The position numbers were made by a program, and so were the translations under genes. A stretch of 64,000 bases of DNA, taken from IMG/VR virus record IMGVR_UViG_3300001242_000012, one strand, 5' to 3'. Under the pieces are notes generated by a model. It made no database searches and had not been told where the DNA came from. It saw nothing but the letters and a program-made list of their open reading frames with translations. Positions 1 to 64,000 of this stretch are shown here, piece after piece (position 1 is the stretch's first letter; each line of letters begins with the position of its first letter). This DNA comes from a virus (taxonomy: Duplodnaviria > Heunggongvirae > Uroviricota > Caudoviricetes).

Positions 1-35
1 AATATGTTTGATCAAAGGACTAATCATACTAGGAT

Positions 36-581
36 GTGATAATTGTGAGTAAAGTCGGTGCATTCGGCAGTCTTATCGGTGGACTAAAGGCATCTGAGGG
101 CAGAAGCGTGCTAGCTGCCGTTGAAGGAAATATTCCAAAGATTAGGGCACTAGGTCCTGAACATGAAGGACTGGCTGAGAGACTCCTGCAGGCTCAGTCT
201 GAACTTGGAGCTACAGGTACTAACGCAGTTTCAGGATTCACTGGATTAGCTGATCGCTTAGCTGATGTTCCACTAGATGCATGGGCTGGTAGCGCAATTA
301 AGGGTGCTATGGGTTTTGGTGCATTCGGTGGTATATCTGAATGGTCCCAGGGTGGAAGCTTTTGGGAAGGTGCTAAATCAGGAGCATGGAGAGGTGCCTT
401 CGCCGGTGCTGGATTCCGTGCAGTGAAGCAAGCCCCATTCGCTGGAGCATACAAGAATCGTGGATTCCGTGAGGCCATAGATGCATATCGTGGAGATCAA
501 AGCATAAGCAAACAAGTTATGGCTATATCTAGAGCCGCTAAAGCTAATAGACAAGCTGAAGCTATAACAAAGAGGGCGTAA
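36..581 (+). CDS. Gly/Ala-rich hypothetical protein, possibly virion internal or membrane-associated; likely start is GTG at 45
   Basis: 181-aa ORF; AGGATGTGA RBS-like at 31-39 fits GTG45; Gly/Ala-rich hydrophobic stretch (GAMGFGAFGGISEWSQGGSFWEGAKSGAWRGAFAGAGF), basic C-terminus. Confidence 0.6.
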   Translation: MIIVSKVGAFGSLIGGLKASEGRSVLAAVEGNIPKIRALGPEHEGLAERLLQAQSELGATGTNAVSGFTGLADRLADVPLDAWAGSAIKGAMGFGAFGGISEWSQGGSFWEGAKSGAWRGAFAGAGFRAVKQAPFAGAYKNRGFREAIDAYRGDQSISKQVMAISRAAKANRQAEAITKRA

Positions 582-582
582 C

Positions 583-1041
583 ATGGGTGTACTTGGATAT
601 GTAACTAAGCGCATGTTATCTGGTTCCGTTAATACTGTAAACAAAGCTGGTAAGATCGCATATAAGGCTGCAGATGTGACATCAAGGCCCGTATTCAATG
701 CAGCTACATGGGCTGGTAGCAGTTTCTTTCAGAAAGAAGCAGGAAGGACAGCATCCAACTTCTATACTGGACACAAGATGAGCGGACCTGGTAACTGGAC
801 AGCTGCCCTAAGTGGTGCTGGTATTGGCATTGCGGGAGCATATGGATCATACCAGGCATACAATAACTGGGGAGTTGGTACTGCCTACCAGAATAAGGCC
901 ATGGGTCAGGTAGCATATAGTGGTGGATTACCATCACAAGCTTATGATGGATCTGGTAATGTGAACTCTGCTACTGGTAAACGTGACTTTGGTGCTACCG
1001 GAGATCTAGTACTTGCTATGAGTGCTAATAGGAGAGGATAG
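583..1041 (+). CDS. Gly/Ala-rich hypothetical protein with a hydrophobic segment
   Basis: 152 aa, starts 1 nt after the previous stop; WTAALSGAGIGIAGAYGSY segment. Confidence 0.6.
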   Translation: MGVLGYVTKRMLSGSVNTVNKAGKIAYKAADVTSRPVFNAATWAGSSFFQKEAGRTASNFYTGHKMSGPGNWTAALSGAGIGIAGAYGSYQAYNNWGVGTAYQNKAMGQVAYSGGLPSQAYDGSGNVNSATGKRDFGATGDLVLAMSANRRG

Positions 1042-1043
1042 CT

Positions 1044-1706
1044 ATGGACTGGAAATCCCGTAGTAGAATACAGAATCTAGATATGATCAATCCGACACTC
1101 AATAGAGGAACAATACCGAACGTTCATATGAGAAATGGCAAGATAGTTAATGTAACTCAAGATCCATTCTTCTATCTCACCCCATCGAAGGAATGGGATG
1201 CTCCTACTCATGGACGTAAAATGCACAGTAATAGATACCGTACAGACACAGGAGAACAAGGTATGAGGATAACTCCTCATGATCCTAGCGTAACTCAGAA
1301 GCAACTAGGTGCCGTTAATAAGCACATGGGTGTTAAACCCTCATTCTGGGCCTTCTCAGCATTATTCGCTGGTATGGAGATGTACGGTGGAGAGAGCATG
1401 GGTAACGCTGTAGCCAAGGGTATTGGCGAGAGCTTACTCTGGGAATTTGCACCTGGAGCTATGATTGGTTATCAACTAGCTACTACACTACCAAGCGCTG
1501 GTATGGCAGTTGCTGATAGGGTTAGGGCTCAGGGCAGATGGTGGAATCAGGCTCACCGACCAAGCTTTGGCGGTGGATATCGTGACACTCAGCAAGCCAT
1601 TACTATGCGTCAAGCTGCCGTACAAGCAATATCCGGTTCTAAGCTGAATGCTAGGAGTGCATTGGGCGGAGAGGCCAGGATGTTCCACCGTCCGTATACT
1701 TACTAA
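1044..1706 (+). CDS. Hypothetical protein with hydrophobic helices, possibly virion-associated
   Basis: 220 aa, RBS GAGAGGA; FWAFSALFAGMEMYGG and LLWEFAPGAMIGYQLA segments. Confidence 0.6.
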   Translation: MDWKSRSRIQNLDMINPTLNRGTIPNVHMRNGKIVNVTQDPFFYLTPSKEWDAPTHGRKMHSNRYRTDTGEQGMRITPHDPSVTQKQLGAVNKHMGVKPSFWAFSALFAGMEMYGGESMGNAVAKGIGESLLWEFAPGAMIGYQLATTLPSAGMAVADRVRAQGRWWNQAHRPSFGGGYRDTQQAITMRQAAVQAISGSKLNARSALGGEARMFHRPYTY

Positions 1707-1715
1707 GGAGACATA

Positions 1716-2249
1716 ATGGATCTATTAACTAAGTACAGTCAATTAATTGATGAGATGGAATCAAATCAATATCACTACCAAGGCCAAATCTTTAATGATA
1801 GGTCTGATAGGATTGTAGTAATAATGGGCAGAAGGTCTGGAAAGTCTCAAGTAGTCGTCCAGAGGGCATTAAAGTTAACTGGTAGAATATTAATTGCAAC
1901 GCATAATAGTATGTTAGCTAGTATAATGTTCGATAAGATTAAGGCGGCAATACCTGAGAGGTTGCTGAGTGTCTCTAGAAGCTCATCTAAGGAGATAGAA
2001 ACTACATATGGCGCTACAGTCCACATCGTCTCAAATACTGGATCTCTACTTGGTAGAACATATGACCACATAATGATCGATGAACCATCATACATGGATG
2101 AGGACACGATCTCCGATATCTTTGCATCAGGTATGAACGCCACTAAATTACTAATTGGAACTCCATTAGGTATGCCAGACACATTATATGATTACTATTA
2201 CGACCCAAGATGGTCAAGATATAGAATTAATTGGGAGGATACAGTATGA
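1716..2249 (+). CDS. Terminase-like ATPase domain only (TerL paralog without nuclease domain)
   Basis: Walker A MGRRSGKS, ILIATH strand, Walker B HIMIDE, coupling motif LLIGTP; RBS AAGGAG; ends after the ATPase domain. Confidence 0.8.
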   Translation: MDLLTKYSQLIDEMESNQYHYQGQIFNDRSDRIVVIMGRRSGKSQVVVQRALKLTGRILIATHNSMLASIMFDKIKAAIPERLLSVSRSSSKEIETTYGATVHIVSNTGSLLGRTYDHIMIDEPSYMDEDTISDIFASGMNATKLLIGTPLGMPDTLYDYYYDPRWSRYRINWEDTV

Positions 2250-2419
2250 CACTAGATGAAGCAATTAAACACTCCGAGGGAGTGTATCAATCCTATCAGG
2301 ACACAGAACCTGACTGTGCTTGCGCAATGGAACATAAACAACTAGCTGAATGGCTTAGGGAACTTAGGGATATTAAAGAGTTGATGGCATGTCTCACATA
2401 TTTACCGAATCAGAATTAG
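2231..2419 (+). CDS. Small phage hypothetical protein; likely start ATG 2246
   Basis: MTLDEAIKH...CAMEHKQLAEWLRELR; RBS GGGAGG upstream of 2246; overlaps both neighbours. Confidence 0.55.
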   Translation: MGGYSMTLDEAIKHSEGVYQSYQDTEPDCACAMEHKQLAEWLRELRDIKELMACLTYLPNQN

Positions 2420-4011
2420 AATTATTAGCTGTGCTTGAGGACCCAGTACTCTGGATAGAATCAACTACTGGGGAGAAGGCACGTTACTACCAATCTGATA
2501 TGATACGTCATCCATCCATACGCAAAGTTTATAGACTTGGCCGAAGAACGGGTAAAACTTGGTCAATGTGCGCGCACATGTTATGGATGGCCTTTACTAG
2601 AAAGAATGCTGCACTAATCGTTGCAGCCCCTTACGAAAATCAAATATCACTGATATTCGACCAACTACGTAGATTCATAGATAAGGCACCAGAATTACAA
2701 GATAGTGTAAGGCAAGATAGACGACATCCTCAACACATAGAACTGAAGAACGGTTCATACATCAAGGGATTCACAGCGGGTACTAAATCAGGAGCTGCAG
2801 GTGGTAGTTTAAGAGGTCAGAGAGCAGATTGGCTATACCTAGATGAAGTAGATTATATGACAGATAATGATTTCGATACTATATATGCTATATCACTAGA
2901 AGCACCCAGTAGAATTGGAATCACCATTGCATCCACACCTACTGGACGTAGGGGTATGTTCTGGAAATTATGTACCGATAAGAGCATAGGATGGAAAGAA
3001 TTCCACTATACAACCATGGTAAACCCAGAATGGGACGCATCAATGGAGAAAGAACTTCGCGGTATGTTCTCCACTCAAGTAGCATGGGAACATGAAGTAC
3101 TAGCAGAGTTTGGTGAAGAGACCGTAGGTGTATTCAAGAAGGAATACATCGATAGAGCTAGGATGGACTACGAATACGTCAAGGAATCTAAGAATACATC
3201 GTATACTTGCATAGGAGTAGACTGGGATAAATATTCCAATGCAAGTCAGATAGTAGTAGTAGAGTACGACATGGAATTAGGTAAGTTTAAGGTAATTAAT
3301 CGGGAGGAAATTGAAAAGGGCGAGTTCACATTACACAACGCCGTTAAGAAGATAATACAGCTGAATAATAACTTCAATCCGGATTTCATATATGTCGATA
3401 GAGGCTACGGCGAATATCAGGTAGAAACATTACACATATATGGAGATGAACATCCAGAATCAGGTCTTAGACGTAAAGTTAAGGGTTGGTCCTTTGGATC
3501 ATCCTATGAAGTTCAAGATCCTATAACTAAGGAACTTCGTAATACTCCATTAAAGCCGTTCATGGTTAATCAATTAGTATATGTTCTGGAGAGAGATTTA
3601 CTAGCACTTTGTGACTATGACGAGATGATATGGAAGCAACTTGAGAACTATCAGGTTGTAAGATTCACACAAACTGGACAACCAGTATTCACAAGTGAGA
3701 ATGAACACACTGTAGATGCTTTAATGCTAGCAATACTAGCTTTTCAACTAGAATTTCCTAATCTAGCATCTATACTCAAAGATAAGAAAATAGCTCGCAT
3801 AATGAGAGAAACAAAGTTTCAATTCCCAGACCCACTTAAATCACTTGTTTCTTTCGACAAGAATAAGAAGGAGGACGATTGGGACGAGCCCTCACCTCCG
3901 TTACGTAAGGTTCCAGTTGGATATAATCCAAAGAAGGACGGTCAACAATATGGATGGGGCAAGAGAGGAAGCAGTAAGCAAACTGGTGAGCCTAGGAGGA
4001 AGATGTGGTAG
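2389..4011 (+). CDS. terL: Terminase large subunit
   Basis: Walker A LGRRTGKT, SLRG, Walker B LYLDE, IASTP motif, RNase H-like nuclease (IGVDWD, IYVDRG, EHTVDALMLA). Confidence 0.95.
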   Translation: MSHIFTESELELLAVLEDPVLWIESTTGEKARYYQSDMIRHPSIRKVYRLGRRTGKTWSMCAHMLWMAFTRKNAALIVAAPYENQISLIFDQLRRFIDKAPELQDSVRQDRRHPQHIELKNGSYIKGFTAGTKSGAAGGSLRGQRADWLYLDEVDYMTDNDFDTIYAISLEAPSRIGITIASTPTGRRGMFWKLCTDKSIGWKEFHYTTMVNPEWDASMEKELRGMFSTQVAWEHEVLAEFGEETVGVFKKEYIDRARMDYEYVKESKNTSYTCIGVDWDKYSNASQIVVVEYDMELGKFKVINREEIEKGEFTLHNAVKKIIQLNNNFNPDFIYVDRGYGEYQVETLHIYGDEHPESGLRRKVKGWSFGSSYEVQDPITKELRNTPLKPFMVNQLVYVLERDLLALCDYDEMIWKQLENYQVVRFTQTGQPVFTSENEHTVDALMLAILAFQLEFPNLASILKDKKIARIMRETKFQFPDPLKSLVSFDKNKKEDDWDEPSPPLRKVPVGYNPKKDGQQYGWGKRGSSKQTGEPRRKMW

Positions 4012-4170
4012 TGAGTTATTTCATGCATATGGGATTAAACCTGCATTGCGCTTTATATTCTGTTAAACATGCATTAGAACATATAATACATGCATTTGTA
4101 CCTATATATCATATGGATACCGAAATTCATAGGATTGGTGTGGATGACATGGAATAAGGGAGAAATTATT

Positions 4171-4851
4171 ATGGAGGTCGGGCCTGAAATCAATGTATTC
4201 AAGCCAAATGTTGAGGAAGGAAAGATAAGGGTAGTAGCTAAGACATGTGGGGATAACAAGCTTGAATGGGAACACCTGCTGGATATAGGGGCTACTCTGG
4301 CATTGATAAGACTATGTTACGACGAACAATTTGACGTTGAGCTGTATAAGGAAGCCATAGAGTTAGCTGAGGTTGGCGGAAAGTTCTTGATCAATGAATG
4401 CTTAGATAATAGGCAGAGGGTTCGTGCCATCATATACGCATTGAAGCCAATGGTACTAACAATGATGTATCTTGAAGATGATCACGCATTAGATGCTCAT
4501 CTCCATAAGAGTAGTGGTGAAGAGAAAGGTTCTAAGTACTTCATACCAGCTGTAGATCTTGAAGCAGTAGAGAGGTTATCTAATATCTGCATGTTAAATG
4601 GCGTCAATTATCTTGAGCTATTAGATATAGCTATTAGTTGGTTTAATGCAGATGAAGCAATAGCCTATATGTCTATGGCTCGCGAGACTGGGTATCTAGA
4701 TCATGATAGAGTCATAGATGGTGCTCAAGTTGGAAAGATGCTAATCAAAACCATGAAGGGTGACTCTAGAGGGATTGGGATTATAACAGCAACGCTACTG
4801 TTACTCAAGGCTAGTATGATTAACATGCTTGGTGGTTGCGGTAAATGCTAG
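4171..4851 (+). CDS. Hypothetical protein (track start 4090; ATG4171 has the RBS)
   Basis: AAGGGAG upstream of ATG4171, in frame with the track ORF; no recognised domain. Confidence 0.6.
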   Translation: MEVGPEINVFKPNVEEGKIRVVAKTCGDNKLEWEHLLDIGATLALIRLCYDEQFDVELYKEAIELAEVGGKFLINECLDNRQRVRAIIYALKPMVLTMMYLEDDHALDAHLHKSSGEEKGSKYFIPAVDLEAVERLSNICMLNGVNYLELLDIAISWFNADEAIAYMSMARETGYLDHDRVIDGAQVGKMLIKTMKGDSRGIGIITATLLLLKASMINMLGGCGKC

Positions 4852-4862
4852 GAGGCTAGACG

Positions 4863-4934
4863 ATGGCTCTAAGTTCTGGTGACATGGGCAAGATTAAGCC
4901 TACTAAGAAGAAGCCTAAAAAACCTAAGAAATAA
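4863..4934 (+). CDS. 23-aa Lys/Pro-rich microprotein MALSSGDMGKIKPTKKKPKKPKK (not in track)
   Basis: AGGAGG at 4850-4855, ATG4863, TAA 4932-4934. Confidence 0.55.
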   Translation: MALSSGDMGKIKPTKKKPKKPKK

Positions 4935-4999
4935 TGGCGGAATGCCAATATCGGAGACCATAGCTCGTCTCTAATGATTAATTTTATAGGAGGGCAATA

Positions 5000-5236
5000 A
5001 TGAGAGATTCGACTAACTTACCAAAGCTATTTGATGCAGATCAAATAAACTACCTGAGAGGTCTTACTAAGAATATGTTTGTAGATCTTGGGTATGAATT
5101 AGATAATGTAGTGGAAGTTCTTGGTCTATCTGACAAGCAGGATAAAGCAGCTAAACTATTGTTAATTAATACGCTGACTATCTATTCTAATGCGCTTGTA
5201 GAGAACTTAGAACTAGTAAAGGTTGACTCATTATGA
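5000..5236 (+). CDS. Hypothetical protein, 78 aa
   Basis: RBS AGGAGGG; helical composition. Confidence 0.6.
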   Translation: MRDSTNLPKLFDADQINYLRGLTKNMFVDLGYELDNVVEVLGLSDKQDKAAKLLLINTLTIYSNALVENLELVKVDSL

Positions 5237-5379
5237 ATGTAACATATGAAATATACATTATGTATCCAGATGGAACATGTAGTAAGTGTAGAGGATCTGC
5301 AATACAAGAGGGAGAGAATTGGAAGTGTTCTAGCTGTGGAACTATGTTAACTAACTTAGATGTCACAGACTATATATAA
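5233..5379 (+). CDS. 48-aa zinc-ribbon protein (not in track)
   Basis: ATGA overlap with the upstream stop; MNVTYEIYIMYPDGTCSKCRGSAIQEGENWKCSSCGTMLTNLDVTDYI with CxxC-x12-CxxC. Confidence 0.6.
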   Translation: MNVTYEIYIMYPDGTCSKCRGSAIQEGENWKCSSCGTMLTNLDVTDYI

Positions 5380-5476
5380 GAGGTTACAAGACCTCAAACA
5401 CAGGCCCTCCCTTGCTATTATTCAATAGCATTTATCCTCCCTTCTTATGTGGTGATGTCTGCCCCAACAGACATCA
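5380..5476. other. Intergenic cluster of three stem-loops with CCTCCCTT linkers
   Basis: GAGGT/ACCTC (5380-5395), TGCTATT/AATAGCA (5413-5430), TGATGTCTG/CAGACATCA (5453-5476). Confidence 0.45.
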
Positions 5477-5502
5477 TTGCTCTCTTTCTATGAGGTGACA
5501 AT

Positions 5503-6897
5503 TTGAATAAGTGGAAATTAACTGATAAAGAAAAACAACTACTAACATATCATCCGTCTCTAAAGTATATACGTGAGAAGATATCAAGTCCTGGATATAA
5601 CAAAACGAATGTATTCAACGAACAAAACTCCTTCCTTCTTTCTAATATAGCAACCGATACATGGGTTAATATCCAGGATCTCCTTACGTATCTTTCTGTC
5701 ATGATTAGTGGCATTGAGAGCAGATATTTAGATGATTCATTACCTACAGCAATTGATGCAGTAGCTCCATTATCTGATGAAGATAGGGACTACATTAAGG
5801 CATTCGATACAATCTATTTCGTTCCTGACATATCCAATGGAATATCATTTAGAACTTATAGATTAGCTATAGATGAGGCTCCAGAGCCATTGCGTAGCTT
5901 CATTATGGAAATCTATGAGTCATATCATATGGGTGTCAATGGTATTAACGAGGTTGAAGTGTATAGGGATTTGAGAGAAATTTATGAAGATTGGTCAATG
6001 AATAAGAGCTTCTTCTTAAATGTTGTATTAACGAAGGTAGATAAGAGTGCACCAAGTTCCTTAACCTCTGGTGGAGATGGTTTGAGCAGGCTATCAGATA
6101 AAGAGCATAGCGAAATATCAGATCTGATTTCTATGACTATTGATAAAGCTAGATTAGAGAGTGAAATATCTAGAATTATACTTAACAACTCTGGAGAACC
6201 ACTTACTGCTAAGGAGAATGAATATACAAGGTTACACTCACTTATTAACACTCAACAAGATAAACTCAACAATAAAGCAGAAACTACCAATGCTACGAAT
6301 CTCAAACTTTCATACGTTAGAAATGCACTTGATAAGGTACAGAGTCTAGTTTCCCTACAGTTAGAGGATGCCTACTCTAGTGAGATTAATGTTTCTGTAA
6401 AGGAACTACTTAATGTCATAGATAAGAGCGATATTCAATCTGTAATAGTAAGTCTGAGTAGTATGATGAAGACTCATGAAACTAGGTTAAGGGATATTGA
6501 CAAGAAGCGTAGATCGTTTGTTAGTAATAAGACTAAATCACAAATAAATAATGATTTAACTTATGAATCACATATGAGATCGAATCTTACTAAACCACTG
6601 ACTCGTAAACTTATGAACATAAATGACGACGATATTCCTAATGCCATATACATGATAGATAGGATAGCTAATGGGATTGTAGAATCAGAGAAGAAATATA
6701 CTAACCAATTAGATGCATATCATAGTATCGATAAAGTAGATAATGATATGAGAACTTCCCGTTTCAATGAAATAGAAGACAAACATTATACTCGTAGTTA
6801 TTATAAGGTTATGAGTTCCATATCAAAGTTCATACAAGATACTGGCAATGTTCCTTCTGATACAGACATAGATAGCATTATAAAGAACATCAAATGA
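5503..6897 (+). CDS. Hypothetical helical/coiled-coil protein upstream of portal
   Basis: 464 aa, TTG start with GAGGTGA RBS. Confidence 0.7.
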   Translation: MNKWKLTDKEKQLLTYHPSLKYIREKISSPGYNKTNVFNEQNSFLLSNIATDTWVNIQDLLTYLSVMISGIESRYLDDSLPTAIDAVAPLSDEDRDYIKAFDTIYFVPDISNGISFRTYRLAIDEAPEPLRSFIMEIYESYHMGVNGINEVEVYRDLREIYEDWSMNKSFFLNVVLTKVDKSAPSSLTSGGDGLSRLSDKEHSEISDLISMTIDKARLESEISRIILNNSGEPLTAKENEYTRLHSLINTQQDKLNNKAETTNATNLKLSYVRNALDKVQSLVSLQLEDAYSSEINVSVKELLNVIDKSDIQSVIVSLSSMMKTHETRLRDIDKKRRSFVSNKTKSQINNDLTYESHMRSNLTKPLTRKLMNINDDDIPNAIYMIDRIANGIVESEKKYTNQLDAYHSIDKVDNDMRTSRFNEIEDKHYTRSYYKVMSSISKFIQDTGNVPSDTDIDSIIKNIK

Positions 6898-6904
6898 CTA
6901 GGAG

Positions 6905-8992
6905 GTGGATGATGTTGTGACATTTCTCGAATATATACGTAATAGAATTGGAATAACTAATGCGCCATCTAGCTCTGCTAAGATAGACCCCAAGAAAACA
7001 ATAATTAAGAGACTGGGTCTCGCATTTACAAAAGGTACAGGTGGTAAAAAGAACTTTGAAGAGCCTGTCTTCGATTTAGAGGAAATTACTAAGGCTTACA
7101 ACACTGACTCATATATAAGACAAGCTATAGACAAATATGTGGATCTTATGTTCAAGGCAGACTGGGATATAACAGGTAAGAACCAAAACTCTGTTGATTA
7201 CATAAAAATTAGACTTACTGTAATGTCTGAAGCAACCCAAACTCCAATTAAGCAATTTCTACTTAACATTGCTGAAGACCTTGTTAAATACGGTAATTCA
7301 TTTCTAATTAAAGCTAGAGCTAAGGGAACATATCTATTACCTGCTGGTGTACAAGCTCAACCTATAACTGGTGCAGCTCCGATAGCAGGGTATTTTGTAC
7401 TCCCACCAACCACAATCAAGATAGCTAGAGATGAAGTTGGTACTATAGTTAACTATCAACAAAACGTTGCTGGTAAAACTCCGGTGGAGTACAAACCAGA
7501 AGATATTATCCATATAGCATGGAAGAAGGAGCGCGGGCAAGCATTTGGTGTGCCATTCCTAATTCCAGTGTTAGATGATGTTAAGATCTTAAGACAGATG
7601 GAAGAAGACGTCATAAGATTAGTATACAGACACCTCTTCCCACTCCATCAGTACCAAGTTGGTATTGATAAACCAGGCTTTGAAGCTTCTGATGAAGAGA
7701 TTGAGTTAGTTAGGGAGCAAATCAGGAACATGCCACTTGATGGCGGCATAGTAGTTCCTGAGAGACATAATATAACAGTTGTTGGATCTCAAGGTGAAGC
7801 ACTTGATGTAGAAGGATACCTAGAATATTTCCGTAAGCGAGTATTCACTGGTATGGGTGTGTCTGAAACCGTTATGGGCATAGGCGATTCGTCTAACAGA
7901 TCGACAGCAGAATCAATGACTACTGAGATGCATGATAGGATTAAAGCATTTCAGCGTGTTATGGCTGAAGCAATTGATTACTTCATCATTAGAGAATTAC
8001 TACAGGAGGGTGGATTTGATCCACTAACAACTCCTGATGATGATGTAGATTTTAACTTCAAAGAAATAGATCTTGATATGAGAACCAAGCTTGAAAATAA
8101 TATCACTCAATTATGGTTAAATAACCTCATTACATTTGAAGAAGCTAGACAAGCTATTGGCCGTGATCCTGTTGCAGATGAATCAAGATTGTACTTGAAT
8201 GTCGTCGGAGCTACAGAAACAACTACCCAGGCTGAAGCTGATGTTGAGGTTGCAGTTGCTAAGGCTAAAGCAACTCCGAAAGCAGCTCCTGCTAAGAAAA
8301 AGACAGCAGCAAGCATGTCTGAATCATATTCTGTGTCAACTATAGAATATCACGAGATGTTGCAATATCATTGGGAACTCACTCGTTCTGATGTGATAGA
8401 TCTAGTTAAACAATACTACGTTAACAAAGAACGTACATTTGGATCTTATGATTCTAATGAGATTAATGGGATATTACATCTTACCCGTGAGTCAATGCAG
8501 AGAGTATCTGAGAAGTACATCAGACCATCCTTTATTCATGGTGTGGATGCTGCTAGAGTACAAGCAGGGAAGCAACTAATACCTAGTGTTAATTACGATG
8601 CAGGGATTAAAGAAGTACTTAGCCATCAGAAGGACTCTATCATTAGATTACTTGATGAAGATCTAAATCATCTGATAACAGTTTCTATAAGATCAGCAAC
8701 TGTAGAGAACGCAATTGCAAAGATAATGGGTGCTTTCCAAGCACTTAATTATAGATTAGAGTTTATTGCTAATTCAGAACTTTATACTGCGTATAATTAT
8801 GGTTTTATTAAATGTGCTGCAGCTATGGGTATTGACGAAGTAGAAGTAGTTAGTACTAATGGTTGTGATATTTGTTCGACTGCCCACGGTAATAGAATTT
8901 CAACTAAGAATGCTACTACAATATCACAGTCTATACCACCGCTACATCCTAACTGTACATGCATATTAAAAATATCTAATAAGGAGGTGTAG
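6905..8992 (+). CDS. Portal protein with C-terminal MuF/SPP1 gp7-like domain
   Basis: Head-module position; portal-like segments (EDLVKYGNSFL, YKPEDIIHI, AFGVPFLIPV); C-terminal CDIC...PPLHPNCTC. Confidence 0.85.
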   Translation: MDDVVTFLEYIRNRIGITNAPSSSAKIDPKKTIIKRLGLAFTKGTGGKKNFEEPVFDLEEITKAYNTDSYIRQAIDKYVDLMFKADWDITGKNQNSVDYIKIRLTVMSEATQTPIKQFLLNIAEDLVKYGNSFLIKARAKGTYLLPAGVQAQPITGAAPIAGYFVLPPTTIKIARDEVGTIVNYQQNVAGKTPVEYKPEDIIHIAWKKERGQAFGVPFLIPVLDDVKILRQMEEDVIRLVYRHLFPLHQYQVGIDKPGFEASDEEIELVREQIRNMPLDGGIVVPERHNITVVGSQGEALDVEGYLEYFRKRVFTGMGVSETVMGIGDSSNRSTAESMTTEMHDRIKAFQRVMAEAIDYFIIRELLQEGGFDPLTTPDDDVDFNFKEIDLDMRTKLENNITQLWLNNLITFEEARQAIGRDPVADESRLYLNVVGATETTTQAEADVEVAVAKAKATPKAAPAKKKTAASMSESYSVSTIEYHEMLQYHWELTRSDVIDLVKQYYVNKERTFGSYDSNEINGILHLTRESMQRVSEKYIRPSFIHGVDAARVQAGKQLIPSVNYDAGIKEVLSHQKDSIIRLLDEDLNHLITVSIRSATVENAIAKIMGAFQALNYRLEFIANSELYTAYNYGFIKCAAAMGIDEVEVVSTNGCDICSTAHGNRISTKNATTISQSIPPLHPNCTCILKISNKEV

Positions 8993-8996
8993 ATAG

Positions 8997-10325
8997 GTGG
9001 CTGAGAGACTGCGTTTAACAGAGCAATTCATTGTTGAGAGTAAGATTTCTAGACAAGATAGTGCAGCTATATTAACTGAGTCATTCGGTGACTCTGTACT
9101 TATACCTAAAATCGAGGCTATACATGCTGGAATCACAAAGAACAAGGTTATGTACAGTAGTCAAGGATTACAGGGTACTGTTGATTTACGTAGTGGGATA
9201 TACAGTTGGACCCATCCATACCCTAAGCCAGTATTAAAGAATCATGACACTGAAACAGAACCACTAGGTCGAGTTACTAACGCTCAATTTATCACCGATT
9301 CTACAACTGGAAAGAATGCTGTAGTAGTTATGCCTACTATTACGGATAAAGACGCAATAGCAAAGATTCTTGATGGCAGATATTTAACTGTATCCATTGG
9401 AGCTGAAACCGATTCTGCTACTTGTAGCATATGTGGCACCAACGTAGTTGAAGAAGGTTGGTGTGAGCATATTCGTGGTCAGAAATATGAAGTTAAAGGC
9501 CAATTACAAGAATGTTATTGGGAAGCCGGTAATATATGGTTTAATGAGGTCAGTTTCGTTAATGTTCCAGCAGACCAGCATGCTCAAGTTGTAGCTACTG
9601 GAGAGATTATGATGATGGAATGTTACGCATATAAGGATAATAACTTATATAACTTACAGGTCCCATCAGATAAAAGTCTGATGACTAATGAACAAGCGAA
9701 TCTGGAAGGAATTACAGCTCCAGATATAGATAAGCTTGAAGAATCCCATAAAGGAGGAACTACAATCTTGAAAACTATTGAAGAATTAGAAACTGAGCTA
9801 TCTGCTAAGGATTCTAAATTGCAGGAATCTAACGATAAGATTAGTCAGTTAGATGAACAAATCCAGAAGCTTACAGTAGATAATTCAAACTTTGCAACTC
9901 AAATTACTGAACTTACTCAAAGCAAACAAGAACTTGAAGATAAAAACAACACATTCAAAGCTGAGAACGATAGGTTGCTAGAAGAGAATTCTAATATGGC
10001 AACTCAAATCCATAAAACATTGGCTGAGAGAGTTGTTGATATCAAACGAGTACTTAGTAAGCCTGGAGTAGAAACCAGAGAAGAAGCAGTTTCAGCACAT
10101 ATTGAAAGATCTGCTCAGTCATTACAAGACTCATTAATTGATTTACTTGTAGAAATGGAAAAGACACCTGGTAAATTCGTTGTAGAAAAAATACAACATC
10201 CTGGTGTTGATAACAGTGGCAATAAGCAACCTGGTGACGTCACTGTTAAAGAATGCAAAGAAGATAACAAAATAACAACTGAAGATGTCTTCTATGGCCT
10301 ATTAAATCGTTCAAAACGTAAGTAA
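8997..10325 (+). CDS. Prohead protease fused to coiled-coil scaffold
   Basis: PVLKNHD, PLGRV, YLTVSIG, CSICG..CEH, EVSFVNVPAD motifs; heptad-rich acidic C-terminal half. Confidence 0.8.
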   Translation: MAERLRLTEQFIVESKISRQDSAAILTESFGDSVLIPKIEAIHAGITKNKVMYSSQGLQGTVDLRSGIYSWTHPYPKPVLKNHDTETEPLGRVTNAQFITDSTTGKNAVVVMPTITDKDAIAKILDGRYLTVSIGAETDSATCSICGTNVVEEGWCEHIRGQKYEVKGQLQECYWEAGNIWFNEVSFVNVPADQHAQVVATGEIMMMECYAYKDNNLYNLQVPSDKSLMTNEQANLEGITAPDIDKLEESHKGGTTILKTIEELETELSAKDSKLQESNDKISQLDEQIQKLTVDNSNFATQITELTQSKQELEDKNNTFKAENDRLLEENSNMATQIHKTLAERVVDIKRVLSKPGVETREEAVSAHIERSAQSLQDSLIDLLVEMEKTPGKFVVEKIQHPGVDNSGNKQPGDVTVKECKEDNKITTEDVFYGLLNRSKRK

Positions 10326-10346
10326 TCCTAAAGGAGGAAACACGAG

Positions 10347-11831
10347 ATGGCTTTATTCCCTCAGCAATATTTCACACTTGGAGGTCTTAATGATCGGACT
10401 CATACCAATCTAGTTCGCTCTGAAGGCATGTCTCCTGCAGAAAAATGGATTTTAGACCCGGATCTTCCCGGTCTCTTCGAATATCGTTTCGGTGGTTTTG
10501 GTATGGTAGTTGTTCCGAAAGGTGCTATCGTTTCTGTAACTGCTCCGAAATACGATTGGGAAACTGAGAAGATTGTCAACTGTTTAACAATTGCTAACGG
10601 TGCTAACACTCCTATCGGTGTAGCTCCATACAACTTCTATGAAAAGAATAAAGATCGTATGGGCGACAACCAACTCTCTATCGAGAATCGTACCTATATC
10701 GAAGTTCCTTATTTTCACAATGCTGATGCAACTGCTCAAGGCGCAAGTCTTAGCGAAATGCGTTGGGGCTGTGCAAGTTCACGTATCTTCAATTCTACCT
10801 ATACAACTAATACATTAGCAATGCTCTCAGCTGGTGACTTTGTGAAACCAGACGGTAAGGGTCGCTTTGTTAAGTGGTTCAGCAACAAACCTATGACTCA
10901 AGTTTTCACAGATGCAACTGGAGATACTCTTTCTGATGTTGTTTTACACATTAATGAGCCCATTAAGCCTAGTACAACCGTAACTATTACAGAAGAAGGT
11001 CAAGAGACCGCCATTGCAGGCGCAAATATTACTGTATGGTACGGCAGTGCTATTATCACTGTTGCAAAGGAAGGTCTTGTAGCAGCTGATAAGGACCTGA
11101 CTGTCAATTACACTTCGGCATTATCTGATCCTGTTGAACAGATGGTAGGTCAAACACTTGCAGTAGAAACTGATCTTCCTCCGCTGGGATGGTTAGCATA
11201 TTTCATGGATATTCGTCAGGATGCTGACAATGAATTGAATAACGCCATGAAACAAACCAGCTATCCTCCGGCTGCTGAAGGTGGCTATCCTGCATATGGT
11301 TATGCTCAGAACTACGTATCTCAAATGAAGAAACTCTTTGATGCTCAAAGTCCTAAAGGTATTCCATTCTTGACTGATGGTTATTTCAGAGCTAAGAAAA
11401 CTTATGGGGCTAGCACTCCAGTCGCTATTAATAGTTTGGCAGCTGCTGGTGTCACTCCGTTCTCCGAAACTGCTAATGTTGGCTTCGCTGATGCTAACGG
11501 TACATTAGCTGTTCCAGTTACTGCAAGAGACACTAACTTGTATATCAAGATGAAAGCTCCGATTGCCGTTGATGGTGACATTCGTGACTATAGCAACAGC
11601 CGTGGCTTTACTGGTATCAAAGTATACTTTGATGGTGTACAAGTAGCAGAGCGTAAGAAATATCACGTTGACTACAAGAATGATACTGTAATTCTTCTGT
11701 TGGATGCAAATGACAATGGTAAAGTAGTAACCATTACATGTGCGTTGATTGAAGATCAACTCCCTGGTCTGCCGACTGAATGGGATTACAGTGGAACTAT
11801 TGGTGCGATTAGAGTTCTGCTTTGCAAATAA
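10347..11831 (+). CDS. Putative capsid decoration/accessory head protein
   Basis: Between protease and MCP; VVVPKGAIVS, PIGVA, GDFVKPDGKGRFVK beta-rich motifs with large insertions. Confidence 0.5.
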   Translation: MALFPQQYFTLGGLNDRTHTNLVRSEGMSPAEKWILDPDLPGLFEYRFGGFGMVVVPKGAIVSVTAPKYDWETEKIVNCLTIANGANTPIGVAPYNFYEKNKDRMGDNQLSIENRTYIEVPYFHNADATAQGASLSEMRWGCASSRIFNSTYTTNTLAMLSAGDFVKPDGKGRFVKWFSNKPMTQVFTDATGDTLSDVVLHINEPIKPSTTVTITEEGQETAIAGANITVWYGSAIITVAKEGLVAADKDLTVNYTSALSDPVEQMVGQTLAVETDLPPLGWLAYFMDIRQDADNELNNAMKQTSYPPAAEGGYPAYGYAQNYVSQMKKLFDAQSPKGIPFLTDGYFRAKKTYGASTPVAINSLAAAGVTPFSETANVGFADANGTLAVPVTARDTNLYIKMKAPIAVDGDIRDYSNSRGFTGIKVYFDGVQVAERKKYHVDYKNDTVILLLDANDNGKVVTITCALIEDQLPGLPTEWDYSGTIGAIRVLLCK

Positions 11832-11841
11832 TTAATTGATT

Positions 11842-11864
11842 AGAGTGGAGCTTGTCTCCACTCT
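11842..11864 (+). promoter_or_regulatory. Perfect 9-bp hairpin upstream of the MCP ribosome-binding site
   Basis: AGAGTGGAG-CTTGT-CTCCACTCT, no U-tract. Confidence 0.5.
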
Positions 11865-11891
11865 CCATATAGACTAAGGAGGAAATATCCA

Positions 11892-12989
11892 ATGGATTTA
11901 ATGGAAAAATATATGAAGATTATGGAGGTTGCTCCCGGAGGTAAAGTTCCCAATAAAGACCGCATTGCGGTAGCTGAAGCTTTATCAACTCCTGATGCAT
12001 CCATTCTCTTCCCCAAGGTAGTAAGTACTATGATGTTAGAAGCTGCCGAACCAGCATACTTAGCTTCTAAGTTTTTACAGCGTATTCAACTTACCGAAGG
12101 CCGTTCCATGGAATTCCCTATCTTTGGCGCTATTCGTGCATTCGAAGTCGCTGAGGGACAGGAATATCCTGAGCAAACCTTGAATTACCACATTGATAAG
12201 ATGACCACTGAAGTCAAAGTAAAGAAATATGGTCTTAAAATTAAGGTCACTGATGAAATGATTTCTGACTCACAGTGGGATGTAATTGGTATGCATTTAC
12301 GTGCTGCTGGTGCTGCTATGGCTCGCCTCAAGGAAGAAAATATTTTCCGTGAGTTTAATAAGCACGGTCATATTGTATTCGATGGCGACTCTGCAGATCC
12401 CAAAGCTAAAGGTAATGGTCGTGACTTCTACGGTAATAAGAATGGTACTCTGACTGCAGAAGATCTCGTAGATATGTGTACTTCCATCATCGCTGCTGGT
12501 TTTAATCCTACCGATATTATCATGCACCCATTATGCTGGACACTCTTCTATAAGAATGAGATCCTCGATAGCTTGAAGGTTTCTGCATTTGGTCAAAGTG
12601 CTCCTGCAACTTCAATTGCTCAAGCACCGCCTCAAGTAGGCATCAATACTGGTATTCCTGTTGGTGGACTTAATCTGTCCTTCTCTCCATGGGTTCCGTT
12701 TGATCAAGCTAATAAGAAGTTCAGTTTCTATATCTTGGACCGCAATAACGTAGGTGTAATGTTAGTTAAAGACGACATGTCTACCGAACAATTCGACGAT
12801 CCTACTAGAGATATCCAGGCTATGAAAGTAAGAGAGCGCTATGGAATTGGTATATTAAATGGCGGGTACGGTATTGCCGTAGCTAAGAACATTCCATTCA
12901 AGAAGACTTATCCGCTGCCGCAAGCTAACTTCCAAGTTGATTTACCTGCTTCTGGTACTGCCAATGAAATTACCGATGCTATCCTGTAA
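11892..12989 (+). CDS. Major capsid protein (HK97 fold)
   Basis: 365 aa after protease/scaffold; ILFPKVV..MMLEAAEP, EVAEGQEYPE, KKYGLKIKVTDEMISD, MKVRERYGIGIL; followed by a terminator-like hairpin. Confidence 0.9.
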   Translation: MDLMEKYMKIMEVAPGGKVPNKDRIAVAEALSTPDASILFPKVVSTMMLEAAEPAYLASKFLQRIQLTEGRSMEFPIFGAIRAFEVAEGQEYPEQTLNYHIDKMTTEVKVKKYGLKIKVTDEMISDSQWDVIGMHLRAAGAAMARLKEENIFREFNKHGHIVFDGDSADPKAKGNGRDFYGNKNGTLTAEDLVDMCTSIIAAGFNPTDIIMHPLCWTLFYKNEILDSLKVSAFGQSAPATSIAQAPPQVGINTGIPVGGLNLSFSPWVPFDQANKKFSFYILDRNNVGVMLVKDDMSTEQFDDPTRDIQAMKVRERYGIGILNGGYGIAVAKNIPFKKTYPLPQANFQVDLPASGTANEITDAIL

Positions 12990-12997
12990 GAATAACG

Positions 12998-13025
12998 AGG
13001 GCGGGCGGCTTAGTCTGTCTGCCCT
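12998..13025 (+). terminator. Putative terminator/attenuator hairpin after MCP
   Basis: AGGGCGGGCGG-CTTAGT-CTGTCTGCCCT, 11-bp stem with 3 G-U pairs, weak U-tract. Confidence 0.55.
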
Positions 13026-13063
13026 TCATCTACATAAAACCTGATTGTAAGGAGTGATAACAG

Positions 13064-14542
13064 ATGCCAACTTATTTATTGACAATTGATGATGTATCTC
13101 CAAATCAGGATTCCATTGATGTACTTCGAAGTACATCAATTAATATCACATTTAATAGGGATTTAAGCCCAACTACGTTGGCTGGTAATATCCTATTAGA
13201 CAAGAAAGTCGATAATATATTCACTAATATCAGCGGTACAATCTCTTATAGTAAGAAAGTAGCTACATTCATACCATCAGAACCATTAGACGCTAATACT
13301 GTATATCGCGTCACTGTAATAGGTGATCTTAATGGGAATGACAGTATCGTAACTGGTATTAAAGACATATTCGGCAATGGAATGTTAGGAAAATTCCAAT
13401 ATCTATTTTCTACTGTAGATGCTCCGATATTGATTAAGCCAGTTATAATTAGTCCAGCATCTAACACAACAATCAGTAATGCCCCAACAATTAGTTGGAG
13501 TAGTATTAACGAAGCCCTAACATACGATATACAGATTAGTCCATCCTCAGATTTTAGTGTAGATTTATGGTTTACTTCTATCATAGATGGTTCAACATCA
13601 GTAACCCCTAATATAGTTTTTATTGATGGTCCATACTTTTGTAGAATGTTGTATACAACATCTAATGGTCAAAGTGAATTTAGCGATACTGTAAGGTTCT
13701 ATTATTCTAATATAGTTAGTAGTTCATACATAGAATCTAGATCATTAGAGGTCATACATACCTCACCACTCGATAAAGCATGTAACATCGGAATAAATAC
13801 TCCTCTGAGTATAACCTTTAATTACAATATTGACCCTGATTCAATATCCAATAGAATAACCCTTCAGGAATTCCCTTCAGGCAATATCGAAGTAACTATA
13901 ACCCTCAATGAAGATACAATCACAATAGTCCCTACATCATCACTACTAATCAATAAAGAGTATCGAATCATAGTTAATAATTCGATATCATCTATAGATG
14001 GTGATGAACTGATATATGACTATGAGTATATATTCACTACAACTTATTCGCCACTATATTGTGAGTTCAGTGATGTTGCTACAGATATTTATCCAATCAC
14101 TGGTCACCTACCTCCTCATATTATCTATAAAGCGATAAGAGATGCAAGCATAAATGCTAGAGAACTTAGAACATTAGTCGAAGCTAGCGTTATAGGTTCA
14201 GTTCCAACGGATTGGACCGATACAGCTAACCTTCCTTTCTATATAAAACAGTATGTTAGATATCAAGCTGGATATGACACTTTCTTATATGCATATATGG
14301 AGAAGTCATCTACTGTAGGTATGAGTAAGGAATTAGGAGACTTCCATGTCCAATCTCTTCTACCTATATTGGGTGACGCAACAAACATCCTACGTATGCT
14401 TAAGGAAAGAATTAAACCTTGGTTAGACCAATTAATGAATCTAGGCTTTAACCGAGGATATGCAACTCCTAAATCAGCCGTAAGAGGAGAAAATGTCTCT
14501 GCTTATCAATCATTCCACGATAGAATAGCATACAAGGAGTGA
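13064..14542 (+). CDS. Virion protein with SbsA-like Ig domains and putative head-tail adaptor C-terminus
   Basis: Two Big_5-like repeats (VSP..SINITFN..PSEPLDANTVYRVTV; TSP..LSITFN..LLINKEYRIIV), FN3-like middle, helical C-terminus. Confidence 0.6.
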   Translation: MPTYLLTIDDVSPNQDSIDVLRSTSINITFNRDLSPTTLAGNILLDKKVDNIFTNISGTISYSKKVATFIPSEPLDANTVYRVTVIGDLNGNDSIVTGIKDIFGNGMLGKFQYLFSTVDAPILIKPVIISPASNTTISNAPTISWSSINEALTYDIQISPSSDFSVDLWFTSIIDGSTSVTPNIVFIDGPYFCRMLYTTSNGQSEFSDTVRFYYSNIVSSSYIESRSLEVIHTSPLDKACNIGINTPLSITFNYNIDPDSISNRITLQEFPSGNIEVTITLNEDTITIVPTSSLLINKEYRIIVNNSISSIDGDELIYDYEYIFTTTYSPLYCEFSDVATDIYPITGHLPPHIIYKAIRDASINARELRTLVEASVIGSVPTDWTDTANLPFYIKQYVRYQAGYDTFLYAYMEKSSTVGMSKELGDFHVQSLLPILGDATNILRMLKERIKPWLDQLMNLGFNRGYATPKSAVRGENVSAYQSFHDRIAYKE

Positions 14543-15072
14543 GGTCGTTGGATCTTAGAAAAGAATTTGAAGACCTGCTTTCTAAATATGGTTATTCTGT
14601 ATTACTTATCCGTAGTGGTAAAAACCGAAGATGTATCTGCTGGAATGATAAAACTCAAGAGTCTCCAGTAACTTGTCCATATTGCTATGGACTTGGCTTT
14701 ATATCTGTAGTTGAGAGACATAGATGTAGAAGCGGTATAGCAAATATACCTGAAACACTAGCAAGGTCTAACAAACAAACTGATTATGGGCAGGTAGCCG
14801 TTCCATCAAGAGTATTTTACTTTAGATATAATGTCAAACCCAATATCAAGGATTTGCTGATAGATTGTGACTTTGACAAAAATGGATTACCGATACTATC
14901 TGACTACTCCATTTATGAGATAAATACAATTGATAATCTTAGAAGCGATAATGGAAGAGTAGAATACTCTAAAATATTTTGTGGAATCCAAGCAGTTCAA
15001 AAGGAAATCGTTGCTTTCAATGTACGTAAATCTGGAGTAGATCTAATATATGATATTGGTTTTAGGAGGTAA
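14539..15072 (+). CDS. Putative neck/head-closure protein
   Basis: Neck position; DLRKEFEDLL..G, CIC..CPYCYGLGF zinc motif. Confidence 0.5.
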   Translation: MRSLDLRKEFEDLLSKYGYSVLLIRSGKNRRCICWNDKTQESPVTCPYCYGLGFISVVERHRCRSGIANIPETLARSNKQTDYGQVAVPSRVFYFRYNVKPNIKDLLIDCDFDKNGLPILSDYSIYEINTIDNLRSDNGRVEYSKIFCGIQAVQKEIVAFNVRKSGVDLIYDIGFRR

Positions 15073-15076
15073 ATAA

Positions 15077-16504
15077 TTGAGTATCCATATCGTATTTTCA
15101 TCTCCTAAAATTAGCTATGATATTGTCCCCAGCAATACTGTCCTCATAATTGGATACGCAAGTGATGGTCCCGTATGGGAACCAACATATATCAATTCTT
15201 ATGAAGTTGCTAGTAGTACTTTCGGCAGTTGTGATTTATCTGAAGCCTGGTATGTTGCTAGCGAAGTTGGTGCTGTCGATATATATCTAATGAGAGTAAA
15301 TGGATGTGCCTCTTGGTACCAAGTACCATATAGAACACAGCCAGATATAATAGATAGTCCAACAGATGTGGCCTTTACTTTATATAGTAAGAATGCTGGA
15401 GTTAAGTATAATGATGCAATAAGCTTTAGTGTAACGGTAGCATCAGGACTAGCAGATAAGCTAATTATAAAGAATATTAATAACACTAATAGAACTTATG
15501 ATTTGACTATTTACCCTACATTAGGCCATCTATGTGAGGCCATAAATGACGACTCTAAGATTGGGCTTGTAGATGTTTGTGCGATATTAAATGATGACTT
15601 GTCATCAGCTTCTATCCATACTAGTTCATTAGCTAGTCAACCTTTCACAATGCTTAGTAATGGACGTGACTATGATTCTGAAACACTTGCACAGTCACTT
15701 TTAGAAGGATACGAGGACATGATTTTCAATTTTCCAGCTGAAGTTATTGTACTTAGCGGTGCTTATTACGCTGGTAATGAAAATTACATTAAGGACTTAG
15801 CTTCATTCTGCTATAAACGGAATGAGACAGGCATGAGTACTATTGGAATTGTTTCTGCAAGACCAAAGACAGACATTGAAACTGTCGAAGAGTATGTCAA
15901 TAGTTTAATTACGTCAGAACACAAGAATGATTTAACTGAAAATGATGGTGATTCTGGCCGTTTCGTATCTGTAATTGTTGGAGAAGCAAACATATATGAT
16001 GGCACAAGTACGTTCAAGACTACATTAGCTCCAGCAATTGGTGGATTGTGCACATTGCTTCCTAGTAGTAATAGCGTTATGAACAAACGTCTTTGCTCTG
16101 GTGAATTATTGTACTCATTTAGCCAGAAGGAAATTAATGCACTTACTAATGTAGGATTAAACCCAGTAAGAAATTCTATTCGTAATGGTCCAGTTGTAAA
16201 TTCGGCCTTAACTTTAGATAAAGACAAAAGTATATATAAATCACTAACATATGTTCGGATATCCCAGAAGATATCGAATGATGTGCAAGAAGTCCTATCA
16301 AATTTTATAGGTAGTATAGACACTGGATTTAACTCCTCATATATTGTGCAAAAGGTTACGACTGTTATGTCGAATCTAGTTACTAATAATTATGTAAGAG
16401 AATTCTCAATAAACATTACTGAATCAACTGACGAGAAGATTATAACTATAACTGCTGTACCTATTGGCGAGATAAAGTCAATAACTGTAACAGTAAGAGT
16501 ATAA
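15077..16504 (+). CDS. Tail sheath paralog 1
   Basis: LIIGYASDGP, YLMRVNG, SKNAGVKYN, LAPAIGGL, NALTNVGLNPVRN, YVRISQKI sheath-like motifs. Confidence 0.75.
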   Translation: MSIHIVFSSPKISYDIVPSNTVLIIGYASDGPVWEPTYINSYEVASSTFGSCDLSEAWYVASEVGAVDIYLMRVNGCASWYQVPYRTQPDIIDSPTDVAFTLYSKNAGVKYNDAISFSVTVASGLADKLIIKNINNTNRTYDLTIYPTLGHLCEAINDDSKIGLVDVCAILNDDLSSASIHTSSLASQPFTMLSNGRDYDSETLAQSLLEGYEDMIFNFPAEVIVLSGAYYAGNENYIKDLASFCYKRNETGMSTIGIVSARPKTDIETVEEYVNSLITSEHKNDLTENDGDSGRFVSVIVGEANIYDGTSTFKTTLAPAIGGLCTLLPSSNSVMNKRLCSGELLYSFSQKEINALTNVGLNPVRNSIRNGPVVNSALTLDKDKSIYKSLTYVRISQKISNDVQEVLSNFIGSIDTGFNSSYIVQKVTTVMSNLVTNNYVREFSINITESTDEKIITITAVPIGEIKSITVTVRV

Positions 16505-16516
16505 TGAGGGATTATT

Positions 16517-17095
16517 ATGCCTAAGGAATTTAGATTACAGGCAGATAGTAGCTGTGACTTCGAAGGATTCACAACTCTTCTCAAGTCTTTAGTCGATAAC
16601 ACTATGGAGGGTGTAACATTTGTAGAAGCATTCCCAAGTGGAACAGACCCTGAACAAATAAAACCTCCTTTAATAACATATAAGGTAATGAGCAGGGTTC
16701 CATCAAATAAAGAGATTACGCCTAAGATTAGAGAACTCCCATTCGAAGATCCCAATCAACCTAATAAAACCATATTAATATATGGTCAAAAGTTTGACTA
16801 TATAATTGAATTTAGTATATGGTGCGCTACTAATGAATCAGCTAACAAACTCATGAATGAGTTTGAAGACACATTAATAATCTATAAAGGCGATTTGATG
16901 CGTAGTGGAGTGCAAAACATCTTGTTCAACCAGCAGTTAGAAGATAACAGCGAAAGTAGTTCTAGAGTCAAATTAGCTCATAGAACATTACTATATCAAG
17001 TTCGTTTAGAAAAACTTACATCGGTAAGCTCATCTAAACTTAATATGATTACAGTAAGAGTTAATGGCGATCTTGTATTTAAAGTAGAAGATTGA
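16517..17095 (+). CDS. Putative tail terminator/completion protein
   Basis: PPLITYKV, YIIEFSIWC, ANKLMNEFED, RTLLYQVRLE pattern; immediately before the main sheath. Confidence 0.55.
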   Translation: MPKEFRLQADSSCDFEGFTTLLKSLVDNTMEGVTFVEAFPSGTDPEQIKPPLITYKVMSRVPSNKEITPKIRELPFEDPNQPNKTILIYGQKFDYIIEFSIWCATNESANKLMNEFEDTLIIYKGDLMRSGVQNILFNQQLEDNSESSSRVKLAHRTLLYQVRLEKLTSVSSSKLNMITVRVNGDLVFKVED

Positions 17096-17121
17096 CAAAC
17101 TAATCAAGGAGGAATATCTCA

Positions 17122-18762
17122 ATGACAGACTTATATCAATATCTTCCTGGTTTTACTATCGAATATAAAGATGGAGGTTTGACTATACCTCGTGAGACAG
17201 TAACAACTAATAGTGTAACACTGATTGGTACTGCTACCGATGGTCCAAAGCATGAACCTGTATCTGTATATCGTCCAGAAGATGCTGAATTAGTTTTTGG
17301 AAAACCATACAATGTTGCTAATGGCATAGCCAATGGAACAAGTCTCTTGCTTGGAATGTTGGAGAGTTACAATGCAGGTTGCCGCGATATCCGTTTAGTC
17401 AGAGTAGGTGGCGAGTTTGCGTCTGCCAACATTGAAGACATTACTGCGGTAACACCCGGAAAAGCAATTAAACTAACAGCCGTTTATGCAGGCTCCCTAT
17501 ACAATAACACTGCGTATACAGTTATTGTAGTAGAATCTAAAGCAACCACATTAACTATTACTAAACCAGCAGAGAAGGGTAGTTCAACTCTAACCTTCAA
17601 TATCACACCTACCATGACTATAGAAGAACTCATTAAACTTATCAATGACAATCCTAATAACAACGTTGTTATTGCTGAGTTAGGAGAAGATGGTATCTTA
17701 GCTGATGTAGCTGCAGATGTATTAGCTGTTAAACCAGCTACTAAGTTAACAGGCGGTAGCGATGGTCTTAATATGACTGCCGACGATACTTATCATGAAA
17801 TGTATCATGCATACCAGGCAATAGAGGATTATGAAACAGATTCTATTTCTGTACTTGGTTTGTATGCAGATGATGTGTATCCGGTAGGTCATGCCAAAGC
17901 TGGTGAAGAAATCGGTTATGCAGAACAACTAGCTAACCATTGTGCTAATGTATCTGAGAGAGGCATCGAAACATTCGGTGTTATCGCTTGTAAGCCAATT
18001 GCTACGGTAAGTCAGACTAACGTAAAGACTAAGGTAACAGCGCTTAGGACTAGAACCAATGCAAATAAATATTACAAGATAAAGGTTACTCATGATGAGG
18101 AGGCTGGGACCTTCACATTCCCTGCTTATGAGAAGAACGTATTGACTGGTATACAAATTTCAGTTGGTCATTATGTAAATGTAGTAGCAATGCCGGAATT
18201 GCAATTTGTTCACCCAGTTATCGGTAGATATTATGCTCCTGGTGCCGCTGCTTATGCTGGTTTAATATCTAGTTTGCCAGCAGAATCTGCTCCCACAAAT
18301 AAAATTCTATCTAATGTTCGTTCCCTCCGCTACAAGCTAAGTCCAGCCCAACTCAATGATCTGACTGAATATAACTACGTGACATTTAAAAATCGTACTG
18401 AAGGCGTAGCTGTTACAGATGGTTGTACAGCATCAGCTCCATTAGCTAATGGACAGAAATCCGATTATTCTCGTTTAAGTACGATGAGAATTGTTTTTGC
18501 TGCAGTTAAATTAGTGCGTGAAGAAGCTGAGCCATTCATTGGTGAGCCTAATGAACTTCCGCAACGTAATGCACTTAACACAGCAATCAAATCTGGACTC
18601 AATAAGATGAAAACTGCTGGTGCTATAACTGCCCATAGATTCAGCATCACTGCTACATTAGAGCAGAAAATTCTTGGCGAATCATATATTGACCTTGAAT
18701 TGGTTCCTGCATTAGAGAATCGCAAGATCAGAGTTAATGTATCTTTAAGGGCCACATTCTAA
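17122..18762 (+). CDS. Tail sheath protein (main)
   Basis: LPGFTIEYKDG, LIGTATDGP, IRLVRVG, APGAAAYAGL, SRLSTMRIV, IDLELVPALE.RKIRV. Confidence 0.9.
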   Translation: MTDLYQYLPGFTIEYKDGGLTIPRETVTTNSVTLIGTATDGPKHEPVSVYRPEDAELVFGKPYNVANGIANGTSLLLGMLESYNAGCRDIRLVRVGGEFASANIEDITAVTPGKAIKLTAVYAGSLYNNTAYTVIVVESKATTLTITKPAEKGSSTLTFNITPTMTIEELIKLINDNPNNNVVIAELGEDGILADVAADVLAVKPATKLTGGSDGLNMTADDTYHEMYHAYQAIEDYETDSISVLGLYADDVYPVGHAKAGEEIGYAEQLANHCANVSERGIETFGVIACKPIATVSQTNVKTKVTALRTRTNANKYYKIKVTHDEEAGTFTFPAYEKNVLTGIQISVGHYVNVVAMPELQFVHPVIGRYYAPGAAAYAGLISSLPAESAPTNKILSNVRSLRYKLSPAQLNDLTEYNYVTFKNRTEGVAVTDGCTASAPLANGQKSDYSRLSTMRIVFAAVKLVREEAEPFIGEPNELPQRNALNTAIKSGLNKMKTAGAITAHRFSITATLEQKILGESYIDLELVPALENRKIRVNVSLRATF

Positions 18763-18778
18763 ATGAGGAGGTTTTCCA

Positions 18779-19318
18779 ATGAAATCAAGTTACACAAAGA
18801 CATATACTAGTTTCAGCGGTGCTGACATTGTTGCAACATTTGCTGGAAAGGTAATTGGTGAATTACAAGCTATTACTTATTCAGTCACCCGTGAAAAAGC
18901 TCCGATCTACACAATGGGTTCTCCTGACCCTAGGTCCTTTAGCCGTGGTAAACGCGGTATTGCTGGTTCCTTAGTGTTCCAAGTGTTTGACCGTGATGTA
19001 TTCCACAATATGAAGGATGACAGTAAGTACATGACTGCTAGTGCCAACACAAAAGATCCCATGAGTATGGATGAATGGGATACTGCTCAGGATAATAATA
19101 ACGAATTCGTTGAGGCTGACGCAATCTATGCTGACCAAATTCCTCCGTTTGATATCGTAATAACATTCATGAACGAGTATGGTCAATCTTCTACTATGTC
19201 TATTTATGGTGTAGAAATACTCAATGAAGGTATGGGTTTATCAATTGACGATATAACTACTGAGAAAGCTTGCACATTCGTTGCTCGTGGACTCAGCCAT
19301 ATGATACCTAAAAGCTAA
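18779..19318 (+). CDS. Tail tube protein paralog 1
   Basis: Directly after sheath; IGELQAITYSVTREKAPIYTMG, RGIAGSLVF, IYGVEILNEG. Confidence 0.85.
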   Translation: MKSSYTKTYTSFSGADIVATFAGKVIGELQAITYSVTREKAPIYTMGSPDPRSFSRGKRGIAGSLVFQVFDRDVFHNMKDDSKYMTASANTKDPMSMDEWDTAQDNNNEFVEADAIYADQIPPFDIVITFMNEYGQSSTMSIYGVEILNEGMGLSIDDITTEKACTFVARGLSHMIPKS

Positions 19319-19349
19319 TAAGTGATGGGGCTATAGCCCCATCACTTAT
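19318..19349. repeat. Perfect 32-bp palindrome between tube genes
   Basis: ATAAGTGATGGGGCTA|TAGCCCCATCACTTAT. Confidence 0.85.
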
Positions 19350-19366
19350 ACATAAGGAGAAATACT

Positions 19367-19912
19367 ATGACAAGCAAATATACTAAGACATATACTAGCT
19401 TTTCTGGTTCAGATATTGTAGCTACAATCACTCCAGTTGGTGGTTCAACTATGGTGATTGGAGAATTGCAAACTATATCCTACAGTATTCATAGAGAGAA
19501 GTTTCCAGTGAGAACGCTTGGTAGAATTAATCCTAAAGGCTTTACAAAGGGACCACGTACTATAGCTGGGTCGCTAATATTCACAGTATTTGATCGACAC
19601 ATTATAAGAAAACTCATCGAGAAAGGATTGGTAGGAACATCTTACAGCAGCATACCTGAACTCGATAAGAAGGATATGATGGTTAATATGAAGATGGATG
19701 AAATGCCTCCAATAGATATAACAATCACATTCAATAACGAATATGGCCAGAGGGCAGTTATCCGTTTATATGGTATCACCTTCATAGACGAAGGACAGAC
19801 AATGAGTATCGAAGATATGATCACAGAACAAACCATGTCTTACATGGCTATAGATATAGAGGTGCTGACTGAAATTGAAGAAGAAGATTATAGCTGGTTA
19901 ATTGGAGGTTAA
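19367..19912 (+). CDS. Tail tube protein paralog 2
   Basis: Shares YTKTYTSFSG.DIVAT, IGELQ, REK.P, IAGSL.F.VFDR, PP.DI.ITF.NEYGQ with 18779..19318. Confidence 0.85.
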   Translation: MTSKYTKTYTSFSGSDIVATITPVGGSTMVIGELQTISYSIHREKFPVRTLGRINPKGFTKGPRTIAGSLIFTVFDRHIIRKLIEKGLVGTSYSSIPELDKKDMMVNMKMDEMPPIDITITFNNEYGQRAVIRLYGITFIDEGQTMSIEDMITEQTMSYMAIDIEVLTEIEEEDYSWLIGG

Positions 19913-19915
19913 AGT

Positions 19916-20713
19916 ATGATTAGAAATTGGCCAGGTGCAGAGCGTAGTGCCATTCAATATGGAAGTCATAGGAGCCCAAGATTTGTCTCTGGACAACGTA
20001 GTATGGTTGAGTATCAAAGATTCAGTGAGGAATATTTTAGTGGCTGTGATGTCAGTATCTATTTCGGAGACGTATTAGTCGATGACATAGTAACAATGCA
20101 GTTCTCAATTAATGAGAACGTGGCCCCTATATATGGATATGCAAGCTATACTTATGATGCTGTAGCCAGAGGGACTAGACTTATCCAGGGATCGTTTCGT
20201 ATCTCGTTTAAAGAGGCTTATTATATTCATGCAGTAACTAACGAACTAGAAAATGAACGTAAAACTGGAACCACAAACCCTCCATTTGAATTTACTAATA
20301 CATATCGTGAAAATACAATAGAAGGTATTCTTGCTGCGGCAAGTAATATGACAGTAGACAAGTTCGAGAACTTAGCAGACGTGTATGAGGAGTCCTTATG
20401 GGGTTCTGGTACTGAGGCATTCAAACAGAGAGTAAACGAACAAGAGAACTCGACATACTTTTATCCAAAAGGAAGACAGCCTTCGCTACACAAGGATGGT
20501 CTGAATATCATGATCACATATGGAGCTATGGAAAGGGAAACAGAGATATCTGGCAAACAAGAGACAGCGATAAATCATACAGTTAAGACTATTGTTGGTG
20601 TGCAATTAACTGGTTGTAGCCAAAGCATTGACCCAAGTGGACAACCATTGTTTGAAGAGTATTCATTTATAGCCAGAGACCTAGATGGTGATTTTACTAG
20701 GTTAGGCAAATAA
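19916..20713 (+). CDS. Tail tube-like paralog 3 (possible tube initiator)
   Basis: YFSGCDVSIYFG, ENVAPIYGYAS, GTRLIQGSF, YSFIARD; central insertion. Confidence 0.65.
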   Translation: MIRNWPGAERSAIQYGSHRSPRFVSGQRSMVEYQRFSEEYFSGCDVSIYFGDVLVDDIVTMQFSINENVAPIYGYASYTYDAVARGTRLIQGSFRISFKEAYYIHAVTNELENERKTGTTNPPFEFTNTYRENTIEGILAAASNMTVDKFENLADVYEESLWGSGTEAFKQRVNEQENSTYFYPKGRQPSLHKDGLNIMITYGAMERETEISGKQETAINHTVKTIVGVQLTGCSQSIDPSGQPLFEEYSFIARDLDGDFTRLGK

Positions 20714-20727
20714 TTAGGAGGATAATC

Positions 20728-21165
20728 ATGGCTAAAATTAAGAAAGAAGAAGTCGTTGAAGAAATTATGGATGAAGAAGTTGTGGATGAAGTCAATATTG
20801 TTGAGGAAGAGTATGGTTCCGTGTTTAATAGCGATGGTGAGGAATTGCTATTCCCCGAAGGTCCAACACTAAACAAGATTGAAGAATGGAAGTCTAGATA
20901 TAAGGATATCTACTTTACAGAGTTTGATGAAGACGTATTCATCTGGCACTGTTTGTCTCGTAAGGAATACAAAGACATTATGAAGGTACAGGGCGCTGAT
21001 AGCTACTACAAGGAAGAACGTGTCTGTGAGAAATGCATCATATGGCCTGTAAGTTACAATTTCTCAAATATGGCTAGCGGTAAAGCAGGCATTCCTACAT
21101 TTCTTAGTGAACAGATTATGGACAAATCCGGTTTCTCAGCTAGAGCATCGGCTATAAAATTGTAA
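20728..21165 (+). CDS. Tail assembly chaperone paralog 1
   Basis: Acidic; IEEWKSRY, FIWHCLSRKEY, GIPTFLSEQIMDKSGF; lies before the tape measure. Confidence 0.7.
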   Translation: MAKIKKEEVVEEIMDEEVVDEVNIVEEEYGSVFNSDGEELLFPEGPTLNKIEEWKSRYKDIYFTEFDEDVFIWHCLSRKEYKDIMKVQGADSYYKEERVCEKCIIWPVSYNFSNMASGKAGIPTFLSEQIMDKSGFSARASAIKL

Positions 21166-21184
21166 AACTCAGGGTGGGATTATA

Positions 21185-21736
21185 GTGTTCGACCCAAAAG
21201 TACTATTATCCATCAATAGTAAATATGAATCAGTATATAAAACTGAGATATGTGATGAAACATTTATATGGCGAGAACTAACCAAGGACGAGTTTGAAAA
21301 GGCTAAAAGATTCTATCCTAATGAGGAGGAAAGAGAAGAGCACGTATGTCGGTTGTGCGTAATTTCACCTGTAGACTATGACTACACTAATTGTTATGCT
21401 GGAATTCCAACTACTATGACCATATTAATACTTAAGGAATCTGGTTTTATGGGAGATAGTAGTAGGAGTATGCTTAACTATTACAGGTCAGAAGCCATGA
21501 ATTTTGAACATCAAATCGCCCCTATGATTTGTGCAGCTTTTCCTAAGTTTGACCTTGATGAGATTAATGGTTGGACCGTAAGGAAAACGCTCTACTATAT
21601 GTCGAGGGCAGAATGGATGTTGTCAACAATGCATGGAGTTACGTTGACAAATGAGTCGCAGGAACAACCAATAGATTACGATGCTTTCCCAGAATTACGT
21701 AAAATGAAAAACGATGGGAGCAGTAGAGGGGTGTAA
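21185..21736 (+). CDS. Tail assembly chaperone paralog 2
   Basis: FIWRELTKDEF, VCRLCVISP, GIPTTMTILILKESGF match 20728..21165. Confidence 0.65.
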   Translation: MFDPKVLLSINSKYESVYKTEICDETFIWRELTKDEFEKAKRFYPNEEEREEHVCRLCVISPVDYDYTNCYAGIPTTMTILILKESGFMGDSSRSMLNYYRSEAMNFEHQIAPMICAAFPKFDLDEINGWTVRKTLYYMSRAEWMLSTMHGVTLTNESQEQPIDYDAFPELRKMKNDGSSRGV

Positions 21737-21739
21737 CGA

Positions 21740-24700
21740 ATGGATTATACTAACCAATACCAAAAGTACCTCAACAGCTCCCCTAACGAAACCCAGGGCA
21801 GCTTTGTAAGGTCAGCCCTGGGTTTTACTGCTATTAGTGGTGCCGCATATGGTTTTCATAGAGCTGGCGGCACTAGTCTATTAGCAAAGTACATAGCACC
21901 AGCTCTTTCTAAGAGTAGAAGACTCTTTGAAACCACAAGCGCATTTGGTAAGTCTATTGACGAGGCAGTAGCTGATAAGAGTCTGTTCTCTATATTTAGT
22001 GAAGATACAATCGCTGATATATCTAAGAATTTCAGAAGTAGAATGAGAGATGTCCACCTTACTCCTAAGAACAGCGTAGGAAGAGCTCCATCTGAATTTG
22101 TAAGAACTAGGATGGAGCTGATGTATACCCCACAAGAAGCTCTAGAGAAGTCTACTGGTAATCTTATTTATAGTAGGGTGATGAAGCAGCTAAATCCTAG
22201 GCATGGTCATCTAACGGATGACATGTTTGATGCCATTAAACCACACTTAGAGCAAAAGAACGATGCATTCTTTCGTGGTGCCAGTCCAGATGCCATTAGG
22301 GAATTAGTTAGAAAGTCAGGCTTGCGTGATACAGAAGCTGACCATACCACAGATGTAATAGCTCAAGCAATAAGAAATCAGAGCTTACTAGCTAAACAAT
22401 ATGGTTCTATACCTTCATTCGATAATGAAGCACAAGATATCCTTACTAGAACATTATCAAATGTTGCAAAGCGCTTACGTAGCACGTTCAAGGAATCTAT
22501 GCGTGTGCAGGATACCTGGTTTACCAGGGTAATGGAAGGTGCTGGATACCAACAGTTAACTGTTGGCGAAGCAGTTAAGAGAGATTTCTTTAATAATACC
22601 GTAATACCATTTTCAAAGAGGATCAAGGGAACAGACAGGACTAGAGTAGTCCAAAGGACTATGAAATGGAACCAGAAGATAGAGTCTCTAATTAGTAAAG
22701 ATGCAGAACTAGCTAAACTCAGAGTTGATAAAAATATATTTGTACATCAAGATACTGGTGACATAATAGATCTGCGCCATGTATCTGATTCATTCCACAG
22801 CACGCTAGGGTTCCTAGCTAATAATTTCCATATACCATTCGTTAATATTAACCCATTAAGATTGGCTCACTGGATTAGTTGGCAGGGAATAAGAAGTGCA
22901 CCTTTTAGCGAAATACTTAGACGTGGTACAGGACAAGCGCAGCCAGTTCTTACTGGACATACATCACCTATAAGGCGTGACTACTTAGCTGTTAATGATA
23001 AAGTGTTCGACCTTAGTCCTGAAGTAAATCTTGTTAAGGATAATGTATATAGAGCTTCTGCTAGGTTTGGCTTATTCCCACGTACATTATCAGCTATGGC
23101 TGGACTTGAACGAGAAGAGACCAGGATACTTAGAGAACGTAGTGGACCGATAAGAAAACTATTTGACTACGGGATGCAAGATTCTCAGAGTGATGTTAGT
23201 AAAATAACTAGTGTATTCACAAAGTTCTGGAACCCATCCTGGGCTAGAAATCAATATGACTATACTGGCAAGAGAGTAGCGTTATGGAATGAAGCAAGAG
23301 AATCAGGAGCGAGTCTAGAAGAAACTCTTGAACGTTCTATGCTCCATGTTAATGACACTGACAAGCTAGTAGATTCATATAGATCTGCTTACAATATATT
23401 AAGTCAAAAGTCATCTGCCTTAAGTAACAATGCAATAGAGAGGTTAGCTGCTCTTAGAGGTCCTGATGGTACCACTATGGCTAGTAGATTCGGTTTAGAA
23501 CCTGCTGACTTTGTAACAAGAACCGAAGAAGAGACTATGCTTACTATTGGAAAGATGGTAGAGCATAGGACTACAGCAGCTAGTGGAAGCCCGGTACAAG
23601 ATCTATTAAACAAATATGTAAAGTTATATAGAGATCCGAAGAAGTTTGCTAACTCACCACGTGTTCTTACTGATGAGTTACCGGCACTACCTGGCATATT
23701 CTCAATGATAGAGAACGAGGGTAGTACTAAACTCGTAACCCAACTAGAAGACGCTAGAAGAGCTATGCATATGGACTTACTGTACCAAATACAAAAGACG
23801 TTTGATACAGAGGGTCAGTCTACAGTATCCAGTTTAGTAAGATCTACACTAACTGGTAAAGACGCAGAAAGAGCAGAAGAGTTACTGCTGCTTAATCGTA
23901 TGCGTGGTGAAAATGCAGAACTATTCAGAGGTATATTTAGACCTATTAATGCAGAGGACGAAGCAGACGCAGCAAATAGATTCTTAGGGTCACTTGCTGG
24001 GGAAGATACGTGGTTCTCTGAAAGCCTCAATGCTACAGTAAAGAGGCATACTCCATGGTGGGGGGCAGGCCCTGGGTTCCCTCCTCCTGAACACTTTGGT
24101 AATGCTAGAAGCCTAGTTATTAATAAGTCCGTCAACCCGATCAAAATGGTTAACGAAGCCATCAAGAGTGGGGAAGGAATAGGCGGAGTCATCAAGGCAT
24201 TCTCTGAGAGTACTATAGGTCAACTTGGTTTTGACTTTGGATTTGGCTTTAGAGCTGGTAGAGATAACCTTGATAAAGTATCTACTGCATCTGTAATAAG
24301 TTACTACATGTTTAACCGTCTGAATGAAGCCATAGGTAAGGCTGGACTTGGATTAAGTAATAAGTCACTGGGTTCTGCTCAGGATGCGTATCTAAATCTT
24401 ATTGGTAGAAGATTCTTGTTACCAATGGCTACTGTTGGATACCTTGGGTATTCAGATTACTTAGCTAGTATAACAGGCTTTAAGCCCAGTGAAGAGCTAT
24501 CTAGCGCCTACGTAGGCGCTAGAATAGACATGGCCAAGTTTAAAGATGCAACTGGCGTAACTAGTATGATGAAGCGCTGGAAAGACATGTTTTCTGGCTC
24601 AGACCAACTTGCAGAATGGTTGCCTACCAAGGCAATTAACTTTGCTACATTTGGATTGATCGGCGATACTCGTAGCTCTCAGGAACTAACTGAGTACTAC

Positions 24701-27700
24701 TCATATGGAAATGACCCGGCTAGAAAGGGAAGGTACTGGGGGACTGGTTCTAATACACCATGGTCTGGCGGTAAAGTAGATTACTTTATGCCCAACTGGT
24801 ATAGAAGAAAAATGACGGACTACATGATGAGTGATGTCATGTATGGTAGTAGAGCTGAGTATTATGGGAATCAGTGGTACCCAACACTTGAGAACCCAAT
24901 TGGTCCTATAAATGCTATAATTGCTAGCCCACACCACTATGCTTACAAACATAAGGAAGACAGACCTTATCCAAGTACTGGTGGAGCATCCATATTAGAA
25001 GAACTACCACTCTTTGGTCCACTTGCATCAAAGACATTAAGCATGGCTGGAATTGCTCCTGATATGCAACGTGGAGACTTATCTAAGGCTCATAGACAGT
25101 ATCTTACGGATATTAATGAATCAATTAAGTCTCAGGCAGCTGAGGAACAAGGTTATGCTTACTCAACAGCATCCGGTGGAATAGCACTATCTAATATATA
25201 TCCAGGCATAGCAACCACAATGGGTGGTTACTCAATAAGCCCAGGCGGCAATGTTAACATCGGTGGAGTACCCATTATAGGAACTCCTGGTAGTGGGTCA
25301 ACAGCTAGTGGTCAACAACTTACGTCCATAAACCAAGGTATTATTAGTCGTGGAGCAATAAGAAGTATGAGATTCAGTAAGAACGATCTCATGCGTGGTA
25401 TAGATAATATATCAGATCTAGATGAAGTAATGAGCCCGAATAGCTTAGCATATAGGGCTGGAGAAACGTATTACAGCCTAACTGAAATGGCTGGTATCTA
25501 CGGATTCACATTAACACAGATGTTTGGTGGAGAGAATAACCCACGAAGCAGGAATACCTTAGCTTCTGCATCATATATGAACAGCTTTGGACGTGGATTC
25601 TGGGATCAAAACCTTGGTGGCATGGGTGGAGCGGTATCTGAGATATTCCGTAGGTTTGCTCCTAATAGTAAACATAGACGCAATCAATACAACCCATATG
25701 GGAACCAGATGCCTGATTGGTTGCCAGGTCCAGAATATATTATGGACTTTAGACATGGAGACCCATATGGTAAGATTCAAAATGGTGAGGCTAGACTACC
25801 AGGCTCTGGATATGAAAGATTAAATAATCTACACCCAGATGAGTTCGGTGAGTACGGCGCATTCGATAGATTCAAGATACTTGCAGACGTGGCTCCATAC
25901 TCAGAACAACATAAGCTGTATAAAGATATAGTATCTAGGATGTCACTTAATCCATTAGAAAGAAAACAAGTGACTACCATTAAGAAACAAGTATCTCAGC
26001 AGAAGAAGAAATATAACTTATATCCATATAAATTCAGAACTGCTGACATAATTAATGAAGAAGTTAACGTAACTAAGGTTATAGATGCCAATACATTCAT
26101 GACTGCTGAACATCCAGACCATCCAATTAGACTTGCTGGCATACATGTACCAGTAGCTGATGAAGCTTCAGCAGAAGCAAGAGCTGAGATAGAAGCAATA
26201 ATATACCCTGGAGCTAAAGTACAGATAGGTATAGACAAGGACCCGCTTAATAGAGTCCGGAAGGACGTACTGAGCACCATGCATGCCGTAGTATATACTC
26301 CAGAAGGTGGTCCACTACAAGCTAAATTACTCAGAACAGTTGGAGATCAGGTTACTGAGAAGGAGACTGATTTCAGCGCTGTTGGAGTTAACGCTAGATT
26401 CTATCCTGAGGAGATAACAGTAGGTAAGTGGTGGGAATGGTTTGCTCACCTTGATACAGCTTTCCATACAAAGTTCTTACAAGTGAGATCTCCGCTTGAA
26501 ATGTATAAGCGTACGGAAGTACACGGTAAAGCATGGCAACCATGGTACGATCCCTGGAGCGGAATTATGAAGCCAACACTAGAGGCATTCGCTGCCAAGT
26601 CACCACCAATTGCTGCTTTATATGGTGCAGTACTAGGTAGGCTATTCGGCTCTAATGTACTCGGTAGAAAGCTTGGCACATTTACCGGTGCTGTAACTGC
26701 TGGTGGCTTATCAACAGCTCGTGTACTTGGGGAGACTACAGACTCATCAGGTGAAGTATGGATACCCAAGCGTCGTCGTAAAGAACGTGAGATCAACGAA
26801 TACTTCGATATGCTCAAGTACGTTAAATATAAGGGACTCTACGAGAAAGCTAGAAAGCAAGCTATAGCTACAGAAGGCGTAGATGTAGAGGATATAATTG
26901 CTGATGAGACTAAGCGCGGAAGAATTAATAAGGCTAGGAGAAACACCCTTAAGTCACTTAAGAGATGGCTTAAGTTACAAGATGTTGATGGACAACTTGA
27001 TACAGACCTGAACAAGTCTAAGCTTAAAGATATCAATAGAGAGCTAACTGCTATAGACGAGGATAGAAGACTCACTCAACTAGGTCCTGATGCAATCCAA
27101 GCTCTATACTACAATCTACAAGCGAAGTCAACATTATATGGCGTTGATCCACTTGGAGATATGGTAAACATATATCGTGCCTTACCTAAGAAGGATAGAG
27201 AATTTTATCAGTACTTCATGAGCGCAGACCAAAGTGAGAGGAAGGAAATTCTCAGTCTAGTTCCTAAGAACCAACGTAGACTATACCAGGCAAGATGGGG
27301 AATGGAACAAAATGAGAAGGTCGGTATCACTGATTACTTCCGTGGTCATTATCTCCCAACTGCTAACTGGGAAGGCTGGAAAGCTAACGTAAGTTTGGAG
27401 GACATTAAACTCAAGGTAATAAAGAACGAAGCACTAGATATGTCTGAATTCGGATACTGGCCCGATGATGAGGCATATGCTGAAGCTGCTCCTGATGTAG
27501 ATCCCTTCAAGCCTAGTAGTTACATAGGAAGTATACAAACTAGGCTAAGTCAAGTACTACGTGGAGCGGGACTGTCTGATATAGATGTGCAAATATCTCA
27601 TGGTCCAGCTGCGGAAGCCCATTCAATGAATGTTAATGTATCAATAGACAAGGATAGAACCAATGAGATAATCAATGTTATGAATAGAGATCCTGGAAAT

Positions 27701-27715
27701 ATAATCAATGTTTAA
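21740..27715 (+). CDS. Tape-measure-like protein with degenerate SNase-like domain
   Basis: 1991 aa after chaperones; helical, Gly/Ala hydrophobic segments; VTKVIDANTF..IRLAGIHVP near aa 1445-1480. Confidence 0.65.
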   Translation: MDYTNQYQKYLNSSPNETQGSFVRSALGFTAISGAAYGFHRAGGTSLLAKYIAPALSKSRRLFETTSAFGKSIDEAVADKSLFSIFSEDTIADISKNFRSRMRDVHLTPKNSVGRAPSEFVRTRMELMYTPQEALEKSTGNLIYSRVMKQLNPRHGHLTDDMFDAIKPHLEQKNDAFFRGASPDAIRELVRKSGLRDTEADHTTDVIAQAIRNQSLLAKQYGSIPSFDNEAQDILTRTLSNVAKRLRSTFKESMRVQDTWFTRVMEGAGYQQLTVGEAVKRDFFNNTVIPFSKRIKGTDRTRVVQRTMKWNQKIESLISKDAELAKLRVDKNIFVHQDTGDIIDLRHVSDSFHSTLGFLANNFHIPFVNINPLRLAHWISWQGIRSAPFSEILRRGTGQAQPVLTGHTSPIRRDYLAVNDKVFDLSPEVNLVKDNVYRASARFGLFPRTLSAMAGLEREETRILRERSGPIRKLFDYGMQDSQSDVSKITSVFTKFWNPSWARNQYDYTGKRVALWNEARESGASLEETLERSMLHVNDTDKLVDSYRSAYNILSQKSSALSNNAIERLAALRGPDGTTMASRFGLEPADFVTRTEEETMLTIGKMVEHRTTAASGSPVQDLLNKYVKLYRDPKKFANSPRVLTDELPALPGIFSMIENEGSTKLVTQLEDARRAMHMDLLYQIQKTFDTEGQSTVSSLVRSTLTGKDAERAEELLLLNRMRGENAELFRGIFRPINAEDEADAANRFLGSLAGEDTWFSESLNATVKRHTPWWGAGPGFPPPEHFGNARSLVINKSVNPIKMVNEAIKSGEGIGGVIKAFSESTIGQLGFDFGFGFRAGRDNLDKVSTASVISYYMFNRLNEAIGKAGLGLSNKSLGSAQDAYLNLIGRRFLLPMATVGYLGYSDYLASITGFKPSEELSSAYVGARIDMAKFKDATGVTSMMKRWKDMFSGSDQLAEWLPTKAINFATFGLIGDTRSSQELTEYYSYGNDPARKGRYWGTGSNTPWSGGKVDYFMPNWYRRKMTDYMMSDVMYGSRAEYYGNQWYPTLENPIGPINAIIASPHHYAYKHKEDRPYPSTGGASILEELPLFGPLASKTLSMAGIAPDMQRGDLSKAHRQYLTDINESIKSQAAEEQGYAYSTASGGIALSNIYPGIATTMGGYSISPGGNVNIGGVPIIGTPGSGSTASGQQLTSINQGIISRGAIRSMRFSKNDLMRGIDNISDLDEVMSPNSLAYRAGETYYSLTEMAGIYGFTLTQMFGGENNPRSRNTLASASYMNSFGRGFWDQNLGGMGGAVSEIFRRFAPNSKHRRNQYNPYGNQMPDWLPGPEYIMDFRHGDPYGKIQNGEARLPGSGYERLNNLHPDEFGEYGAFDRFKILADVAPYSEQHKLYKDIVSRMSLNPLERKQVTTIKKQVSQQKKKYNLYPYKFRTADIINEEVNVTKVIDANTFMTAEHPDHPIRLAGIHVPVADEASAEARAEIEAIIYPGAKVQIGIDKDPLNRVRKDVLSTMHAVVYTPEGGPLQAKLLRTVGDQVTEKETDFSAVGVNARFYPEEITVGKWWEWFAHLDTAFHTKFLQVRSPLEMYKRTEVHGKAWQPWYDPWSGIMKPTLEAFAAKSPPIAALYGAVLGRLFGSNVLGRKLGTFTGAVTAGGLSTARVLGETTDSSGEVWIPKRRRKEREINEYFDMLKYVKYKGLYEKARKQAIATEGVDVEDIIADETKRGRINKARRNTLKSLKRWLKLQDVDGQLDTDLNKSKLKDINRELTAIDEDRRLTQLGPDAIQALYYNLQAKSTLYGVDPLGDMVNIYRALPKKDREFYQYFMSADQSERKEILSLVPKNQRRLYQARWGMEQNEKVGITDYFRGHYLPTANWEGWKANVSLEDIKLKVIKNEALDMSEFGYWPDDEAYAEAAPDVDPFKPSSYIGSIQTRLSQVLRGAGLSDIDVQISHGPAAEAHSMNVNVSIDKDRTNEIINVMNRDPGNIINV

Positions 27716-27727
27716 GGTGGGACACCA

Positions 27728-30700
27728 ATGAAGTTTAATGATAGCGAACTCTTTAGTATACCTAGTGTATTGGAACAGAAAGGTATTATTAATAGTATAG
27801 GTACTCCAAAAGTTCTTATGAACTTTGGTGGTTCAGGTAGGAATTACTACGACCCTAATTCAGAACCGACTAAAGAACAGATAATACGTTCTAAGAATAT
27901 CCCAGACTTCATTGGTGCACCTAGAAACATTGGTGGCGTAGTAGAGAGATCTAAAGTTAGTAGGGCACTAAACGCTGAAATAAATGGGGTACTTAGTAAC
28001 CCAAGCACTAGTGTGTTTAATTACATAAATACCAGGGGAGCTACTAGAGCGCAAAGAACAATAACCGCATGGGAGAACATGGTTAAAAATGTAGGCATGA
28101 CTCACTTAAGCTTAGATATTGAAAACCTCGGTGTCAGTCCACTTGCAAAGAATCAGAGCATGAATCTATTTGCTATGACTGAGGTAGGTTTGTCTAGTTG
28201 GCAGTTCAATGGCCTCAAGAGTGGCTCTCCAATGCTAGATAAAATGAATACTATGACATTAGCTGGCTTCGTAGATGAAAAGCAGAAGGTAGAACTAAAA
28301 AATTTAATCAAACAAGTAGAGAGCACAGGAATGGCTGGATTAACAGATGATCATAGACGTACACTGTGGTGGTTAATGAGGTATCAAGATTCTGAGGTAT
28401 TTAAGACAGAGACAATCCCAGGCATAGGAGATGTAAGACTTGTCAATAAAGATAAGCTTAAGTCACCATCTGAGTTACCAGACAGATCTACATTTACTAA
28501 TTTGAAAGCATACACTTCACAGATGAGAAATGGCTTAAAAAATTTATATGGCAATGGAAACTCAGGTAGCTATCTTGATGGCATGATTAAAGCTATAAAT
28601 CATCATGTAGAGAACATAGCTAAGAATGGCGGTAACCTCATGGGGTATAACTTCTTAGAACACGATATCCCTGCCATGATGGAATACTTTAATCAGACTA
28701 GGACTGCTCTTGGACCACAGAGTCCTATTAGTAGTAGCATTGAAACCCTAATGAAGAACCTACATATCATTAATAGTACTCATAGAGCGTTGGATGTTAA
28801 TAGACTTATTGACCTTGCATATCATGACCCTATCGGACAGATAGCACCGCTAATTGGTGACAAGAAAATGAGGGAACACTACAAGACATTAAGTGGTGGG
28901 ATAAGAGGGAAACAAGGTCTAACTACATTAGAGGTATTGTCTAATGCCTTCAATAATAGAATTGAACACTTTGCTGGTGGAGATGCTGAAGCAGTACCTA
29001 TGTTACTCAACTCCATTGGAGGTAATATTAATAGTAAGATAGCTAGTGCTAGAAGAATAGCAGCTGGGGCTAGCATATCATTAGACTGGAATGCTATAAG
29101 TGGTGGAGTACTTGCTATAGACAACAAGACAATAAAGTCTGATAGTAGTCTATTCTCAATTTCCGGATTAAGTCCTTATGAAAAGAATAAGTACGATGGG
29201 ATATATAAACTTGATGATACAGGCAAATTCATAGATGCTTACTCAGACAACCCCGATAAGCCTATATCTAGTGGGAACCTATATAAGAATACCGAGTACA
29301 GAATTCATAGCTTTAAGCAGATAGAGAAGGGCGCTCTTGAAGGTTTTGAACATGGTGGATGGGCATTAACCCTACGTAATGTAGATGAAGGATTATACCA
29401 TACCTTTGTTAGACCTGAGAATATTAGTGGTACTGGGTTCGATAGTATACGTAGTATATTCTCTCATTTAGTACCATATAATGCTGAACATATTACTGGT
29501 GTCAGTGGTGAAGAAACTAGGACAGAGAGAATGAAGGACAGAGCTCTACGTGCATATTATAGAATCTTTGATACCGATGGAGGCCATGTAAGAGCGGAGA
29601 GATACATGAGAGCTCTTGATGCAATTGATAAAGCTGGAGTCAATAGAGCTTCTATGGATGATTTAACTAAGGGACAATTTAAAGATCTATTCAATTCTGA
29701 GCAACAAGCTAGAAACTTCTACTATATGCAAGATAGGCTAAGAGCTGAGAGAGGAATGATTAATGCTGTCATTAGTAGCGGAACATTCCAAAGTCTTAAA
29801 GGAGTACAGAAGGACTTTGCCCTTACTGCCCTACAAGACATAATGGAAGGTAGGGTCCAAATACCTGACTTACGTAAAGCTACTGGTGGGATTAGTCCAG
29901 CTAAGAAAGTTATTAAGACTACAACTAACAATAGAATGTTACAACTATCAGATAATATAGTTCTTAATCTTGGTAGTTATAAAGGTATAGTGTCACAGCT
30001 AAGGCAAATCACCAAAAGACCCATCGACAAAATCGAACTACCAGTGCTAATAAATAAGTTAGGTGGTAAGCATATATTAGATCGTACTGAAGTTACTAAC
30101 TTTCTAAGACTATCAGAGATCCAGAAGCAAGGTCCGAGAGAAAGTAACTTTGTACTTAAGCAAATAGCAGCAAAGCTTTTTGATAGGACTAGGATAGCTA
30201 ATGATATTGTTTCTGGTATGAAGATAGACGACATACAAGCTAAGAACTTAGCTAATGAGTTCTTGTCATATAAGGTTGCCCATGTTGATGCCAATAATGG
30301 AGGCATATGGGAAAAGCTTACCCCTGATCAAATGCGGTTGGTAGCTAATCATGCGCTAGATGAAGGACAAAGACGTGGTAGTAGTGCATGGCAGAAGATA
30401 GATAAAGCTTTTGTTCCTAACCTAGCGGCAAACCAAGAGTTTGCTAAGATGTTAGAAGCGCATAATGCTATTATTCATGAACAGCTTTCTCCACTAAAAA
30501 GACTAGGGCCTTTATTCGGGCTTAATAGGAAAGCAGAAGAACCAATAAAGAAGCTACTATCAAGGTATCTTACAGATGCAAATATAGATGGGACTATATT
30601 GTCATCACCTGACAATAAGGGTTTTATCTTTGCTCTATATGATGAGAAGAAAGCAGCAACAGTAGGTAAGCAGACAGTAGAACAGATAATGAATAATAGC

Positions 30701-33700
30701 GATGTAGTTAAGGTTAACATCCCATTGGTGGATGAAAGAAGGATTCTTACTGTTGGTAGGGTTATGAGAATTAACCAGATGGACTTCACACTTGATGGTA
30801 AGAACATTGGTGTTGAAACAAGCTTCGATAAGATTCTACAATCTCAGGTTGGTATATCTAAACGAGTTAAAGAAGCAATGTTGAAAGGAGACTATGCACA
30901 AGCACAGGCACTTGTCAACTGGGCTCAGAACAAAGTACTTAAAGACTTATCTGGTGCCAATTTCCTTGACTCCGATGAAGTAATGGATACTAGGAAGATA
31001 CGCAACCTAAGTCATGCTAGTATAAGACAGCGTAGTGAAGTAATCTACTTTGAAGGAATAAAAGAATTCCTAGCTGGGAAGGACATCTCAGGTTTGAACT
31101 TAACTGACTCTGTAAACCTGAATAGAACCATTGCAGAGAGATTAAGTGTAAAACTTGGTACTCCTATCGATGTTATAAATGACGTATTAAATCCTCACAC
31201 ACTCAAGGAAGCTCAGTTTACTGGTAAGAATGGAAGAATCAGTCGTAGTGTCAATGACATACGTCAGTTCATTCCATTTGGATACCATTCATCTGCAGCA
31301 ACAATGAGGATGACACAGGCAGAGAATATCCATCCATTCCACCCTAAATCAGCAGAAGCACTTAGAACGAAGTATAGTGAACTAGCTAACCCCCTACTCA
31401 TGACTGAAGCAGGGAAAGCTAGATATGGAGTCACAGGTAATAACTTAGCACCATGGGTTACTGTTAAGACAGCTTACATGGATGATAACCAAGTACAGAA
31501 GATGATTGCTGAGGCTGAGAGGACTGGAGCTCCTTTAACCGGATTAGTAGAATCGACGTATGACGCCAGAGCATTTATGCGTGGCGATATAGCTAATGAT
31601 CTTCTCAAGATGAAGATGGTTAACGAGTATGTAGTTAGTGACATTAATAAGGAGATACTAGCTTCGATAGAGAAGGGCGACCCTTATACTATCGCTCCCT
31701 CTGAAAAGCCATTCACCATTGGTCAATTGGTAGAGTCTAAGATAGTAGATGGCGAAGGTAATACTTTCGGCGTACTTCAGGGAGATGCAAGGTATAATAA
31801 GAAACAGCCTGGTGTAGTAAATGCTATAACGAAACTTGGAGAAAACAAATATAAAGTTTCAGTAGAAAGAACACTACCAGCAGCAAATGGTCTTAAACTT
31901 ATAACCTCTAGCGGTGATAAGATGACTTTGACTCTGGTTGAGAACGATAGATGGAACAGTTTGTTCGGAGCAGAGGCCGATAAGCTTCATCTTGTAATGG
32001 GCTCGCAAGCACTCAAGCACGGCGGACATGGAGACATCATAAGTAGCCAAGTAAGGGCTATGGTTAATGAAGTACAGAATCAGATTACTACAAAGAATCT
32101 AGTAAGAAACAAAGTAGAAGATGATGTAATCAAAGTTCTCAATAACTTCTTCGGCAATAGCGGGTTCAAGTTTGAAGACGTACCAGGAAGCAAGAATAAA
32201 ATGCTTGTGATGATCAATAATCCTAAGAACCAAGTAATAGATCACAAGCTATTCAAGACGCAAGTGCTTGATAAAGTAAGTGACATTATAGGAAGCAACT
32301 TAACGGACAAGTTATTAATTAATGTTGCTGGTGTTGGTAATATAATGACTGGTTATGAGAATGTAGGAGCACAACCTATTGAACCATGGTTCAAAGCAGT
32401 AGGTAGTGAGGGTGGTATATACAAGATAGGACCCAAGGAAATAGGCATGTTTCGACTTAATGGGTTAACTGCAACAGCTAAAGAATACGAGAAGATGGTT
32501 AGAGAACAAGCTGGAGTAGATCTATTAGATGGCGCAGTTGCAGACAAGCTTAGCGAAAATGGACGCATAGAAGCTGGGAAGAAGGAAGTAAAGTCACAGT
32601 TAAGAAAGTATGAAAGGTCAATTAATAGTCTAACTGGAATGATAGACAGTAGAGACACAGTAATACATTCTCAGACTCCTATAGGAGAAACTGGAGAAGG
32701 CAGAGTATCATTATCATCATTTAAAAGATTCCTACGTTCTGGAGATGTCAAGAGTGATATCGACTATACCGGTACGTGGTATGACGACATAGAGAAGATA
32801 GCTAATAACCAAGTACATTCTGGAGAACCTGGAGCTCTTACTCCAAAGAAGGCAGAGAAAATATTGTCCCGTGGTGGAGCGGTATTTGAGTTACCGTTCT
32901 ATGTAACTGCTGGTGATAATATAATCAATAAAGTCTTTCTACCTATAGGACAGCCTAGGAAACTAGGGGTTGCTCAAATGCCACAGGCTAATGAATTATT
33001 AGCAGCAAGTGGTAGAGTGATTAGAACGCTCCAAGACATAGCTACGCTTGACCTAACAGGGAAAGAAGCAAGCACAAGCCTACAAAAGGCAATGGATCAT
33101 TTCACCAACGTAAACATCAGAGGTGTCAGCGATTCTAAAGGTCTTGTTTATAACAGTATAGAATCTGCTAGACTCCAACATAGCGGACAATTCTTAGTTC
33201 AAACATTCTCTCCTGGACAAAAGAAAGCAGCAGCTACTGCTGAAATATCCCTTGGTAGATTAAGAGAAATGACTAAGGGTATGAAGAAAGGTGTTCCTGA
33301 GCTATTAGAAGAATTAGCACTCGGAGACACTAGAGAACTTCAGGAGAAGTATGGAGTTAAAGGTCTGCCTGGTATAGTAGGTCGTTATCCTACAGAAGGC
33401 TTAAGGTCTATAGAACCTACCTGGCTCAGAGTTAACGAGGCATTAGATAGGCTAGCTCCTCATGCAATTCAAGTAACTGTTGGTGATGCCGTAGCTTATG
33501 CAGCAGACAACGATGGTGATTTTATGTCCACTCTGCTTGCACACTTCAAAGGCAAAACCAGATGGCAGATTGAATCTCAACTACGGTCTGGCACAGGTGC
33601 AATAGGTGAAATAGCAGCGCATATAAGAGAGATAGAACCTAGAAGACAGTTCTATGATGAATTAGTATCTAAGCTATATGAAGCAGACAATAGAAAGAGT

Positions 33701-35086
33701 AGCAGTGCATCATACGGAGATTGGGTGAAGGCTTATACGGGTGAAAATATAGATCTACCAAAGGCAGAGCTACAAACCGTAGGAAGCGTCGCAAGAGCCG
33801 AATTAGAAGCAAGACTTGGCCGCTCATATATTGGTTACTCTTCGAACGTAGCTACTTCAATGCGTAAGATGGCAGAGATTGCTATGAGAATAAATCCTCA
33901 GTCGTTTGACTTGAAGAAAGCACAAGCTGTAACAGCCCTCGGTGAATTGGTAACACAGTCTTCTATCTCGTCTAAACACTTCTCGAAATCTGCACTTGAT
34001 GATCATCTAGCAAAAACAATTGATGAATGGGCTGGAATAGATTCTGCAGGACAAGAAGCAGAGAGGAATAAGCTACTTGATAAGAGAATAAGTTCTTCAT
34101 CCGAAATGGTCAATGCAATGATTCGTGGAGATAGAGAAACCTTCATTGAACATGCGAAGATAGTAGGAGCTATGGATGTAGACGCTACAGACATGGAAGA
34201 GTACCGCAGACAAGCCTATAGTGGAGGAATAAAGGGTAGTTCTAAATTTGCAGTTCGTCAGATCGCTACTGTGTATGAAGGGTTTGGCGCTGTCAATGAT
34301 CTAAAGACTGTTATGGGTGGAGATCTAGAAGGGGTAATACACAGCGCAACAAATAGAATGGGCGTAAGTTCAGGGATTAAAAATCTTAACACCCTGGTCG
34401 ATGTGTTAAATGGAAACCTTTCTGGAGAAGCACCAACCTCCTCAGTAACAAACGTATGGAGGATATTGCACGGTGAGCAGAAGGCTGAGGAACTAGAGAG
34501 AAAGGCATTTGAACGTGCTGAACAACGAACCAAGTGGGCATTAGATGAGAGGGCTTCATCTAATATGGTTCTAAATAGTGCCTATGCTGACCAGAGAACT
34601 AGGCCGGACATGGTTACTGTTGGCGAACAAACAATGCGAAATATATTCAGGGATGTTGAACATGTCGCTGGTGGCTCTAAATTAGCTGGTGCAGGATGGG
34701 GAGCTGGAGCATTTGCAGGACTAATGATGGTAGGTAATATGTTTGCAGACCCTCTACCTAAAGACATGATGCCTCAGCCGGACCAAGCTCCACCCATAGA
34801 TGGCGGTGGTTATATACCTACTCCTGATGCTTCTCCTGGAGGACCAGTAGCTAGGATAACACAGAGTGGAGAAGGTTACGAAAACCTACAGGTTATGATT
34901 AGAGCTAGGGATGCTAATGGCTTGTCTAATGAGCAGATCGGACAATTAGTACAAGGACAGATATCATCTGCAATGCCAGTTAATATGAATATGAATATTA
35001 CGTCTAATGATAACACTCAGAGGATAGATAATATGTGGGTGCAAAGCGTTGTAACTAATGCCTTGACCAAGGGCCAAGCATTCTAG
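27728..35086 (+). CDS. Single-chain two-barrel (beta + beta-prime fused) RNA polymerase with N-terminal DEDDh exonuclease; probably virion-packaged
   Basis: Ordered motifs IPFGYH, TAYMD..YD1279, GLK1390-x5-GDK1398, GGIYKIGPKE, R1815LQHSG, GR1886YP, AAD1927NDGD1931FM, LGELVTQSSISSKH2084; Exo motifs D130/E132, D313, H414/D419. Confidence 0.88.
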   Translation: MKFNDSELFSIPSVLEQKGIINSIGTPKVLMNFGGSGRNYYDPNSEPTKEQIIRSKNIPDFIGAPRNIGGVVERSKVSRALNAEINGVLSNPSTSVFNYINTRGATRAQRTITAWENMVKNVGMTHLSLDIENLGVSPLAKNQSMNLFAMTEVGLSSWQFNGLKSGSPMLDKMNTMTLAGFVDEKQKVELKNLIKQVESTGMAGLTDDHRRTLWWLMRYQDSEVFKTETIPGIGDVRLVNKDKLKSPSELPDRSTFTNLKAYTSQMRNGLKNLYGNGNSGSYLDGMIKAINHHVENIAKNGGNLMGYNFLEHDIPAMMEYFNQTRTALGPQSPISSSIETLMKNLHIINSTHRALDVNRLIDLAYHDPIGQIAPLIGDKKMREHYKTLSGGIRGKQGLTTLEVLSNAFNNRIEHFAGGDAEAVPMLLNSIGGNINSKIASARRIAAGASISLDWNAISGGVLAIDNKTIKSDSSLFSISGLSPYEKNKYDGIYKLDDTGKFIDAYSDNPDKPISSGNLYKNTEYRIHSFKQIEKGALEGFEHGGWALTLRNVDEGLYHTFVRPENISGTGFDSIRSIFSHLVPYNAEHITGVSGEETRTERMKDRALRAYYRIFDTDGGHVRAERYMRALDAIDKAGVNRASMDDLTKGQFKDLFNSEQQARNFYYMQDRLRAERGMINAVISSGTFQSLKGVQKDFALTALQDIMEGRVQIPDLRKATGGISPAKKVIKTTTNNRMLQLSDNIVLNLGSYKGIVSQLRQITKRPIDKIELPVLINKLGGKHILDRTEVTNFLRLSEIQKQGPRESNFVLKQIAAKLFDRTRIANDIVSGMKIDDIQAKNLANEFLSYKVAHVDANNGGIWEKLTPDQMRLVANHALDEGQRRGSSAWQKIDKAFVPNLAANQEFAKMLEAHNAIIHEQLSPLKRLGPLFGLNRKAEEPIKKLLSRYLTDANIDGTILSSPDNKGFIFALYDEKKAATVGKQTVEQIMNNSDVVKVNIPLVDERRILTVGRVMRINQMDFTLDGKNIGVETSFDKILQSQVGISKRVKEAMLKGDYAQAQALVNWAQNKVLKDLSGANFLDSDEVMDTRKIRNLSHASIRQRSEVIYFEGIKEFLAGKDISGLNLTDSVNLNRTIAERLSVKLGTPIDVINDVLNPHTLKEAQFTGKNGRISRSVNDIRQFIPFGYHSSAATMRMTQAENIHPFHPKSAEALRTKYSELANPLLMTEAGKARYGVTGNNLAPWVTVKTAYMDDNQVQKMIAEAERTGAPLTGLVESTYDARAFMRGDIANDLLKMKMVNEYVVSDINKEILASIEKGDPYTIAPSEKPFTIGQLVESKIVDGEGNTFGVLQGDARYNKKQPGVVNAITKLGENKYKVSVERTLPAANGLKLITSSGDKMTLTLVENDRWNSLFGAEADKLHLVMGSQALKHGGHGDIISSQVRAMVNEVQNQITTKNLVRNKVEDDVIKVLNNFFGNSGFKFEDVPGSKNKMLVMINNPKNQVIDHKLFKTQVLDKVSDIIGSNLTDKLLINVAGVGNIMTGYENVGAQPIEPWFKAVGSEGGIYKIGPKEIGMFRLNGLTATAKEYEKMVREQAGVDLLDGAVADKLSENGRIEAGKKEVKSQLRKYERSINSLTGMIDSRDTVIHSQTPIGETGEGRVSLSSFKRFLRSGDVKSDIDYTGTWYDDIEKIANNQVHSGEPGALTPKKAEKILSRGGAVFELPFYVTAGDNIINKVFLPIGQPRKLGVAQMPQANELLAASGRVIRTLQDIATLDLTGKEASTSLQKAMDHFTNVNIRGVSDSKGLVYNSIESARLQHSGQFLVQTFSPGQKKAAATAEISLGRLREMTKGMKKGVPELLEELALGDTRELQEKYGVKGLPGIVGRYPTEGLRSIEPTWLRVNEALDRLAPHAIQVTVGDAVAYAADNDGDFMSTLLAHFKGKTRWQIESQLRSGTGAIGEIAAHIREIEPRRQFYDELVSKLYEADNRKSSSASYGDWVKAYTGENIDLPKAELQTVGSVARAELEARLGRSYIGYSSNVATSMRKMAEIAMRINPQSFDLKKAQAVTALGELVTQSSISSKHFSKSALDDHLAKTIDEWAGIDSAGQEAERNKLLDKRISSSSEMVNAMIRGDRETFIEHAKIVGAMDVDATDMEEYRRQAYSGGIKGSSKFAVRQIATVYEGFGAVNDLKTVMGGDLEGVIHSATNRMGVSSGIKNLNTLVDVLNGNLSGEAPTSSVTNVWRILHGEQKAEELERKAFERAEQRTKWALDERASSNMVLNSAYADQRTRPDMVTVGEQTMRNIFRDVEHVAGGSKLAGAGWGAGAFAGLMMVGNMFADPLPKDMMPQPDQAPPIDGGGYIPTPDASPGGPVARITQSGEGYENLQVMIRARDANGLSNEQIGQLVQGQISSAMPVNMNMNITSNDNTQRIDNMWVQSVVTNALTKGQAF

Positions 35087-35098
35087 GAGGATACGTGA

Positions 35099-35383
35099 AT
35101 GATCATAAGATCTAGTGGAAAGTTAATAGGTGTATCCTATTCTGATTATGATAGGTGGGATATAGCTGCAAGGGTAGATGGGAAATATGTTCACACATAT
35201 TCTAATCCACAACCAGCAGATAGCAATACTATCGGTCCTAAATTATACAACTTAATGAGTACGCTAGGTCCATTCAAACCTATAGACAATACTCCTAAGA
35301 AACTATTTAGGGCCGATGTTTATGTTGAATATATTGATGAATCGATTATGTATATAGAGTTAGCTAATTGGGAGGGAAGATAA
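35099..35383 (+). CDS. Hypothetical protein, 94 aa
   Basis: RBS AGGAGG; TAATG-coupled to the next gene. Confidence 0.6.
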   Translation: MIIRSSGKLIGVSYSDYDRWDIAARVDGKYVHTYSNPQPADSNTIGPKLYNLMSTLGPFKPIDNTPKKLFRADVYVEYIDESIMYIELANWEGR

Positions 35384-38300
35384 TGGCTCTTTATTATGAG
35401 GATAAACCTACAATAGATACGCTACAGAATCACATAATGAGAGCTTCGGTAATTAGGGTTATTGACGGAGATACTATCGAAGCATGTGGCTTAGAACCAG
35501 AAGATACATCTTTTAATGTGCGCTTCATAGGAGTGAATTGTCCTGAAACATCTGGTAACCAGTATCAAGAGACTCATTCCAGCGCTTACTCAATAACTGA
35601 GGGCCTTAGTTTAGATGAGGCACGTGCTATTGGTGAAAAAGCTAAAGAGTTTACAAAAAGCATACTAGAAGAGGGTAGTATTGTAGTCTTAGATTTATCT
35701 GTATTAAGTAAGACTGATGGTGAAATAGTATTTGCTACAGACATTTATAATCGTAGACTTGCCGTAGTATACACAGATGAGTATAATTCTGTGAATGTGA
35801 ATAGAAGCTTGATCGAGAGTAATCTTGGCGATGTAATGAATATGAATAGCGGGCATGTCTCCGTATCATCATGGACTACTCATAAAAAGAGGAAACCTGA
35901 AGTAGTAGATCCCACCGTAACAAGCATAAATTATAGACCACAAGTCGGTTATAACTCTAATCTAAATCTCGTTGAACCTATGGAGAATGAGCGTATGCCG
36001 CGCGATAATAGACCTCCTGGCTATATGCTAATAGGAGATGTAGAATTAGCTATACCTCCACAGGCTATAACAGTAACAAGACAGTCTAAGATCAATAAAG
36101 TACCTGTATTACGCAGTAAGAGCAGTATCCAAACTAAGACAGGGTTCTCTGATATAGCAGTACAAGTTGAACTGTTCTTCCATAATAAAGACTATATTAA
36201 TGGTTATCCAGTTAAGGGTAACGATGGTTCAACATTCTACGTAAATGGCTTAAGACCTCTAGTATCTCAATTCAAGAAGAGCCCATTCGTTCCTATCCAA
36301 AATGATTACCTTGAAGAAGTACATGGGGTAGAATCTGTAACATTAGTCAATATGACTGCTCAAACTGTACCAGGATTCCCTGATTGTATAGTTGTTAATA
36401 TAACTATGTTAAAGTTTGACCATCAAGCATATATGCCTTATACGGACGACTTCTATGACTCCTTCTGTTGGCCACTATTCAGGTGGTATTGCCAAGGGCC
36501 AATGAATGAGCGATCTGCAGATAGAATATACCTTAAGCCATTAGACGGCAGTAGTACTGATTTAGTTTTTAGATTAGCTAATGAATCTAACTTGATGCAG
36601 ATTAAACAAGAGGTAGCTGAGCTACTAAAGTCTAAGAGCAAGCTTGATATGACATACCCAGATTCTAATACTCTTTGGAGTAAGATTAATAGTGATGGAG
36701 AAGGATGCGAAGAAGCATTTATGCAACAAGAAGCATACGAGAAGATAGCTGAGACTTGGCCAAGTGGAGTAATCAAAGATGTCTCAGTAGATGAATTGAC
36801 TGGAATACAAGATTCTAAGATGGAAGATATTAGATTCCAAGCTCCAGGAGTATATGTAAAACGTGATCCCATGTATTATACTAAACGCAGGTATCGTGTA
36901 AATATTACCGCATACCAAAATATTGAGTTACTGAAGGCTAACGGTTATGGCGAACCATCAAATGGTTGGTATGTGATTGATGTAGAAGACAAACATCTAT
37001 TAGATACAATTGCAGATAGATATGAAACTCAGCAAGATGATTTTGCTGAGAAATTAGATGACTTGAAACAACGACAACAAAGGATTGAGAACGCAGAAGA
37101 AAACATTTTAATGGATGAGTTACGAATAAAGGGTCTCGTTGTGGAATCCATCCATGTTGGTCTAGAAAATATAATTAGTTCAATGCAGATACAACAATGT
37201 GAAGCCTCTACTCATCAATATTTAGGCTCTCAGGATGCCTACATACAAATAAGCATGACTTCGGTAGGTAAGGAGCCAGTTAAGAACCTTGTTAAAATGA
37301 TCAGGGATGCTGAGAGATATACTAGGGATTACAAGTTCGGTATGGTGTGTGGATATCTTGGGATTAATAACCCAATAGTAAATTTATTCGGAGTTCGATA
37401 TACACTAGTAGAAAATGTAACAGTGAATACCGTACGTGGTTTCCCAGATAGATATGAAATAGTGCTTACTCTGATTGGCTTTGATAAAACTCAGCGTAGG
37501 TCTGAAAGACTGAAGTCATTAAACACTGGAGAAGGAGTCAATCTCAATAATGTAAAATCTTTCTACGGCATGGAAGAAGTTATAGTTGAAGAAAGACTTA
37601 AAAATATTGAAGTATATCCAGACTTAGAACTTCCTACATGGGACGAGCTTAAGACCTTTACTACTAAAGCGAATATAAACTATATCTTTCCTCAGGAGGC
37701 TGGTTGGTCAGCAGGTAAGTTTGTTGATCCTGATTTCTTCATATATACTCCGCATACACTCAGAAAAGACTTGCGTGATATGATAAACAAGGAAGAACAG
37801 GAGAAGGATGAGAAGAAAGCTGGTATGGATATAAAATGTAGGATAGGAACAGCATCTCTCAGAGTACCTACAAGTCTTACTCTTAATGAGAATGAAACAT
37901 ATCAACCATTATATAAAGTGAGTGATGAACTAAAGAAGTACTCAGAGGCTAAGATTAAAGAAGACCTAGAGCTTAATAAGAAATATGGGAAGGCAAAGCA
38001 AGAGCAATATAAGAATGATATATCTAATATTGATGCCGATGAAAAGCCTCCAGTTAAGATAAATGGGGATTCAAGTGAAAGTGCGATTAATGTTGATATT
38101 ATGCAATACAGGGCTGTTAGCGAACCGAATGTAAGTAATAAATCAATGATAAATTATTCACCAACTGAAAATGAAATAAATAGATGGTTTAAAGGACACG
38201 AGGAAGAAGGAGAGTACTTTGCTAGTCATATTGGTGTTAATCCAGACGAGGAAGCTGTTGCTAGAGCAATTGAATCAGAAGTAGATCATTTGCTAACAGG

Positions 38301-41300
38301 TACTGATATGCTTAAAGAGCCAGCTGTATTATGGATGAAAGCTATCATAACACAAGAAAGTAGATCTTGGTTACAATTTATAAATAAAAAGCCATATTGG
38401 AACGAAGAGGGTTCATCTGCTGTAGGACTTGGACAATATATGCTAGATCAACATGGTTTAACCTTGGAAACTGCTAGAAGAATAGCATGGGATTGGAAAT
38501 ATAATATTCACGTATGTACTAAATATTATATAGAAAAGATAATAGCAGTAACTAAATTAAAGAATCCTAAGTATTCTGAAGATATATATGGTTGGGCTGT
38601 AGTTGCTTACAACAAAGGAAATGTAGATGATTTGACCGCTCCAAGTTCATGGGATTATTACACAAAGGTTAAGAAATGGTATGAGAAGTTTAAATCGGCT
38701 GGTTCTAGTTCTACTAGATCTGAAATGCTTGGTACGAAATATACTCCTCCTACAACTGGAGTCCATGCAGATTATCCATCTGAAGTTGAAGATCAAACAG
38801 AAGGAAAGATGTCTGCAGCTAATTCACCAACTAAAATTAATTTTAGTCCACATGAACCGCAGATTGATAACAATAAGATAGTTAGAGATTCATTTACTGA
38901 CATGCTAGAAACTGATCACAGAGGAAGACTACTCAGAGCGTTCCCATCATTCCAAATGCTACTCATAGATGAAGGTCGTTGGGTTAGTTGGATTAAACTG
39001 TGGGATAACTTCTACGGATTTAACTCTATTCAATCTATAGACATAATCAAGTCTAGGAAGATAGCCGCTGATACTTGTGTCATTAGGATGACTAATGTAT
39101 ATGATAACTTGACTAGATATGATATGAATCTTGAATATCCTAAGTACGATCAGAAGTATGAATGGAATGAGCTATTCTTTGGTCAATTCAATCATCAATC
39201 ATTGATTGACGCCAGGAAGGAATATGTGTCTGCGTTATACCTACAAACAGGAGCTAGGATACATTTAAGAATGGGATATGGATCTAATGCTCAAGCTCTA
39301 CCTATAATGTTTAATGGCTCTATAACAGAACTTGATTCTGGTGGAGATATTATTGAAATAGTAGCTCAAGGTGACGGTCTTGAGTTATGCAACCAGATTG
39401 GTGGAGAACCAGACAAACTGAATGACGGCTCTCATATGAACAGTGAGGCTAGAAGTACTCTATGTTATCTTATGGCAAGACACAACAATCCGGTATGGAA
39501 TTGGATAGAACAGGTGATAAACCAGAAAGAACCTGATAAGCAATGGTTATGGAATTTATTTGATAGGCCAGAAAACCCACTTGGCATAACTCACTTTGGT
39601 AATCCCCGTGATTTTCCATTTCCAGAAGGTAAATTAGATTCGCTATTGCCATGGAAAAGGGATGAAAAACTAGGTGAGATAGCTGCTAATATATATACTT
39701 CAACTGGTACTGGTGTCCATAGTCAATGGATCTGGGACCCTTATTCGTTGGTAGCACAGGATAGTTTAACTGAAGATGCAAAGAATGATTTATACCAGGG
39801 ATGGTATCTTCATTGGGGAGTACCATTCCCTAAAGGTGATGAGGATAATATAGTAGTACCTTTATTCGGTAAAACTGTATGGGACGTAGCACAAACATTA
39901 GCGGTAGCATTCCCTGACTATATAGCCACCGTGGTACCGATGGAGTTTAGAAGTACGCTATTCTATGGTAGACCACACTGGCCAATATGTGATAGATATG
40001 CTTGGAACTACAAATGGGACCCGGTCAATAAGAAATATGATCGAACAGCTACTGAGATGATTAGTAAACCACTCTGCCAAATACATACATACTTTAGTTG
40101 GTGTGATATTATAGCTAATAATATTAAAGCTTCAGAAGAAGGAGTCTACACTAACGTTATAGCCTCGTATAAGACAAAGAGTGGAGTGCCTAAATCATCT
40201 ATGGTCGTACATGCAGACGAGGATATATACCCAGAAAAGCAGAAAACAGCCGTAATTAATGTAGACTTCCTTGAACATTCTTATTTCAATTTTGGGGATA
40301 CAAATGCTAAGAGATTTGCCAATACAGCTGCAGCACAAACACTACGTGACTTCGTTAAGGACATGTATAAGGGAGAGCTTACTGTAATTGGAGACCCATC
40401 CATAAAGCCGCATGATATGTGTTATATTGCTGATGAAGTAAATGAAATGCATGGCATGTGTGGCGTGAAGCAAGTCGTTCACCATCTAAGTCACGATACA
40501 GGATTTGTTACTAATATATGTCCAGATGCTATCGTAATAGTAGATGATAAGATGTTCTTAAATTATGTTAACTGGGCATCTACAATCGTAGCTGGTAGTA
40601 CAGCTAATATTGCTGGACACTGGGCAGCAATAGGAGCTTGGAGGAAACTAACTGGTAGTTCACTTGGTGCATTTGCTAGAAGAACAACTAGTAGCTTCGG
40701 TGAGTTAGGACTTGAAATGCTTGTGAAAGCTACAGGGAATAATTGGGTTCTTAATGATATTATGGCTGAGGGAGCAGATATATATAAGATGGAGAAGAAT
40801 TGGTCTAAAGTATATGAGTACTTTAAGAATGTTAAAATAAATAGATCATTAAGAAGTGCTGCTTATAGCGGCAAGTATGGAAATGTAGTTGAAGGCTATG
40901 ATAAGATGAAAACATTCTTACAAACAGCAAAGACGGGTAGGGCTTTAGCTTTTTCTGGAAGATCCATAGCAATGGTGGCTAGGCTGGCATTGTCACCATT
41001 TGGCATCGCTACAATAGCTGAAGTTGGATTGACGATTCTTGCTGATAGCATATTCGAAGCCTATAAAAGACAGAAGAGGAATAGACAAGCCATTATTGTT
41101 GTACCACTCAGATCGCATGGCAAGAATCTTGTTGCAGGACTTAATGGCCATCAAGGGTGTGTAATTGGAGATAAGCCAAGCAAAATGGATTTATTCTGGG
41201 AAGGCAAAGGTAAGGGTGCTGGTTCTGGAATACCACGGTTGTTTAATGAACTAACCGGAGATGACTACAAGTTTTCTCACAATACTGAAGATCATATGTA

Positions 41301-41301
41301 G
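35383..41301 (+). CDS. Baseplate hub-like protein with N-terminal SNase nuclease and central lytic transglycosylase domain (track start 35368; ATG35383 has the RBS)
   Basis: VIRVIDGDT, VRFIGVNCPE, DIYNRRLAVVY (SNase); AIITQES, AVGLGQY, AVVAYNKG (SLT); C-terminal RIHLRMGYG, EIVAQGDG, YKGELTVIGDPSIKPHD hub-like motifs. Confidence 0.75.
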   Translation: MALYYEDKPTIDTLQNHIMRASVIRVIDGDTIEACGLEPEDTSFNVRFIGVNCPETSGNQYQETHSSAYSITEGLSLDEARAIGEKAKEFTKSILEEGSIVVLDLSVLSKTDGEIVFATDIYNRRLAVVYTDEYNSVNVNRSLIESNLGDVMNMNSGHVSVSSWTTHKKRKPEVVDPTVTSINYRPQVGYNSNLNLVEPMENERMPRDNRPPGYMLIGDVELAIPPQAITVTRQSKINKVPVLRSKSSIQTKTGFSDIAVQVELFFHNKDYINGYPVKGNDGSTFYVNGLRPLVSQFKKSPFVPIQNDYLEEVHGVESVTLVNMTAQTVPGFPDCIVVNITMLKFDHQAYMPYTDDFYDSFCWPLFRWYCQGPMNERSADRIYLKPLDGSSTDLVFRLANESNLMQIKQEVAELLKSKSKLDMTYPDSNTLWSKINSDGEGCEEAFMQQEAYEKIAETWPSGVIKDVSVDELTGIQDSKMEDIRFQAPGVYVKRDPMYYTKRRYRVNITAYQNIELLKANGYGEPSNGWYVIDVEDKHLLDTIADRYETQQDDFAEKLDDLKQRQQRIENAEENILMDELRIKGLVVESIHVGLENIISSMQIQQCEASTHQYLGSQDAYIQISMTSVGKEPVKNLVKMIRDAERYTRDYKFGMVCGYLGINNPIVNLFGVRYTLVENVTVNTVRGFPDRYEIVLTLIGFDKTQRRSERLKSLNTGEGVNLNNVKSFYGMEEVIVEERLKNIEVYPDLELPTWDELKTFTTKANINYIFPQEAGWSAGKFVDPDFFIYTPHTLRKDLRDMINKEEQEKDEKKAGMDIKCRIGTASLRVPTSLTLNENETYQPLYKVSDELKKYSEAKIKEDLELNKKYGKAKQEQYKNDISNIDADEKPPVKINGDSSESAINVDIMQYRAVSEPNVSNKSMINYSPTENEINRWFKGHEEEGEYFASHIGVNPDEEAVARAIESEVDHLLTGTDMLKEPAVLWMKAIITQESRSWLQFINKKPYWNEEGSSAVGLGQYMLDQHGLTLETARRIAWDWKYNIHVCTKYYIEKIIAVTKLKNPKYSEDIYGWAVVAYNKGNVDDLTAPSSWDYYTKVKKWYEKFKSAGSSSTRSEMLGTKYTPPTTGVHADYPSEVEDQTEGKMSAANSPTKINFSPHEPQIDNNKIVRDSFTDMLETDHRGRLLRAFPSFQMLLIDEGRWVSWIKLWDNFYGFNSIQSIDIIKSRKIAADTCVIRMTNVYDNLTRYDMNLEYPKYDQKYEWNELFFGQFNHQSLIDARKEYVSALYLQTGARIHLRMGYGSNAQALPIMFNGSITELDSGGDIIEIVAQGDGLELCNQIGGEPDKLNDGSHMNSEARSTLCYLMARHNNPVWNWIEQVINQKEPDKQWLWNLFDRPENPLGITHFGNPRDFPFPEGKLDSLLPWKRDEKLGEIAANIYTSTGTGVHSQWIWDPYSLVAQDSLTEDAKNDLYQGWYLHWGVPFPKGDEDNIVVPLFGKTVWDVAQTLAVAFPDYIATVVPMEFRSTLFYGRPHWPICDRYAWNYKWDPVNKKYDRTATEMISKPLCQIHTYFSWCDIIANNIKASEEGVYTNVIASYKTKSGVPKSSMVVHADEDIYPEKQKTAVINVDFLEHSYFNFGDTNAKRFANTAAAQTLRDFVKDMYKGELTVIGDPSIKPHDMCYIADEVNEMHGMCGVKQVVHHLSHDTGFVTNICPDAIVIVDDKMFLNYVNWASTIVAGSTANIAGHWAAIGAWRKLTGSSLGAFARRTTSSFGELGLEMLVKATGNNWVLNDIMAEGADIYKMEKNWSKVYEYFKNVKINRSLRSAAYSGKYGNVVEGYDKMKTFLQTAKTGRALAFSGRSIAMVARLALSPFGIATIAEVGLTILADSIFEAYKRQKRNRQAIIVVPLRSHGKNLVAGLNGHQGCVIGDKPSKMDLFWEGKGKGAGSGIPRLFNELTGDDYKFSHNTEDHM

Positions 41302-41312
41302 GAGGAGATTGC

Positions 41313-41984
41313 ATGTCCTATTTAGACATATTAGCTTATTTAACTGGGGACTCAACTCCTCAAGAAACCCTTAATCGTAATCAAGAACTTGCTGACTCTA
41401 AGTACTCATTGTCTTTATTAAACTACTGGAAGTATATCCAAAACGTAAATGGAAATGTTCAAGAGAATAGTGGAAGCTCTGAAGATAGTGATAACTCTAA
41501 TCTTCCTACTTCTGAAGCGGCTGCTGCTAGTACTATATCTGGCTTTACTAATCCACGTGGTATAGGGAAGGTACAGATAGTTACAGGAAGTCAAGTGGCA
41601 TTTATTAAGAAGTGTATGTCCTCAAACTTCTCTGGTTACGTCAGCCTAGACACTAGTATATTTAAGAGTAGCGATAATGTTTTTGCAGGGTGGAACAATT
41701 TCCACCCTGCATACGCACAATATCTAACTAGTTTTGTTGCGTACCTCGGATGGAATACTTTTAAGATAAGCTCTGGCTTTAGGTCAAGAGCGTATAATGA
41801 CTCGATAAAGAATGCAGCTCCATGGAGTATGCATCTAGCTGGTGGAGCTGTGGATGCTTCATATAGTGGAAAGGTAGCTGAAGACTTAGCTAATGCTGCT
41901 AGAGCATATGGATTTGGTGGGATAGAGGTTGGCTCTGGATTCGTTCACATTGATTTTGGACCGGGCAGAACGTGGAATTATTAG
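41313..41984 (+). CDS. Peptidase M15 family Zn peptidase (cell-wall hydrolase)
   Basis: ISSGFRS..YN, SMHLAGGAVD, FVHIDFGPGRTW. Confidence 0.85.
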   Translation: MSYLDILAYLTGDSTPQETLNRNQELADSKYSLSLLNYWKYIQNVNGNVQENSGSSEDSDNSNLPTSEAAAASTISGFTNPRGIGKVQIVTGSQVAFIKKCMSSNFSGYVSLDTSIFKSSDNVFAGWNNFHPAYAQYLTSFVAYLGWNTFKISSGFRSRAYNDSIKNAAPWSMHLAGGAVDASYSGKVAEDLANAARAYGFGGIEVGSGFVHIDFGPGRTWNY

Positions 41985-41996
41985 GAGGGATCTAAT

Positions 41997-42368
41997 ATGC
42001 TTAAGCAACACATGAATCCGCTTGGAAGAGCTATATATGACAAATTGGTAGATCCTTCTATGAAACATAATAATAATGGAGGACCAGGTGTAGTACTTCA
42101 TTATGATTATATAAAGAAACTGGCTGCAATAAATATGATGGAACCAAACTCTGGTGTTCCGGTAATGTTTTATGATGTTCCAGTTGAGGATCATGGACGT
42201 GGAACTAAATTAGTAGCTCTTAACGTTGGCACTGAAGTATGGGTAACTTTTAATAGCCCTACAACACCAATCATCACAACAATATTCACAGAGAAGAAAG
42301 AAAAAGAAGATCTTAAGGTGCACCATGGACCACAAGTACCTAAATATCTAGGACGTATTGGAGGATAA
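41997..42368 (+). CDS. Putative baseplate spike OB-fold protein
   Basis: GVVLHYD, YDVPV, LNVGTEVWVTF..PII pattern; baseplate context. Confidence 0.5.
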   Translation: MLKQHMNPLGRAIYDKLVDPSMKHNNNGGPGVVLHYDYIKKLAAINMMEPNSGVPVMFYDVPVEDHGRGTKLVALNVGTEVWVTFNSPTTPIITTIFTEKKEKEDLKVHHGPQVPKYLGRIGG

Positions 42369-42370
42369 TT

Positions 42371-42913
42371 ATGCAAGGACCTAGCAAAAGCTTATATAAG
42401 AGGAAGTTAGACAACATTGATAATGGGCATATAGATGTTAGTGATAGAGATACGATTGAATATTTCCAGAAAGAAGAAGTAGGAATTCATCACTGGGATA
42501 ACAATTCAGTAGTTAGGATATGTGATGACGGCTGCATAGACTCTTTCGTTGGCGAAACCATTGGAATAAGACTAGACCCTACTGCACAGTCTGCTAACAT
42601 CTTCTCCCCTAAGGTAAATGTATTTGGCAATCGAGTTAATCTACTGACTAATCCAGATGGACTTATATGGAACTCATGGAAATTCAATCCCTCAATATAT
42701 GAATGGTGCGGTATTGCTCCTCTTGGAGTTAGTACAAGTCCACGTAATTTTAAGTTAATGTGTGATTATGAAGTAAAAACTGCAAAGGGATGGGAACATG
42801 TTCAAATCCTATTGCCTCCATATCTTAAGGACAATAATCCTGTTAAGTATAGTACAGACATAAAGAATATAATCAGTGGATTAGGATTACCACTACCGGA
42901 TGGTGATGAATAA
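42371..42913 (+). CDS. Putative spike beta-helix/baseplate protein
   Basis: Repeating short beta strands (SVVRICDDGCIDSF, IGIRLD, ANIFS); context. Confidence 0.4.
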   Translation: MQGPSKSLYKRKLDNIDNGHIDVSDRDTIEYFQKEEVGIHHWDNNSVVRICDDGCIDSFVGETIGIRLDPTAQSANIFSPKVNVFGNRVNLLTNPDGLIWNSWKFNPSIYEWCGIAPLGVSTSPRNFKLMCDYEVKTAKGWEHVQILLPPYLKDNNPVKYSTDIKNIISGLGLPLPDGDE

Positions 42914-43491
42914 TGAGAGACTTTGATATACGCGCTGGGAAAGTTATCTGCTCTGAAGATGATACTCATTACGTTCCTATTGACGCCAAAGAAGGGCAAG
43001 CTTGTTTGATAAATGGATGTATCGGCACATTTGTCTCAGTTGAAGGAGATATCATTACTACGCCTTGCCGAGTTGATGATGAGGGGAATAAGATTTATGT
43101 AGATTGTGGTATTGACGATAATGGTAATCAAGTGTTGAAGGAAATGAAGGATATAGCATTAATATCAGACATAAGCTGGTTTAAACAAGTCGTGTACAAC
43201 AGGATAAAGACACAAAATCCAGATTGGTATCACCATCCTACTATCGGAGCTAATCTTGAAGATTTGATTGGCGAACAGAATACAAGGGCTAATGCTGACA
43301 TTGGTTCATACAATATATTAAAGTCACTAACATATGATGGTTTTATTAATCCTAAAGATGCGAATATAAGGTCTGTACCAGTTGATTCTAATAACATAAT
43401 ATATTTCATACGCATATCTAATCCATATACTATTACGTTATATGCTTCGTTTGGATATGAAGATGGGATTAAGGAGTTTGGTGTAGTATGA
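42913..43491 (+). CDS. gp25-like baseplate wedge/sheath initiator with N-terminal insertion
   Basis: KQVVYNRIKT..DWYHHPTIGANLEDLIG; precedes baseplate J. Confidence 0.65.
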   Translation: MRDFDIRAGKVICSEDDTHYVPIDAKEGQACLINGCIGTFVSVEGDIITTPCRVDDEGNKIYVDCGIDDNGNQVLKEMKDIALISDISWFKQVVYNRIKTQNPDWYHHPTIGANLEDLIGEQNTRANADIGSYNILKSLTYDGFINPKDANIRSVPVDSNNIIYFIRISNPYTITLYASFGYEDGIKEFGVV

Positions 43492-44294
43492 TAGTGTACT
43501 CTAATAAGAAAGTAAGAATGCAAAGAATGATGGATGCTTTAGCTAACAATACTGATATAACAGACTTTTCTCCTGGAACAATAGCAAGAACCTTTCTTGA
43601 CATAATAAATGAAGAGCTAGAAGAATGTTATACCACTCTTGACAGATACATATCTATGGCATACATAAGCACGGCATCTGGTAAGTTTTTAGACTTGATG
43701 GGGGCTATGTTAAACTGTCCACGCAAGAGTGGAGATACAGATGACAATTATAGATACTTGATTAGTCAACAAGTGTATTCTTCAGCAGGAGCTAACGAGA
43801 CTACTATTAGACTAAAAAGTCTATCAGTAGCAGATGTCAAAGACGTAGTATTAGTTCCTTACACATATGGGATAGGAAGTTTTTCTGTATATGTAATGGT
43901 AGACGATCCTAATACCTCTGATACTATTATAAACTCAGTACAAGCAGTGTTAGACAGAGAGAAAGCATACGGTATAAAAGCAGTTGCTATGAAACCGAAT
44001 ATCACGACTGTTGATGTTAGTGTGAAATTAGTTATGCATCCAAGTGTAAGCTCCGTGGAGGCAAGTAGTCTATCTTATTCTGCACGTTCAGCAATCAAGT
44101 ATTATATAGATAATATATCCATGGGAGAAGCATTATCTATCAATGTAATTATGAGTAAGGCACTTAGTGTGAGTGACAAAATCATAAATGGAGAAGTTTT
44201 AGAATTTAAGATAAATAATAAGAAAACATATCTTGCAACTTACTATTCAATGTGGGATGAAAAGATAACTCCAGGAAATGTTATTATCAAGTAG
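43488..44294 (+). CDS. Baseplate J-like protein
   Basis: ITDFSPGTIART, ASGKFLDLMG, RKSGDTDDNYR, GSFSVYV. Confidence 0.8.
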   Translation: MIVYSNKKVRMQRMMDALANNTDITDFSPGTIARTFLDIINEELEECYTTLDRYISMAYISTASGKFLDLMGAMLNCPRKSGDTDDNYRYLISQQVYSSAGANETTIRLKSLSVADVKDVVLVPYTYGIGSFSVYVMVDDPNTSDTIINSVQAVLDREKAYGIKAVAMKPNITTVDVSVKLVMHPSVSSVEASSLSYSARSAIKYYIDNISMGEALSINVIMSKALSVSDKIINGEVLEFKINNKKTYLATYYSMWDEKITPGNVIIK

Positions 44295-44305
44295 GAGGGT
44301 TTCTG

Positions 44306-45949
44306 ATGTCATATAACGATAGTTTTCCTTTAAGTAATGTAACGAAGAAGATGCTCAGATATCTTCCTAGCTGGATGACAATGAGAACCAATGAGAATTC
44401 ATTAGGTACACAATTCATTAACTCACCTGGATTAGAGTTTGAGCAAGTAGAAGAATATATACTCGATATGATTAATAGTCAATATCTAGATACTGCTGAT
44501 ATAAGCAAGATAGACTATGTATGGAAAACAGATCTATATCCTATCTTGCTTGATGGTTGGAAGAAGTTATCTTTCAGAGCTAAATATAAAGATAATGACA
44601 CTAACATATACGAACCATTTGATGTAAAAGAAGTGACGAGCTATGAAGACTTCTATCTTGGTAATACTGATTTCTGTATGGTTGATTATGATACAGGCAT
44701 ATGTTACATCCGTAGACCAAGTGATTGTTCAATAGAATTTGAATATTTACACGTTGATGCATATGATGGAGAAGATGATGATGGAGGATTATACATTAGC
44801 GAATTTGCAATCCATCATATCTGGAACTCTTTTGATGAAATTGGATTATTATTAGGTACTCCAAGATTATTTAAAGAAGATAATCAAAGATATAGAGACA
44901 GGTTAAAGAACGTATTCTTATTACGTGGTGGTCCTACTTTAGTAGGACTAAAGAATGGTATTACTGGACTCTTGGGTACTAGCGATGTTGAGATAAAGGA
45001 ATTATGTGATATAGCATTTCGTGACTCACTACTTAACGAGGACGGTAGTGCTAGTGACAAGCTTAAGAAATATGCAAGAATAATAAATGATCAGATTGCT
45101 AATACATGGGATAACATGAGTTGGGATAAAGCATATTGGAGGTCTCTTGAGCATACAAAGTTAGGATTTGATTACTTACCACATGTTTGGAATGCTTCTA
45201 CTGAAGGATGGGTGGATGAAGACTTCCAGAGTGGAGTAGGTTGTGGCCTTGACTTATACGTCAATTCGCCTAAGAATGAAAGTAGTGAACAAGAATTTGA
45301 ATACTACGTTCAAGCACAAGCTGCTATTGATAGCAGTGAAGTGAGGTATCCAGAGCACACTTTCAGCTATAGGATATTGGCAAAGGGAACCAAGATAGAG
45401 AACACCCCCAATGTCGAGGAGTTCAAGTACACCATAGTGGCCGCAGAGAACATAGATCTACAGGATAACATAGTTATCAATGGGAAACGTGAGTATAATC
45501 AATGGCCCATCATATCCTGGGACACAGTAGAAAGTATGTCTACAACCCTTGAGGTAGTTAATAGTAATAAAATAATGAGTCCAAGTGTTGATGGAATAAC
45601 TCCTAGACCATATCTTAAAGTTATAGTAACAATGGAAAATGATACTAACGACACTCCATTACTGAATTCTATTACTGTTGGCTGGAAAGACACATCTGAT
45701 ATTGAACACACTACTACTCTTAATTCAGGATTATTATTCGAGAGAACAGATGACCTTTCAAATGACTCTGGTCCTTTTCCATTGATACATATCACTAAAG
45801 AAAACACTGAAGTTGTTAACAATCATGTAGAGCTTAGTTATGGAGACTTTCAACAAATCATTGACAATGATAGTGACTGGAGAAATGGCGAAATGAACAA
45901 CTGTGTAGTGAGCGGTAATAGTTTAAAACTCAACGTAGGAGTGATATAA
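44306..45949 (+). CDS. Baseplate wedge-like structural protein
   Basis: LPSWM, HHIWNSFDEIGLLLGTPRL..EDNQRYRDRL, GGPTLVGLKNGI. Confidence 0.6.
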   Translation: MSYNDSFPLSNVTKKMLRYLPSWMTMRTNENSLGTQFINSPGLEFEQVEEYILDMINSQYLDTADISKIDYVWKTDLYPILLDGWKKLSFRAKYKDNDTNIYEPFDVKEVTSYEDFYLGNTDFCMVDYDTGICYIRRPSDCSIEFEYLHVDAYDGEDDDGGLYISEFAIHHIWNSFDEIGLLLGTPRLFKEDNQRYRDRLKNVFLLRGGPTLVGLKNGITGLLGTSDVEIKELCDIAFRDSLLNEDGSASDKLKKYARIINDQIANTWDNMSWDKAYWRSLEHTKLGFDYLPHVWNASTEGWVDEDFQSGVGCGLDLYVNSPKNESSEQEFEYYVQAQAAIDSSEVRYPEHTFSYRILAKGTKIENTPNVEEFKYTIVAAENIDLQDNIVINGKREYNQWPIISWDTVESMSTTLEVVNSNKIMSPSVDGITPRPYLKVIVTMENDTNDTPLLNSITVGWKDTSDIEHTTTLNSGLLFERTDDLSNDSGPFPLIHITKENTEVVNNHVELSYGDFQQIIDNDSDWRNGEMNNCVVSGNSLKLNVGVI

Positions 45950-45950
45950 G

Positions 45951-47036
45951 ATGGCAAATACTTTATATTCTGACTTAACTAAGACACAATATCCAGCACA
46001 AATAGATTCAAGATACCCTGTCGCTGCTGTTACAGACTTGCGTTTTCCTTCTGCTGACAATGCTAACTTAGTATATACTATTGGAGAACAACATGAAAAT
46101 ACAGATATGAATCCTGAAACAGATTATACCACCTATATAATGGCTGCACATATAAATGTTTTACAGGAAGCTATGTTATGTGTTGAAAGAACGTTAGGTA
46201 TAATGCCGCAAGGTGACTTTAAAACAGTAAAGGCTCGTATAGAAAACTTAGAGGATAAGGACTATGACATTAGGTATATTACAGCTAATAGTGTGGGATG
46301 GACGTATGATTCTGCTAGAGATACATTGTATGCCCATAAGCATCTTGGTGGAACTGCTTCACCATCTAAAGTTGATTTAGCAAGTGAAGTACAGGGACTA
46401 TTACCAAAAACAGCTATAGAACTTGGCGTTACCAATAGTTCTTTAATGGCTACTGACATAAAAATGTCTAGTACAGACAATAGAACGATTAAAGATTCTA
46501 TTGATGCACAATTCCCACGTACAGCAGGAACAAGTTATCCGATAACTGGTGACTTATATCTTGATAATAAGTTCTTTGGTGGGTTATATGGAGAATGGGA
46601 TGCACAAGACCATATCGAAGGGATAAGTTCTACCAAAGTTAGTGATGATAAAGCATACTCTGGATACTCTGTTAAGAGTGGTACTACAAATGAATTTATG
46701 ATAATTGGACCTACTGGTGGATATCAGAAATTACGATATGGTAAATTTGTAGTAGGATTTAGAATAAAAATAACTGATCCTCCAGATGCAGAAGCAATGG
46801 TATGCCAGTTATCAGTTGGAAACGTTTTAGAACAAAACGTTAGAAATATATATGCTAAAGACTTTGAGAACCCTGGTAATTATGAAATGTTATATATAAC
46901 ATTTGATCACACACCAACATCAGATAACCTTAATAGATTCTATTTCGGTGTATGGCGTCATAACGCAGCAGTGGGTTATCTATATATAGATAGTATAATT
47001 ATAATGCCTTCTCATACTTCAGTATATGATGACTAG
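45951..47036 (+). CDS. Short tail fibre/receptor-binding protein with anchor module and CBM-like C-terminus
   Basis: HINVLQ..ERTLG.PQG anchor shared with the 58796 ORF; HKHLG motif; jelly-roll-like C-terminus. Confidence 0.6.
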   Translation: MANTLYSDLTKTQYPAQIDSRYPVAAVTDLRFPSADNANLVYTIGEQHENTDMNPETDYTTYIMAAHINVLQEAMLCVERTLGIMPQGDFKTVKARIENLEDKDYDIRYITANSVGWTYDSARDTLYAHKHLGGTASPSKVDLASEVQGLLPKTAIELGVTNSSLMATDIKMSSTDNRTIKDSIDAQFPRTAGTSYPITGDLYLDNKFFGGLYGEWDAQDHIEGISSTKVSDDKAYSGYSVKSGTTNEFMIIGPTGGYQKLRYGKFVVGFRIKITDPPDAEAMVCQLSVGNVLEQNVRNIYAKDFENPGNYEMLYITFDHTPTSDNLNRFYFGVWRHNAAVGYLYIDSIIIMPSHTSVYDD

Positions 47037-47048
47037 GAGGGTTAAATA

Positions 47049-49154
47049 ATGGCTTATTTCGGAGTTTCTGATTTCAGAATAAATGCTGACATCACGAACT
47101 TAACAGTTGATGCTGTTTCAGCCAAGCTGAGTAGGCATTCTACAGAATGGTACGAACAATGGGATTGCAGTTCGTTTGGTGAGTGGCTTACACATGGAGG
47201 CTACTATAATTGGGATATAAGTAATGATTCATTCCTTATTAATTCTGCGCCATACTATTCTACCGATAACTTTGTCTATAGAACTTTAAATATACCAGCA
47301 GGTGGCAAACTTATATTCAAATATAAAACTCAACGCCAAACACTAGATGGATATATGTATGTCAAAGGCGCAGGAAACAATATTTTATACACTGGTTCTT
47401 CATCTGATTGGAAAGAAGAGACTGTAACATTAAATGACGGTATAACTAATGATTATATATTTATAGGCTACTTTAAATATAACAATTATGGAAAAACTGA
47501 TTACGCATGGATAGATCATATCAGGTGGGGTCCATTTTATAGAGAAGGATATTACACTAATGGAACATATACATCGAATACGTATACCTCTATGAATTCT
47601 AGTAATGTAAGAATTAGCTGGTTAGCATATATTCCAACAGGCACTACTTGTACAATAGAAGCTAGAACGAGTAGAAATAATTCTTGGAGTGACTGGGTCA
47701 GTATACCTTACACAGGATATATCCATAGTCCAGATAACAATTTTGATCGTATTCAGGTAAGAGCTACTTTAACAACTATTGATGATAGTATAACTCCAAT
47801 ACTATCATCAATAAATATTATAACTCATGACGAACCTGTGATAACTACCCCTACAAGACGACGTGGTACAATTAGGTCTTCAGAAATAACTGAACTTCGT
47901 GATGCAATAAACAACATGCTTCCTAAATACGGATTACCTGTTATAACAACATCTATAACAGGTAATCAAGTTAATAACATCAGGGATACTGATTTTATAG
48001 AGATAGCATCAGCTATTAAAAGTATTTCTATAAATGAAGACAACACAACCTGGAATTCCTCTTACATTAAACAAGGTGGAACTACTGTTATAAACGTTGA
48101 TCATCTTATTGAATTACAAGAGAAACTTGTTAGTATCGTTGATATAGCTCCTGTAGCTCCATCGATGAGGCAACTACCGTACTTTACTTATCTATCTCTT
48201 AACCCTCCAGGCTCTATTAGTTCTAGCTCCTCTTCTCAATCAGACAATACAATAGATGTTAGCTGGATAGCAGCAACATCTACTAATCCTAATCTTGAAT
48301 ATAGCTGGTATCCAAGCTATTCAAAAGATGTTGCTGCTTATGAGGTATGGTATTCAAATGGAACTGACTACTGGTTGTATACTATTATTAGCAATACAGG
48401 AAAAGCCTATTATGAGATATCTCATGAGTGGGATGTAACATGGAATGGATATGTCAATATATGTACTATAGATAAGTTCGGAAATAAGACGGACTCTATG
48501 TATCCTTTATCTCCACAAGCCAGTAATCTTCTTGACCACTACGAGTTAAATTATAAACTTAATAATAAAGTAGTATGGAATGGACTCGGTGGATCTCCTG
48601 TTATCGAAACTAAAGCTATTACATGGTATTTGGGCTCTCAATGTTACTACTATTATGATAGCAATCGTTGGTTCTATGAAAACCCTGTAACATTCGATAT
48701 GCTTTCTGGAGTCACCAATATATCATGTGGATTCTACGTGTCTTCTGGAACTCTTGGTCTCGAATGGATGATAGTGTATTATAACGAAGAGACAAATAAT
48801 TGGTTACCAACTAGTACTTATATAACTGCATCCCAATACGATACTACTTATTCTTTTAATACCACAATAACTAGTAGTGTGGTAGCCAAATTTATTGTCG
48901 TACCAAGATACTGGCAAAGTAGTGGAACTTGGGGTATGGCTATAAATAATTTGTCTATCACTAGAGAATATAATAATGGTAGTATGAGTAAAGCAACGTC
49001 TTATACTCATACTATTAACGAGCTAGGTTACTATCAGTATCGTATTCGCTCAGTAGATGGAAATGAAGTAGCTAGTGATTGGGTGCAAACTTCAGCCAAC
49101 ACATATTATTGTGGATGCTATGGACATTGTGGAAATCACTCTTATAGCGAATAG
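47049..49154 (+). CDS. Tail-associated protein with FN3-like domains and Cys/His-rich C-terminus
   Basis: Beta-rich, Tyr/Trp/Ser-rich; three I...E(L/I)..AI-like repeats; ends YYCGCYGHCGNHSYSE. Confidence 0.6.
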   Translation: MAYFGVSDFRINADITNLTVDAVSAKLSRHSTEWYEQWDCSSFGEWLTHGGYYNWDISNDSFLINSAPYYSTDNFVYRTLNIPAGGKLIFKYKTQRQTLDGYMYVKGAGNNILYTGSSSDWKEETVTLNDGITNDYIFIGYFKYNNYGKTDYAWIDHIRWGPFYREGYYTNGTYTSNTYTSMNSSNVRISWLAYIPTGTTCTIEARTSRNNSWSDWVSIPYTGYIHSPDNNFDRIQVRATLTTIDDSITPILSSINIITHDEPVITTPTRRRGTIRSSEITELRDAINNMLPKYGLPVITTSITGNQVNNIRDTDFIEIASAIKSISINEDNTTWNSSYIKQGGTTVINVDHLIELQEKLVSIVDIAPVAPSMRQLPYFTYLSLNPPGSISSSSSSQSDNTIDVSWIAATSTNPNLEYSWYPSYSKDVAAYEVWYSNGTDYWLYTIISNTGKAYYEISHEWDVTWNGYVNICTIDKFGNKTDSMYPLSPQASNLLDHYELNYKLNNKVVWNGLGGSPVIETKAITWYLGSQCYYYYDSNRWFYENPVTFDMLSGVTNISCGFYVSSGTLGLEWMIVYYNEETNNWLPTSTYITASQYDTTYSFNTTITSSVVAKFIVVPRYWQSSGTWGMAINNLSITREYNNGSMSKATSYTHTINELGYYQYRIRSVDGNEVASDWVQTSANTYYCGCYGHCGNHSYSE

Positions 49155-49166
49155 GGAGGAATCATT

Positions 49167-50450
49167 GTGTTATCTAATACAAAGATAGATTGTATATATT
49201 TAATGCTTACAGAGAATTGCAATCTGCGTTGTGTTTATTGCTATGAGCAGAGTAAGGCTAGCAGTGTTATGACCTTAAACTTAGCTAAGTCTTCTGTAGA
49301 TATGCTATTTACTTCTGGTAGCAATAAACTGCTAGTGGAACTATTTGGTGGGGAACCACTACTAAACTTTGATGTTATCAAACATATTATCCCATATATA
49401 AGATCTAAGGAAGAAGAAACTGGGAAGCAATGTAAAATTGGTATGTCTACTAACCTAACATTATTAACAGACGATATGATAGATGTAATAGAAGAAATAG
49501 ACGATATCCAATTTAGTATCGACGGTATTGCTAAGGTGCAGAATAAGAACAGACCAATGGCTAACGGTAAAGATTCATTTGATATGGTCGATGTCAACCT
49601 ACCAAAGGTTGCTCGACCATCAATTAACTATTCTGTTCGCATAACGATACAACCAGATAACGTTAAGTACTTAGCTGAAAGTGTCATATTTTATCATAAT
49701 AAGTATGGTATTAATAACATTAAGACACAATGCGTACAAGAAACTACCTGGTCAGAGAAGGAAGTTAAGGAATATCAAAGACAGTTGAGGATGATAAGTG
49801 ACTATATGTATGGGCTTCATAGGTCTGGGAAGTCTTTTACTTTCGATCCACTTAGTCATTATCTTGGTTTACCACCTTACATCAACCCAGATAAGACATG
49901 TGGAGCTGGACATAAATCAATTGGGATAACTCCTAATGGAGACATATATCCATGCCTTAGGTTCTATACTTACGACAGAAACAGAGGAACAGAAGACTAT
50001 AAAATGGGTAGCATTCATACGGGTATTAACTTAGACAAATCTAGTATATTCCGTAGTTATAATAGAAGTAGTTTAGAGAAGTGTTATGAGTGTGAACACG
50101 ATTCATATTGTGATAGGTGTTTAGCCTGTAATCTTGAGGTGTGCGGAGACATGTTTGTAAGTCCTTCAGAACATTGTAAAACCGTAAAGGTTGATAGTAT
50201 AATTGGTAAACAACTTCGAGATAGACTGAACATAGACAATTTACAACAAGAGAAGCTTTCAACTTTAATTGATGGAATGAATAATAAGCTCTCCAGTATA
50301 ATAAGCAGACAAAAGAATACAGAGGATTTATTTAATAGCATAACCCCATCGGTAGATAGTTTGATGGAAAGGTTAATAAACTTAGAAAATACTAATAACA
50401 ACCTACGTCTTGAAGTCGCTGATTTAAAATTAGAACTAAGAAGGAGATAA
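49167..50450 (+). CDS. Radical SAM/SPASM-domain enzyme with C-terminal coiled coil
   Basis: CNLRCVYC (C18/C22/C25), FGGEPLLN, IQFSIDG, CGAG..GITPNGDIYPC, CYECEHDSYCDRCLAC..C SPASM cysteines. Confidence 0.92.
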   Translation: MLSNTKIDCIYLMLTENCNLRCVYCYEQSKASSVMTLNLAKSSVDMLFTSGSNKLLVELFGGEPLLNFDVIKHIIPYIRSKEEETGKQCKIGMSTNLTLLTDDMIDVIEEIDDIQFSIDGIAKVQNKNRPMANGKDSFDMVDVNLPKVARPSINYSVRITIQPDNVKYLAESVIFYHNKYGINNIKTQCVQETTWSEKEVKEYQRQLRMISDYMYGLHRSGKSFTFDPLSHYLGLPPYINPDKTCGAGHKSIGITPNGDIYPCLRFYTYDRNRGTEDYKMGSIHTGINLDKSSIFRSYNRSSLEKCYECEHDSYCDRCLACNLEVCGDMFVSPSEHCKTVKVDSIIGKQLRDRLNIDNLQQEKLSTLIDGMNNKLSSIISRQKNTEDLFNSITPSVDSLMERLINLENTNNNLRLEVADLKLELRRR

Positions 50451-50455
50451 GTTAG

Positions 50456-53400
50456 ATGGCACAATATGGCAAGAATATATACGGAACTTCATATTTCGGA
50501 GTCACCTCTGCTTACTCTGGTCAATACATAACTAATATATTCAATACTGGTAATGTATTAAATGGGTCTGTTAATATAGTTCTAAATACTATATTACCAA
50601 CTGCTACTTATCTCTACAATAGTAGCAACATAATATATAGTGACAATTGGGTTGGTGGTTCGACCAGCGTCCTTAACGCAAAAGCCACTCTAAGTGTTGC
50701 AGCTAGAAATATAATTTTAAATTATAATACTGCATCTGGCACCGCTCAAGTTACTGTCAAGAAGCTAGTTAATGGTTCTGTTGTTAATACTGATGTTGTA
50801 ACTGTGCCTATGACAACTGGAGCCTCGTATGATTTATCATCATATACAAGTTCTTATGCTCAATACGAAGTTGAAATAACGAACACGGATACGAACTCTA
50901 TAAACATAAGTAACTTCGTTTGTGTTGTTACAGATATATCTGTCGAAACTAGTGCAGCTTACGATGACGAAAGCACTCTATATATAGATGAATCCGTATG
51001 GTCAAATTGGGAACTATGTACGCCAGTATACACACATGTTACCGGCAACCAATGGACAGTATCTGCTACATCGTCATCATATTCAAGTAAGAATAGAATA
51101 AAGGCTAAGATACATTTAGCTAGTTCTGATAATCTTCTTACTCCTGAAGTATCTAGGTTCGAACTTAATTCGGGCAACGTTGCTAATCATACGAATACTG
51201 GTAAGTACTTTGCTACGTTTAGATTCGGTCCATCATTTAAAGAATATACAGATATAATTTACACTACTACTACTCCTAGTAGTACTAGGATATATGTTCA
51301 AACTCAATCTTCAAATAATGGTAGTGTTTGGACAATCCTAAGTGCACCATATACGCAAGATGACACTAATCAGATAAGATTAAAGGAAGGAAGCTCGTAT
51401 GGAGAAGTAGTATCTAATGCTATCACTCCTGAAAATCTCACAGTATGGGAAAAGTATCGGACTATAGATTGGAGCGGAACTGTCAATAATGATATTCACG
51501 GTAATATTACAGAGAATATGAAAGTCAGATATCAAATACTAGCTAGTATCGATGGGCAGTGGGTTGATTATTACAGTGGACTTCCATATCAAGGAGCAAG
51601 TAATTGGGCTGATATTACTCAAATGGCTAGCAATCCTATAACAGTACCGATTAAGATTAAGGCTATATTGTCTAGAAGCTCATCCTCATATCCAACACCA
51701 TACGTAAGTGAATTTGAATTACGCTGTAAGTCAACTTATGAAGAGAATGTGATAATACCTGGTGATACATCTTCTGTGGATTCAAATAATACTGGCGATA
51801 AAGAATTAGTTAATTTGGTTGATATATTGGTACTTGCTAGTTCAGACAACCAGCCACATCACGATGGTAAACTCACAATACCTCAAGGGTTAGAACAAGA
51901 GTGTGTGGCTGGAAGAAGTTTGTATCCTGCGTACACGCACATAAATAGGACAGGATTACCTTATGTAACCCTTTATTGGAATAGCAAAGGATATGGATCT
52001 GGCGAATCAACTACACTAAGTCAAACGGATTCCTTGAGGATATACTGTTCTGAAACAAGCAACTCGCAGAATAAGAGATTTTATCAATACGGAGCAGCGT
52101 CAGTAGTATATCCACTTACCAGTGAGATACCAATGTATACTTACTTTATCTGCCCAGGTAACTCTAATGTGATAATGAATGGAAATAAGTTGTATAAGTA
52201 CTTTTTAGAAATGGGATGGGACAGTCCAGGCTATCCTATAGAAGGAAATGTGAATGAAGATGATAGAGTAATAGATATATTTTGGAATAGTTTAAGTACT
52301 GACACACCAAGCGGTAATCCATCTACGTGGAATATGGTTTCAAGTCTTGAAGGAGACAATATCTGTGCGAAGATATACGCTCCAACAGCAGCTGCTCCTA
52401 CCCCATGGGTATCTGAGTCTAAAATAATACAAGGAGCATTTGTCAATGCCAATTCTATAAAGAACAACTATGTCTTGAATGGTATAATTCTACCTGAACT
52501 AGACCCAGAAGCTATATTATCAAATCAACCATATGTGTTGGAAATAGTAGAAGGTAGTGTCAGGTGCAATAACTTTACCATTTCTGATGACATAGTCAAT
52601 GGTGACTCACCAAGACTACCACATACTCTGACAATTGTAAAATTTGATAACACATTAGAGATAATGCATCTTATGACTAGAGGTTCTGGAGACACCGATG
52701 TTCTTCCGAATAACTTTATTACCAGTATAGACGGAGTATATGATTCGCCCTATGTATCAGATCCGTTATTCGTAGACTATATAAAGGATATCGATTATAC
52801 TCAGAACGGAAATTACATCGATTGGTCGTTAAATGAAAGGAAACCAGCAGCCGAAGCAAAGTATTATATCTCATATAAGTATACAGATTATAGGTATGCT
52901 AACGTAGTATTCTCTTGCGATTACACAGAACCTATAATACAGAACGATATATGGGTTAGTAATGTAGTAACTTGTAGCGGTAAGAAGGTATCTTCTGGCA
53001 ACGACATGATAGAAGCTATACCTGATATTGAAATTCCAGACAATATAAATACAGACACCTTAGTATATATAGTAGACAGTAACAACATTTGGGTTAAGAC
53101 ATACATTAAAGATGGCAATGTAGTTGGTACGCTCAACAACCTAAACCCTAAGGACAATTGGTTACCTCAGGTACATAATGGGTTCTATTATATTAACAAG
53201 CAAAGATACTTTATGTATGCAGAACCAGAAATAATTATTATTGGTGATGAACATATGCCTTTGTCTAGCGATATTAGTTATGTGGATGGAAGATATGAGA
53301 AGGGTGCTAATACCGACCATGAAAATGCTATCATAACTTATCCCATGCATTACAATTATTCTAATCCTGGTGGAATATCATTATGGTTTAAGTCTAATAC

Positions 53401-54835
53401 AACAATGGATGGGGCTATGACATCCAGTCCTGTATTCTTTGAAGTATGGGAAGACGCGAGTAATTATATTGTTCTTAAATATGAGAATGGATCAATAAAG
53501 TTTGTTTCTATGAATGACTCATTATTACAGGATATCTCCTATACTTTCTCAGATTCACTGAGTGCGTGGAACCATTTAGCTGTGACATGGAATAATTTAA
53601 CTGGTAATGTCAACATGTATGTTAACGATATTCATAGCAGTAGCCCCATGTCTATATCGTTATTTGATGGTAGGAACAGCGATGGCACACATAAGACGAA
53701 ATCATTATGTATTGGAAATTCTAGAAACTCACTCGGAGATAACTGTAACTGTATCCTAGATGACTTAGTAATGTTTAAGTACGCTCCCTCCACAGAGACC
53801 ATCAGTAGTATATACACCTCTACTACATTAGACTTTGATTCCAATCTTATGACTATGAAATGTGGATTTGAGGGGAACATAAATGAAACCTTCGATGGGT
53901 CATTCGTAGCTATTAATCCAGCTCCTCAACAAAGAGCACCCTTAGTGATACAGAAACAAGATGGTACTCCACTACGCAAGGTATCTTTTTCTGATGAAAC
54001 AACTGGTGAATATACAACATATAATACAGAGGAATTCATCAGTGATGGAACCAATAAGATTATTTTAACTTTTTCTGATCTAGAGGTTGACAAGTTTAGA
54101 ACAGTAGTGTATAATGATAAGAACAGTATAATAGGAGATCCCTTGTCCATAAATGGTAGTGAAGTAACAATGACATTAACTTCCGATGAGGCTGAAGCAT
54201 TAAAAGGAAAGAGGTTAAAGGTTATATACCAGTTGAGAGACTGTTATATATGGGATTCTAACGGAAAATATGGAGCCGCATATATTCGCCTAGGTCAGAA
54301 TACAGGCGAACCACTCACTATAACTTACGAGAAAAACTCTCTCAATTACTCTCTAGCGAACACAGCAGAGCTAAACCCACTCTATAATCCTAATCATAAT
54401 GGATTCATGTATATAACAAATGACTTAAGCGAATTAAGTCATTTCAGAGTAAATCTAAGCCCAAGTAATCTATTGTGTAATGGAGTAGATATGTCTACTA
54501 TCATAATAGAAACAGTTGATAAACACGGTAATCCTACTAATAATGTAGACTTAGAGCTGTCTATGAATAAGATAGCACTTGTATCTGGTAATCGGATCAC
54601 TGGAGGACTTATTAAATACATTGTTGGAGATACCGTTGAGCTAAAGAACACAGGCTCATCTTATTCAACCAATAGTGTAGCTGGTAGGCATATCTACATG
54701 TATACAGCGCCTAAGATAAGTCATGAAGAACTTCCAGACGCAACGTATAACAAGATAACAATATACGATTCTATTAGTGGTCTTGGAACAGAAATCAAAA
54801 TAAGGTTAATGACTATTAATGAATATGGAATGTGA
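50456..54835 (+). CDS. Large tail/baseplate structural protein with LamG-like and Ig-like domains
   Basis: N-terminal YG..YG..YFG; GGISLWFK..WNHLAVTW..LDDLVMF (LamG-like); LSPSNL..STIIIETVDKHGNP (Big_1-like). Confidence 0.65.
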   Translation: MAQYGKNIYGTSYFGVTSAYSGQYITNIFNTGNVLNGSVNIVLNTILPTATYLYNSSNIIYSDNWVGGSTSVLNAKATLSVAARNIILNYNTASGTAQVTVKKLVNGSVVNTDVVTVPMTTGASYDLSSYTSSYAQYEVEITNTDTNSINISNFVCVVTDISVETSAAYDDESTLYIDESVWSNWELCTPVYTHVTGNQWTVSATSSSYSSKNRIKAKIHLASSDNLLTPEVSRFELNSGNVANHTNTGKYFATFRFGPSFKEYTDIIYTTTTPSSTRIYVQTQSSNNGSVWTILSAPYTQDDTNQIRLKEGSSYGEVVSNAITPENLTVWEKYRTIDWSGTVNNDIHGNITENMKVRYQILASIDGQWVDYYSGLPYQGASNWADITQMASNPITVPIKIKAILSRSSSSYPTPYVSEFELRCKSTYEENVIIPGDTSSVDSNNTGDKELVNLVDILVLASSDNQPHHDGKLTIPQGLEQECVAGRSLYPAYTHINRTGLPYVTLYWNSKGYGSGESTTLSQTDSLRIYCSETSNSQNKRFYQYGAASVVYPLTSEIPMYTYFICPGNSNVIMNGNKLYKYFLEMGWDSPGYPIEGNVNEDDRVIDIFWNSLSTDTPSGNPSTWNMVSSLEGDNICAKIYAPTAAAPTPWVSESKIIQGAFVNANSIKNNYVLNGIILPELDPEAILSNQPYVLEIVEGSVRCNNFTISDDIVNGDSPRLPHTLTIVKFDNTLEIMHLMTRGSGDTDVLPNNFITSIDGVYDSPYVSDPLFVDYIKDIDYTQNGNYIDWSLNERKPAAEAKYYISYKYTDYRYANVVFSCDYTEPIIQNDIWVSNVVTCSGKKVSSGNDMIEAIPDIEIPDNINTDTLVYIVDSNNIWVKTYIKDGNVVGTLNNLNPKDNWLPQVHNGFYYINKQRYFMYAEPEIIIIGDEHMPLSSDISYVDGRYEKGANTDHENAIITYPMHYNYSNPGGISLWFKSNTTMDGAMTSSPVFFEVWEDASNYIVLKYENGSIKFVSMNDSLLQDISYTFSDSLSAWNHLAVTWNNLTGNVNMYVNDIHSSSPMSISLFDGRNSDGTHKTKSLCIGNSRNSLGDNCNCILDDLVMFKYAPSTETISSIYTSTTLDFDSNLMTMKCGFEGNINETFDGSFVAINPAPQQRAPLVIQKQDGTPLRKVSFSDETTGEYTTYNTEEFISDGTNKIILTFSDLEVDKFRTVVYNDKNSIIGDPLSINGSEVTMTLTSDEAEALKGKRLKVIYQLRDCYIWDSNGKYGAAYIRLGQNTGEPLTITYEKNSLNYSLANTAELNPLYNPNHNGFMYITNDLSELSHFRVNLSPSNLLCNGVDMSTIIIETVDKHGNPTNNVDLELSMNKIALVSGNRITGGLIKYIVGDTVELKNTGSSYSTNSVAGRHIYMYTAPKISHEELPDATYNKITIYDSISGLGTEIKIRLMTINEYGM

Positions 54836-54844
54836 GGGTAATAC

Positions 54845-57800
54845 ATGAAGACAATACCCTATAAAGAAGAATTATCTCCTGGAGTATATTCATTACGCGT
54901 AGGCAAGAAGGTACCTCCAAGTGCTGTTAATCTTGCCTACGTTCATTCGCCCTCTATATCACCACAAGCTAATATCATAATAGAGGACTATTCGGGACAA
55001 ATCCCTGAGAATGTTAGTAATGGAGAAACTATAAACTTTTTAGCTCGTCCTGATGCTAGCTTCCTTCTATACTGTAATGGAGAAACTGAATTCACATCTG
55101 ACAATATAGAAATCACTGATGAATTCTCATTAATTGAGAATTATAATTATGAGCCTCAACCACTATATTATAAGTCTGTAACTACTCAAAATTTTAATAT
55201 AGACGGGATTAGTGAGCTATTGCCATACAATGGAGGCTATGTTACAATCCCTACATATGAGCTTAGCAATGGAACAATAGACAAAACTAAGAAGCTAGTG
55301 TATATAGGCAATAAGATATCTATAGGTAGATCAGATGGGGTCGAGTTATCAATTACTCATAAATACAAGGTTATACTAATACCAGTTCAAGATGGTATGG
55401 AGAATGAATTCCAAATTGAGATATACACTAATTTTAGGAATACAGATAATGAGACCTATACAATAACATATCAAAAGTATAATGATGATATTGCATCTAC
55501 AACAGAAATTCTTAATGCTTCATTGTTCTTTGGTAAGTTAGATAAAGGTGAATTTGAAGATTTAAAGGAATTAGCTTTAAACCCTACAGACGGAGATGGA
55601 GAATGGTTACCAGAACTAAATAACAAAGTATATTATGTTGAACAAGTAGGTAACGCTGATAAATATAGAGTGTATGCTCCTAGTCAAGTCATAGTTAAAG
55701 ATTCTGCAGATAGACCAATACAAACCTTTAGGTATCAAGTCGAAGCTAATCTCAACGTAAATTATAATACAGAAAATCCTACAGGAATGAATATAGGTGT
55801 GTATTATAATAACGCCTACCATGATTCATCCTATGAATCAGTTGGACAATGCCTTCAAAATATAGCTAACTCCCAGTTAGTTCCTAGTTACGTTACCTTC
55901 AACAATCCTTATTCCCCAACTAATACAGCAGACTATAGGTACTGGTATGTAGACATAAGTCAGCCAGCAGACGTATTAAAGCTATATGATATTATTATCA
56001 TAACAGGCTACGGTCCATTAGACTTAACTTATTATGGTCATGAGCTAATGTATTACATTAAGAACGGCGGTAAGGTATGGATAGATAGTTGTTCTAGCGG
56101 TCCAGGAGCTCTTAATTTAAGGAACTGGCCACAAGGAAATGACACGTCCGTAACATTTGACACTACATCAACATCTACTGGATATTTGAAAGCCGTTACT
56201 CCTAACTCAAAATATTTTAATAGATATCACAATATACCAATTGGCGATAATAATAGAATTGATATCGGCTATTCTAACAATGGATACGTAGGTGCATATA
56301 TAAACATACCCAGCAATGAAACTTGGACACCTATTGTTATTTGGAGCGATGATGTTAACGATATTGGTATTGCTTATAGGAAGATAGGGAATGGAACATT
56401 ATTAATATCTAATTGCGGAATAATGAGATCTATTAGTGTGAGCAATGAAGTATCGACCAAGTTCTGTATTAATACTTTACTTGCCTTATCTGAGGACATT
56501 TGGATTAAGACTCCTCAATTAATAGATCAGGCTATTCATATAGACAACCTATTTTCACAAGAATATATACAAAATGGAAGAACAATATATGAAGTCGGAG
56601 CTATTGATCAATCATCTACCACCATAGTTGCCCGTAAGATAATATCAACTACATGTAGAGAAGCTATGCTTCCATATATGCCACACAAATATCATAATGG
56701 TGTTGGAACATTTATTGTAACGCCAAGCATATATAGTAATAATGTTTTCACTACTATCCAAGATAATATACGAATGACCGAGTCTAATAATGGCTCAGTA
56801 AAATTATGGGCTTACTCCTTAGTACCTGGAAACAATGATTTAGACTTTACCAGTAGTGACATGGTAGATACGGATATAACTATTTTTCATCCTAACGTTG
56901 AGTTTACGTGGTCTATAACACCATACACATATGAGTGGGACAACGTAGGAAACTATCGTTATGTATGGGGTAACACCTCATATACTAAAATAGACTCTAT
57001 CAGCAAAGTAGACGGTAAGGTTGTTCTTAGCAGTCTCAGATCTGTTCTGCCTGGAACGCCAAGTGGAACGATATGGAATAATCCTAATAGGATATTTTAT
57101 AAACTATGGTTGGGTAAAGTAGTTAATGGAGTTCAAGAAGAGTCTGTATCTCCAGTTAACATTGCTTTCTACAATAGGAATACTGGTGAATATATCTATG
57201 ATTTAAGCGGAGAAAACAAGATAGCGTATAATTACTTATTCACAATGGACGAGTTAGAGAATATATTCATACATGCTTGGACAGATTACTATACCTTGAG
57301 GGCGTCTAAGAGAACATTCTCTGTTAAGCAAAATAATAACGGTAACATATATGTGGATTATCCTAGTACAGAAGATGAGAGAGATTGCTGGTTTCTCAGA
57401 GTTAATGGTAGGTTTAGCAAGTTTAATCGTGATTTCTATTCTGACGGTAATCGCACAACTACTCCTGAGAAATGTGTATACAAGATTCCAGAATATGAAA
57501 GACAACATTTTAATCCTGCTATTCCATTTATAAGTGTGAACGACGATAAGACAGTATATATCGATAATCATAAAGTTAAAATTAATAATGGTGGTTTAAA
57601 GGTTGACGATCTAACTCCTATAAAGCTAATTCGTAGAAAGTATTCTAACAATCCTATGTTCAGAGAGAAGTTAATCACTAGTGATAATACTCATTTTACT
57701 AGTGATCATACTAACTGGTTGAGTATTCCACTTCCAATAATACTAGAGTATACACCTAATAGTGGATACACACCTTTGAGTTCCAATGAGTATTCAATTG

Positions 57801-58576
57801 ATTACGAAAATGGTTCAGTTACTATGATAAGACAACATGGCAATAACATATATGCTACATATAGATATTGCGAGGAAGATGAGCTAACTATATTGGATAT
57901 AGATACTTGTAACGGTATCATAATAGTAGCAGAAGAAATAGACTATACTGATGAGATATATGCTGATTATTTTTATGAGGAAAACTTTTATACGTACAAA
58001 GGCTACTGGGATGGTAATGAGTTTTGGTATCTAGACCTTAATCCTTCAGAAGGCCACGTAACTAGGTATCCGCTTGTCAAAGATAACTTAGTAATTAATT
58101 CACTCATCCCCACATCAGAAATAATAAACAAATCAATCTATATATATCTTTTACCATACGAAGTTGACGGAAGAGAGATAAGCAAATGGACAGTAAGACA
58201 TACCTTCTCTAGTGAACTATTTAGTTCTATATGCTCTGTCGAACCTAGGGTATTGTTACTAGCTATCATACAAATACGTGAGAATGCAACCGTAGATGAT
58301 GTCATGGTCATGGATACAAGAACTAGAGGCGGAGGAATAAAGAGTACTATTACTAATAGTAAAATATATCAAACTCAACCACTTGCGCAACACTATTGGG
58401 ATATAGGATCGTGGGATGGATTAGCATACCAAAGTAATGGAGTAATAATAATTAAAATACCAAAAAGATTGTTAGATGGCGATAACGGAAGAGCACCGAT
58501 GACCGACTCGCAGATTAAGGAAATGGTTGGTAAGTACTTACCGTACGGAACCTTCCCAATAATTGAGTATGTATAG
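54845..58576 (+). CDS. Large baseplate/tail structural protein
   Basis: 1243 aa, beta-rich; YDIIIITG..YIKNGGKVWID flavodoxin/GATase-like insert; C-terminal DTRTRGGG, YWDIG.WDG. Confidence 0.6.
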   Translation: MKTIPYKEELSPGVYSLRVGKKVPPSAVNLAYVHSPSISPQANIIIEDYSGQIPENVSNGETINFLARPDASFLLYCNGETEFTSDNIEITDEFSLIENYNYEPQPLYYKSVTTQNFNIDGISELLPYNGGYVTIPTYELSNGTIDKTKKLVYIGNKISIGRSDGVELSITHKYKVILIPVQDGMENEFQIEIYTNFRNTDNETYTITYQKYNDDIASTTEILNASLFFGKLDKGEFEDLKELALNPTDGDGEWLPELNNKVYYVEQVGNADKYRVYAPSQVIVKDSADRPIQTFRYQVEANLNVNYNTENPTGMNIGVYYNNAYHDSSYESVGQCLQNIANSQLVPSYVTFNNPYSPTNTADYRYWYVDISQPADVLKLYDIIIITGYGPLDLTYYGHELMYYIKNGGKVWIDSCSSGPGALNLRNWPQGNDTSVTFDTTSTSTGYLKAVTPNSKYFNRYHNIPIGDNNRIDIGYSNNGYVGAYINIPSNETWTPIVIWSDDVNDIGIAYRKIGNGTLLISNCGIMRSISVSNEVSTKFCINTLLALSEDIWIKTPQLIDQAIHIDNLFSQEYIQNGRTIYEVGAIDQSSTTIVARKIISTTCREAMLPYMPHKYHNGVGTFIVTPSIYSNNVFTTIQDNIRMTESNNGSVKLWAYSLVPGNNDLDFTSSDMVDTDITIFHPNVEFTWSITPYTYEWDNVGNYRYVWGNTSYTKIDSISKVDGKVVLSSLRSVLPGTPSGTIWNNPNRIFYKLWLGKVVNGVQEESVSPVNIAFYNRNTGEYIYDLSGENKIAYNYLFTMDELENIFIHAWTDYYTLRASKRTFSVKQNNNGNIYVDYPSTEDERDCWFLRVNGRFSKFNRDFYSDGNRTTTPEKCVYKIPEYERQHFNPAIPFISVNDDKTVYIDNHKVKINNGGLKVDDLTPIKLIRRKYSNNPMFREKLITSDNTHFTSDHTNWLSIPLPIILEYTPNSGYTPLSSNEYSIDYENGSVTMIRQHGNNIYATYRYCEEDELTILDIDTCNGIIIVAEEIDYTDEIYADYFYEENFYTYKGYWDGNEFWYLDLNPSEGHVTRYPLVKDNLVINSLIPTSEIINKSIYIYLLPYEVDGREISKWTVRHTFSSELFSSICSVEPRVLLLAIIQIRENATVDDVMVMDTRTRGGGIKSTITNSKIYQTQPLAQHYWDIGSWDGLAYQSNGVIIIKIPKRLLDGDNGRAPMTDSQIKEMVGKYLPYGTFPIIEYV

Positions 58577-58590
58577 AGGAGAGAGACAAT

Positions 58591-58782
58591 ATGATTCCAG
58601 TCAATACACCTCTTGGCTTAACATATAAATACAATGCAGAAACCAATAAGACAGAAATATGTTGGTCATACCTACAGGATTCGGATACGACTCATTTTAT
58701 TCTAGAATACTGGAATGATGATGAACGCAAATTTAAAGCATATGACGGTAGATATGGTATAATACCTAGGAGTAAAATATAA
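58591..58782 (+). CDS. Small hypothetical protein (FN3-like strands)
   Basis: 63 aa, RBS GAGGAG; PLGL..ICWS..HFILEYW. Confidence 0.5.
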   Translation: MIPVNTPLGLTYKYNAETNKTEICWSYLQDSDTTHFILEYWNDDERKFKAYDGRYGIIPRSKI

Positions 58783-58795
58783 GAGGTGAGATTCA

Positions 58796-61700
58796 ATGGC
58801 TAATTATCCAGATGACCTAGACAATTTTACTAGGAAACAGAATGCTATTCCCGGTATGGAAGATACTACTGGAGATTGGGTAGATGCTGAGCACATAAAT
58901 GATCTCCAGGACGTAGTTATTTCTATAGAACAAACATTAGGCAAGACACCACAAGGAAGCAGCTTGACAGTAAGGGATAGGATAGCTAGTCTTGAAAGCT
59001 CTAAGGCACTGAAAACTCCCTCCGTATGTATATTTCTTGGTAATCCTATCATATTCAATGGAGCTGTTTCAAAGGCACAAGCGGCTAACGAATTCTTATA
59101 CTATGACCATGTAGTATTCGGACCCAACTTGGAGAACTCAGCTAATCCAGATTACAATAATTTTAAAGAGTTGATTGCCTACATTAGAGCGAGCCGCGAT
59201 ATTAAATTATATGGATATATTGATGTAGGCGTTATTACATCTAACTTTAACCTAACTCAAATAGAAACTAAGATATCTGCATGGGATGTTCTTGGTGTTG
59301 ATGGCGTATTCTTATACAACTTTGGATATGATTTTGGAGTGTCAAGAGCTCGTCAAAATGATATTATCAATTTCTTGCATAGTCGTGAACTGTCAGCATT
59401 TGTACAATCTACTCATGCTGTAGATACATTCGGAAGTGCCTACAATGCACAATACAATCCTGACTATACTAATTCACTGATTGATAAAAGAGATATATAT
59501 CTTCATGAAAATATAGCAGTTGATACTACATCAGTGAATGCGTATATCAATTCAATTGAATACGCAAAGAGCTTAATCACATATCGTAATAACTTAGGCA
59601 CCAAGATATTTGGTGTAGCGACTATAGACCATAATCAGACACAAGAAGTGGCTCAGTCATATTTCGATTATGCACAATCAGTAGCTATACTTTGTAGCTA
59701 TGATGCTTTTTATGCTGTGACAGAGGATTACGGTATTAATAGTAATGCACTCAAACTGTATCGTAACTTGTCTTTAGTGGGTAATTACTATGACAAGAAT
59801 CCGCAAATATCCGAAGTTGCTGGTACGTATACTAGAGTTGGAAGCTTCGGCAAAATAACAGTAAACACAGTTAATCATTCTTATACTCTTGAGGGTATAT
59901 CAATACCTGGGGAAAACATTACTGGTACTATTAATTACGCTACAATTGTTGATTCTGTGATAGATGCCATTAACGCTAATCCAGATTCTATAATAGATCC
60001 TGAAAAGATAGCACCACTTTTGGTGAGCAATATTAAGGATATCGTTATCCAAGCTATAAATGATTCATGTAACTCTGGGTTAACGATCAATGATGCTAGA
60101 ATTGGAGACTTGAATGCTAGTCATATAGTTGCTGGCGATATAGCAGCCGGTAGGATTCAGGCTAATATAATACAAGCTATTAATGCATACGTACAAAGTT
60201 TGACTGTTGAGCAGATAAATGCTGGTGTTATTAATGCTAACGCAATCAGTGCAAGCGTAGTTGATGCTATTAACGCGAATATAGGTAGTGCAGTAATAGA
60301 TCAGGCTCATATAGGTGATCTAAATGCTAGTCATATTACAGCTGGAGATATATCAGCTGATAGGATTCAGACTAATGTTGTAGATGCAATTAACGCTAAT
60401 CTCGGTACAGCAACCATAGATGGGGCTGTAATCAGGAATGCGACTATTACTTCCGCACAAATTGCTAGTGCTACCATAACTTCGGCCAATATAGCACTGG
60501 CTACTATTACTTCCGCACAAATAGCAACAGCAGCTATTGGTACTGCCAATATTCAGGATGCTGCAATAATTAATGCCCACATATCAAATGCAGCAATAAA
60601 TACAGCGAACATTGCTAATGGAGCTATAACCAATGCGCAAATAGCAACAGCAACTATAATGACATCCAACATACAAAATGCATCTATAACATCAGCATTA
60701 ATTGCTGATGCTTCAATAACAAATGCTCATGTTGTTAGCTTAGATGCCGGAAAGATTACAACTGGATATTTGGGTGCAGGTAGAATTGAGGCAGGAAGTA
60801 TTACTGCCAATATGTTGGCTGCTGGCACGATAACTGCGGATTCAGCTATTATAGGAATTGCTGCTATTACGTCTGCTAATATTGCTGATGCGGCTATTAC
60901 TAGTGCACACATAGCGGATGCTACAATCACAAATGCTAATATCGCCAATGCTACCATAACAAGTGCTAACATAGCGCTTGCCACTATTACTAGCGCCAAT
61001 ATCGCTAATGCTACCATAACAGCCGCTAATATACAGCTCGCTACAATCACTAATGCTCAAATAGCTGATGCCACAATTACCAATGCAAATATAGCTTTCT
61101 CAACAATCACTTCTGCTAACATAGCCGATGCTACTATCACTAGTGCAAAAATTGCATTAGCAACAATAACTAATGCTAATATAGCAGATGCTACTATCGG
61201 AACAGCACAGATAGCTGATGCGGCCATAACTACTGCTAAAGTAGGCACAGCTCAGATCGATACAGCTAACATTAAGGACGCAGCAATCACCACAGCTAAG
61301 ATTGGTACAGCTCAAATTAGTACTGCTCTCATTGCTGATGCTTCAATAACAAATGCTAAGATAAGTGATCTAAGTGCTGAAAAGATTAATGCTGGATACA
61401 TTAATGCCGACAGAATGAAAGCAGGAGTTATTGATGCAATCAACGCACGATTTGGAGAAGCATATATTGATGGAGCTGTCATAACAAATTTAGATGCAGC
61501 TGTCATTACTGCAGGTTCTATAAGTACAGATATACTTAAGTCCACAGTGATACAAGCTATTAATGCGACAGCAGATACTCTATTTATTAACAGCTCTAAG
61601 ATTACTTCTATCAGTGCTGATAAACTTAATGTAGGTTTTGGTGGGTATAACGTCTTAAAAAATAGTGACTTCTTCTTTAATGATGTAGAGGGATCATGTC

Positions 61701-64000
61701 TTAACTGGACAGCAATTGGGACAGAACCAACTAGACCAAGTACTTATGGGTTCCGTTGGAGCAGAAAATGCTTTTATGTTAATGATGTTACAGCAGTTAC
61801 TAGAGGTTACGAGCAGACAATAAGTAACGATTATGCTGGAAAAACTCTTGCACTAAGCGCCTGGGTAAAATGGAAAAACGTAGTGATGGGAACAACCTCA
61901 TCTAACAAACTATTGGTTGAACTGCATTATCAGTACAATAATGGTGTTAGTGATGTAGACCAGTTTGAAAGGATATCATTAGTCGGAAGTTGCACTGTAG
62001 AGAGTGAATTTGAGCGTGTACAGAAAATCATGTCTCTTACTCCACTAGCTCCTAACTGGACTGTAAATTTTATTAAGGTTAGAGTTTACCTTAATGAATG
62101 TGCTGGAGAATTTTCAGCTACATGCGTCCAATTAGAAGAAGGTGATATAGCTACAGCATGGACTAGAAACCCAGAAGAAATGAATGGTGCTCAGAATAAT
62201 GTACTCATTACTTCTGAGGGGATTATTATCACTGGCGGTAAATTAACAGTAGTGGACCCTACTGGTACTGTGACAATTAATAATGGTAATATAGCAGCAG
62301 AGACGATCACAACTTCTATGATTTCGACAGACGGTCTTAATGCTTCAGTAATAAGTGCTGGCACAATAGATGCTAACTCAGTTAGCATTGCTACGAAAGC
62401 TGGAGGCACTGGGAATAGATTCTTTATTGATACAAATGGATTAAGCGTACAAGATAAAGATACTATAGATGGCACCACTAACATGGTGAGAATTGACAGT
62501 AGTGGACTTTCTATTTCAAGTGATGGTGGAAGTATCTGGACTAACAAGATTACTGGCCTTGGATTATCAGTTACTAGTGCTGAGATAGCTTCATTGGATG
62601 CTGGGAAGATTACTACTGGTACGCTAAGTGTTACAGGATCTATGTCTGTATCAGGTGGAAATGTAGTGTTAAGTAGTTCAGGGGTAACTATTAGTGGAGA
62701 TTCTGGTATCTACGTATCAGGTGCTGGCGGTATTAGGATTAAAGAGGGCACTCTCAAGGTAGATAATAACGAAAATATAACCCAAGTAACTATAGGTCAG
62801 TATACCACAGGCCAGTATGGAATAAAAGCTGGTAGCACCACATTAGATTCAAGTGGTATTACAATAGGGCAAGGTTCTATAGACATAGGTAGTGGTGTAT
62901 TTACAGTAACAAATACAGGTATTCTTACTGCTACAAGTGCAACCATCACAGGTGCAGTCAATGCAACTAGTGGTTATTTCGGCGGTAGTGTTGATGGTAT
63001 TAGTGTTGGATCTACTGGTTTAGATGTAGTTGGAAGCGGAACAATAACTTCAGGTACAGCAGTATTAAGTAGTTCAGGCTTAACAATCACAGGTTCAGGA
63101 GCCAGCATTAATCTTAATTCTGGTAAGTTCATCGTAGCAAGTGATGGCACACTAACAGCTACTGCTGGTACAGTAGGTGGTTGGACTCTAAGTACTGATA
63201 CTCTCACAAGCGATAATGGACTCGTTACTATTAAATCATCATCTACTAGTAATTACATAAGAACTGCCAATGCGCTGATATCTCCAACTAAAGTTGTCCA
63301 GTTAGACAGCACTGGATTAACCATTACAGGTGGAGCCATATCTGTTCAGACAACTGATGGATCAACTGCAATAGATGGTAATGGAATTAACGCTTCAACT
63401 ATTACTACTGGAACACTTACAGTAGGTACTGGGATGTCTGTGTCAGGTGGTAATGTAGTGTTAGGTAGTACAGGGATTACAGTCAGTGGATCATCTGGTA
63501 TTACCGTTACTGGAATAGATGGTATTACAATCAGTACTGGAACACTTAAGGTGCTGAACGGTACTACCCCAGAAGTCATAGTTGGCCAATATACAACTGG
63601 TAACTTTGGAATTAAAGCTGGGAACACTATTCTTAATAGCAGTGGAATAACAATGAATCAGGGTTCAATAAGTATAAACTCAGGTGTATTCGCAGTAACT
63701 TCTGCTGGAGCTTTGACAGCCACTTCTGCTACCGTGACTGGTGCAATCAATGCAACGTCTGGATACTTTGGAAGCTCAACAAACGGAATAACAGTCAACT
63801 CTACTGGCCTTACTGTAAGTGGTACTGGGACTATCGTATCTGGAAAAGTAATTGTTAAGAACGATAGAATAGTTGTGAATAATGCATCAGATATACTCCA
63901 AGTGACACTAGGATATAATGGAACTAGCTACGGTATATTCGCCGGTACTACTAAATTAGATAGTACTGGACTTAACATGACTCAAGGGTCTATTACCCTT
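58796..64000 (+). CDS. Long tail fibre/adhesin, 3'-partial (at least 1735 aa, missing from track)
   Basis: RBS GAGGTGA, ATG58796; I read no in-frame stop to the window end; anchor module, TIM-barrel GH-like domain, ATITSANIA-type repeats, NVLKNSDF CBM-like domain, Gly/Ser/Thr beta repeats. Confidence 0.85.
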   Translation, partial: MANYPDDLDNFTRKQNAIPGMEDTTGDWVDAEHINDLQDVVISIEQTLGKTPQGSSLTVRDRIASLESSKALKTPSVCIFLGNPIIFNGAVSKAQAANEFLYYDHVVFGPNLENSANPDYNNFKELIAYIRASRDIKLYGYIDVGVITSNFNLTQIETKISAWDVLGVDGVFLYNFGYDFGVSRARQNDIINFLHSRELSAFVQSTHAVDTFGSAYNAQYNPDYTNSLIDKRDIYLHENIAVDTTSVNAYINSIEYAKSLITYRNNLGTKIFGVATIDHNQTQEVAQSYFDYAQSVAILCSYDAFYAVTEDYGINSNALKLYRNLSLVGNYYDKNPQISEVAGTYTRVGSFGKITVNTVNHSYTLEGISIPGENITGTINYATIVDSVIDAINANPDSIIDPEKIAPLLVSNIKDIVIQAINDSCNSGLTINDARIGDLNASHIVAGDIAAGRIQANIIQAINAYVQSLTVEQINAGVINANAISASVVDAINANIGSAVIDQAHIGDLNASHITAGDISADRIQTNVVDAINANLGTATIDGAVIRNATITSAQIASATITSANIALATITSAQIATAAIGTANIQDAAIINAHISNAAINTANIANGAITNAQIATATIMTSNIQNASITSALIADASITNAHVVSLDAGKITTGYLGAGRIEAGSITANMLAAGTITADSAIIGIAAITSANIADAAITSAHIADATITNANIANATITSANIALATITSANIANATITAANIQLATITNAQIADATITNANIAFSTITSANIADATITSAKIALATITNANIADATIGTAQIADAAITTAKVGTAQIDTANIKDAAITTAKIGTAQISTALIADASITNAKISDLSAEKINAGYINADRMKAGVIDAINARFGEAYIDGAVITNLDAAVITAGSISTDILKSTVIQAINATADTLFINSSKITSISADKLNVGFGGYNVLKNSDFFFNDVEGSCLNWTAIGTEPTRPSTYGFRWSRKCFYVNDVTAVTRGYEQTISNDYAGKTLALSAWVKWKNVVMGTTSSNKLLVELHYQYNNGVSDVDQFERISLVGSCTVESEFERVQKIMSLTPLAPNWTVNFIKVRVYLNECAGEFSATCVQLEEGDIATAWTRNPEEMNGAQNNVLITSEGIIITGGKLTVVDPTGTVTINNGNIAAETITTSMISTDGLNASVISAGTIDANSVSIATKAGGTGNRFFIDTNGLSVQDKDTIDGTTNMVRIDSSGLSISSDGGSIWTNKITGLGLSVTSAEIASLDAGKITTGTLSVTGSMSVSGGNVVLSSSGVTISGDSGIYVSGAGGIRIKEGTLKVDNNENITQVTIGQYTTGQYGIKAGSTTLDSSGITIGQGSIDIGSGVFTVTNTGILTATSATITGAVNATSGYFGGSVDGISVGSTGLDVVGSGTITSGTAVLSSSGLTITGSGASINLNSGKFIVASDGTLTATAGTVGGWTLSTDTLTSDNGLVTIKSSSTSNYIRTANALISPTKVVQLDSTGLTITGGAISVQTTDGSTAIDGNGINASTITTGTLTVGTGMSVSGGNVVLGSTGITVSGSSGITVTGIDGITISTGTLKVLNGTTPEVIVGQYTTGNFGIKAGNTILNSSGITMNQGSISINSGVFAVTSAGALTATSATVTGAINATSGYFGSSTNGITVNSTGLTVSGTGTIVSGKVIVKNDRIVVNNASDILQVTLGYNGTSYGIFAGTTKLDSTGLNMTQGSITL
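60400..61370 (+). repeat. Penta/decapeptide coding repeats (A-[TA]-I-T-[SN]-A-[NQK]-I-A-[DNL])
   Basis: Dozens of degenerate 15/30-nt units inside the fibre ORF; boundaries approximate. Confidence 0.85.
62609..63844 (+). repeat. Internal duplication of about 148 aa in the fibre (62609-63055 and 63401-63844)
   Basis: Both copies: ITTGTL.V..MSVSGGNVVL..GQYTTG..GIKAG..QGSI.I.SGVF.VT..G.LTATSAT.TGA.NATSGYFG; start of a third copy near 63900. Confidence 0.85.

Follow-up and report, generated by a model that had tools for sequence, protein, structure and literature searches.

A putative single-chain two-barrel RNA polymerase with an exonuclease-like domain in a giant tail-module protein from a 0305phi8-36-like jumbo phage

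Here, we report that a giant tail-module protein of 2,452 amino acids (aa), P0001, appears from its sequence and predicted structure to contain a complete-looking single-chain two-barrel RNA polymerase (RNAP) at aa ~1187-2200. The source phage has a genome of 244 kb, and its DNA comes from groundwater metagenomes (IMG/VR record IMGVR_UViG_3300001242_000012), with none holding RNA listed among the sequencing runs; the window, i.e., the whole stretch of DNA analyzed, is 64,000 nucleotides long. On balance, we favor the reading that P0001 is a tail structural protein of a 0305phi8-36-like jumbo myophage that is delivered by the virion for early transcription, i.e., the phage probably brings in an RNAP of its own by way of its contractile tail. 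P0001 would have three parts: an N-terminal exonuclease, the single-chain two-barrel RNAP, and a C-terminal hydrophobic anchor shared with ORF146 of 0305phi8-36. The RNAP part would run from a beta-like barrel through a connector, a beta'-like barrel, and a bridge helix to a helical tail, with its catalytic residues intact.

Gene, relatives, and domain layout

The P0001 gene is open and real according to the ORF list and the translation, and all eleven motif strings described in the initial annotation are found at the residue numbers it gave (Table 1). Homologues comprise 16 representatives of about 2,260-2,450 aa, including two from isolates, KLEB27-3 gp034 and WH1 gp095, which are structural proteins by annotation only; a literature search on these two phages found no papers. 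Family alignments held 13-16 sequences, and conservation counts refer to an alignment of 13 full-length relatives at 20-30% identity. Whole P0001 had no match in Pfam, PHROGs, or PDB (PDB searched by single sequence), and the query itself was all that two word-indexed searches for homologues brought up. No relatives emerged from an IMG/VR scan: alignment-derived patterns were unusable because the family alignment is too divergent, and single-protein patterns led to no confirmed locus.

The N-terminal domain reads, from its sequence, as an intact DEDDh exonuclease, an enzyme type that trims DNA or RNA. D130 and E132 (the D-x-E of ExoI), D313 (ExoII), and H414 and D419 (the H-x4-D of ExoIII) are invariant (13/13), and a profile of the domain found DEDDh exonucleases in PDB at E 3.4e-4, together with Cas2-DEDDh and the exonuclease domains of PolC and PolB; PF00929 gave weak matches in six of the 13 members, below the Pfam gathering score. 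The middle region that follows had no meaningful match to PDB sequences. At the other end of the protein, the C-terminal profile matches, from end to end, the C terminus of ORF146 from 0305phi8-36 (E 2.6e-5 in a search of 10 sequences), and it matches WH1 and KLEB27-3 at E 1e-41 to 1e-45.

Table 1. Coordinates of P0001, its predicted parts, and neighboring tail genes in the window
Feature	Position	Strand	Evidence
Tail chaperonin pair (145 aa, 183 aa)	20728..21736	+	BLASTP to 0305phi8-36 ORF143, ORF144
1,991-aa giant upstream, 0305phi8-36 ORF145 homologue	21740..27715	+	BLASTP
P0001, giant tail-module protein, whole gene	27728..35086	+	ORF list, translation, homologues
DEDDh 3'-5' exonuclease-like domain (aa ~120-425)	28085..29002	+	Invariant residues, profile search
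Middle region (aa 446-1110), conserved	29063..31057	+	Family alignment
Putative beta-like module, first double-psi barrel (aa 1187-1603; D1279, G1388-x-K1390-x5-G1396-x-K1398)	31286..32536	+	
Connector, possibly clamp-like (aa 1609-1812; conserved ELP, SGRF motifs)	32552..33163	+	
Putative beta'-like double-psi barrel (R1886-x-P1888, D1927-x-D1929-x-D1931)	33179..33544	+	
Bridge-helix-like helices (aa ~2010-2055; invariant A2028, R2029, G2036, N2040)	33755..33892	+	Both models
Conserved EQxxISSK motif (aa 2071-2084; Q2077, S2081, K2083 invariant)	33938..33979	+	Conservation
C-terminal module (aa 2300-2452): Gly/Ala-rich hydrophobic segment and conserved tail	34625..35086	+	Profile
1,977-aa baseplate hub giant downstream, ORF147 homologue, N-terminal SNase-like domain	35368..41301	+	BLASTP, PF00565

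Sequence evidence for the polymerase module

Eight residues are universal to two-barrel RNAPs, with Rpb1 D479/D481/D483, R446, and P448 as the beta'-side set (PMC2919709). Counterparts of all eight are kept in 13/13 of these relatives despite their low identity. R1886, P1888, D1927, D1929, and D1931 are among the invariant columns, as are A2028, R2029, G2036, N2040, Q2077, S2081, and K2083; K1390 and K1398 are K or R in every relative, and position 1279 is always D or E, its equivalence to Rpb2 D837 being by element order and motif only. The G-x-K-x5-G-x-K of P0001 has the same spacing as the canonical GDK...GNK, and K1390 and K1398 lie eight residues apart, like Rpb2 K979/K987, in predicted strands of the beta-aligning module.

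The beta'-side motifs proposed in the initial annotation were reproduced by two profile methods. In hhalign of the family profile against E. coli beta' (E 3.4e-4, 137 columns), R-x-P and D-x-D-x-D are paired with NRAPTLH and NADFDGD, and the SGRF, NRYPT, and ADxDGD of P0001 line up; in a search of PDB sequences with the family profile, the best 11 of 14 matches are largest RNAP subunits. The next-best tblastn matches are jumbo-phage beta' genes. No alignment between the family and E. coli beta came out of hhalign, and the beta-side likeness is structural only. PF00623 matches KLEB27-3 and WH1 below threshold, once per genome and inside the P0001 homologues; relatives score 13.5-20 bits against the 25.3-bit gathering cut-off, and neither P0001 nor anything else in its genome reaches the gathering threshold of PF00562 or PF00623.

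Structural model of the polymerase module

The initial annotation had proposed a structure model as one check for paired double-psi barrels. In the AF2 model of aa 1100-2200 (pLDDT 70.5, pTM 0.65, i.e., moderate confidence), two such barrels are predicted to pair in one catalytic core. Foldseek against PDB returned at least 500 matches, every one of the best 50 being an RNAP beta or beta' chain, and the best 20 of a structure search independent of Foldseek are two-barrel polymerases only. Residues 12-830 of Sulfolobus Rpo1N align to model residues 537-954. In AFDB Swiss-Prot, the best match is the beta-beta' fusion RNAP of the K. lactis plasmid pGKL2 (E 7.7e-10), with an alignment colinear over both barrels (query 146-853, subject 409-876). 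Between D1279 and K1390, the place expected of the flap, the model has an all-beta stretch (strands 221-284); canonical RNAPs carry the SBHM "flap" as an insertion within the beta barrel (Iyer et al. 2021, PMC7824862). In BFVD, a crAss-like protein appears at rank 45 (E 5.6e-4), and crAss gp66 (6VR4), YonO, and PolD are absent from the structure-search lists shown. Microcystis phage MaMV-DC, a fold-level BFVD match, was considered as a relative and rejected, as it has no sequence match to the family profile. HMMER profile, hhalign, Foldseek (two models), the non-Foldseek structure search, BFVD, and AFDB agree, and the proposal of a single-chain two-barrel RNAP with beta before beta' is upheld by both kinds of structure search, by hhalign, and by the catalytic residues (13/13).

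A bridge helix is predicted to follow the beta'-like barrel at about aa 2019-2055, within the stretch of aa ~2010-2055 where both structure models have two long helices; the Rpo1N alignments stop within them, at chain 828-830, facing P0001 aa ~2050-2053, in line with the bridge helix first proposed from sequence. The EQxxISSK motif had also been read as a uniquely retained, cell-like trigger loop, and this part we do not maintain. The motif lies ~20-30 aa beyond the bridge helix, and its correspondence to the trigger loop is not established: hhalign against the bridge-helix/trigger-loop part of E. coli beta' yielded nothing beyond an insignificant match in another place, which leaves the bridge helix, too, without confirmation by sequence, and no trigger-loop mapping of the motif was obtained by sequence or by residue-level structure.

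The tail operon and 0305phi8-36

The setting is a contractile tail, with two sheath genes, as first annotated. Gene for gene, the tail module has its orthologues in 0305phi8-36 ORF140-147 and runs, as a late structural operon, from the chaperonins through the ORF145-like giant and the P0001 gene to the hub; this synteny around P0001 is kept in isolates and metagenome contigs, including distant relatives. By BLASTP, the chaperonin pair matches ORF143 (E 3e-31) and ORF144 (E 1.5e-27) and has the same C-terminal/N-terminal paralogy as those two. The giant upstream of P0001, taken at first for the tape measure, is a homologue of ORF145 (39% identity over 646 aa, E 2e-135), which is a virion protein by mass spectrometry according to its annotation, rather than an established tape measure; an ESM Atlas look-up of this 1,991-aa protein gave no usable match. 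The hub giant matches ORF147 (E 4e-62), PF00565 (SNase, E 8e-6), and phrog_20474 (E 2e-216).

The slot of P0001, between the ORF145 and ORF147 orthologues, is that of 0305phi8-36 ORF146, a virion protein by mass spectrometry described as a "hypothetical tape measure protein" on the basis of tail length (PMC2147016). P0001 is thus in the slot annotated as tape measure in 0305phi8-36, yet the ORF145-like giant is nearer the chaperonins. ORF146 and P0001 are similar in length (2,537 versus 2,452 aa) and have the C-terminal ~150 aa in common. Unlike P0001, ORF146 is without the D-x-D-G-D, R-x-P, and bridge-helix motifs, and BLASTP and the full family profile found no similarity between the two beyond the C terminus.

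No other D-x-D-G-D protein is encoded in the genome of P0001's phage, and genome scans with PF00623, PF00562, PF00940, and PF05183, and for sigma region 2, gave no match. By contrast, 0305phi8-36 encodes a YonO/RdRP-like polymerase, orf99, which the same PF05183 search finds at E 1.1e-20. Among five related phages, 0305phi8-36 is the only one with a YonO-like polymerase and also the only one whose slot-146 protein is without polymerase motifs, which suggests a one-or-the-other pattern, i.e., tail-borne polymerase versus YonO-like gene, in one phage lineage. A 2021 survey covering 224 jumbo phages attributed two-barrel polymerases solely to phages of its group 1 and to a pair from group 3, namely 0305phi8-36 and Clostridium phage c-st (PMC7824862). 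A search of 114 upstream regions for a repeated promoter motif by exact k-mers, which degenerate promoters could escape, found only Shine-Dalgarno sequences and tRNA arms.

Comparison with known systems

The initial annotation held that the position of this polymerase matches no system. The slot is that of ORF146, and an RNAP fused to a tape measure protein is known in the virion of Thermus phage P23-45, as gp96, with the same type in P74-26, G20c, and TSP4 and structures under PDB 8H2M/8H2N (Chaban et al. 2024, PMC10770324). Because of the ORF146 slot and the shared C-terminal ~150 aa, P0001 parallels the P23-45 polymerase and is not unprecedented. No sequence similarity between P0001 and gp96 was detected. 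P23-45 is a siphovirus, whereas the phage of P0001 has a contractile tail; in gp96, the RNAP is N-terminal and followed by a ruler of ~3,800 aa, whereas the RNAP of P0001 is in the C-terminal half with ~250 aa after it. gp96 is clampless and P0001 may, on weak grounds, keep a clamp-like connector; the DEDDh exonuclease is extra in P0001. P23-45 also has a second, non-virion RNAP, of which there is no counterpart in the genome of P0001's phage.

The jumbo-phage multisubunit RNAPs (non-virion RNAPs of AR9 and phiKZ; PDB 7S00/7S01, 7OGP, 8QUE) consist of four or five separate subunits and are head-packaged or made after infection, whereas P0001 has both barrels in one tail-module chain. The pGKL2 RNAP (Swiss-Prot P05472) is like P0001 in having beta then beta' in one chain, but this 982-aa enzyme belongs to a cytoplasmic yeast plasmid, is no virion protein, is without an exonuclease, and has ~10% identity to P0001. 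Phage single-chain two-barrel RNAPs are also represented by phi14:2 gp66, virion-packaged in a giant protein of the crAss-like phages, which are podoviruses, and by SPbeta YonO. These two belong to the QDE-1/RdRP-like branch, and the Pfam RdRP family finds nothing in the genome of P0001's phage; the P0001 enzyme looks closer to multisubunit polymerases than to YonO, QDE-1, or the crAss group. To our knowledge, P23-45 has the only published two-barrel polymerase fused to a tail protein, and in the searchable literature, a tail-injected polymerase is not described for the present phage lineage.

Proposed function and alternatives

P23-45 gp96, crAss-like gp66, and N4 vRNAP have been shown to transcribe the first entering genes of their phages independently of the host polymerase. 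In the scheme that we infer for P0001, an active enzyme would be produced late and incorporated in the tail (lumen or hub region), sheath contraction would expel it ahead of the DNA, its C-terminal hydrophobic segment would hold it at the entry site, and it would use the entering genome as template, transcribing the first genes with no need of the host polymerase. The virion two-barrel enzymes with published precedent, including P23-45 gp96, are transcriptases (PMC10770324). Please note that a folded polymerase of ~1,000 aa must unfold to pass the tail tube, which speaks against delivery, and that the exonuclease is without an obvious role in an injected transcriptase; any role we give it is presumptive.

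The polymerase might be active yet not delivered by the virion, with a late intracellular role (late transcription, primers, or other RNAs) and an incidental place in the tail operon. Since the genome has no second polymerase gene, freshly synthesized copies could function inside the cell as well; against an exclusively intracellular role, the position between the ORF145-like giant and the hub is strictly conserved in distant relatives, the C-terminal module is common to the mass-spectrometry virion protein ORF146, the isolate homologues are annotated as structural, and a late-only enzyme has no need to be fused into a 2,452-aa protein with a hydrophobic anchor at its C terminus. We consider this unlikely, and to the same degree we doubt that the two-barrel module and the exonuclease serve something other than early transcription, e.g., pull-in of the 244-kb genome, RNA-templated synthesis of primers or RNA, nucleic-acid synthesis with proofreading, or attack on the nucleic acids of the host: structurally, the closest matches are phage and cellular DNA-dependent RNAPs, PolD is in none of the lists shown, and the published precedents noted above are transcriptases.

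P0001 could also be purely structural, a tail ruler or plug, with the polymerase-like part as an inactive relic, and the tape-measure assignment by tail length of the motif-less slot-146 protein in 0305phi8-36 and the fast divergence of the family fit that picture. We regard it as quite improbable, as the invariant columns at 20-30% identity are clustered in the catalytic motifs of both enzymes, which argues for selection for activity, and the ~250 aa after the polymerase are too few for a ruler alone. That the likeness to a polymerase is an artefact of chance motifs and over-confident structure prediction seems to us very improbable indeed: Pfam, PHROGs, and the single-sequence PDB search are empty for P0001 and the individual E-values are modest, but independent methods agree and every top structural match is a two-barrel polymerase.

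Implications

What is new here is the contractile-tail jumbo lineage, the exonuclease fusion, the multisubunit likeness, and a genome with no other polymerase. It is possible, though we hold it with some reserve, that a whole contractile-tailed jumbo lineage, i.e., Bacillus 0305phi8-36-like phages, Acinetobacter phage ME3, and numerous groundwater and soil phages not in culture, carries its sole RNAP, of the cellular/multisubunit branch and joined in a single chain to an exonuclease of the proofreading type, in the protein of the tape-measure slot. As relatives are cultured in Bacillus and Acinetobacter, this is testable at the bench. Injected phage RNAPs start the viral program without the host enzyme and are also sources of transcription tools; the idea of a tail-fused polymerase extends here from the siphovirus P23-45 to contractile-tailed jumbo phages. 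A multisubunit-like single-chain enzyme bears on the repeated capture and fusion of two-barrel polymerases, and the fusion of such a polymerase to an intact DEDDh exonuclease is unexplained. If the lineage-wide reading is true, delivery of cell-type transcription machinery in the tail lumen would be a general, independently evolved strategy, and the pairing of exonuclease and polymerase would represent a type of nucleic-acid enzyme that has yet to be described among two-barrel polymerases.

Sequence and structural evidence for a two-barrel polymerase

The ORF encoding P0001 is open, and each motif listed in the initial annotation, which inferred a virion-delivered, single-chain multisubunit-type RNA polymerase in the tail operon, was found at the residue numbers assigned to it. 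P0001 had no match in Pfam or PHROGs, nor in the PDB when searched as a single sequence, and when 1.84 billion cluster representatives were searched exhaustively with phmmer, only 16 proteins were found, most of them 2,260-2,450 aa long, every named one labelled hypothetical. The alignment of 13 full-length family members (20-30% identity) has just 42 invariant columns, split into a polymerase-motif group (R1886, P1888, D1927, D1929, D1931, A2028, R2029, G2036, N2040, Q2077, S2081, and K2083) and an N-terminal exonuclease-motif group (D130, E132, D313, H414, and D419). Ruprich-Robert and Thuriaux described eight residues common to all two-barrel polymerases (PMC2919709), and counterparts of all eight are retained in 13 of 13 members: position 1279 is D or E, positions 1390 and 1398 are each K or R with the canonical G-x-K-x5-G-x-K spacing, and the first five polymerase-motif residues listed (R1886 to D1931) are the rest.

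By hhalign, the family aligned with E. coli β′ (E 3.4e-4, 137 columns), reproducing the annotated pairings of NRYPT with NRAPTLH and of ADxDGD with NADFDGD as well as the SGRF counterpart, and 11 of the 14 matches of a HMMER profile to PDB sequences were largest RNAP subunits, over the same stretch. On the β side, comparison of the family with E. coli β by hhalign detected no similarity. The next-best tblastn matches after the family were phiKZ-like β′ genes, and phages KLEB27-3 and WH1 each gave one sub-threshold PF00623 match per genome, within the P0001 homologue.

An AlphaFold2 model of aa 1100-2200 (pLDDT 70.5, pTM 0.65) had at least 500 Foldseek matches in the PDB, the best 50 of which were all RNA polymerase chains, of both β and β′ types; a separate model of aa 1690-2215 matched β′ chains only. 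In AFDB Swiss-Prot the top match was the β-β′ fusion polymerase encoded by pGKL2, a killer plasmid of K. lactis (E 7.7e-10), in a single colinear alignment spanning both barrels. Foldseek matches of the whole model were the nearest proxy for the test of barrel pairing proposed in the initial annotation; both barrels are predicted to lie together as in real enzymes. We consider it very probable that P0001 holds an intact two-barrel polymerase.

In both models the alignment of Sulfolobus Rpo1N, which terminates at its bridge helix, reaches chain residues 828-830, opposite aa ~2050-2053; because it ends there, the predicted helices at aa ~2010-2055 with the invariant ARxG...G...N are assigned as the bridge helix. 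A further motif, EQxxISSK, lies 20-30 aa beyond and may be the N-terminal trigger loop, an identity for which hhalign against the bridge-helix/trigger-loop part of E. coli β′ gave no support. A uniquely retained cell-like trigger loop was not borne out; a trigger loop, if present in P0001, would not be special.

Other parts of P0001

In the N-terminal part (aa ~120-425), all three motifs that mark DEDDh exonucleases (ExoI, ExoII, and ExoIII) are present; its profile matches DEDDh structures (E 3.4e-4), and PF00929 gives weak matches in 6 of 13 members. A conserved middle region (aa 446-1110) had no informative PDB match, and the last ~150 aa comprise a hydrophobic segment rich in Gly and Ala together with a conserved tail. 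The neighboring baseplate hub giant begins with a staphylococcal-nuclease-like domain, and therefore a second nuclease adjoins the putative polymerase-exonuclease protein in the injection apparatus; the hub of L008, a metagenome contig, also gives a faint SNase match.

Genome and tail-module context

The window corresponds to positions 150198-214197, read on the minus strand, of a 244,052-bp IMG/VR phage record, complete by CheckV estimate, from groundwater metagenomes. It encodes, all on one strand, terminase, portal, and major capsid proteins, a pair of tail sheath paralogues, and baseplate proteins, and so belongs to a contractile-tailed jumbo phage. Its ribosome-binding sites are strong, of AAGGAGGTG types, and isolate relatives of the P0001 gene are only from Bacillus phages.

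Features of the tail module and of related sequences
Feature	Location	0305phi8-36 counterpart	Remarks
Tail sheath gene pair (paralogous)	window 15077-16504 and 17122-18762	like ORF137/139	
Tail tube gene pair (paralogous)	window 18779-19318 and 19367-19912	ORF140/141	
265-aa protein		ORF142	
Two-gene chaperonin pair		ORF143/144	
1,991-aa giant		ORF145	39% identity over 646 aa, E 2e-135
P0001 gene	window 27728-35086 (+)	ORF146 slot	2,452 aa
Small ORF	window 35099-35383		94 aa; between P0001 gene and hub, overlapping hub start
Hub giant	window 35368-41301	ORF147	1,977 aa; SNase-like domain, PF00565 E 8e-6
Radical SAM gene	window 49167-50450		within tail-fibre cluster; phrog_1802, E 8e-40
Largest ORF of genome	window 58796-64000, extending past it (genome C1:143034-155402)		4,122 aa; downstream of baseplate and fibre genes
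Small gene of contig L008	L008 17180-17440		86 aa; in place equivalent to the 94-aa ORF
ORF146 of 0305phi8-36	L004 40623-48236		
ME3_36 (Acinetobacter phage ME3)	L012 13173-17984		1,603 aa, hypothetical; between ORF145 homologue and hub
YonO/RdRP-like polymerase (orf99)	0305phi8-36 record 209484-211547		E 1.1e-20
Sigma-70 region 4-like matches	C1:43112-43189 and C1:95601-95735 (outside window)		weak, E 2.4e-5 and 7.7e-4, below Pfam cut-off

Gene for gene, the tail module has its orthologues in ORF140-147 of Bacillus phage 0305phi8-36, and since orthologues of ORF140-145 and ORF147 flank the P0001 gene, it occupies the ORF146 slot. Mass spectrometry identified ORF146 (2,537 aa) as a virion protein; its authors assigned it as the tape measure on tail length and noted that its last 60 residues alone align with prophage counterparts (PMC2147016). 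A profile of the family's C-terminal part aligns with the C-terminus of ORF146 from end to end (E 2.6e-5), so that ORF146 shares with P0001, as with those prophage counterparts, only the C-terminus; the remainder has no polymerase motifs and no match to the family by BLASTP or family profile. A lone YLDIETTG (ExoI-like) string lies near residue 1223 of ORF146, a protein in which Pfam found no exonuclease domain.

The order chaperonins, ~2,000-aa giant, P0001 homologue, and hub recurs in WH1, KLEB27-3, and two metagenome contigs, and Acinetobacter phage vB_AbaM_ME3 (ME3) also has it, with ME3_36 in the P0001 slot. ME3_36 matches the β′ profile (E 7e-4), retains R-E-P and D-H-D-Q-D, has a fold match in BFVD, and lacks the DEDDh motifs. 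Fold-level BFVD matches to the polymerase model were also seen for A0A8S5SD80_1, a "minor tail protein" of the metagenome-derived Siphoviridae sp. ctnpt50 (E 7e-19), and A0A075BUT7_2 of the Microcystis cyanophage MaMV-DC (E 2.5e-7), a phage in which the family profile matched nothing at the sequence level; these predicted folds suggest more unannotated tail-associated polymerase-like giants in both phages.

Relation to known systems and possible delivery

The position of P0001 was earlier said to match no system; its slot is that of ORF146, an annotated tape measure, and gp96 of Thermus phage P23-45, a virion polymerase fused to the tape measure that transcribes pre-early genes (PMC10770324), is the same kind of thing. 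P0001 nevertheless falls outside the gp96 family: the two have no sequence similarity, their domain order is reversed, the P0001 phage has a contractile tail, unlike P23-45, and P0001 has an added exonuclease and may retain a clamp-like connector. Multisubunit, jumbo-phage, and killer-plasmid enzymes give its barrels higher scores than does the gp96, QDE-1, or YonO group. Our literature search found no publication describing this polymerase; a 2021 jumbo-phage survey placed two-barrel polymerases only in phages of its group 1 and in a pair from group 3, 0305phi8-36 and Clostridium phage c-st (PMC7824862).

Across the genome, no second D-x-D-G-D protein was found besides P0001, nor any match to PF00623, PF00562, PF00940, PF05183, or sigma region 2; the two sigma-70 region 4-like matches may be small transcription regulators. 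Among five related genomes, 0305phi8-36 alone has a YonO/RdRP-like polymerase, and it alone has a slot-146 protein with no polymerase motifs, which fits, in this small sample of five, one phage-encoded two-barrel polymerase per genome, tail-borne or free.

By analogy with gp96, P0001 would be a tail-module structural giant delivering an active polymerase into the cell, and we regard this whole chain as somewhat favored. Of its steps, this analysis shows the fold, selection on catalytic residues, the conserved tail-module position, the C-terminal module common to P0001 and a virion protein, and a genome without an alternative polymerase. We infer that P0001 would have polymerase activity and would be incorporated into the virion and then ejected, as we do the template it would use and the role of its exonuclease. 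ME3_36 provides a cultured Gram-negative system for tests.

Follow-up and report, generated by a model that had tools for sequence, protein, structure and literature searches.

Why does a phage carry a radical SAM/SPASM enzyme in the midst of its baseplate and tail-fibre genes? The question is raised by an uncultured phage with a 244-kb genome, from which a stretch of 64,000 nucleotides (the window) was analysed. In this stretch, an open reading frame for a 701-aa protein (47049-49154; all features given here lie on the plus strand) is located within baseplate and tail-fibre genes and is followed by that of the enzyme (49167-50450, 427 aa). The original prediction was that the enzyme crosslinks or otherwise modifies the terminus of the adjacent tail protein. 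The comparisons described here lead us to favour, with some reserve, the view that the phage staples the tip of a tail-module protein by means of a dedicated radical SAM enzyme. The support for this reading is comparative, not chemical: neither mass spectrometry nor expression data nor a confident substrate structure is available, and the modification, its chemistry and the presence of the protein in the virion remain inferred.

The anatomy of the two genes is established. The 701-aa gene ends with a TAG stop codon (49152-49154). The 12-nt intergenic spacer (49155-49166) opens with a ribosome-binding site, GGAGG (49155-49159), 7 nt upstream of the GTG start codon of the enzyme gene at 49167, and a gap of only 5 nt separates the end of this gene from the next ATG at 50456. 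This arrangement of the spacer points to tight co-expression or to translational coupling of the two genes, an inference drawn from sequence alone without expression data. A related locus, L007, has a similar layout (TAG TAG A GGAGG AAGAAT ATG). Re-reading of the sequence confirmed the coordinates, the last 16 residues of the 701-aa protein and the 12-bp and 5-bp gaps as originally reported. The claim that there is no separate precursor also held, as a six-frame scan of the 42-58 kb region gave no other cysteine cluster in any credible ORF; a hidden small precursor peptide was ruled out on this ground. The two ORFs are in one common frame, in the window as in L007. Readthrough of the TAG codon, or a TAG-recoded fusion of enzyme and substrate, was nevertheless rejected because TAG is the stop codon of 11 of 35 genes and no suppressor tRNA is encoded in the genome. 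The two-gene cassette contains no protease or exporter gene.

The genes upstream (42913-47036) match PHROG baseplate and wedge families. They comprise a gp25-like gene (42913-43491), a Baseplate_J/wedge-like gene (43488-44294), the gene of a 547-aa baseplate structural protein (44306-45949) homologous to ORF162 of Bacillus phage 0305phi8-36, itself annotated as 'virion structural protein', and that of a 361-aa protein (45951-47036), the last of this upstream context. They are 43-58% identical to their counterparts in L007 and in another related locus, L091. On the other side lies the gene of a 1459-aa structural protein (50456-54835) recognised by Pfam (DUF4815) and PHROG. The term 'tail protein' used for the 701-aa product in the original prediction is an inference from gene position only, the gene coming after the gp25-like, Baseplate_J-like and baseplate-structural genes. 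In Bacillus phage KLEB27-3, on which no paper was found in the literature searched, the equivalent slot is occupied by gp044, annotated 'structural protein, FN3 domain-containing', the similarity of which to the 701-aa protein is only marginal (E 0.005). Gene order and the annotations of distant relatives are the sole grounds for placing the protein in the virion, and this placement is an inference without virion data.

The 701-aa protein is predicted to be β-rich and multi-domain, with FN3-like sequence features. It has no match to a Pfam, NCBIfam or PHROG family and no tblastn match among phages. A HMMER search over 1.84 billion representatives gave a sole full-length homolog, P0122, the 624-aa protein of L007 (28% identity). 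Residues ~158-517 are conserved in relatives and the C-terminal part is variable between them. An AlphaFold2 model built from a 2-sequence alignment (pLDDT 35.8) is unusable, and exposure of the tail and oligomeric state remain undetermined. ESM Atlas matches of the protein to fn3/MAM/adhesin clusters, with scores below 0.9, are leads only.

Cysteines are found at positions 40, 201, 472, 532, 560, 688, 690 and 694 of this protein, the final 16 residues of which are YYCGCYGHCGNHSYSE. The proposed modification site is the C-terminal tail, residues 682-701 (49092-49151; SANTYYC688GC690YGHC694GNHSYSE), as defined by alignment with P0122, which reads ...SANLYTCSCYGYCDFSIY. The conserved motif, S-A-N-x-Y-x-C-x-C-Y-G-x-C, is followed in the window by seven free residues, the last of which is a glutamate, and is directly preceded by a conserved folded-domain signature. 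Conservation of the motif is shown: nine of the 13 columns from S682 to C694 are identical (69%), versus 28% over the whole protein, and Y686, Y691 and G692 are invariant. The cysteines form one C-x3-C unit (C690-YGH-C694) plus C688, without any repeat array. The 'Cys/His cluster' first proposed held in part only, since the cysteine motif is conserved but the histidines are not (H693 is replaced by Tyr and H697 has no counterpart). Both tails have a carboxylate after the last cysteine, provided by the free C-terminus and by an acidic residue (E701 in the window, D620 in P0122). By itself, a three-cysteine cluster is not statistically remarkable: about 0.3 chance occurrences of three cysteines within seven residues are expected in the 20.7k residues of the window. 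What gives the cluster weight is where it lies, the fact that a homolog only 28% identical has conserved it, and its linkage to the enzyme.

The class of the enzyme is also established. The criteria of the radical SAM superfamily (PF04055; 46.8 bits, gathering threshold 29.5) are met, including the cluster motif and the GGE motif, with an additional Fer4_12 match in Pfam (35.6 bits). The CX3CX2C motif of the SAM-cleaving [4Fe-4S] cluster (C18-N-L-R-C22-V-Y-C25; 49218-49241) and GGEP (G61-G62-E63-P64, residues 61-64) are invariant among 28 aligned homologs. Membership of the SPASM subfamily (PF13186) rests on a score barely above the cut-off (21.9 versus 21.5 bits) and on the seven-cysteine motif of residues 245-337 (49899-50177). 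These cysteines, C245, C263, C306, C309, C315, C318 and C337, are invariant across the same 28 homologs, which include SCIFF-type and TIGR04115-type enzymes. Their pattern, C245-X12-G258-X4-C263 ... C306-X2-C309-X5-C315-X2-C318 ... C337, follows the reference motif (CX9-15GX4C ... CX2CX5CX3C ... C) with the spacing of the fourth element being X2 rather than X3, as in the L007 enzyme. Judging from the sequence, and in the absence of any cluster measurement, they would hold two auxiliary [4Fe-4S] clusters, their count equalling that of the 3+4 ligand pattern of CrpC and CteB (PMC13692751).

The AlphaFold2 model of the enzyme (pLDDT 89.4), the Pfam matches and the CteB alignment agree with the claim of a complete radical SAM/SPASM gene without N-terminal RRE. 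No RRE was found in the enzyme: the alignment with CteB begins at CteB residue 97, and the first barrel strand of the model is formed by residues 9-13. At the other end, residues 334-426 (50166-50444) are modelled as one continuous helix of 93 residues. This extension is present in phage homologs and missing from SCIFF-type cellular homologs. Query coverage is 96% for the ~450-aa jumbo-phage homologs versus 77-79% for the 457-aa SCIFF-type proteins, and the L007 enzyme aligns up to residue 406. It may be imagined that the helix is a docking or oligomerisation element replacing the RRE, though this possibility is inferred.

As for the chemistry, the highest NCBIfam scores of the enzyme are with PapB (215.8 bits), SCIFF (160), CXXX-repeat (154.9) and QhpD (135) profiles, whereas anSME (67), DynA (62.5), mycofactocin maturase (62) and YhhB (62) come much lower. 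Clustering with anSME or cofactor families would have counted against the original prediction, and the outcome was favourable to it. The closest solved structure by sequence is that of CteB (phmmer, E 1.5e-37), which is also the best Foldseek match of the model (TM 0.72), anSME being second. From sequence and predicted fold, it is inferred that the enzyme groups with thioether-forming peptide or protein maturases. However, chemistry cannot be confidently transferred because the enzyme is under the cut-off of every curated NCBIfam family. For the SCIFF maturases (TIGR03974), 160 bits are reached for a cut-off of 425, over profile positions 93-436 only; this family further requires an N-terminal RRE and a six-Cys-in-45 precursor, and no small precursor ORF was found at the locus. 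For the anaerobic sulfatase maturases (TIGR03942), the score is 67 bits for a cut-off of 349, and no C/S-X-P/A-X-R sulfatase motif occurs in the tail of the 701-aa protein. Assignment to anSME, mycofactocin, PQQ-type or cyclophane enzymes was ruled out on the much lower NCBIfam scores. A complex was predicted for the full-length enzyme and a C-terminal fragment of the 701-aa protein (residues 636-701), with SAM and three 4Fe-4S clusters included; its score of 0.02 says nothing for or against binding.

The conserved linkage of the two genes is shown by comparison with relatives. In L007, P0122 bears the SAN-x-Y-x-C-x-C-Y-G-x-C motif at its extreme C-terminus, and an orthologous radical SAM gene (36% identity at the protein level) starts 15 nt after its gene; the two enzymes pair in the tree (SH-aLRT 95). 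Across 175 loci compared, the motif occurs in real ORFs of the window and L007 only. L091 is a closer relative of the baseplate module, with baseplate genes 48-58% identical to those of the window. There, the same slot codes for a 734-aa protein (P0137) homologous only over residues 161-514, with a different C-terminal domain ending in ...RPYRFLCG and no cysteine motif. No radical SAM gene was found in the 21 kb examined of this 62.5-kb contig, and one elsewhere in the contig is not excluded. Neither motif nor enzyme was found in the regions examined of L092 and KLEB27-3. Thus, as far as the regions examined go, none of these relatives has the motif without the enzyme or the enzyme without the motif. 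The sample for the exact motif is tiny, both features being found in two loci and neither of them in two to three related ones. L091 also has an ortholog of the DUF4815 protein, 43% identical over its full length and encoded directly 3′ of the 734-aa protein. Since it is conserved there without the enzyme in the region examined, the DUF4815 protein is unlikely to be an obligate substrate.

A broader survey points the same way. In 76 of 80 IMG/VR loci, a cysteine-dense protein (100 aa or longer, with 5 or more Cys per 20 aa) is encoded on the same strand within 3 kb of the homologous radical SAM gene, versus none of 173 ORFs farther away. Together with the L007 pair, this speaks for the original prediction, since genes of large proteins with a Cys tail or many cysteines do lie beside homologs of the enzyme gene. 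One feature, dense cysteine rather than aromatic motifs, is common to the neighbours of all related phage enzymes; in the closest phage clades these neighbours carry CxC-xx-R repeats (L013) or C-terminal CQxx ladders (L002). The locus may be viewed, by inference, as a minimal, helper-less variant of phage cassettes that pair a CXXX ladder with a radical SAM enzyme, and a rare one. No close relative was retrieved by blastn against GenBank phages, nor any match by IMG/VR scans with the enzyme alone and with the 361-aa neighbour or by a metagenome scan with the latter, and a metagenome scan with the radical SAM pair yielded only relatives of at most 30% identity, except for one partial match at 35%.

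In the explanation that we favour, a conserved myophage module for baseplate and tail fibres would have received the two genes as an accessory cassette. One common transcript would specify the 701-aa protein, with three conserved cysteines in its last ~20 residues, and its dedicated enzyme. In the host cytoplasm, a residue within or next to the tail would lose a hydrogen atom through the action of the SAM cluster. The carbon left behind would then be bonded to a cysteine sulfur, which auxiliary cluster I would present at its open site in the manner of CteB. One to three thioether bridges (sactionine or ranthionine) would result which, unlike disulfides or metal sites, would withstand reduction and chelation. 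A baseplate-distal or fibre protein would thereby end in a small C-terminal knot held by covalent bonds. The nature of the substrate, the thioether chemistry and the purpose of the knot are all inferred here. Recognition cannot rest on an RRE or a leader, the enzyme being without the former and the substrate without the latter; the free C-terminal tail, the preceding folded domain and the C-terminal helix of the enzyme are candidates. A bolder reading, towards which we lean slightly less than away, is that a leader-independent, RRE-less enzyme adds redox-proof thioether bridges to the tip of a large folded baseplate or tail-fibre protein, possibly recognised via the helix and possibly with cross-linking of fibre subunits. 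In the literature searched, we found no description of an enzyme-installed thioether in a virion protein, and no mention of CXXX-repeat radical SAM systems in phages or of thioether-modified tail proteins. As far as this literature goes, the bolder reading would therefore be an unreported instance.

Several other explanations may be envisaged. The substrate could be the same and the chemistry different: a tyrosine cyclophane (Y686, Y691-G-x), a formylglycine-type cysteine oxidation or an epimerisation. Indeed, the conserved tail block also holds the invariant Y686, Y691 and G692, some SPASM enzymes form cyclophanes, C-C or C-O bonds, there are weak matches to YhhB, DynA and anSME, and the latter is the second-best structural match of an enzyme that reaches no family cut-off. 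This alternative is nevertheless considered unlikely: scores with thioether formers (216, 160, 155 and 135 bits) are 2-3.5 times higher, CteB is clearly the best match in both sequence and fold, and the shared feature of the neighbours is cysteine density. Cys/His metal sites do occur at phage fibre tips. The tail could be a structural site for Zn or Fe, or a knot of disulfides at the tip of a multimeric fibre; the enzyme would then have some other target, be it a different protein of the virion, one of the host or a small molecule. Two histidines close to the cysteines of the window tail, and a cluster within chance expectation, would fit. On the other hand, these histidines are not conserved in the homolog, motif and enzyme come and go together in the relatives seen, and the relatives of the enzyme are peptide or protein maturases beside Cys-rich proteins. 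Moreover, L091 keeps the conserved upstream and downstream genes without the enzyme in the region examined, so these flanking genes do not need it. The rival as a whole appears improbable, though zinc binding by the tail cannot be excluded.

Two further possibilities find still less support. The 701-aa protein could be a giant leader or scaffold from which a modified C-terminal peptide of ~14-20 residues is cleaved to give a free RiPP, for example a signal or an antibacterial released at lysis. Protein-sized RiPP leaders have precedent (cited in PMC13692751), and the closest cellular homologs of the enzyme act on small Cys-repeat peptides, such as the 44-aa peptide of L005, with its CLGCSGCSGCDGCSGC core, which adjoins a 714-aa radical SAM enzyme and ABC exporters. 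However, protease and exporter genes are lacking in the cassette, the gene belongs to a conserved baseplate and fibre module, and the motif comes immediately after the folded-domain signature with no evident cleavage motif, which makes this idea very unlikely. It may also be argued that the linkage is fortuitous, the enzyme gene being a mobile accessory gene and the motif due to chance or unrelated; orthologous loci are very few, and variation is concentrated in this slot. Against this possibility, also remote, stand the 69% identity of the motif versus 28% for the whole proteins, the gene order and tight spacing retained at 36% enzyme identity, and Cys-rich neighbours that are near universal for this clade in viral contigs.

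Known covalent reinforcements of phage particles, such as the isopeptide bonds of the HK97 capsid, are autocatalytic. If the stapling reading is true, the modification of a tail-module protein by its own dedicated radical enzyme would represent a new class of virion maturation. RiPP-type chemistry would also reach beyond peptides, to a protein of 700 residues and without recourse to leader-RRE recognition. The three-cysteine tail would then be a minimal model for the larger Cys-ladder cassettes common in uncultured phages. With a single short motif at the C-terminus, a single enzyme that has no helper, and relatives lacking both motif and enzyme in the regions seen, the locus is the simplest test case for the widespread, unstudied association of phage radical SAM enzymes with Cys-rich tail-module proteins. 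A leader-independent stapler of the free C-terminal tail of a folded protein might also be of use in protein engineering, as PapB already is for peptides.

Comparison with known systems shows what is shared and what is not. CteB, which acts on CteA, the SCIFF ranthipeptide of Clostridium thermocellum (PDB 5WGG, 5WHY), is ~28% identical to the window enzyme, shares with it the radical SAM core and the seven auxiliary-cluster cysteines of the SPASM domain, and makes cysteine-derived thioethers. However, its N-terminal RRE of ~95 residues binds the leader of a ~45-aa precursor, whereas the phage enzyme begins at the barrel, has the C-terminal helix and adjoins a 701-aa protein. PapB, the maturase of PapA (freyrasin ranthipeptide), joins cysteine to the carbon beside a carboxylate located C-terminal to it, for which the last residue of the peptide itself may serve (PMC12373016); the carboxylates following the last cysteine in the window and P0122 tails are reminiscent of this. 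PapB recognises its substrate through leader-RRE binding (PMC12373016). Its family (NF047865, equivalog) is the best-scoring curated one, yet the window enzyme remains under the 340-bit cut-off, like that of L007 (202 bits). The substrate criterion fails too: the tail, CGCYGHCGNHSYSE, has no CX3D/E motif, let alone repeats, the enzyme has no RRE and the candidate substrate is a large, presumably structural protein. More generally, the criteria of a classical RiPP (a short precursor made of leader and core, an element that recognises the leader, and release of the product by proteolysis) are not met by a 701-aa candidate substrate, without RRE and without protease or exporter in the cassette.

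QhpD/QhpC and CrpC/CrpA provide a precedent for cysteine thioethers installed by radical SAM/SPASM enzymes on proteins rather than short peptides, and the modified cysteines of CrpA are C-terminal (PMC13692751). Both QhpD and CrpC use an RRE and an N-terminal recognition sequence. Their substrates, an amine dehydrogenase subunit (QhpC) and a methanogen Cys-rich protein (CrpA), are cellular, neither viral nor part of a virion module. The CXXX-repeat system (TIGR04115 maturase, TIGR04119 domain), known from computer prediction only, is similar in that an RRE-less radical SAM/SPASM enzyme lies beside a Cys-rich protein in phage tail-fibre modules. Its targets are ladders of 20-80 cysteines, one every third or fourth residue, often accompanied by a helper protein, whereas the window has three cysteines at the extreme C-terminus of its protein, without tandem CXXX repeats and without helper. 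The window enzyme scores 83 bits against TIGR04119 and, with its 155 bits, fails the TIGR04115 cut-off of 350; the phage enzymes that are true members of this system reach 308 bits (L027) and 425 bits (L022).

The enzyme under study is a 427-aa radical SAM (rSAM)/SPASM protein, and the best-supported reading of its locus is that it modifies the tail of the product of the preceding gene, most likely by introducing cysteine thioethers. Comparative evidence tips the balance towards this reading, without any chemical data. The window comes from a 244-kb phage record of IMG/VR, of which it represents the minus strand. Its large genes are all on one strand and run from the terminase to the tail sheath and three giant proteins, then to the baseplate and fibre block. 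There, a plus-strand gene (47049-49154) encodes a 701-aa protein having eight cysteines (positions 40, 201, 472, 532, 560, 688, 690 and 694) and ending in YYCGCYGHCGNHSYSE. After its TAG stop come GGAGG, a spacer of 7 nt and the GTG start of the rSAM gene (49167-50450, plus strand), which lies 5 nt ahead of the next gene. The original prediction had described the two ORFs, the tail residues, the 12-bp and 5-bp gaps and the lack of a leader-recognition element (RRE), and all these details are correct. Upstream of the 701-aa gene are gp25-like, Baseplate_J/wedge-like, 547-aa and 361-aa genes. Homologs of the 547-aa protein (44306-45949) are ORF162, a virion protein of Bacillus phage 0305phi8-36, and structural proteins from further jumbo phages of Bacillus and Moorella. 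The equivalent slot in KLEB27-3, another Bacillus phage, is occupied by gp044 (733 aa), annotated as 'structural protein, FN3 domain-containing'. Because of these baseplate neighbours and of the KLEB27-3 equivalent, the 701-aa protein is inferred to be a baseplate-distal or fibre protein, from gene position and in the absence of virion data.

For the 701-aa protein, no family of Pfam, NCBIfam or PHROG and no GenBank phage gives a match. A HMMER search of 1.84 billion representatives gave a sole full-length homolog, P0122 (624 aa), and a few proteins sharing the beta-domain of about 100 residues found at residues 160-260. The 701-aa protein was modelled poorly by AlphaFold2 (pLDDT 36), and its links to fn3, MAM and adhesin-like clusters of the ESM Atlas are weak. 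From composition, about 0.3 runs of three cysteines in seven residues are expected in the proteome of the window, and on composition alone the tail is not meaningful. It gains meaning because it is conserved in P0122 (...ESANLYTCSCYGYCDFSIY, compared with ...TSANTYYCGCYGHCGNHSYSE in the window) despite an overall identity of 28%. Nine of 13 tail columns are identical (S682, A683, N684, Y686, C688, C690, Y691, G692 and C694), whereas neither histidine of the window tail is kept. Thus, of the Cys/His cluster initially proposed, the cysteine part held and the histidine part did not. In both tails, 5-7 residues follow the last cysteine and a carboxylate (D620 in P0122, E701 in the window) is found C-terminal to it, in addition to the free C-terminus. 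As the PapB maturase requires a carboxylate C-terminal to the cysteine (PMC12373016), this placement fits PapB geometry, which may be taken as a lead only.

P0122 is encoded on L007, a 9.9-kb contig that has the gene order of the window: gp25-like, J-like, 566 aa, 365 aa, 624 aa, rSAM (419 aa) and the start of a DUF4815 structural protein. A GGAGG site is again present in the gap ahead of the rSAM gene. The two enzymes are 36% identical over their entire length, C-terminal helix included, and form a pair (SH-aLRT 95) in a maximum-likelihood tree. At a related baseplate locus, L091, which serves as a natural control, the baseplate genes are 48-58% identical to those of the window, a closeness similar to that of L007. 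The slot is there occupied by a 734-aa protein homologous to the 701-aa protein over residues 161-514 only (E 4e-16), whose C-terminal 200 residues or so differ and end in ...RPYRFLCG. The DUF4815 gene follows 12 nt downstream and no rSAM gene is present in the 21 of 62.5 kb seen. In a more distant relative, L092, the region seen contains neither a Cys-motif gene nor an rSAM gene. Since motif and enzyme are both present in the window and L007, and both absent from L091 and L092, the data support the view that the Cys-motif C-terminal module and the rSAM are gained or lost together, the flanking genes managing without the enzyme. The sample is small, since only two loci with both features and two to three with neither are known, and L091 is only partly seen.

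In the window (47049-50450) and in L007 (6437-9586), the two ORFs share one reading frame, separated by TAG and four codons in the former and by TAG TAG and three codons in the latter. A readthrough fusion was considered. It is unlikely because TAG is the ordinary stop of 11 of the 35 window genes and no suppressor tRNA is encoded in the phage genome.

Pfam recognizes Radical_SAM, Fer4_12 and, narrowly above threshold, SPASM in the enzyme. Among NCBIfam families, PapB scores highest (216 bits), ahead of SCIFF (160), the CXXX-repeat family (155), a ScfB-related family (152), nif11-type (150) and QhpD (135); no curated cut-off is reached. The closest solved protein is the maturase CteB (phmmer E 1.5e-37), and the alignment starts at CteB residue 97, past its RRE. 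A confident AlphaFold2 model (pLDDT 89.4, pTM 0.82), built from 28 homologs, places residues 9-13 in the first barrel strand and residues 334-426 in a single unbroken helix; Foldseek ranks CteB first (TM 0.72) and anSME second. The long helix is shared by the L007 enzyme and by homologs of about 450 aa on jumbo-phage contigs of about 257 kb (96% query coverage), and is missing from 457-aa SCIFF-type proteins (77-79% query coverage). Residues invariant in the 28 homologs include C18, C22, C25, GGEP 61-64 and seven SPASM cysteines (C245, C263, C306, C309, C315, C318 and C337). The same count is found in CrpC, where the two auxiliary clusters share seven ligands and auxiliary cluster I is left with one open iron (PMC13692751). 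In CteB, the substrate cysteine binds at the open site of auxiliary cluster I.

A profile scan of IMG/VR yielded 80 loci with rSAM homologs, many of them near-duplicates and hence not 80 independent observations. A same-strand Cys-dense protein (at least 100 aa with at least 5 Cys in 20 residues; median 268 aa, maximum 1109 aa) lies within 3 kb in 76 of them, and none was found among 173 ORFs farther away. The expected linkage of homologs to Cys-tailed or Cys-rich proteins therefore held, here and in the L007 pair. The neighbours carry CXXX ladders with G/S/T residues beside true TIGR04115 enzymes (L022, 425 bits), CQxx ladders, or CxC-xx-R repeats beside PapB-like enzymes falling under every cut-off. 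Of the 175 loci examined, the window and L007 alone have the motif C-x-C-[YFWH]-G-x-C in a real ORF; this arrangement differs from the Cys-ladder cassettes and is rare. On the jumbo-phage contig L002 (about 257 kb), five rSAM genes are interleaved with Cys-rich proteins, including a 572-aa protein that has its ladder at the extreme C-terminus and whose gene comes directly behind that of the window enzyme's closest 450-aa homolog.

These five radical-SAM-like genes fall within 12 kb of a tail-fibre-like region (L002:7500-19000; ENA ERZ28634742 scaffold_10), a layout also found in L003 and L004. The interleaved proteins are of 392-572 aa, two of them having CQxx ladders. In one of the five genes (8737-10059), TNIECDYL stands where the CX3CX2C motif has been lost; its product may be a pseudo-enzyme or a helper. 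In L013 (IMGVR_UViG_3300023713_000001), a 261-aa protein (6276-7061) directly follows an rSAM and carries about ten C-x-C-[VN]-x-R repeats (e.g. CSCVSRAATRDCDCNGRCSCNV), a class separate from the CXXX ladders; two further rSAM-like genes come after it. The best cellular homolog of the window enzyme is a 714-aa rSAM on a bacterial contig (L005; ENA ERZ27241893), beside a 44-aa peptide (10478-10612) ending in CLGCSGCSGCDGCSGCKSSKSK and three ABC-transporter genes. As far as sequence alone can tell, this would be the arrangement of a classical RiPP system, its core made of C-x-G-C repeats.

If the enzyme modifies the upstream protein, the product would most likely be Cys-derived thioether bridges, a chemistry deduced solely from the resemblance to known families; no prediction of the acceptor carbons is possible. 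Tail recognition could not use an RRE and leader; it may rely on the free tail, the preceding domain or the enzyme's C-terminal helix. A predicted complex of the enzyme with the C-terminal part of the 701-aa protein scored 0.02, which speaks neither for nor against binding. Unlike a disulfide or a zinc site, a thioether knot would withstand reductants and metal chelation, and it may be speculated that such resistance would suit an exposed particle tip.

Other explanations may be envisaged, none of them experimentally excluded. A different radical chemistry at the same tail site appears unlikely; formylglycine formation, raised at the outset, is not borne out, anSME scoring in the 62-67 bits range, together with the mycofactocin and cyclophane enzyme families, against 216 for PapB. 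It is also improbable that the tail is a metal site and that the enzyme acts elsewhere. Still less credible are release of the tail as a free peptide and a linkage of motif and enzyme by mere chance. Taken together, these last three possibilities are opposed by the joint presence or absence of motif and enzyme, the lack of histidine conservation, the absence of protease or exporter genes, and the association with cysteines across the rSAM family. The inference that the phage modifies a tail-protein terminus is thus supported by comparison, its chemistry remaining untested.

Thioether installation on a protein by an rSAM/SPASM enzyme has been known since 2026 for CrpC/CrpA (PMC13692751), and QhpD/QhpC likewise acts at the protein level. 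However, both systems are cellular and use an RRE, whereas the window enzyme is viral and has none. In the literature searched, neither the modification of phage structural proteins by rSAM enzymes nor the CXXX-repeat family was the subject of any paper. By comparison, the putative enzyme-substrate system would thus be new in being viral, without leader or RRE, and directed at a C-terminal site that is minimal and belongs to a large protein of the tail module, a substrate relation untested chemically. The locus offers a clean, experimentally tractable instance which, if true, points to unreported virion biochemistry; mass spectrometry evidence is lacking.

Further features of the phage may be mentioned. 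The baseplate module (44306-45949) is homologous to those of Bacillus jumbo phages 0305phi8-36, Edson, vB_BceM_WH1 and KLEB27-3 and of Moorella phage MTATph1; this resemblance suggests a Bacillota host as a possibility for this uncultured phage. Two giant proteins of 1991 and 2452 aa (21740-35086) contain no cysteine in 4443 residues, the window average being 0.77%. Outside the window, the phage record has two small radical-SAM-domain ORFs of about 205 aa, not of the SPASM type (G000:C1:45943-46287 and G000:C1:87064-87396). It also has a 13-tRNA cluster closed by a tRNA-like gene (G000:C1:72712-72784), for which ARAGORN calls an abnormal two-base anticodon loop, 'tRNA-??? (ac)'.
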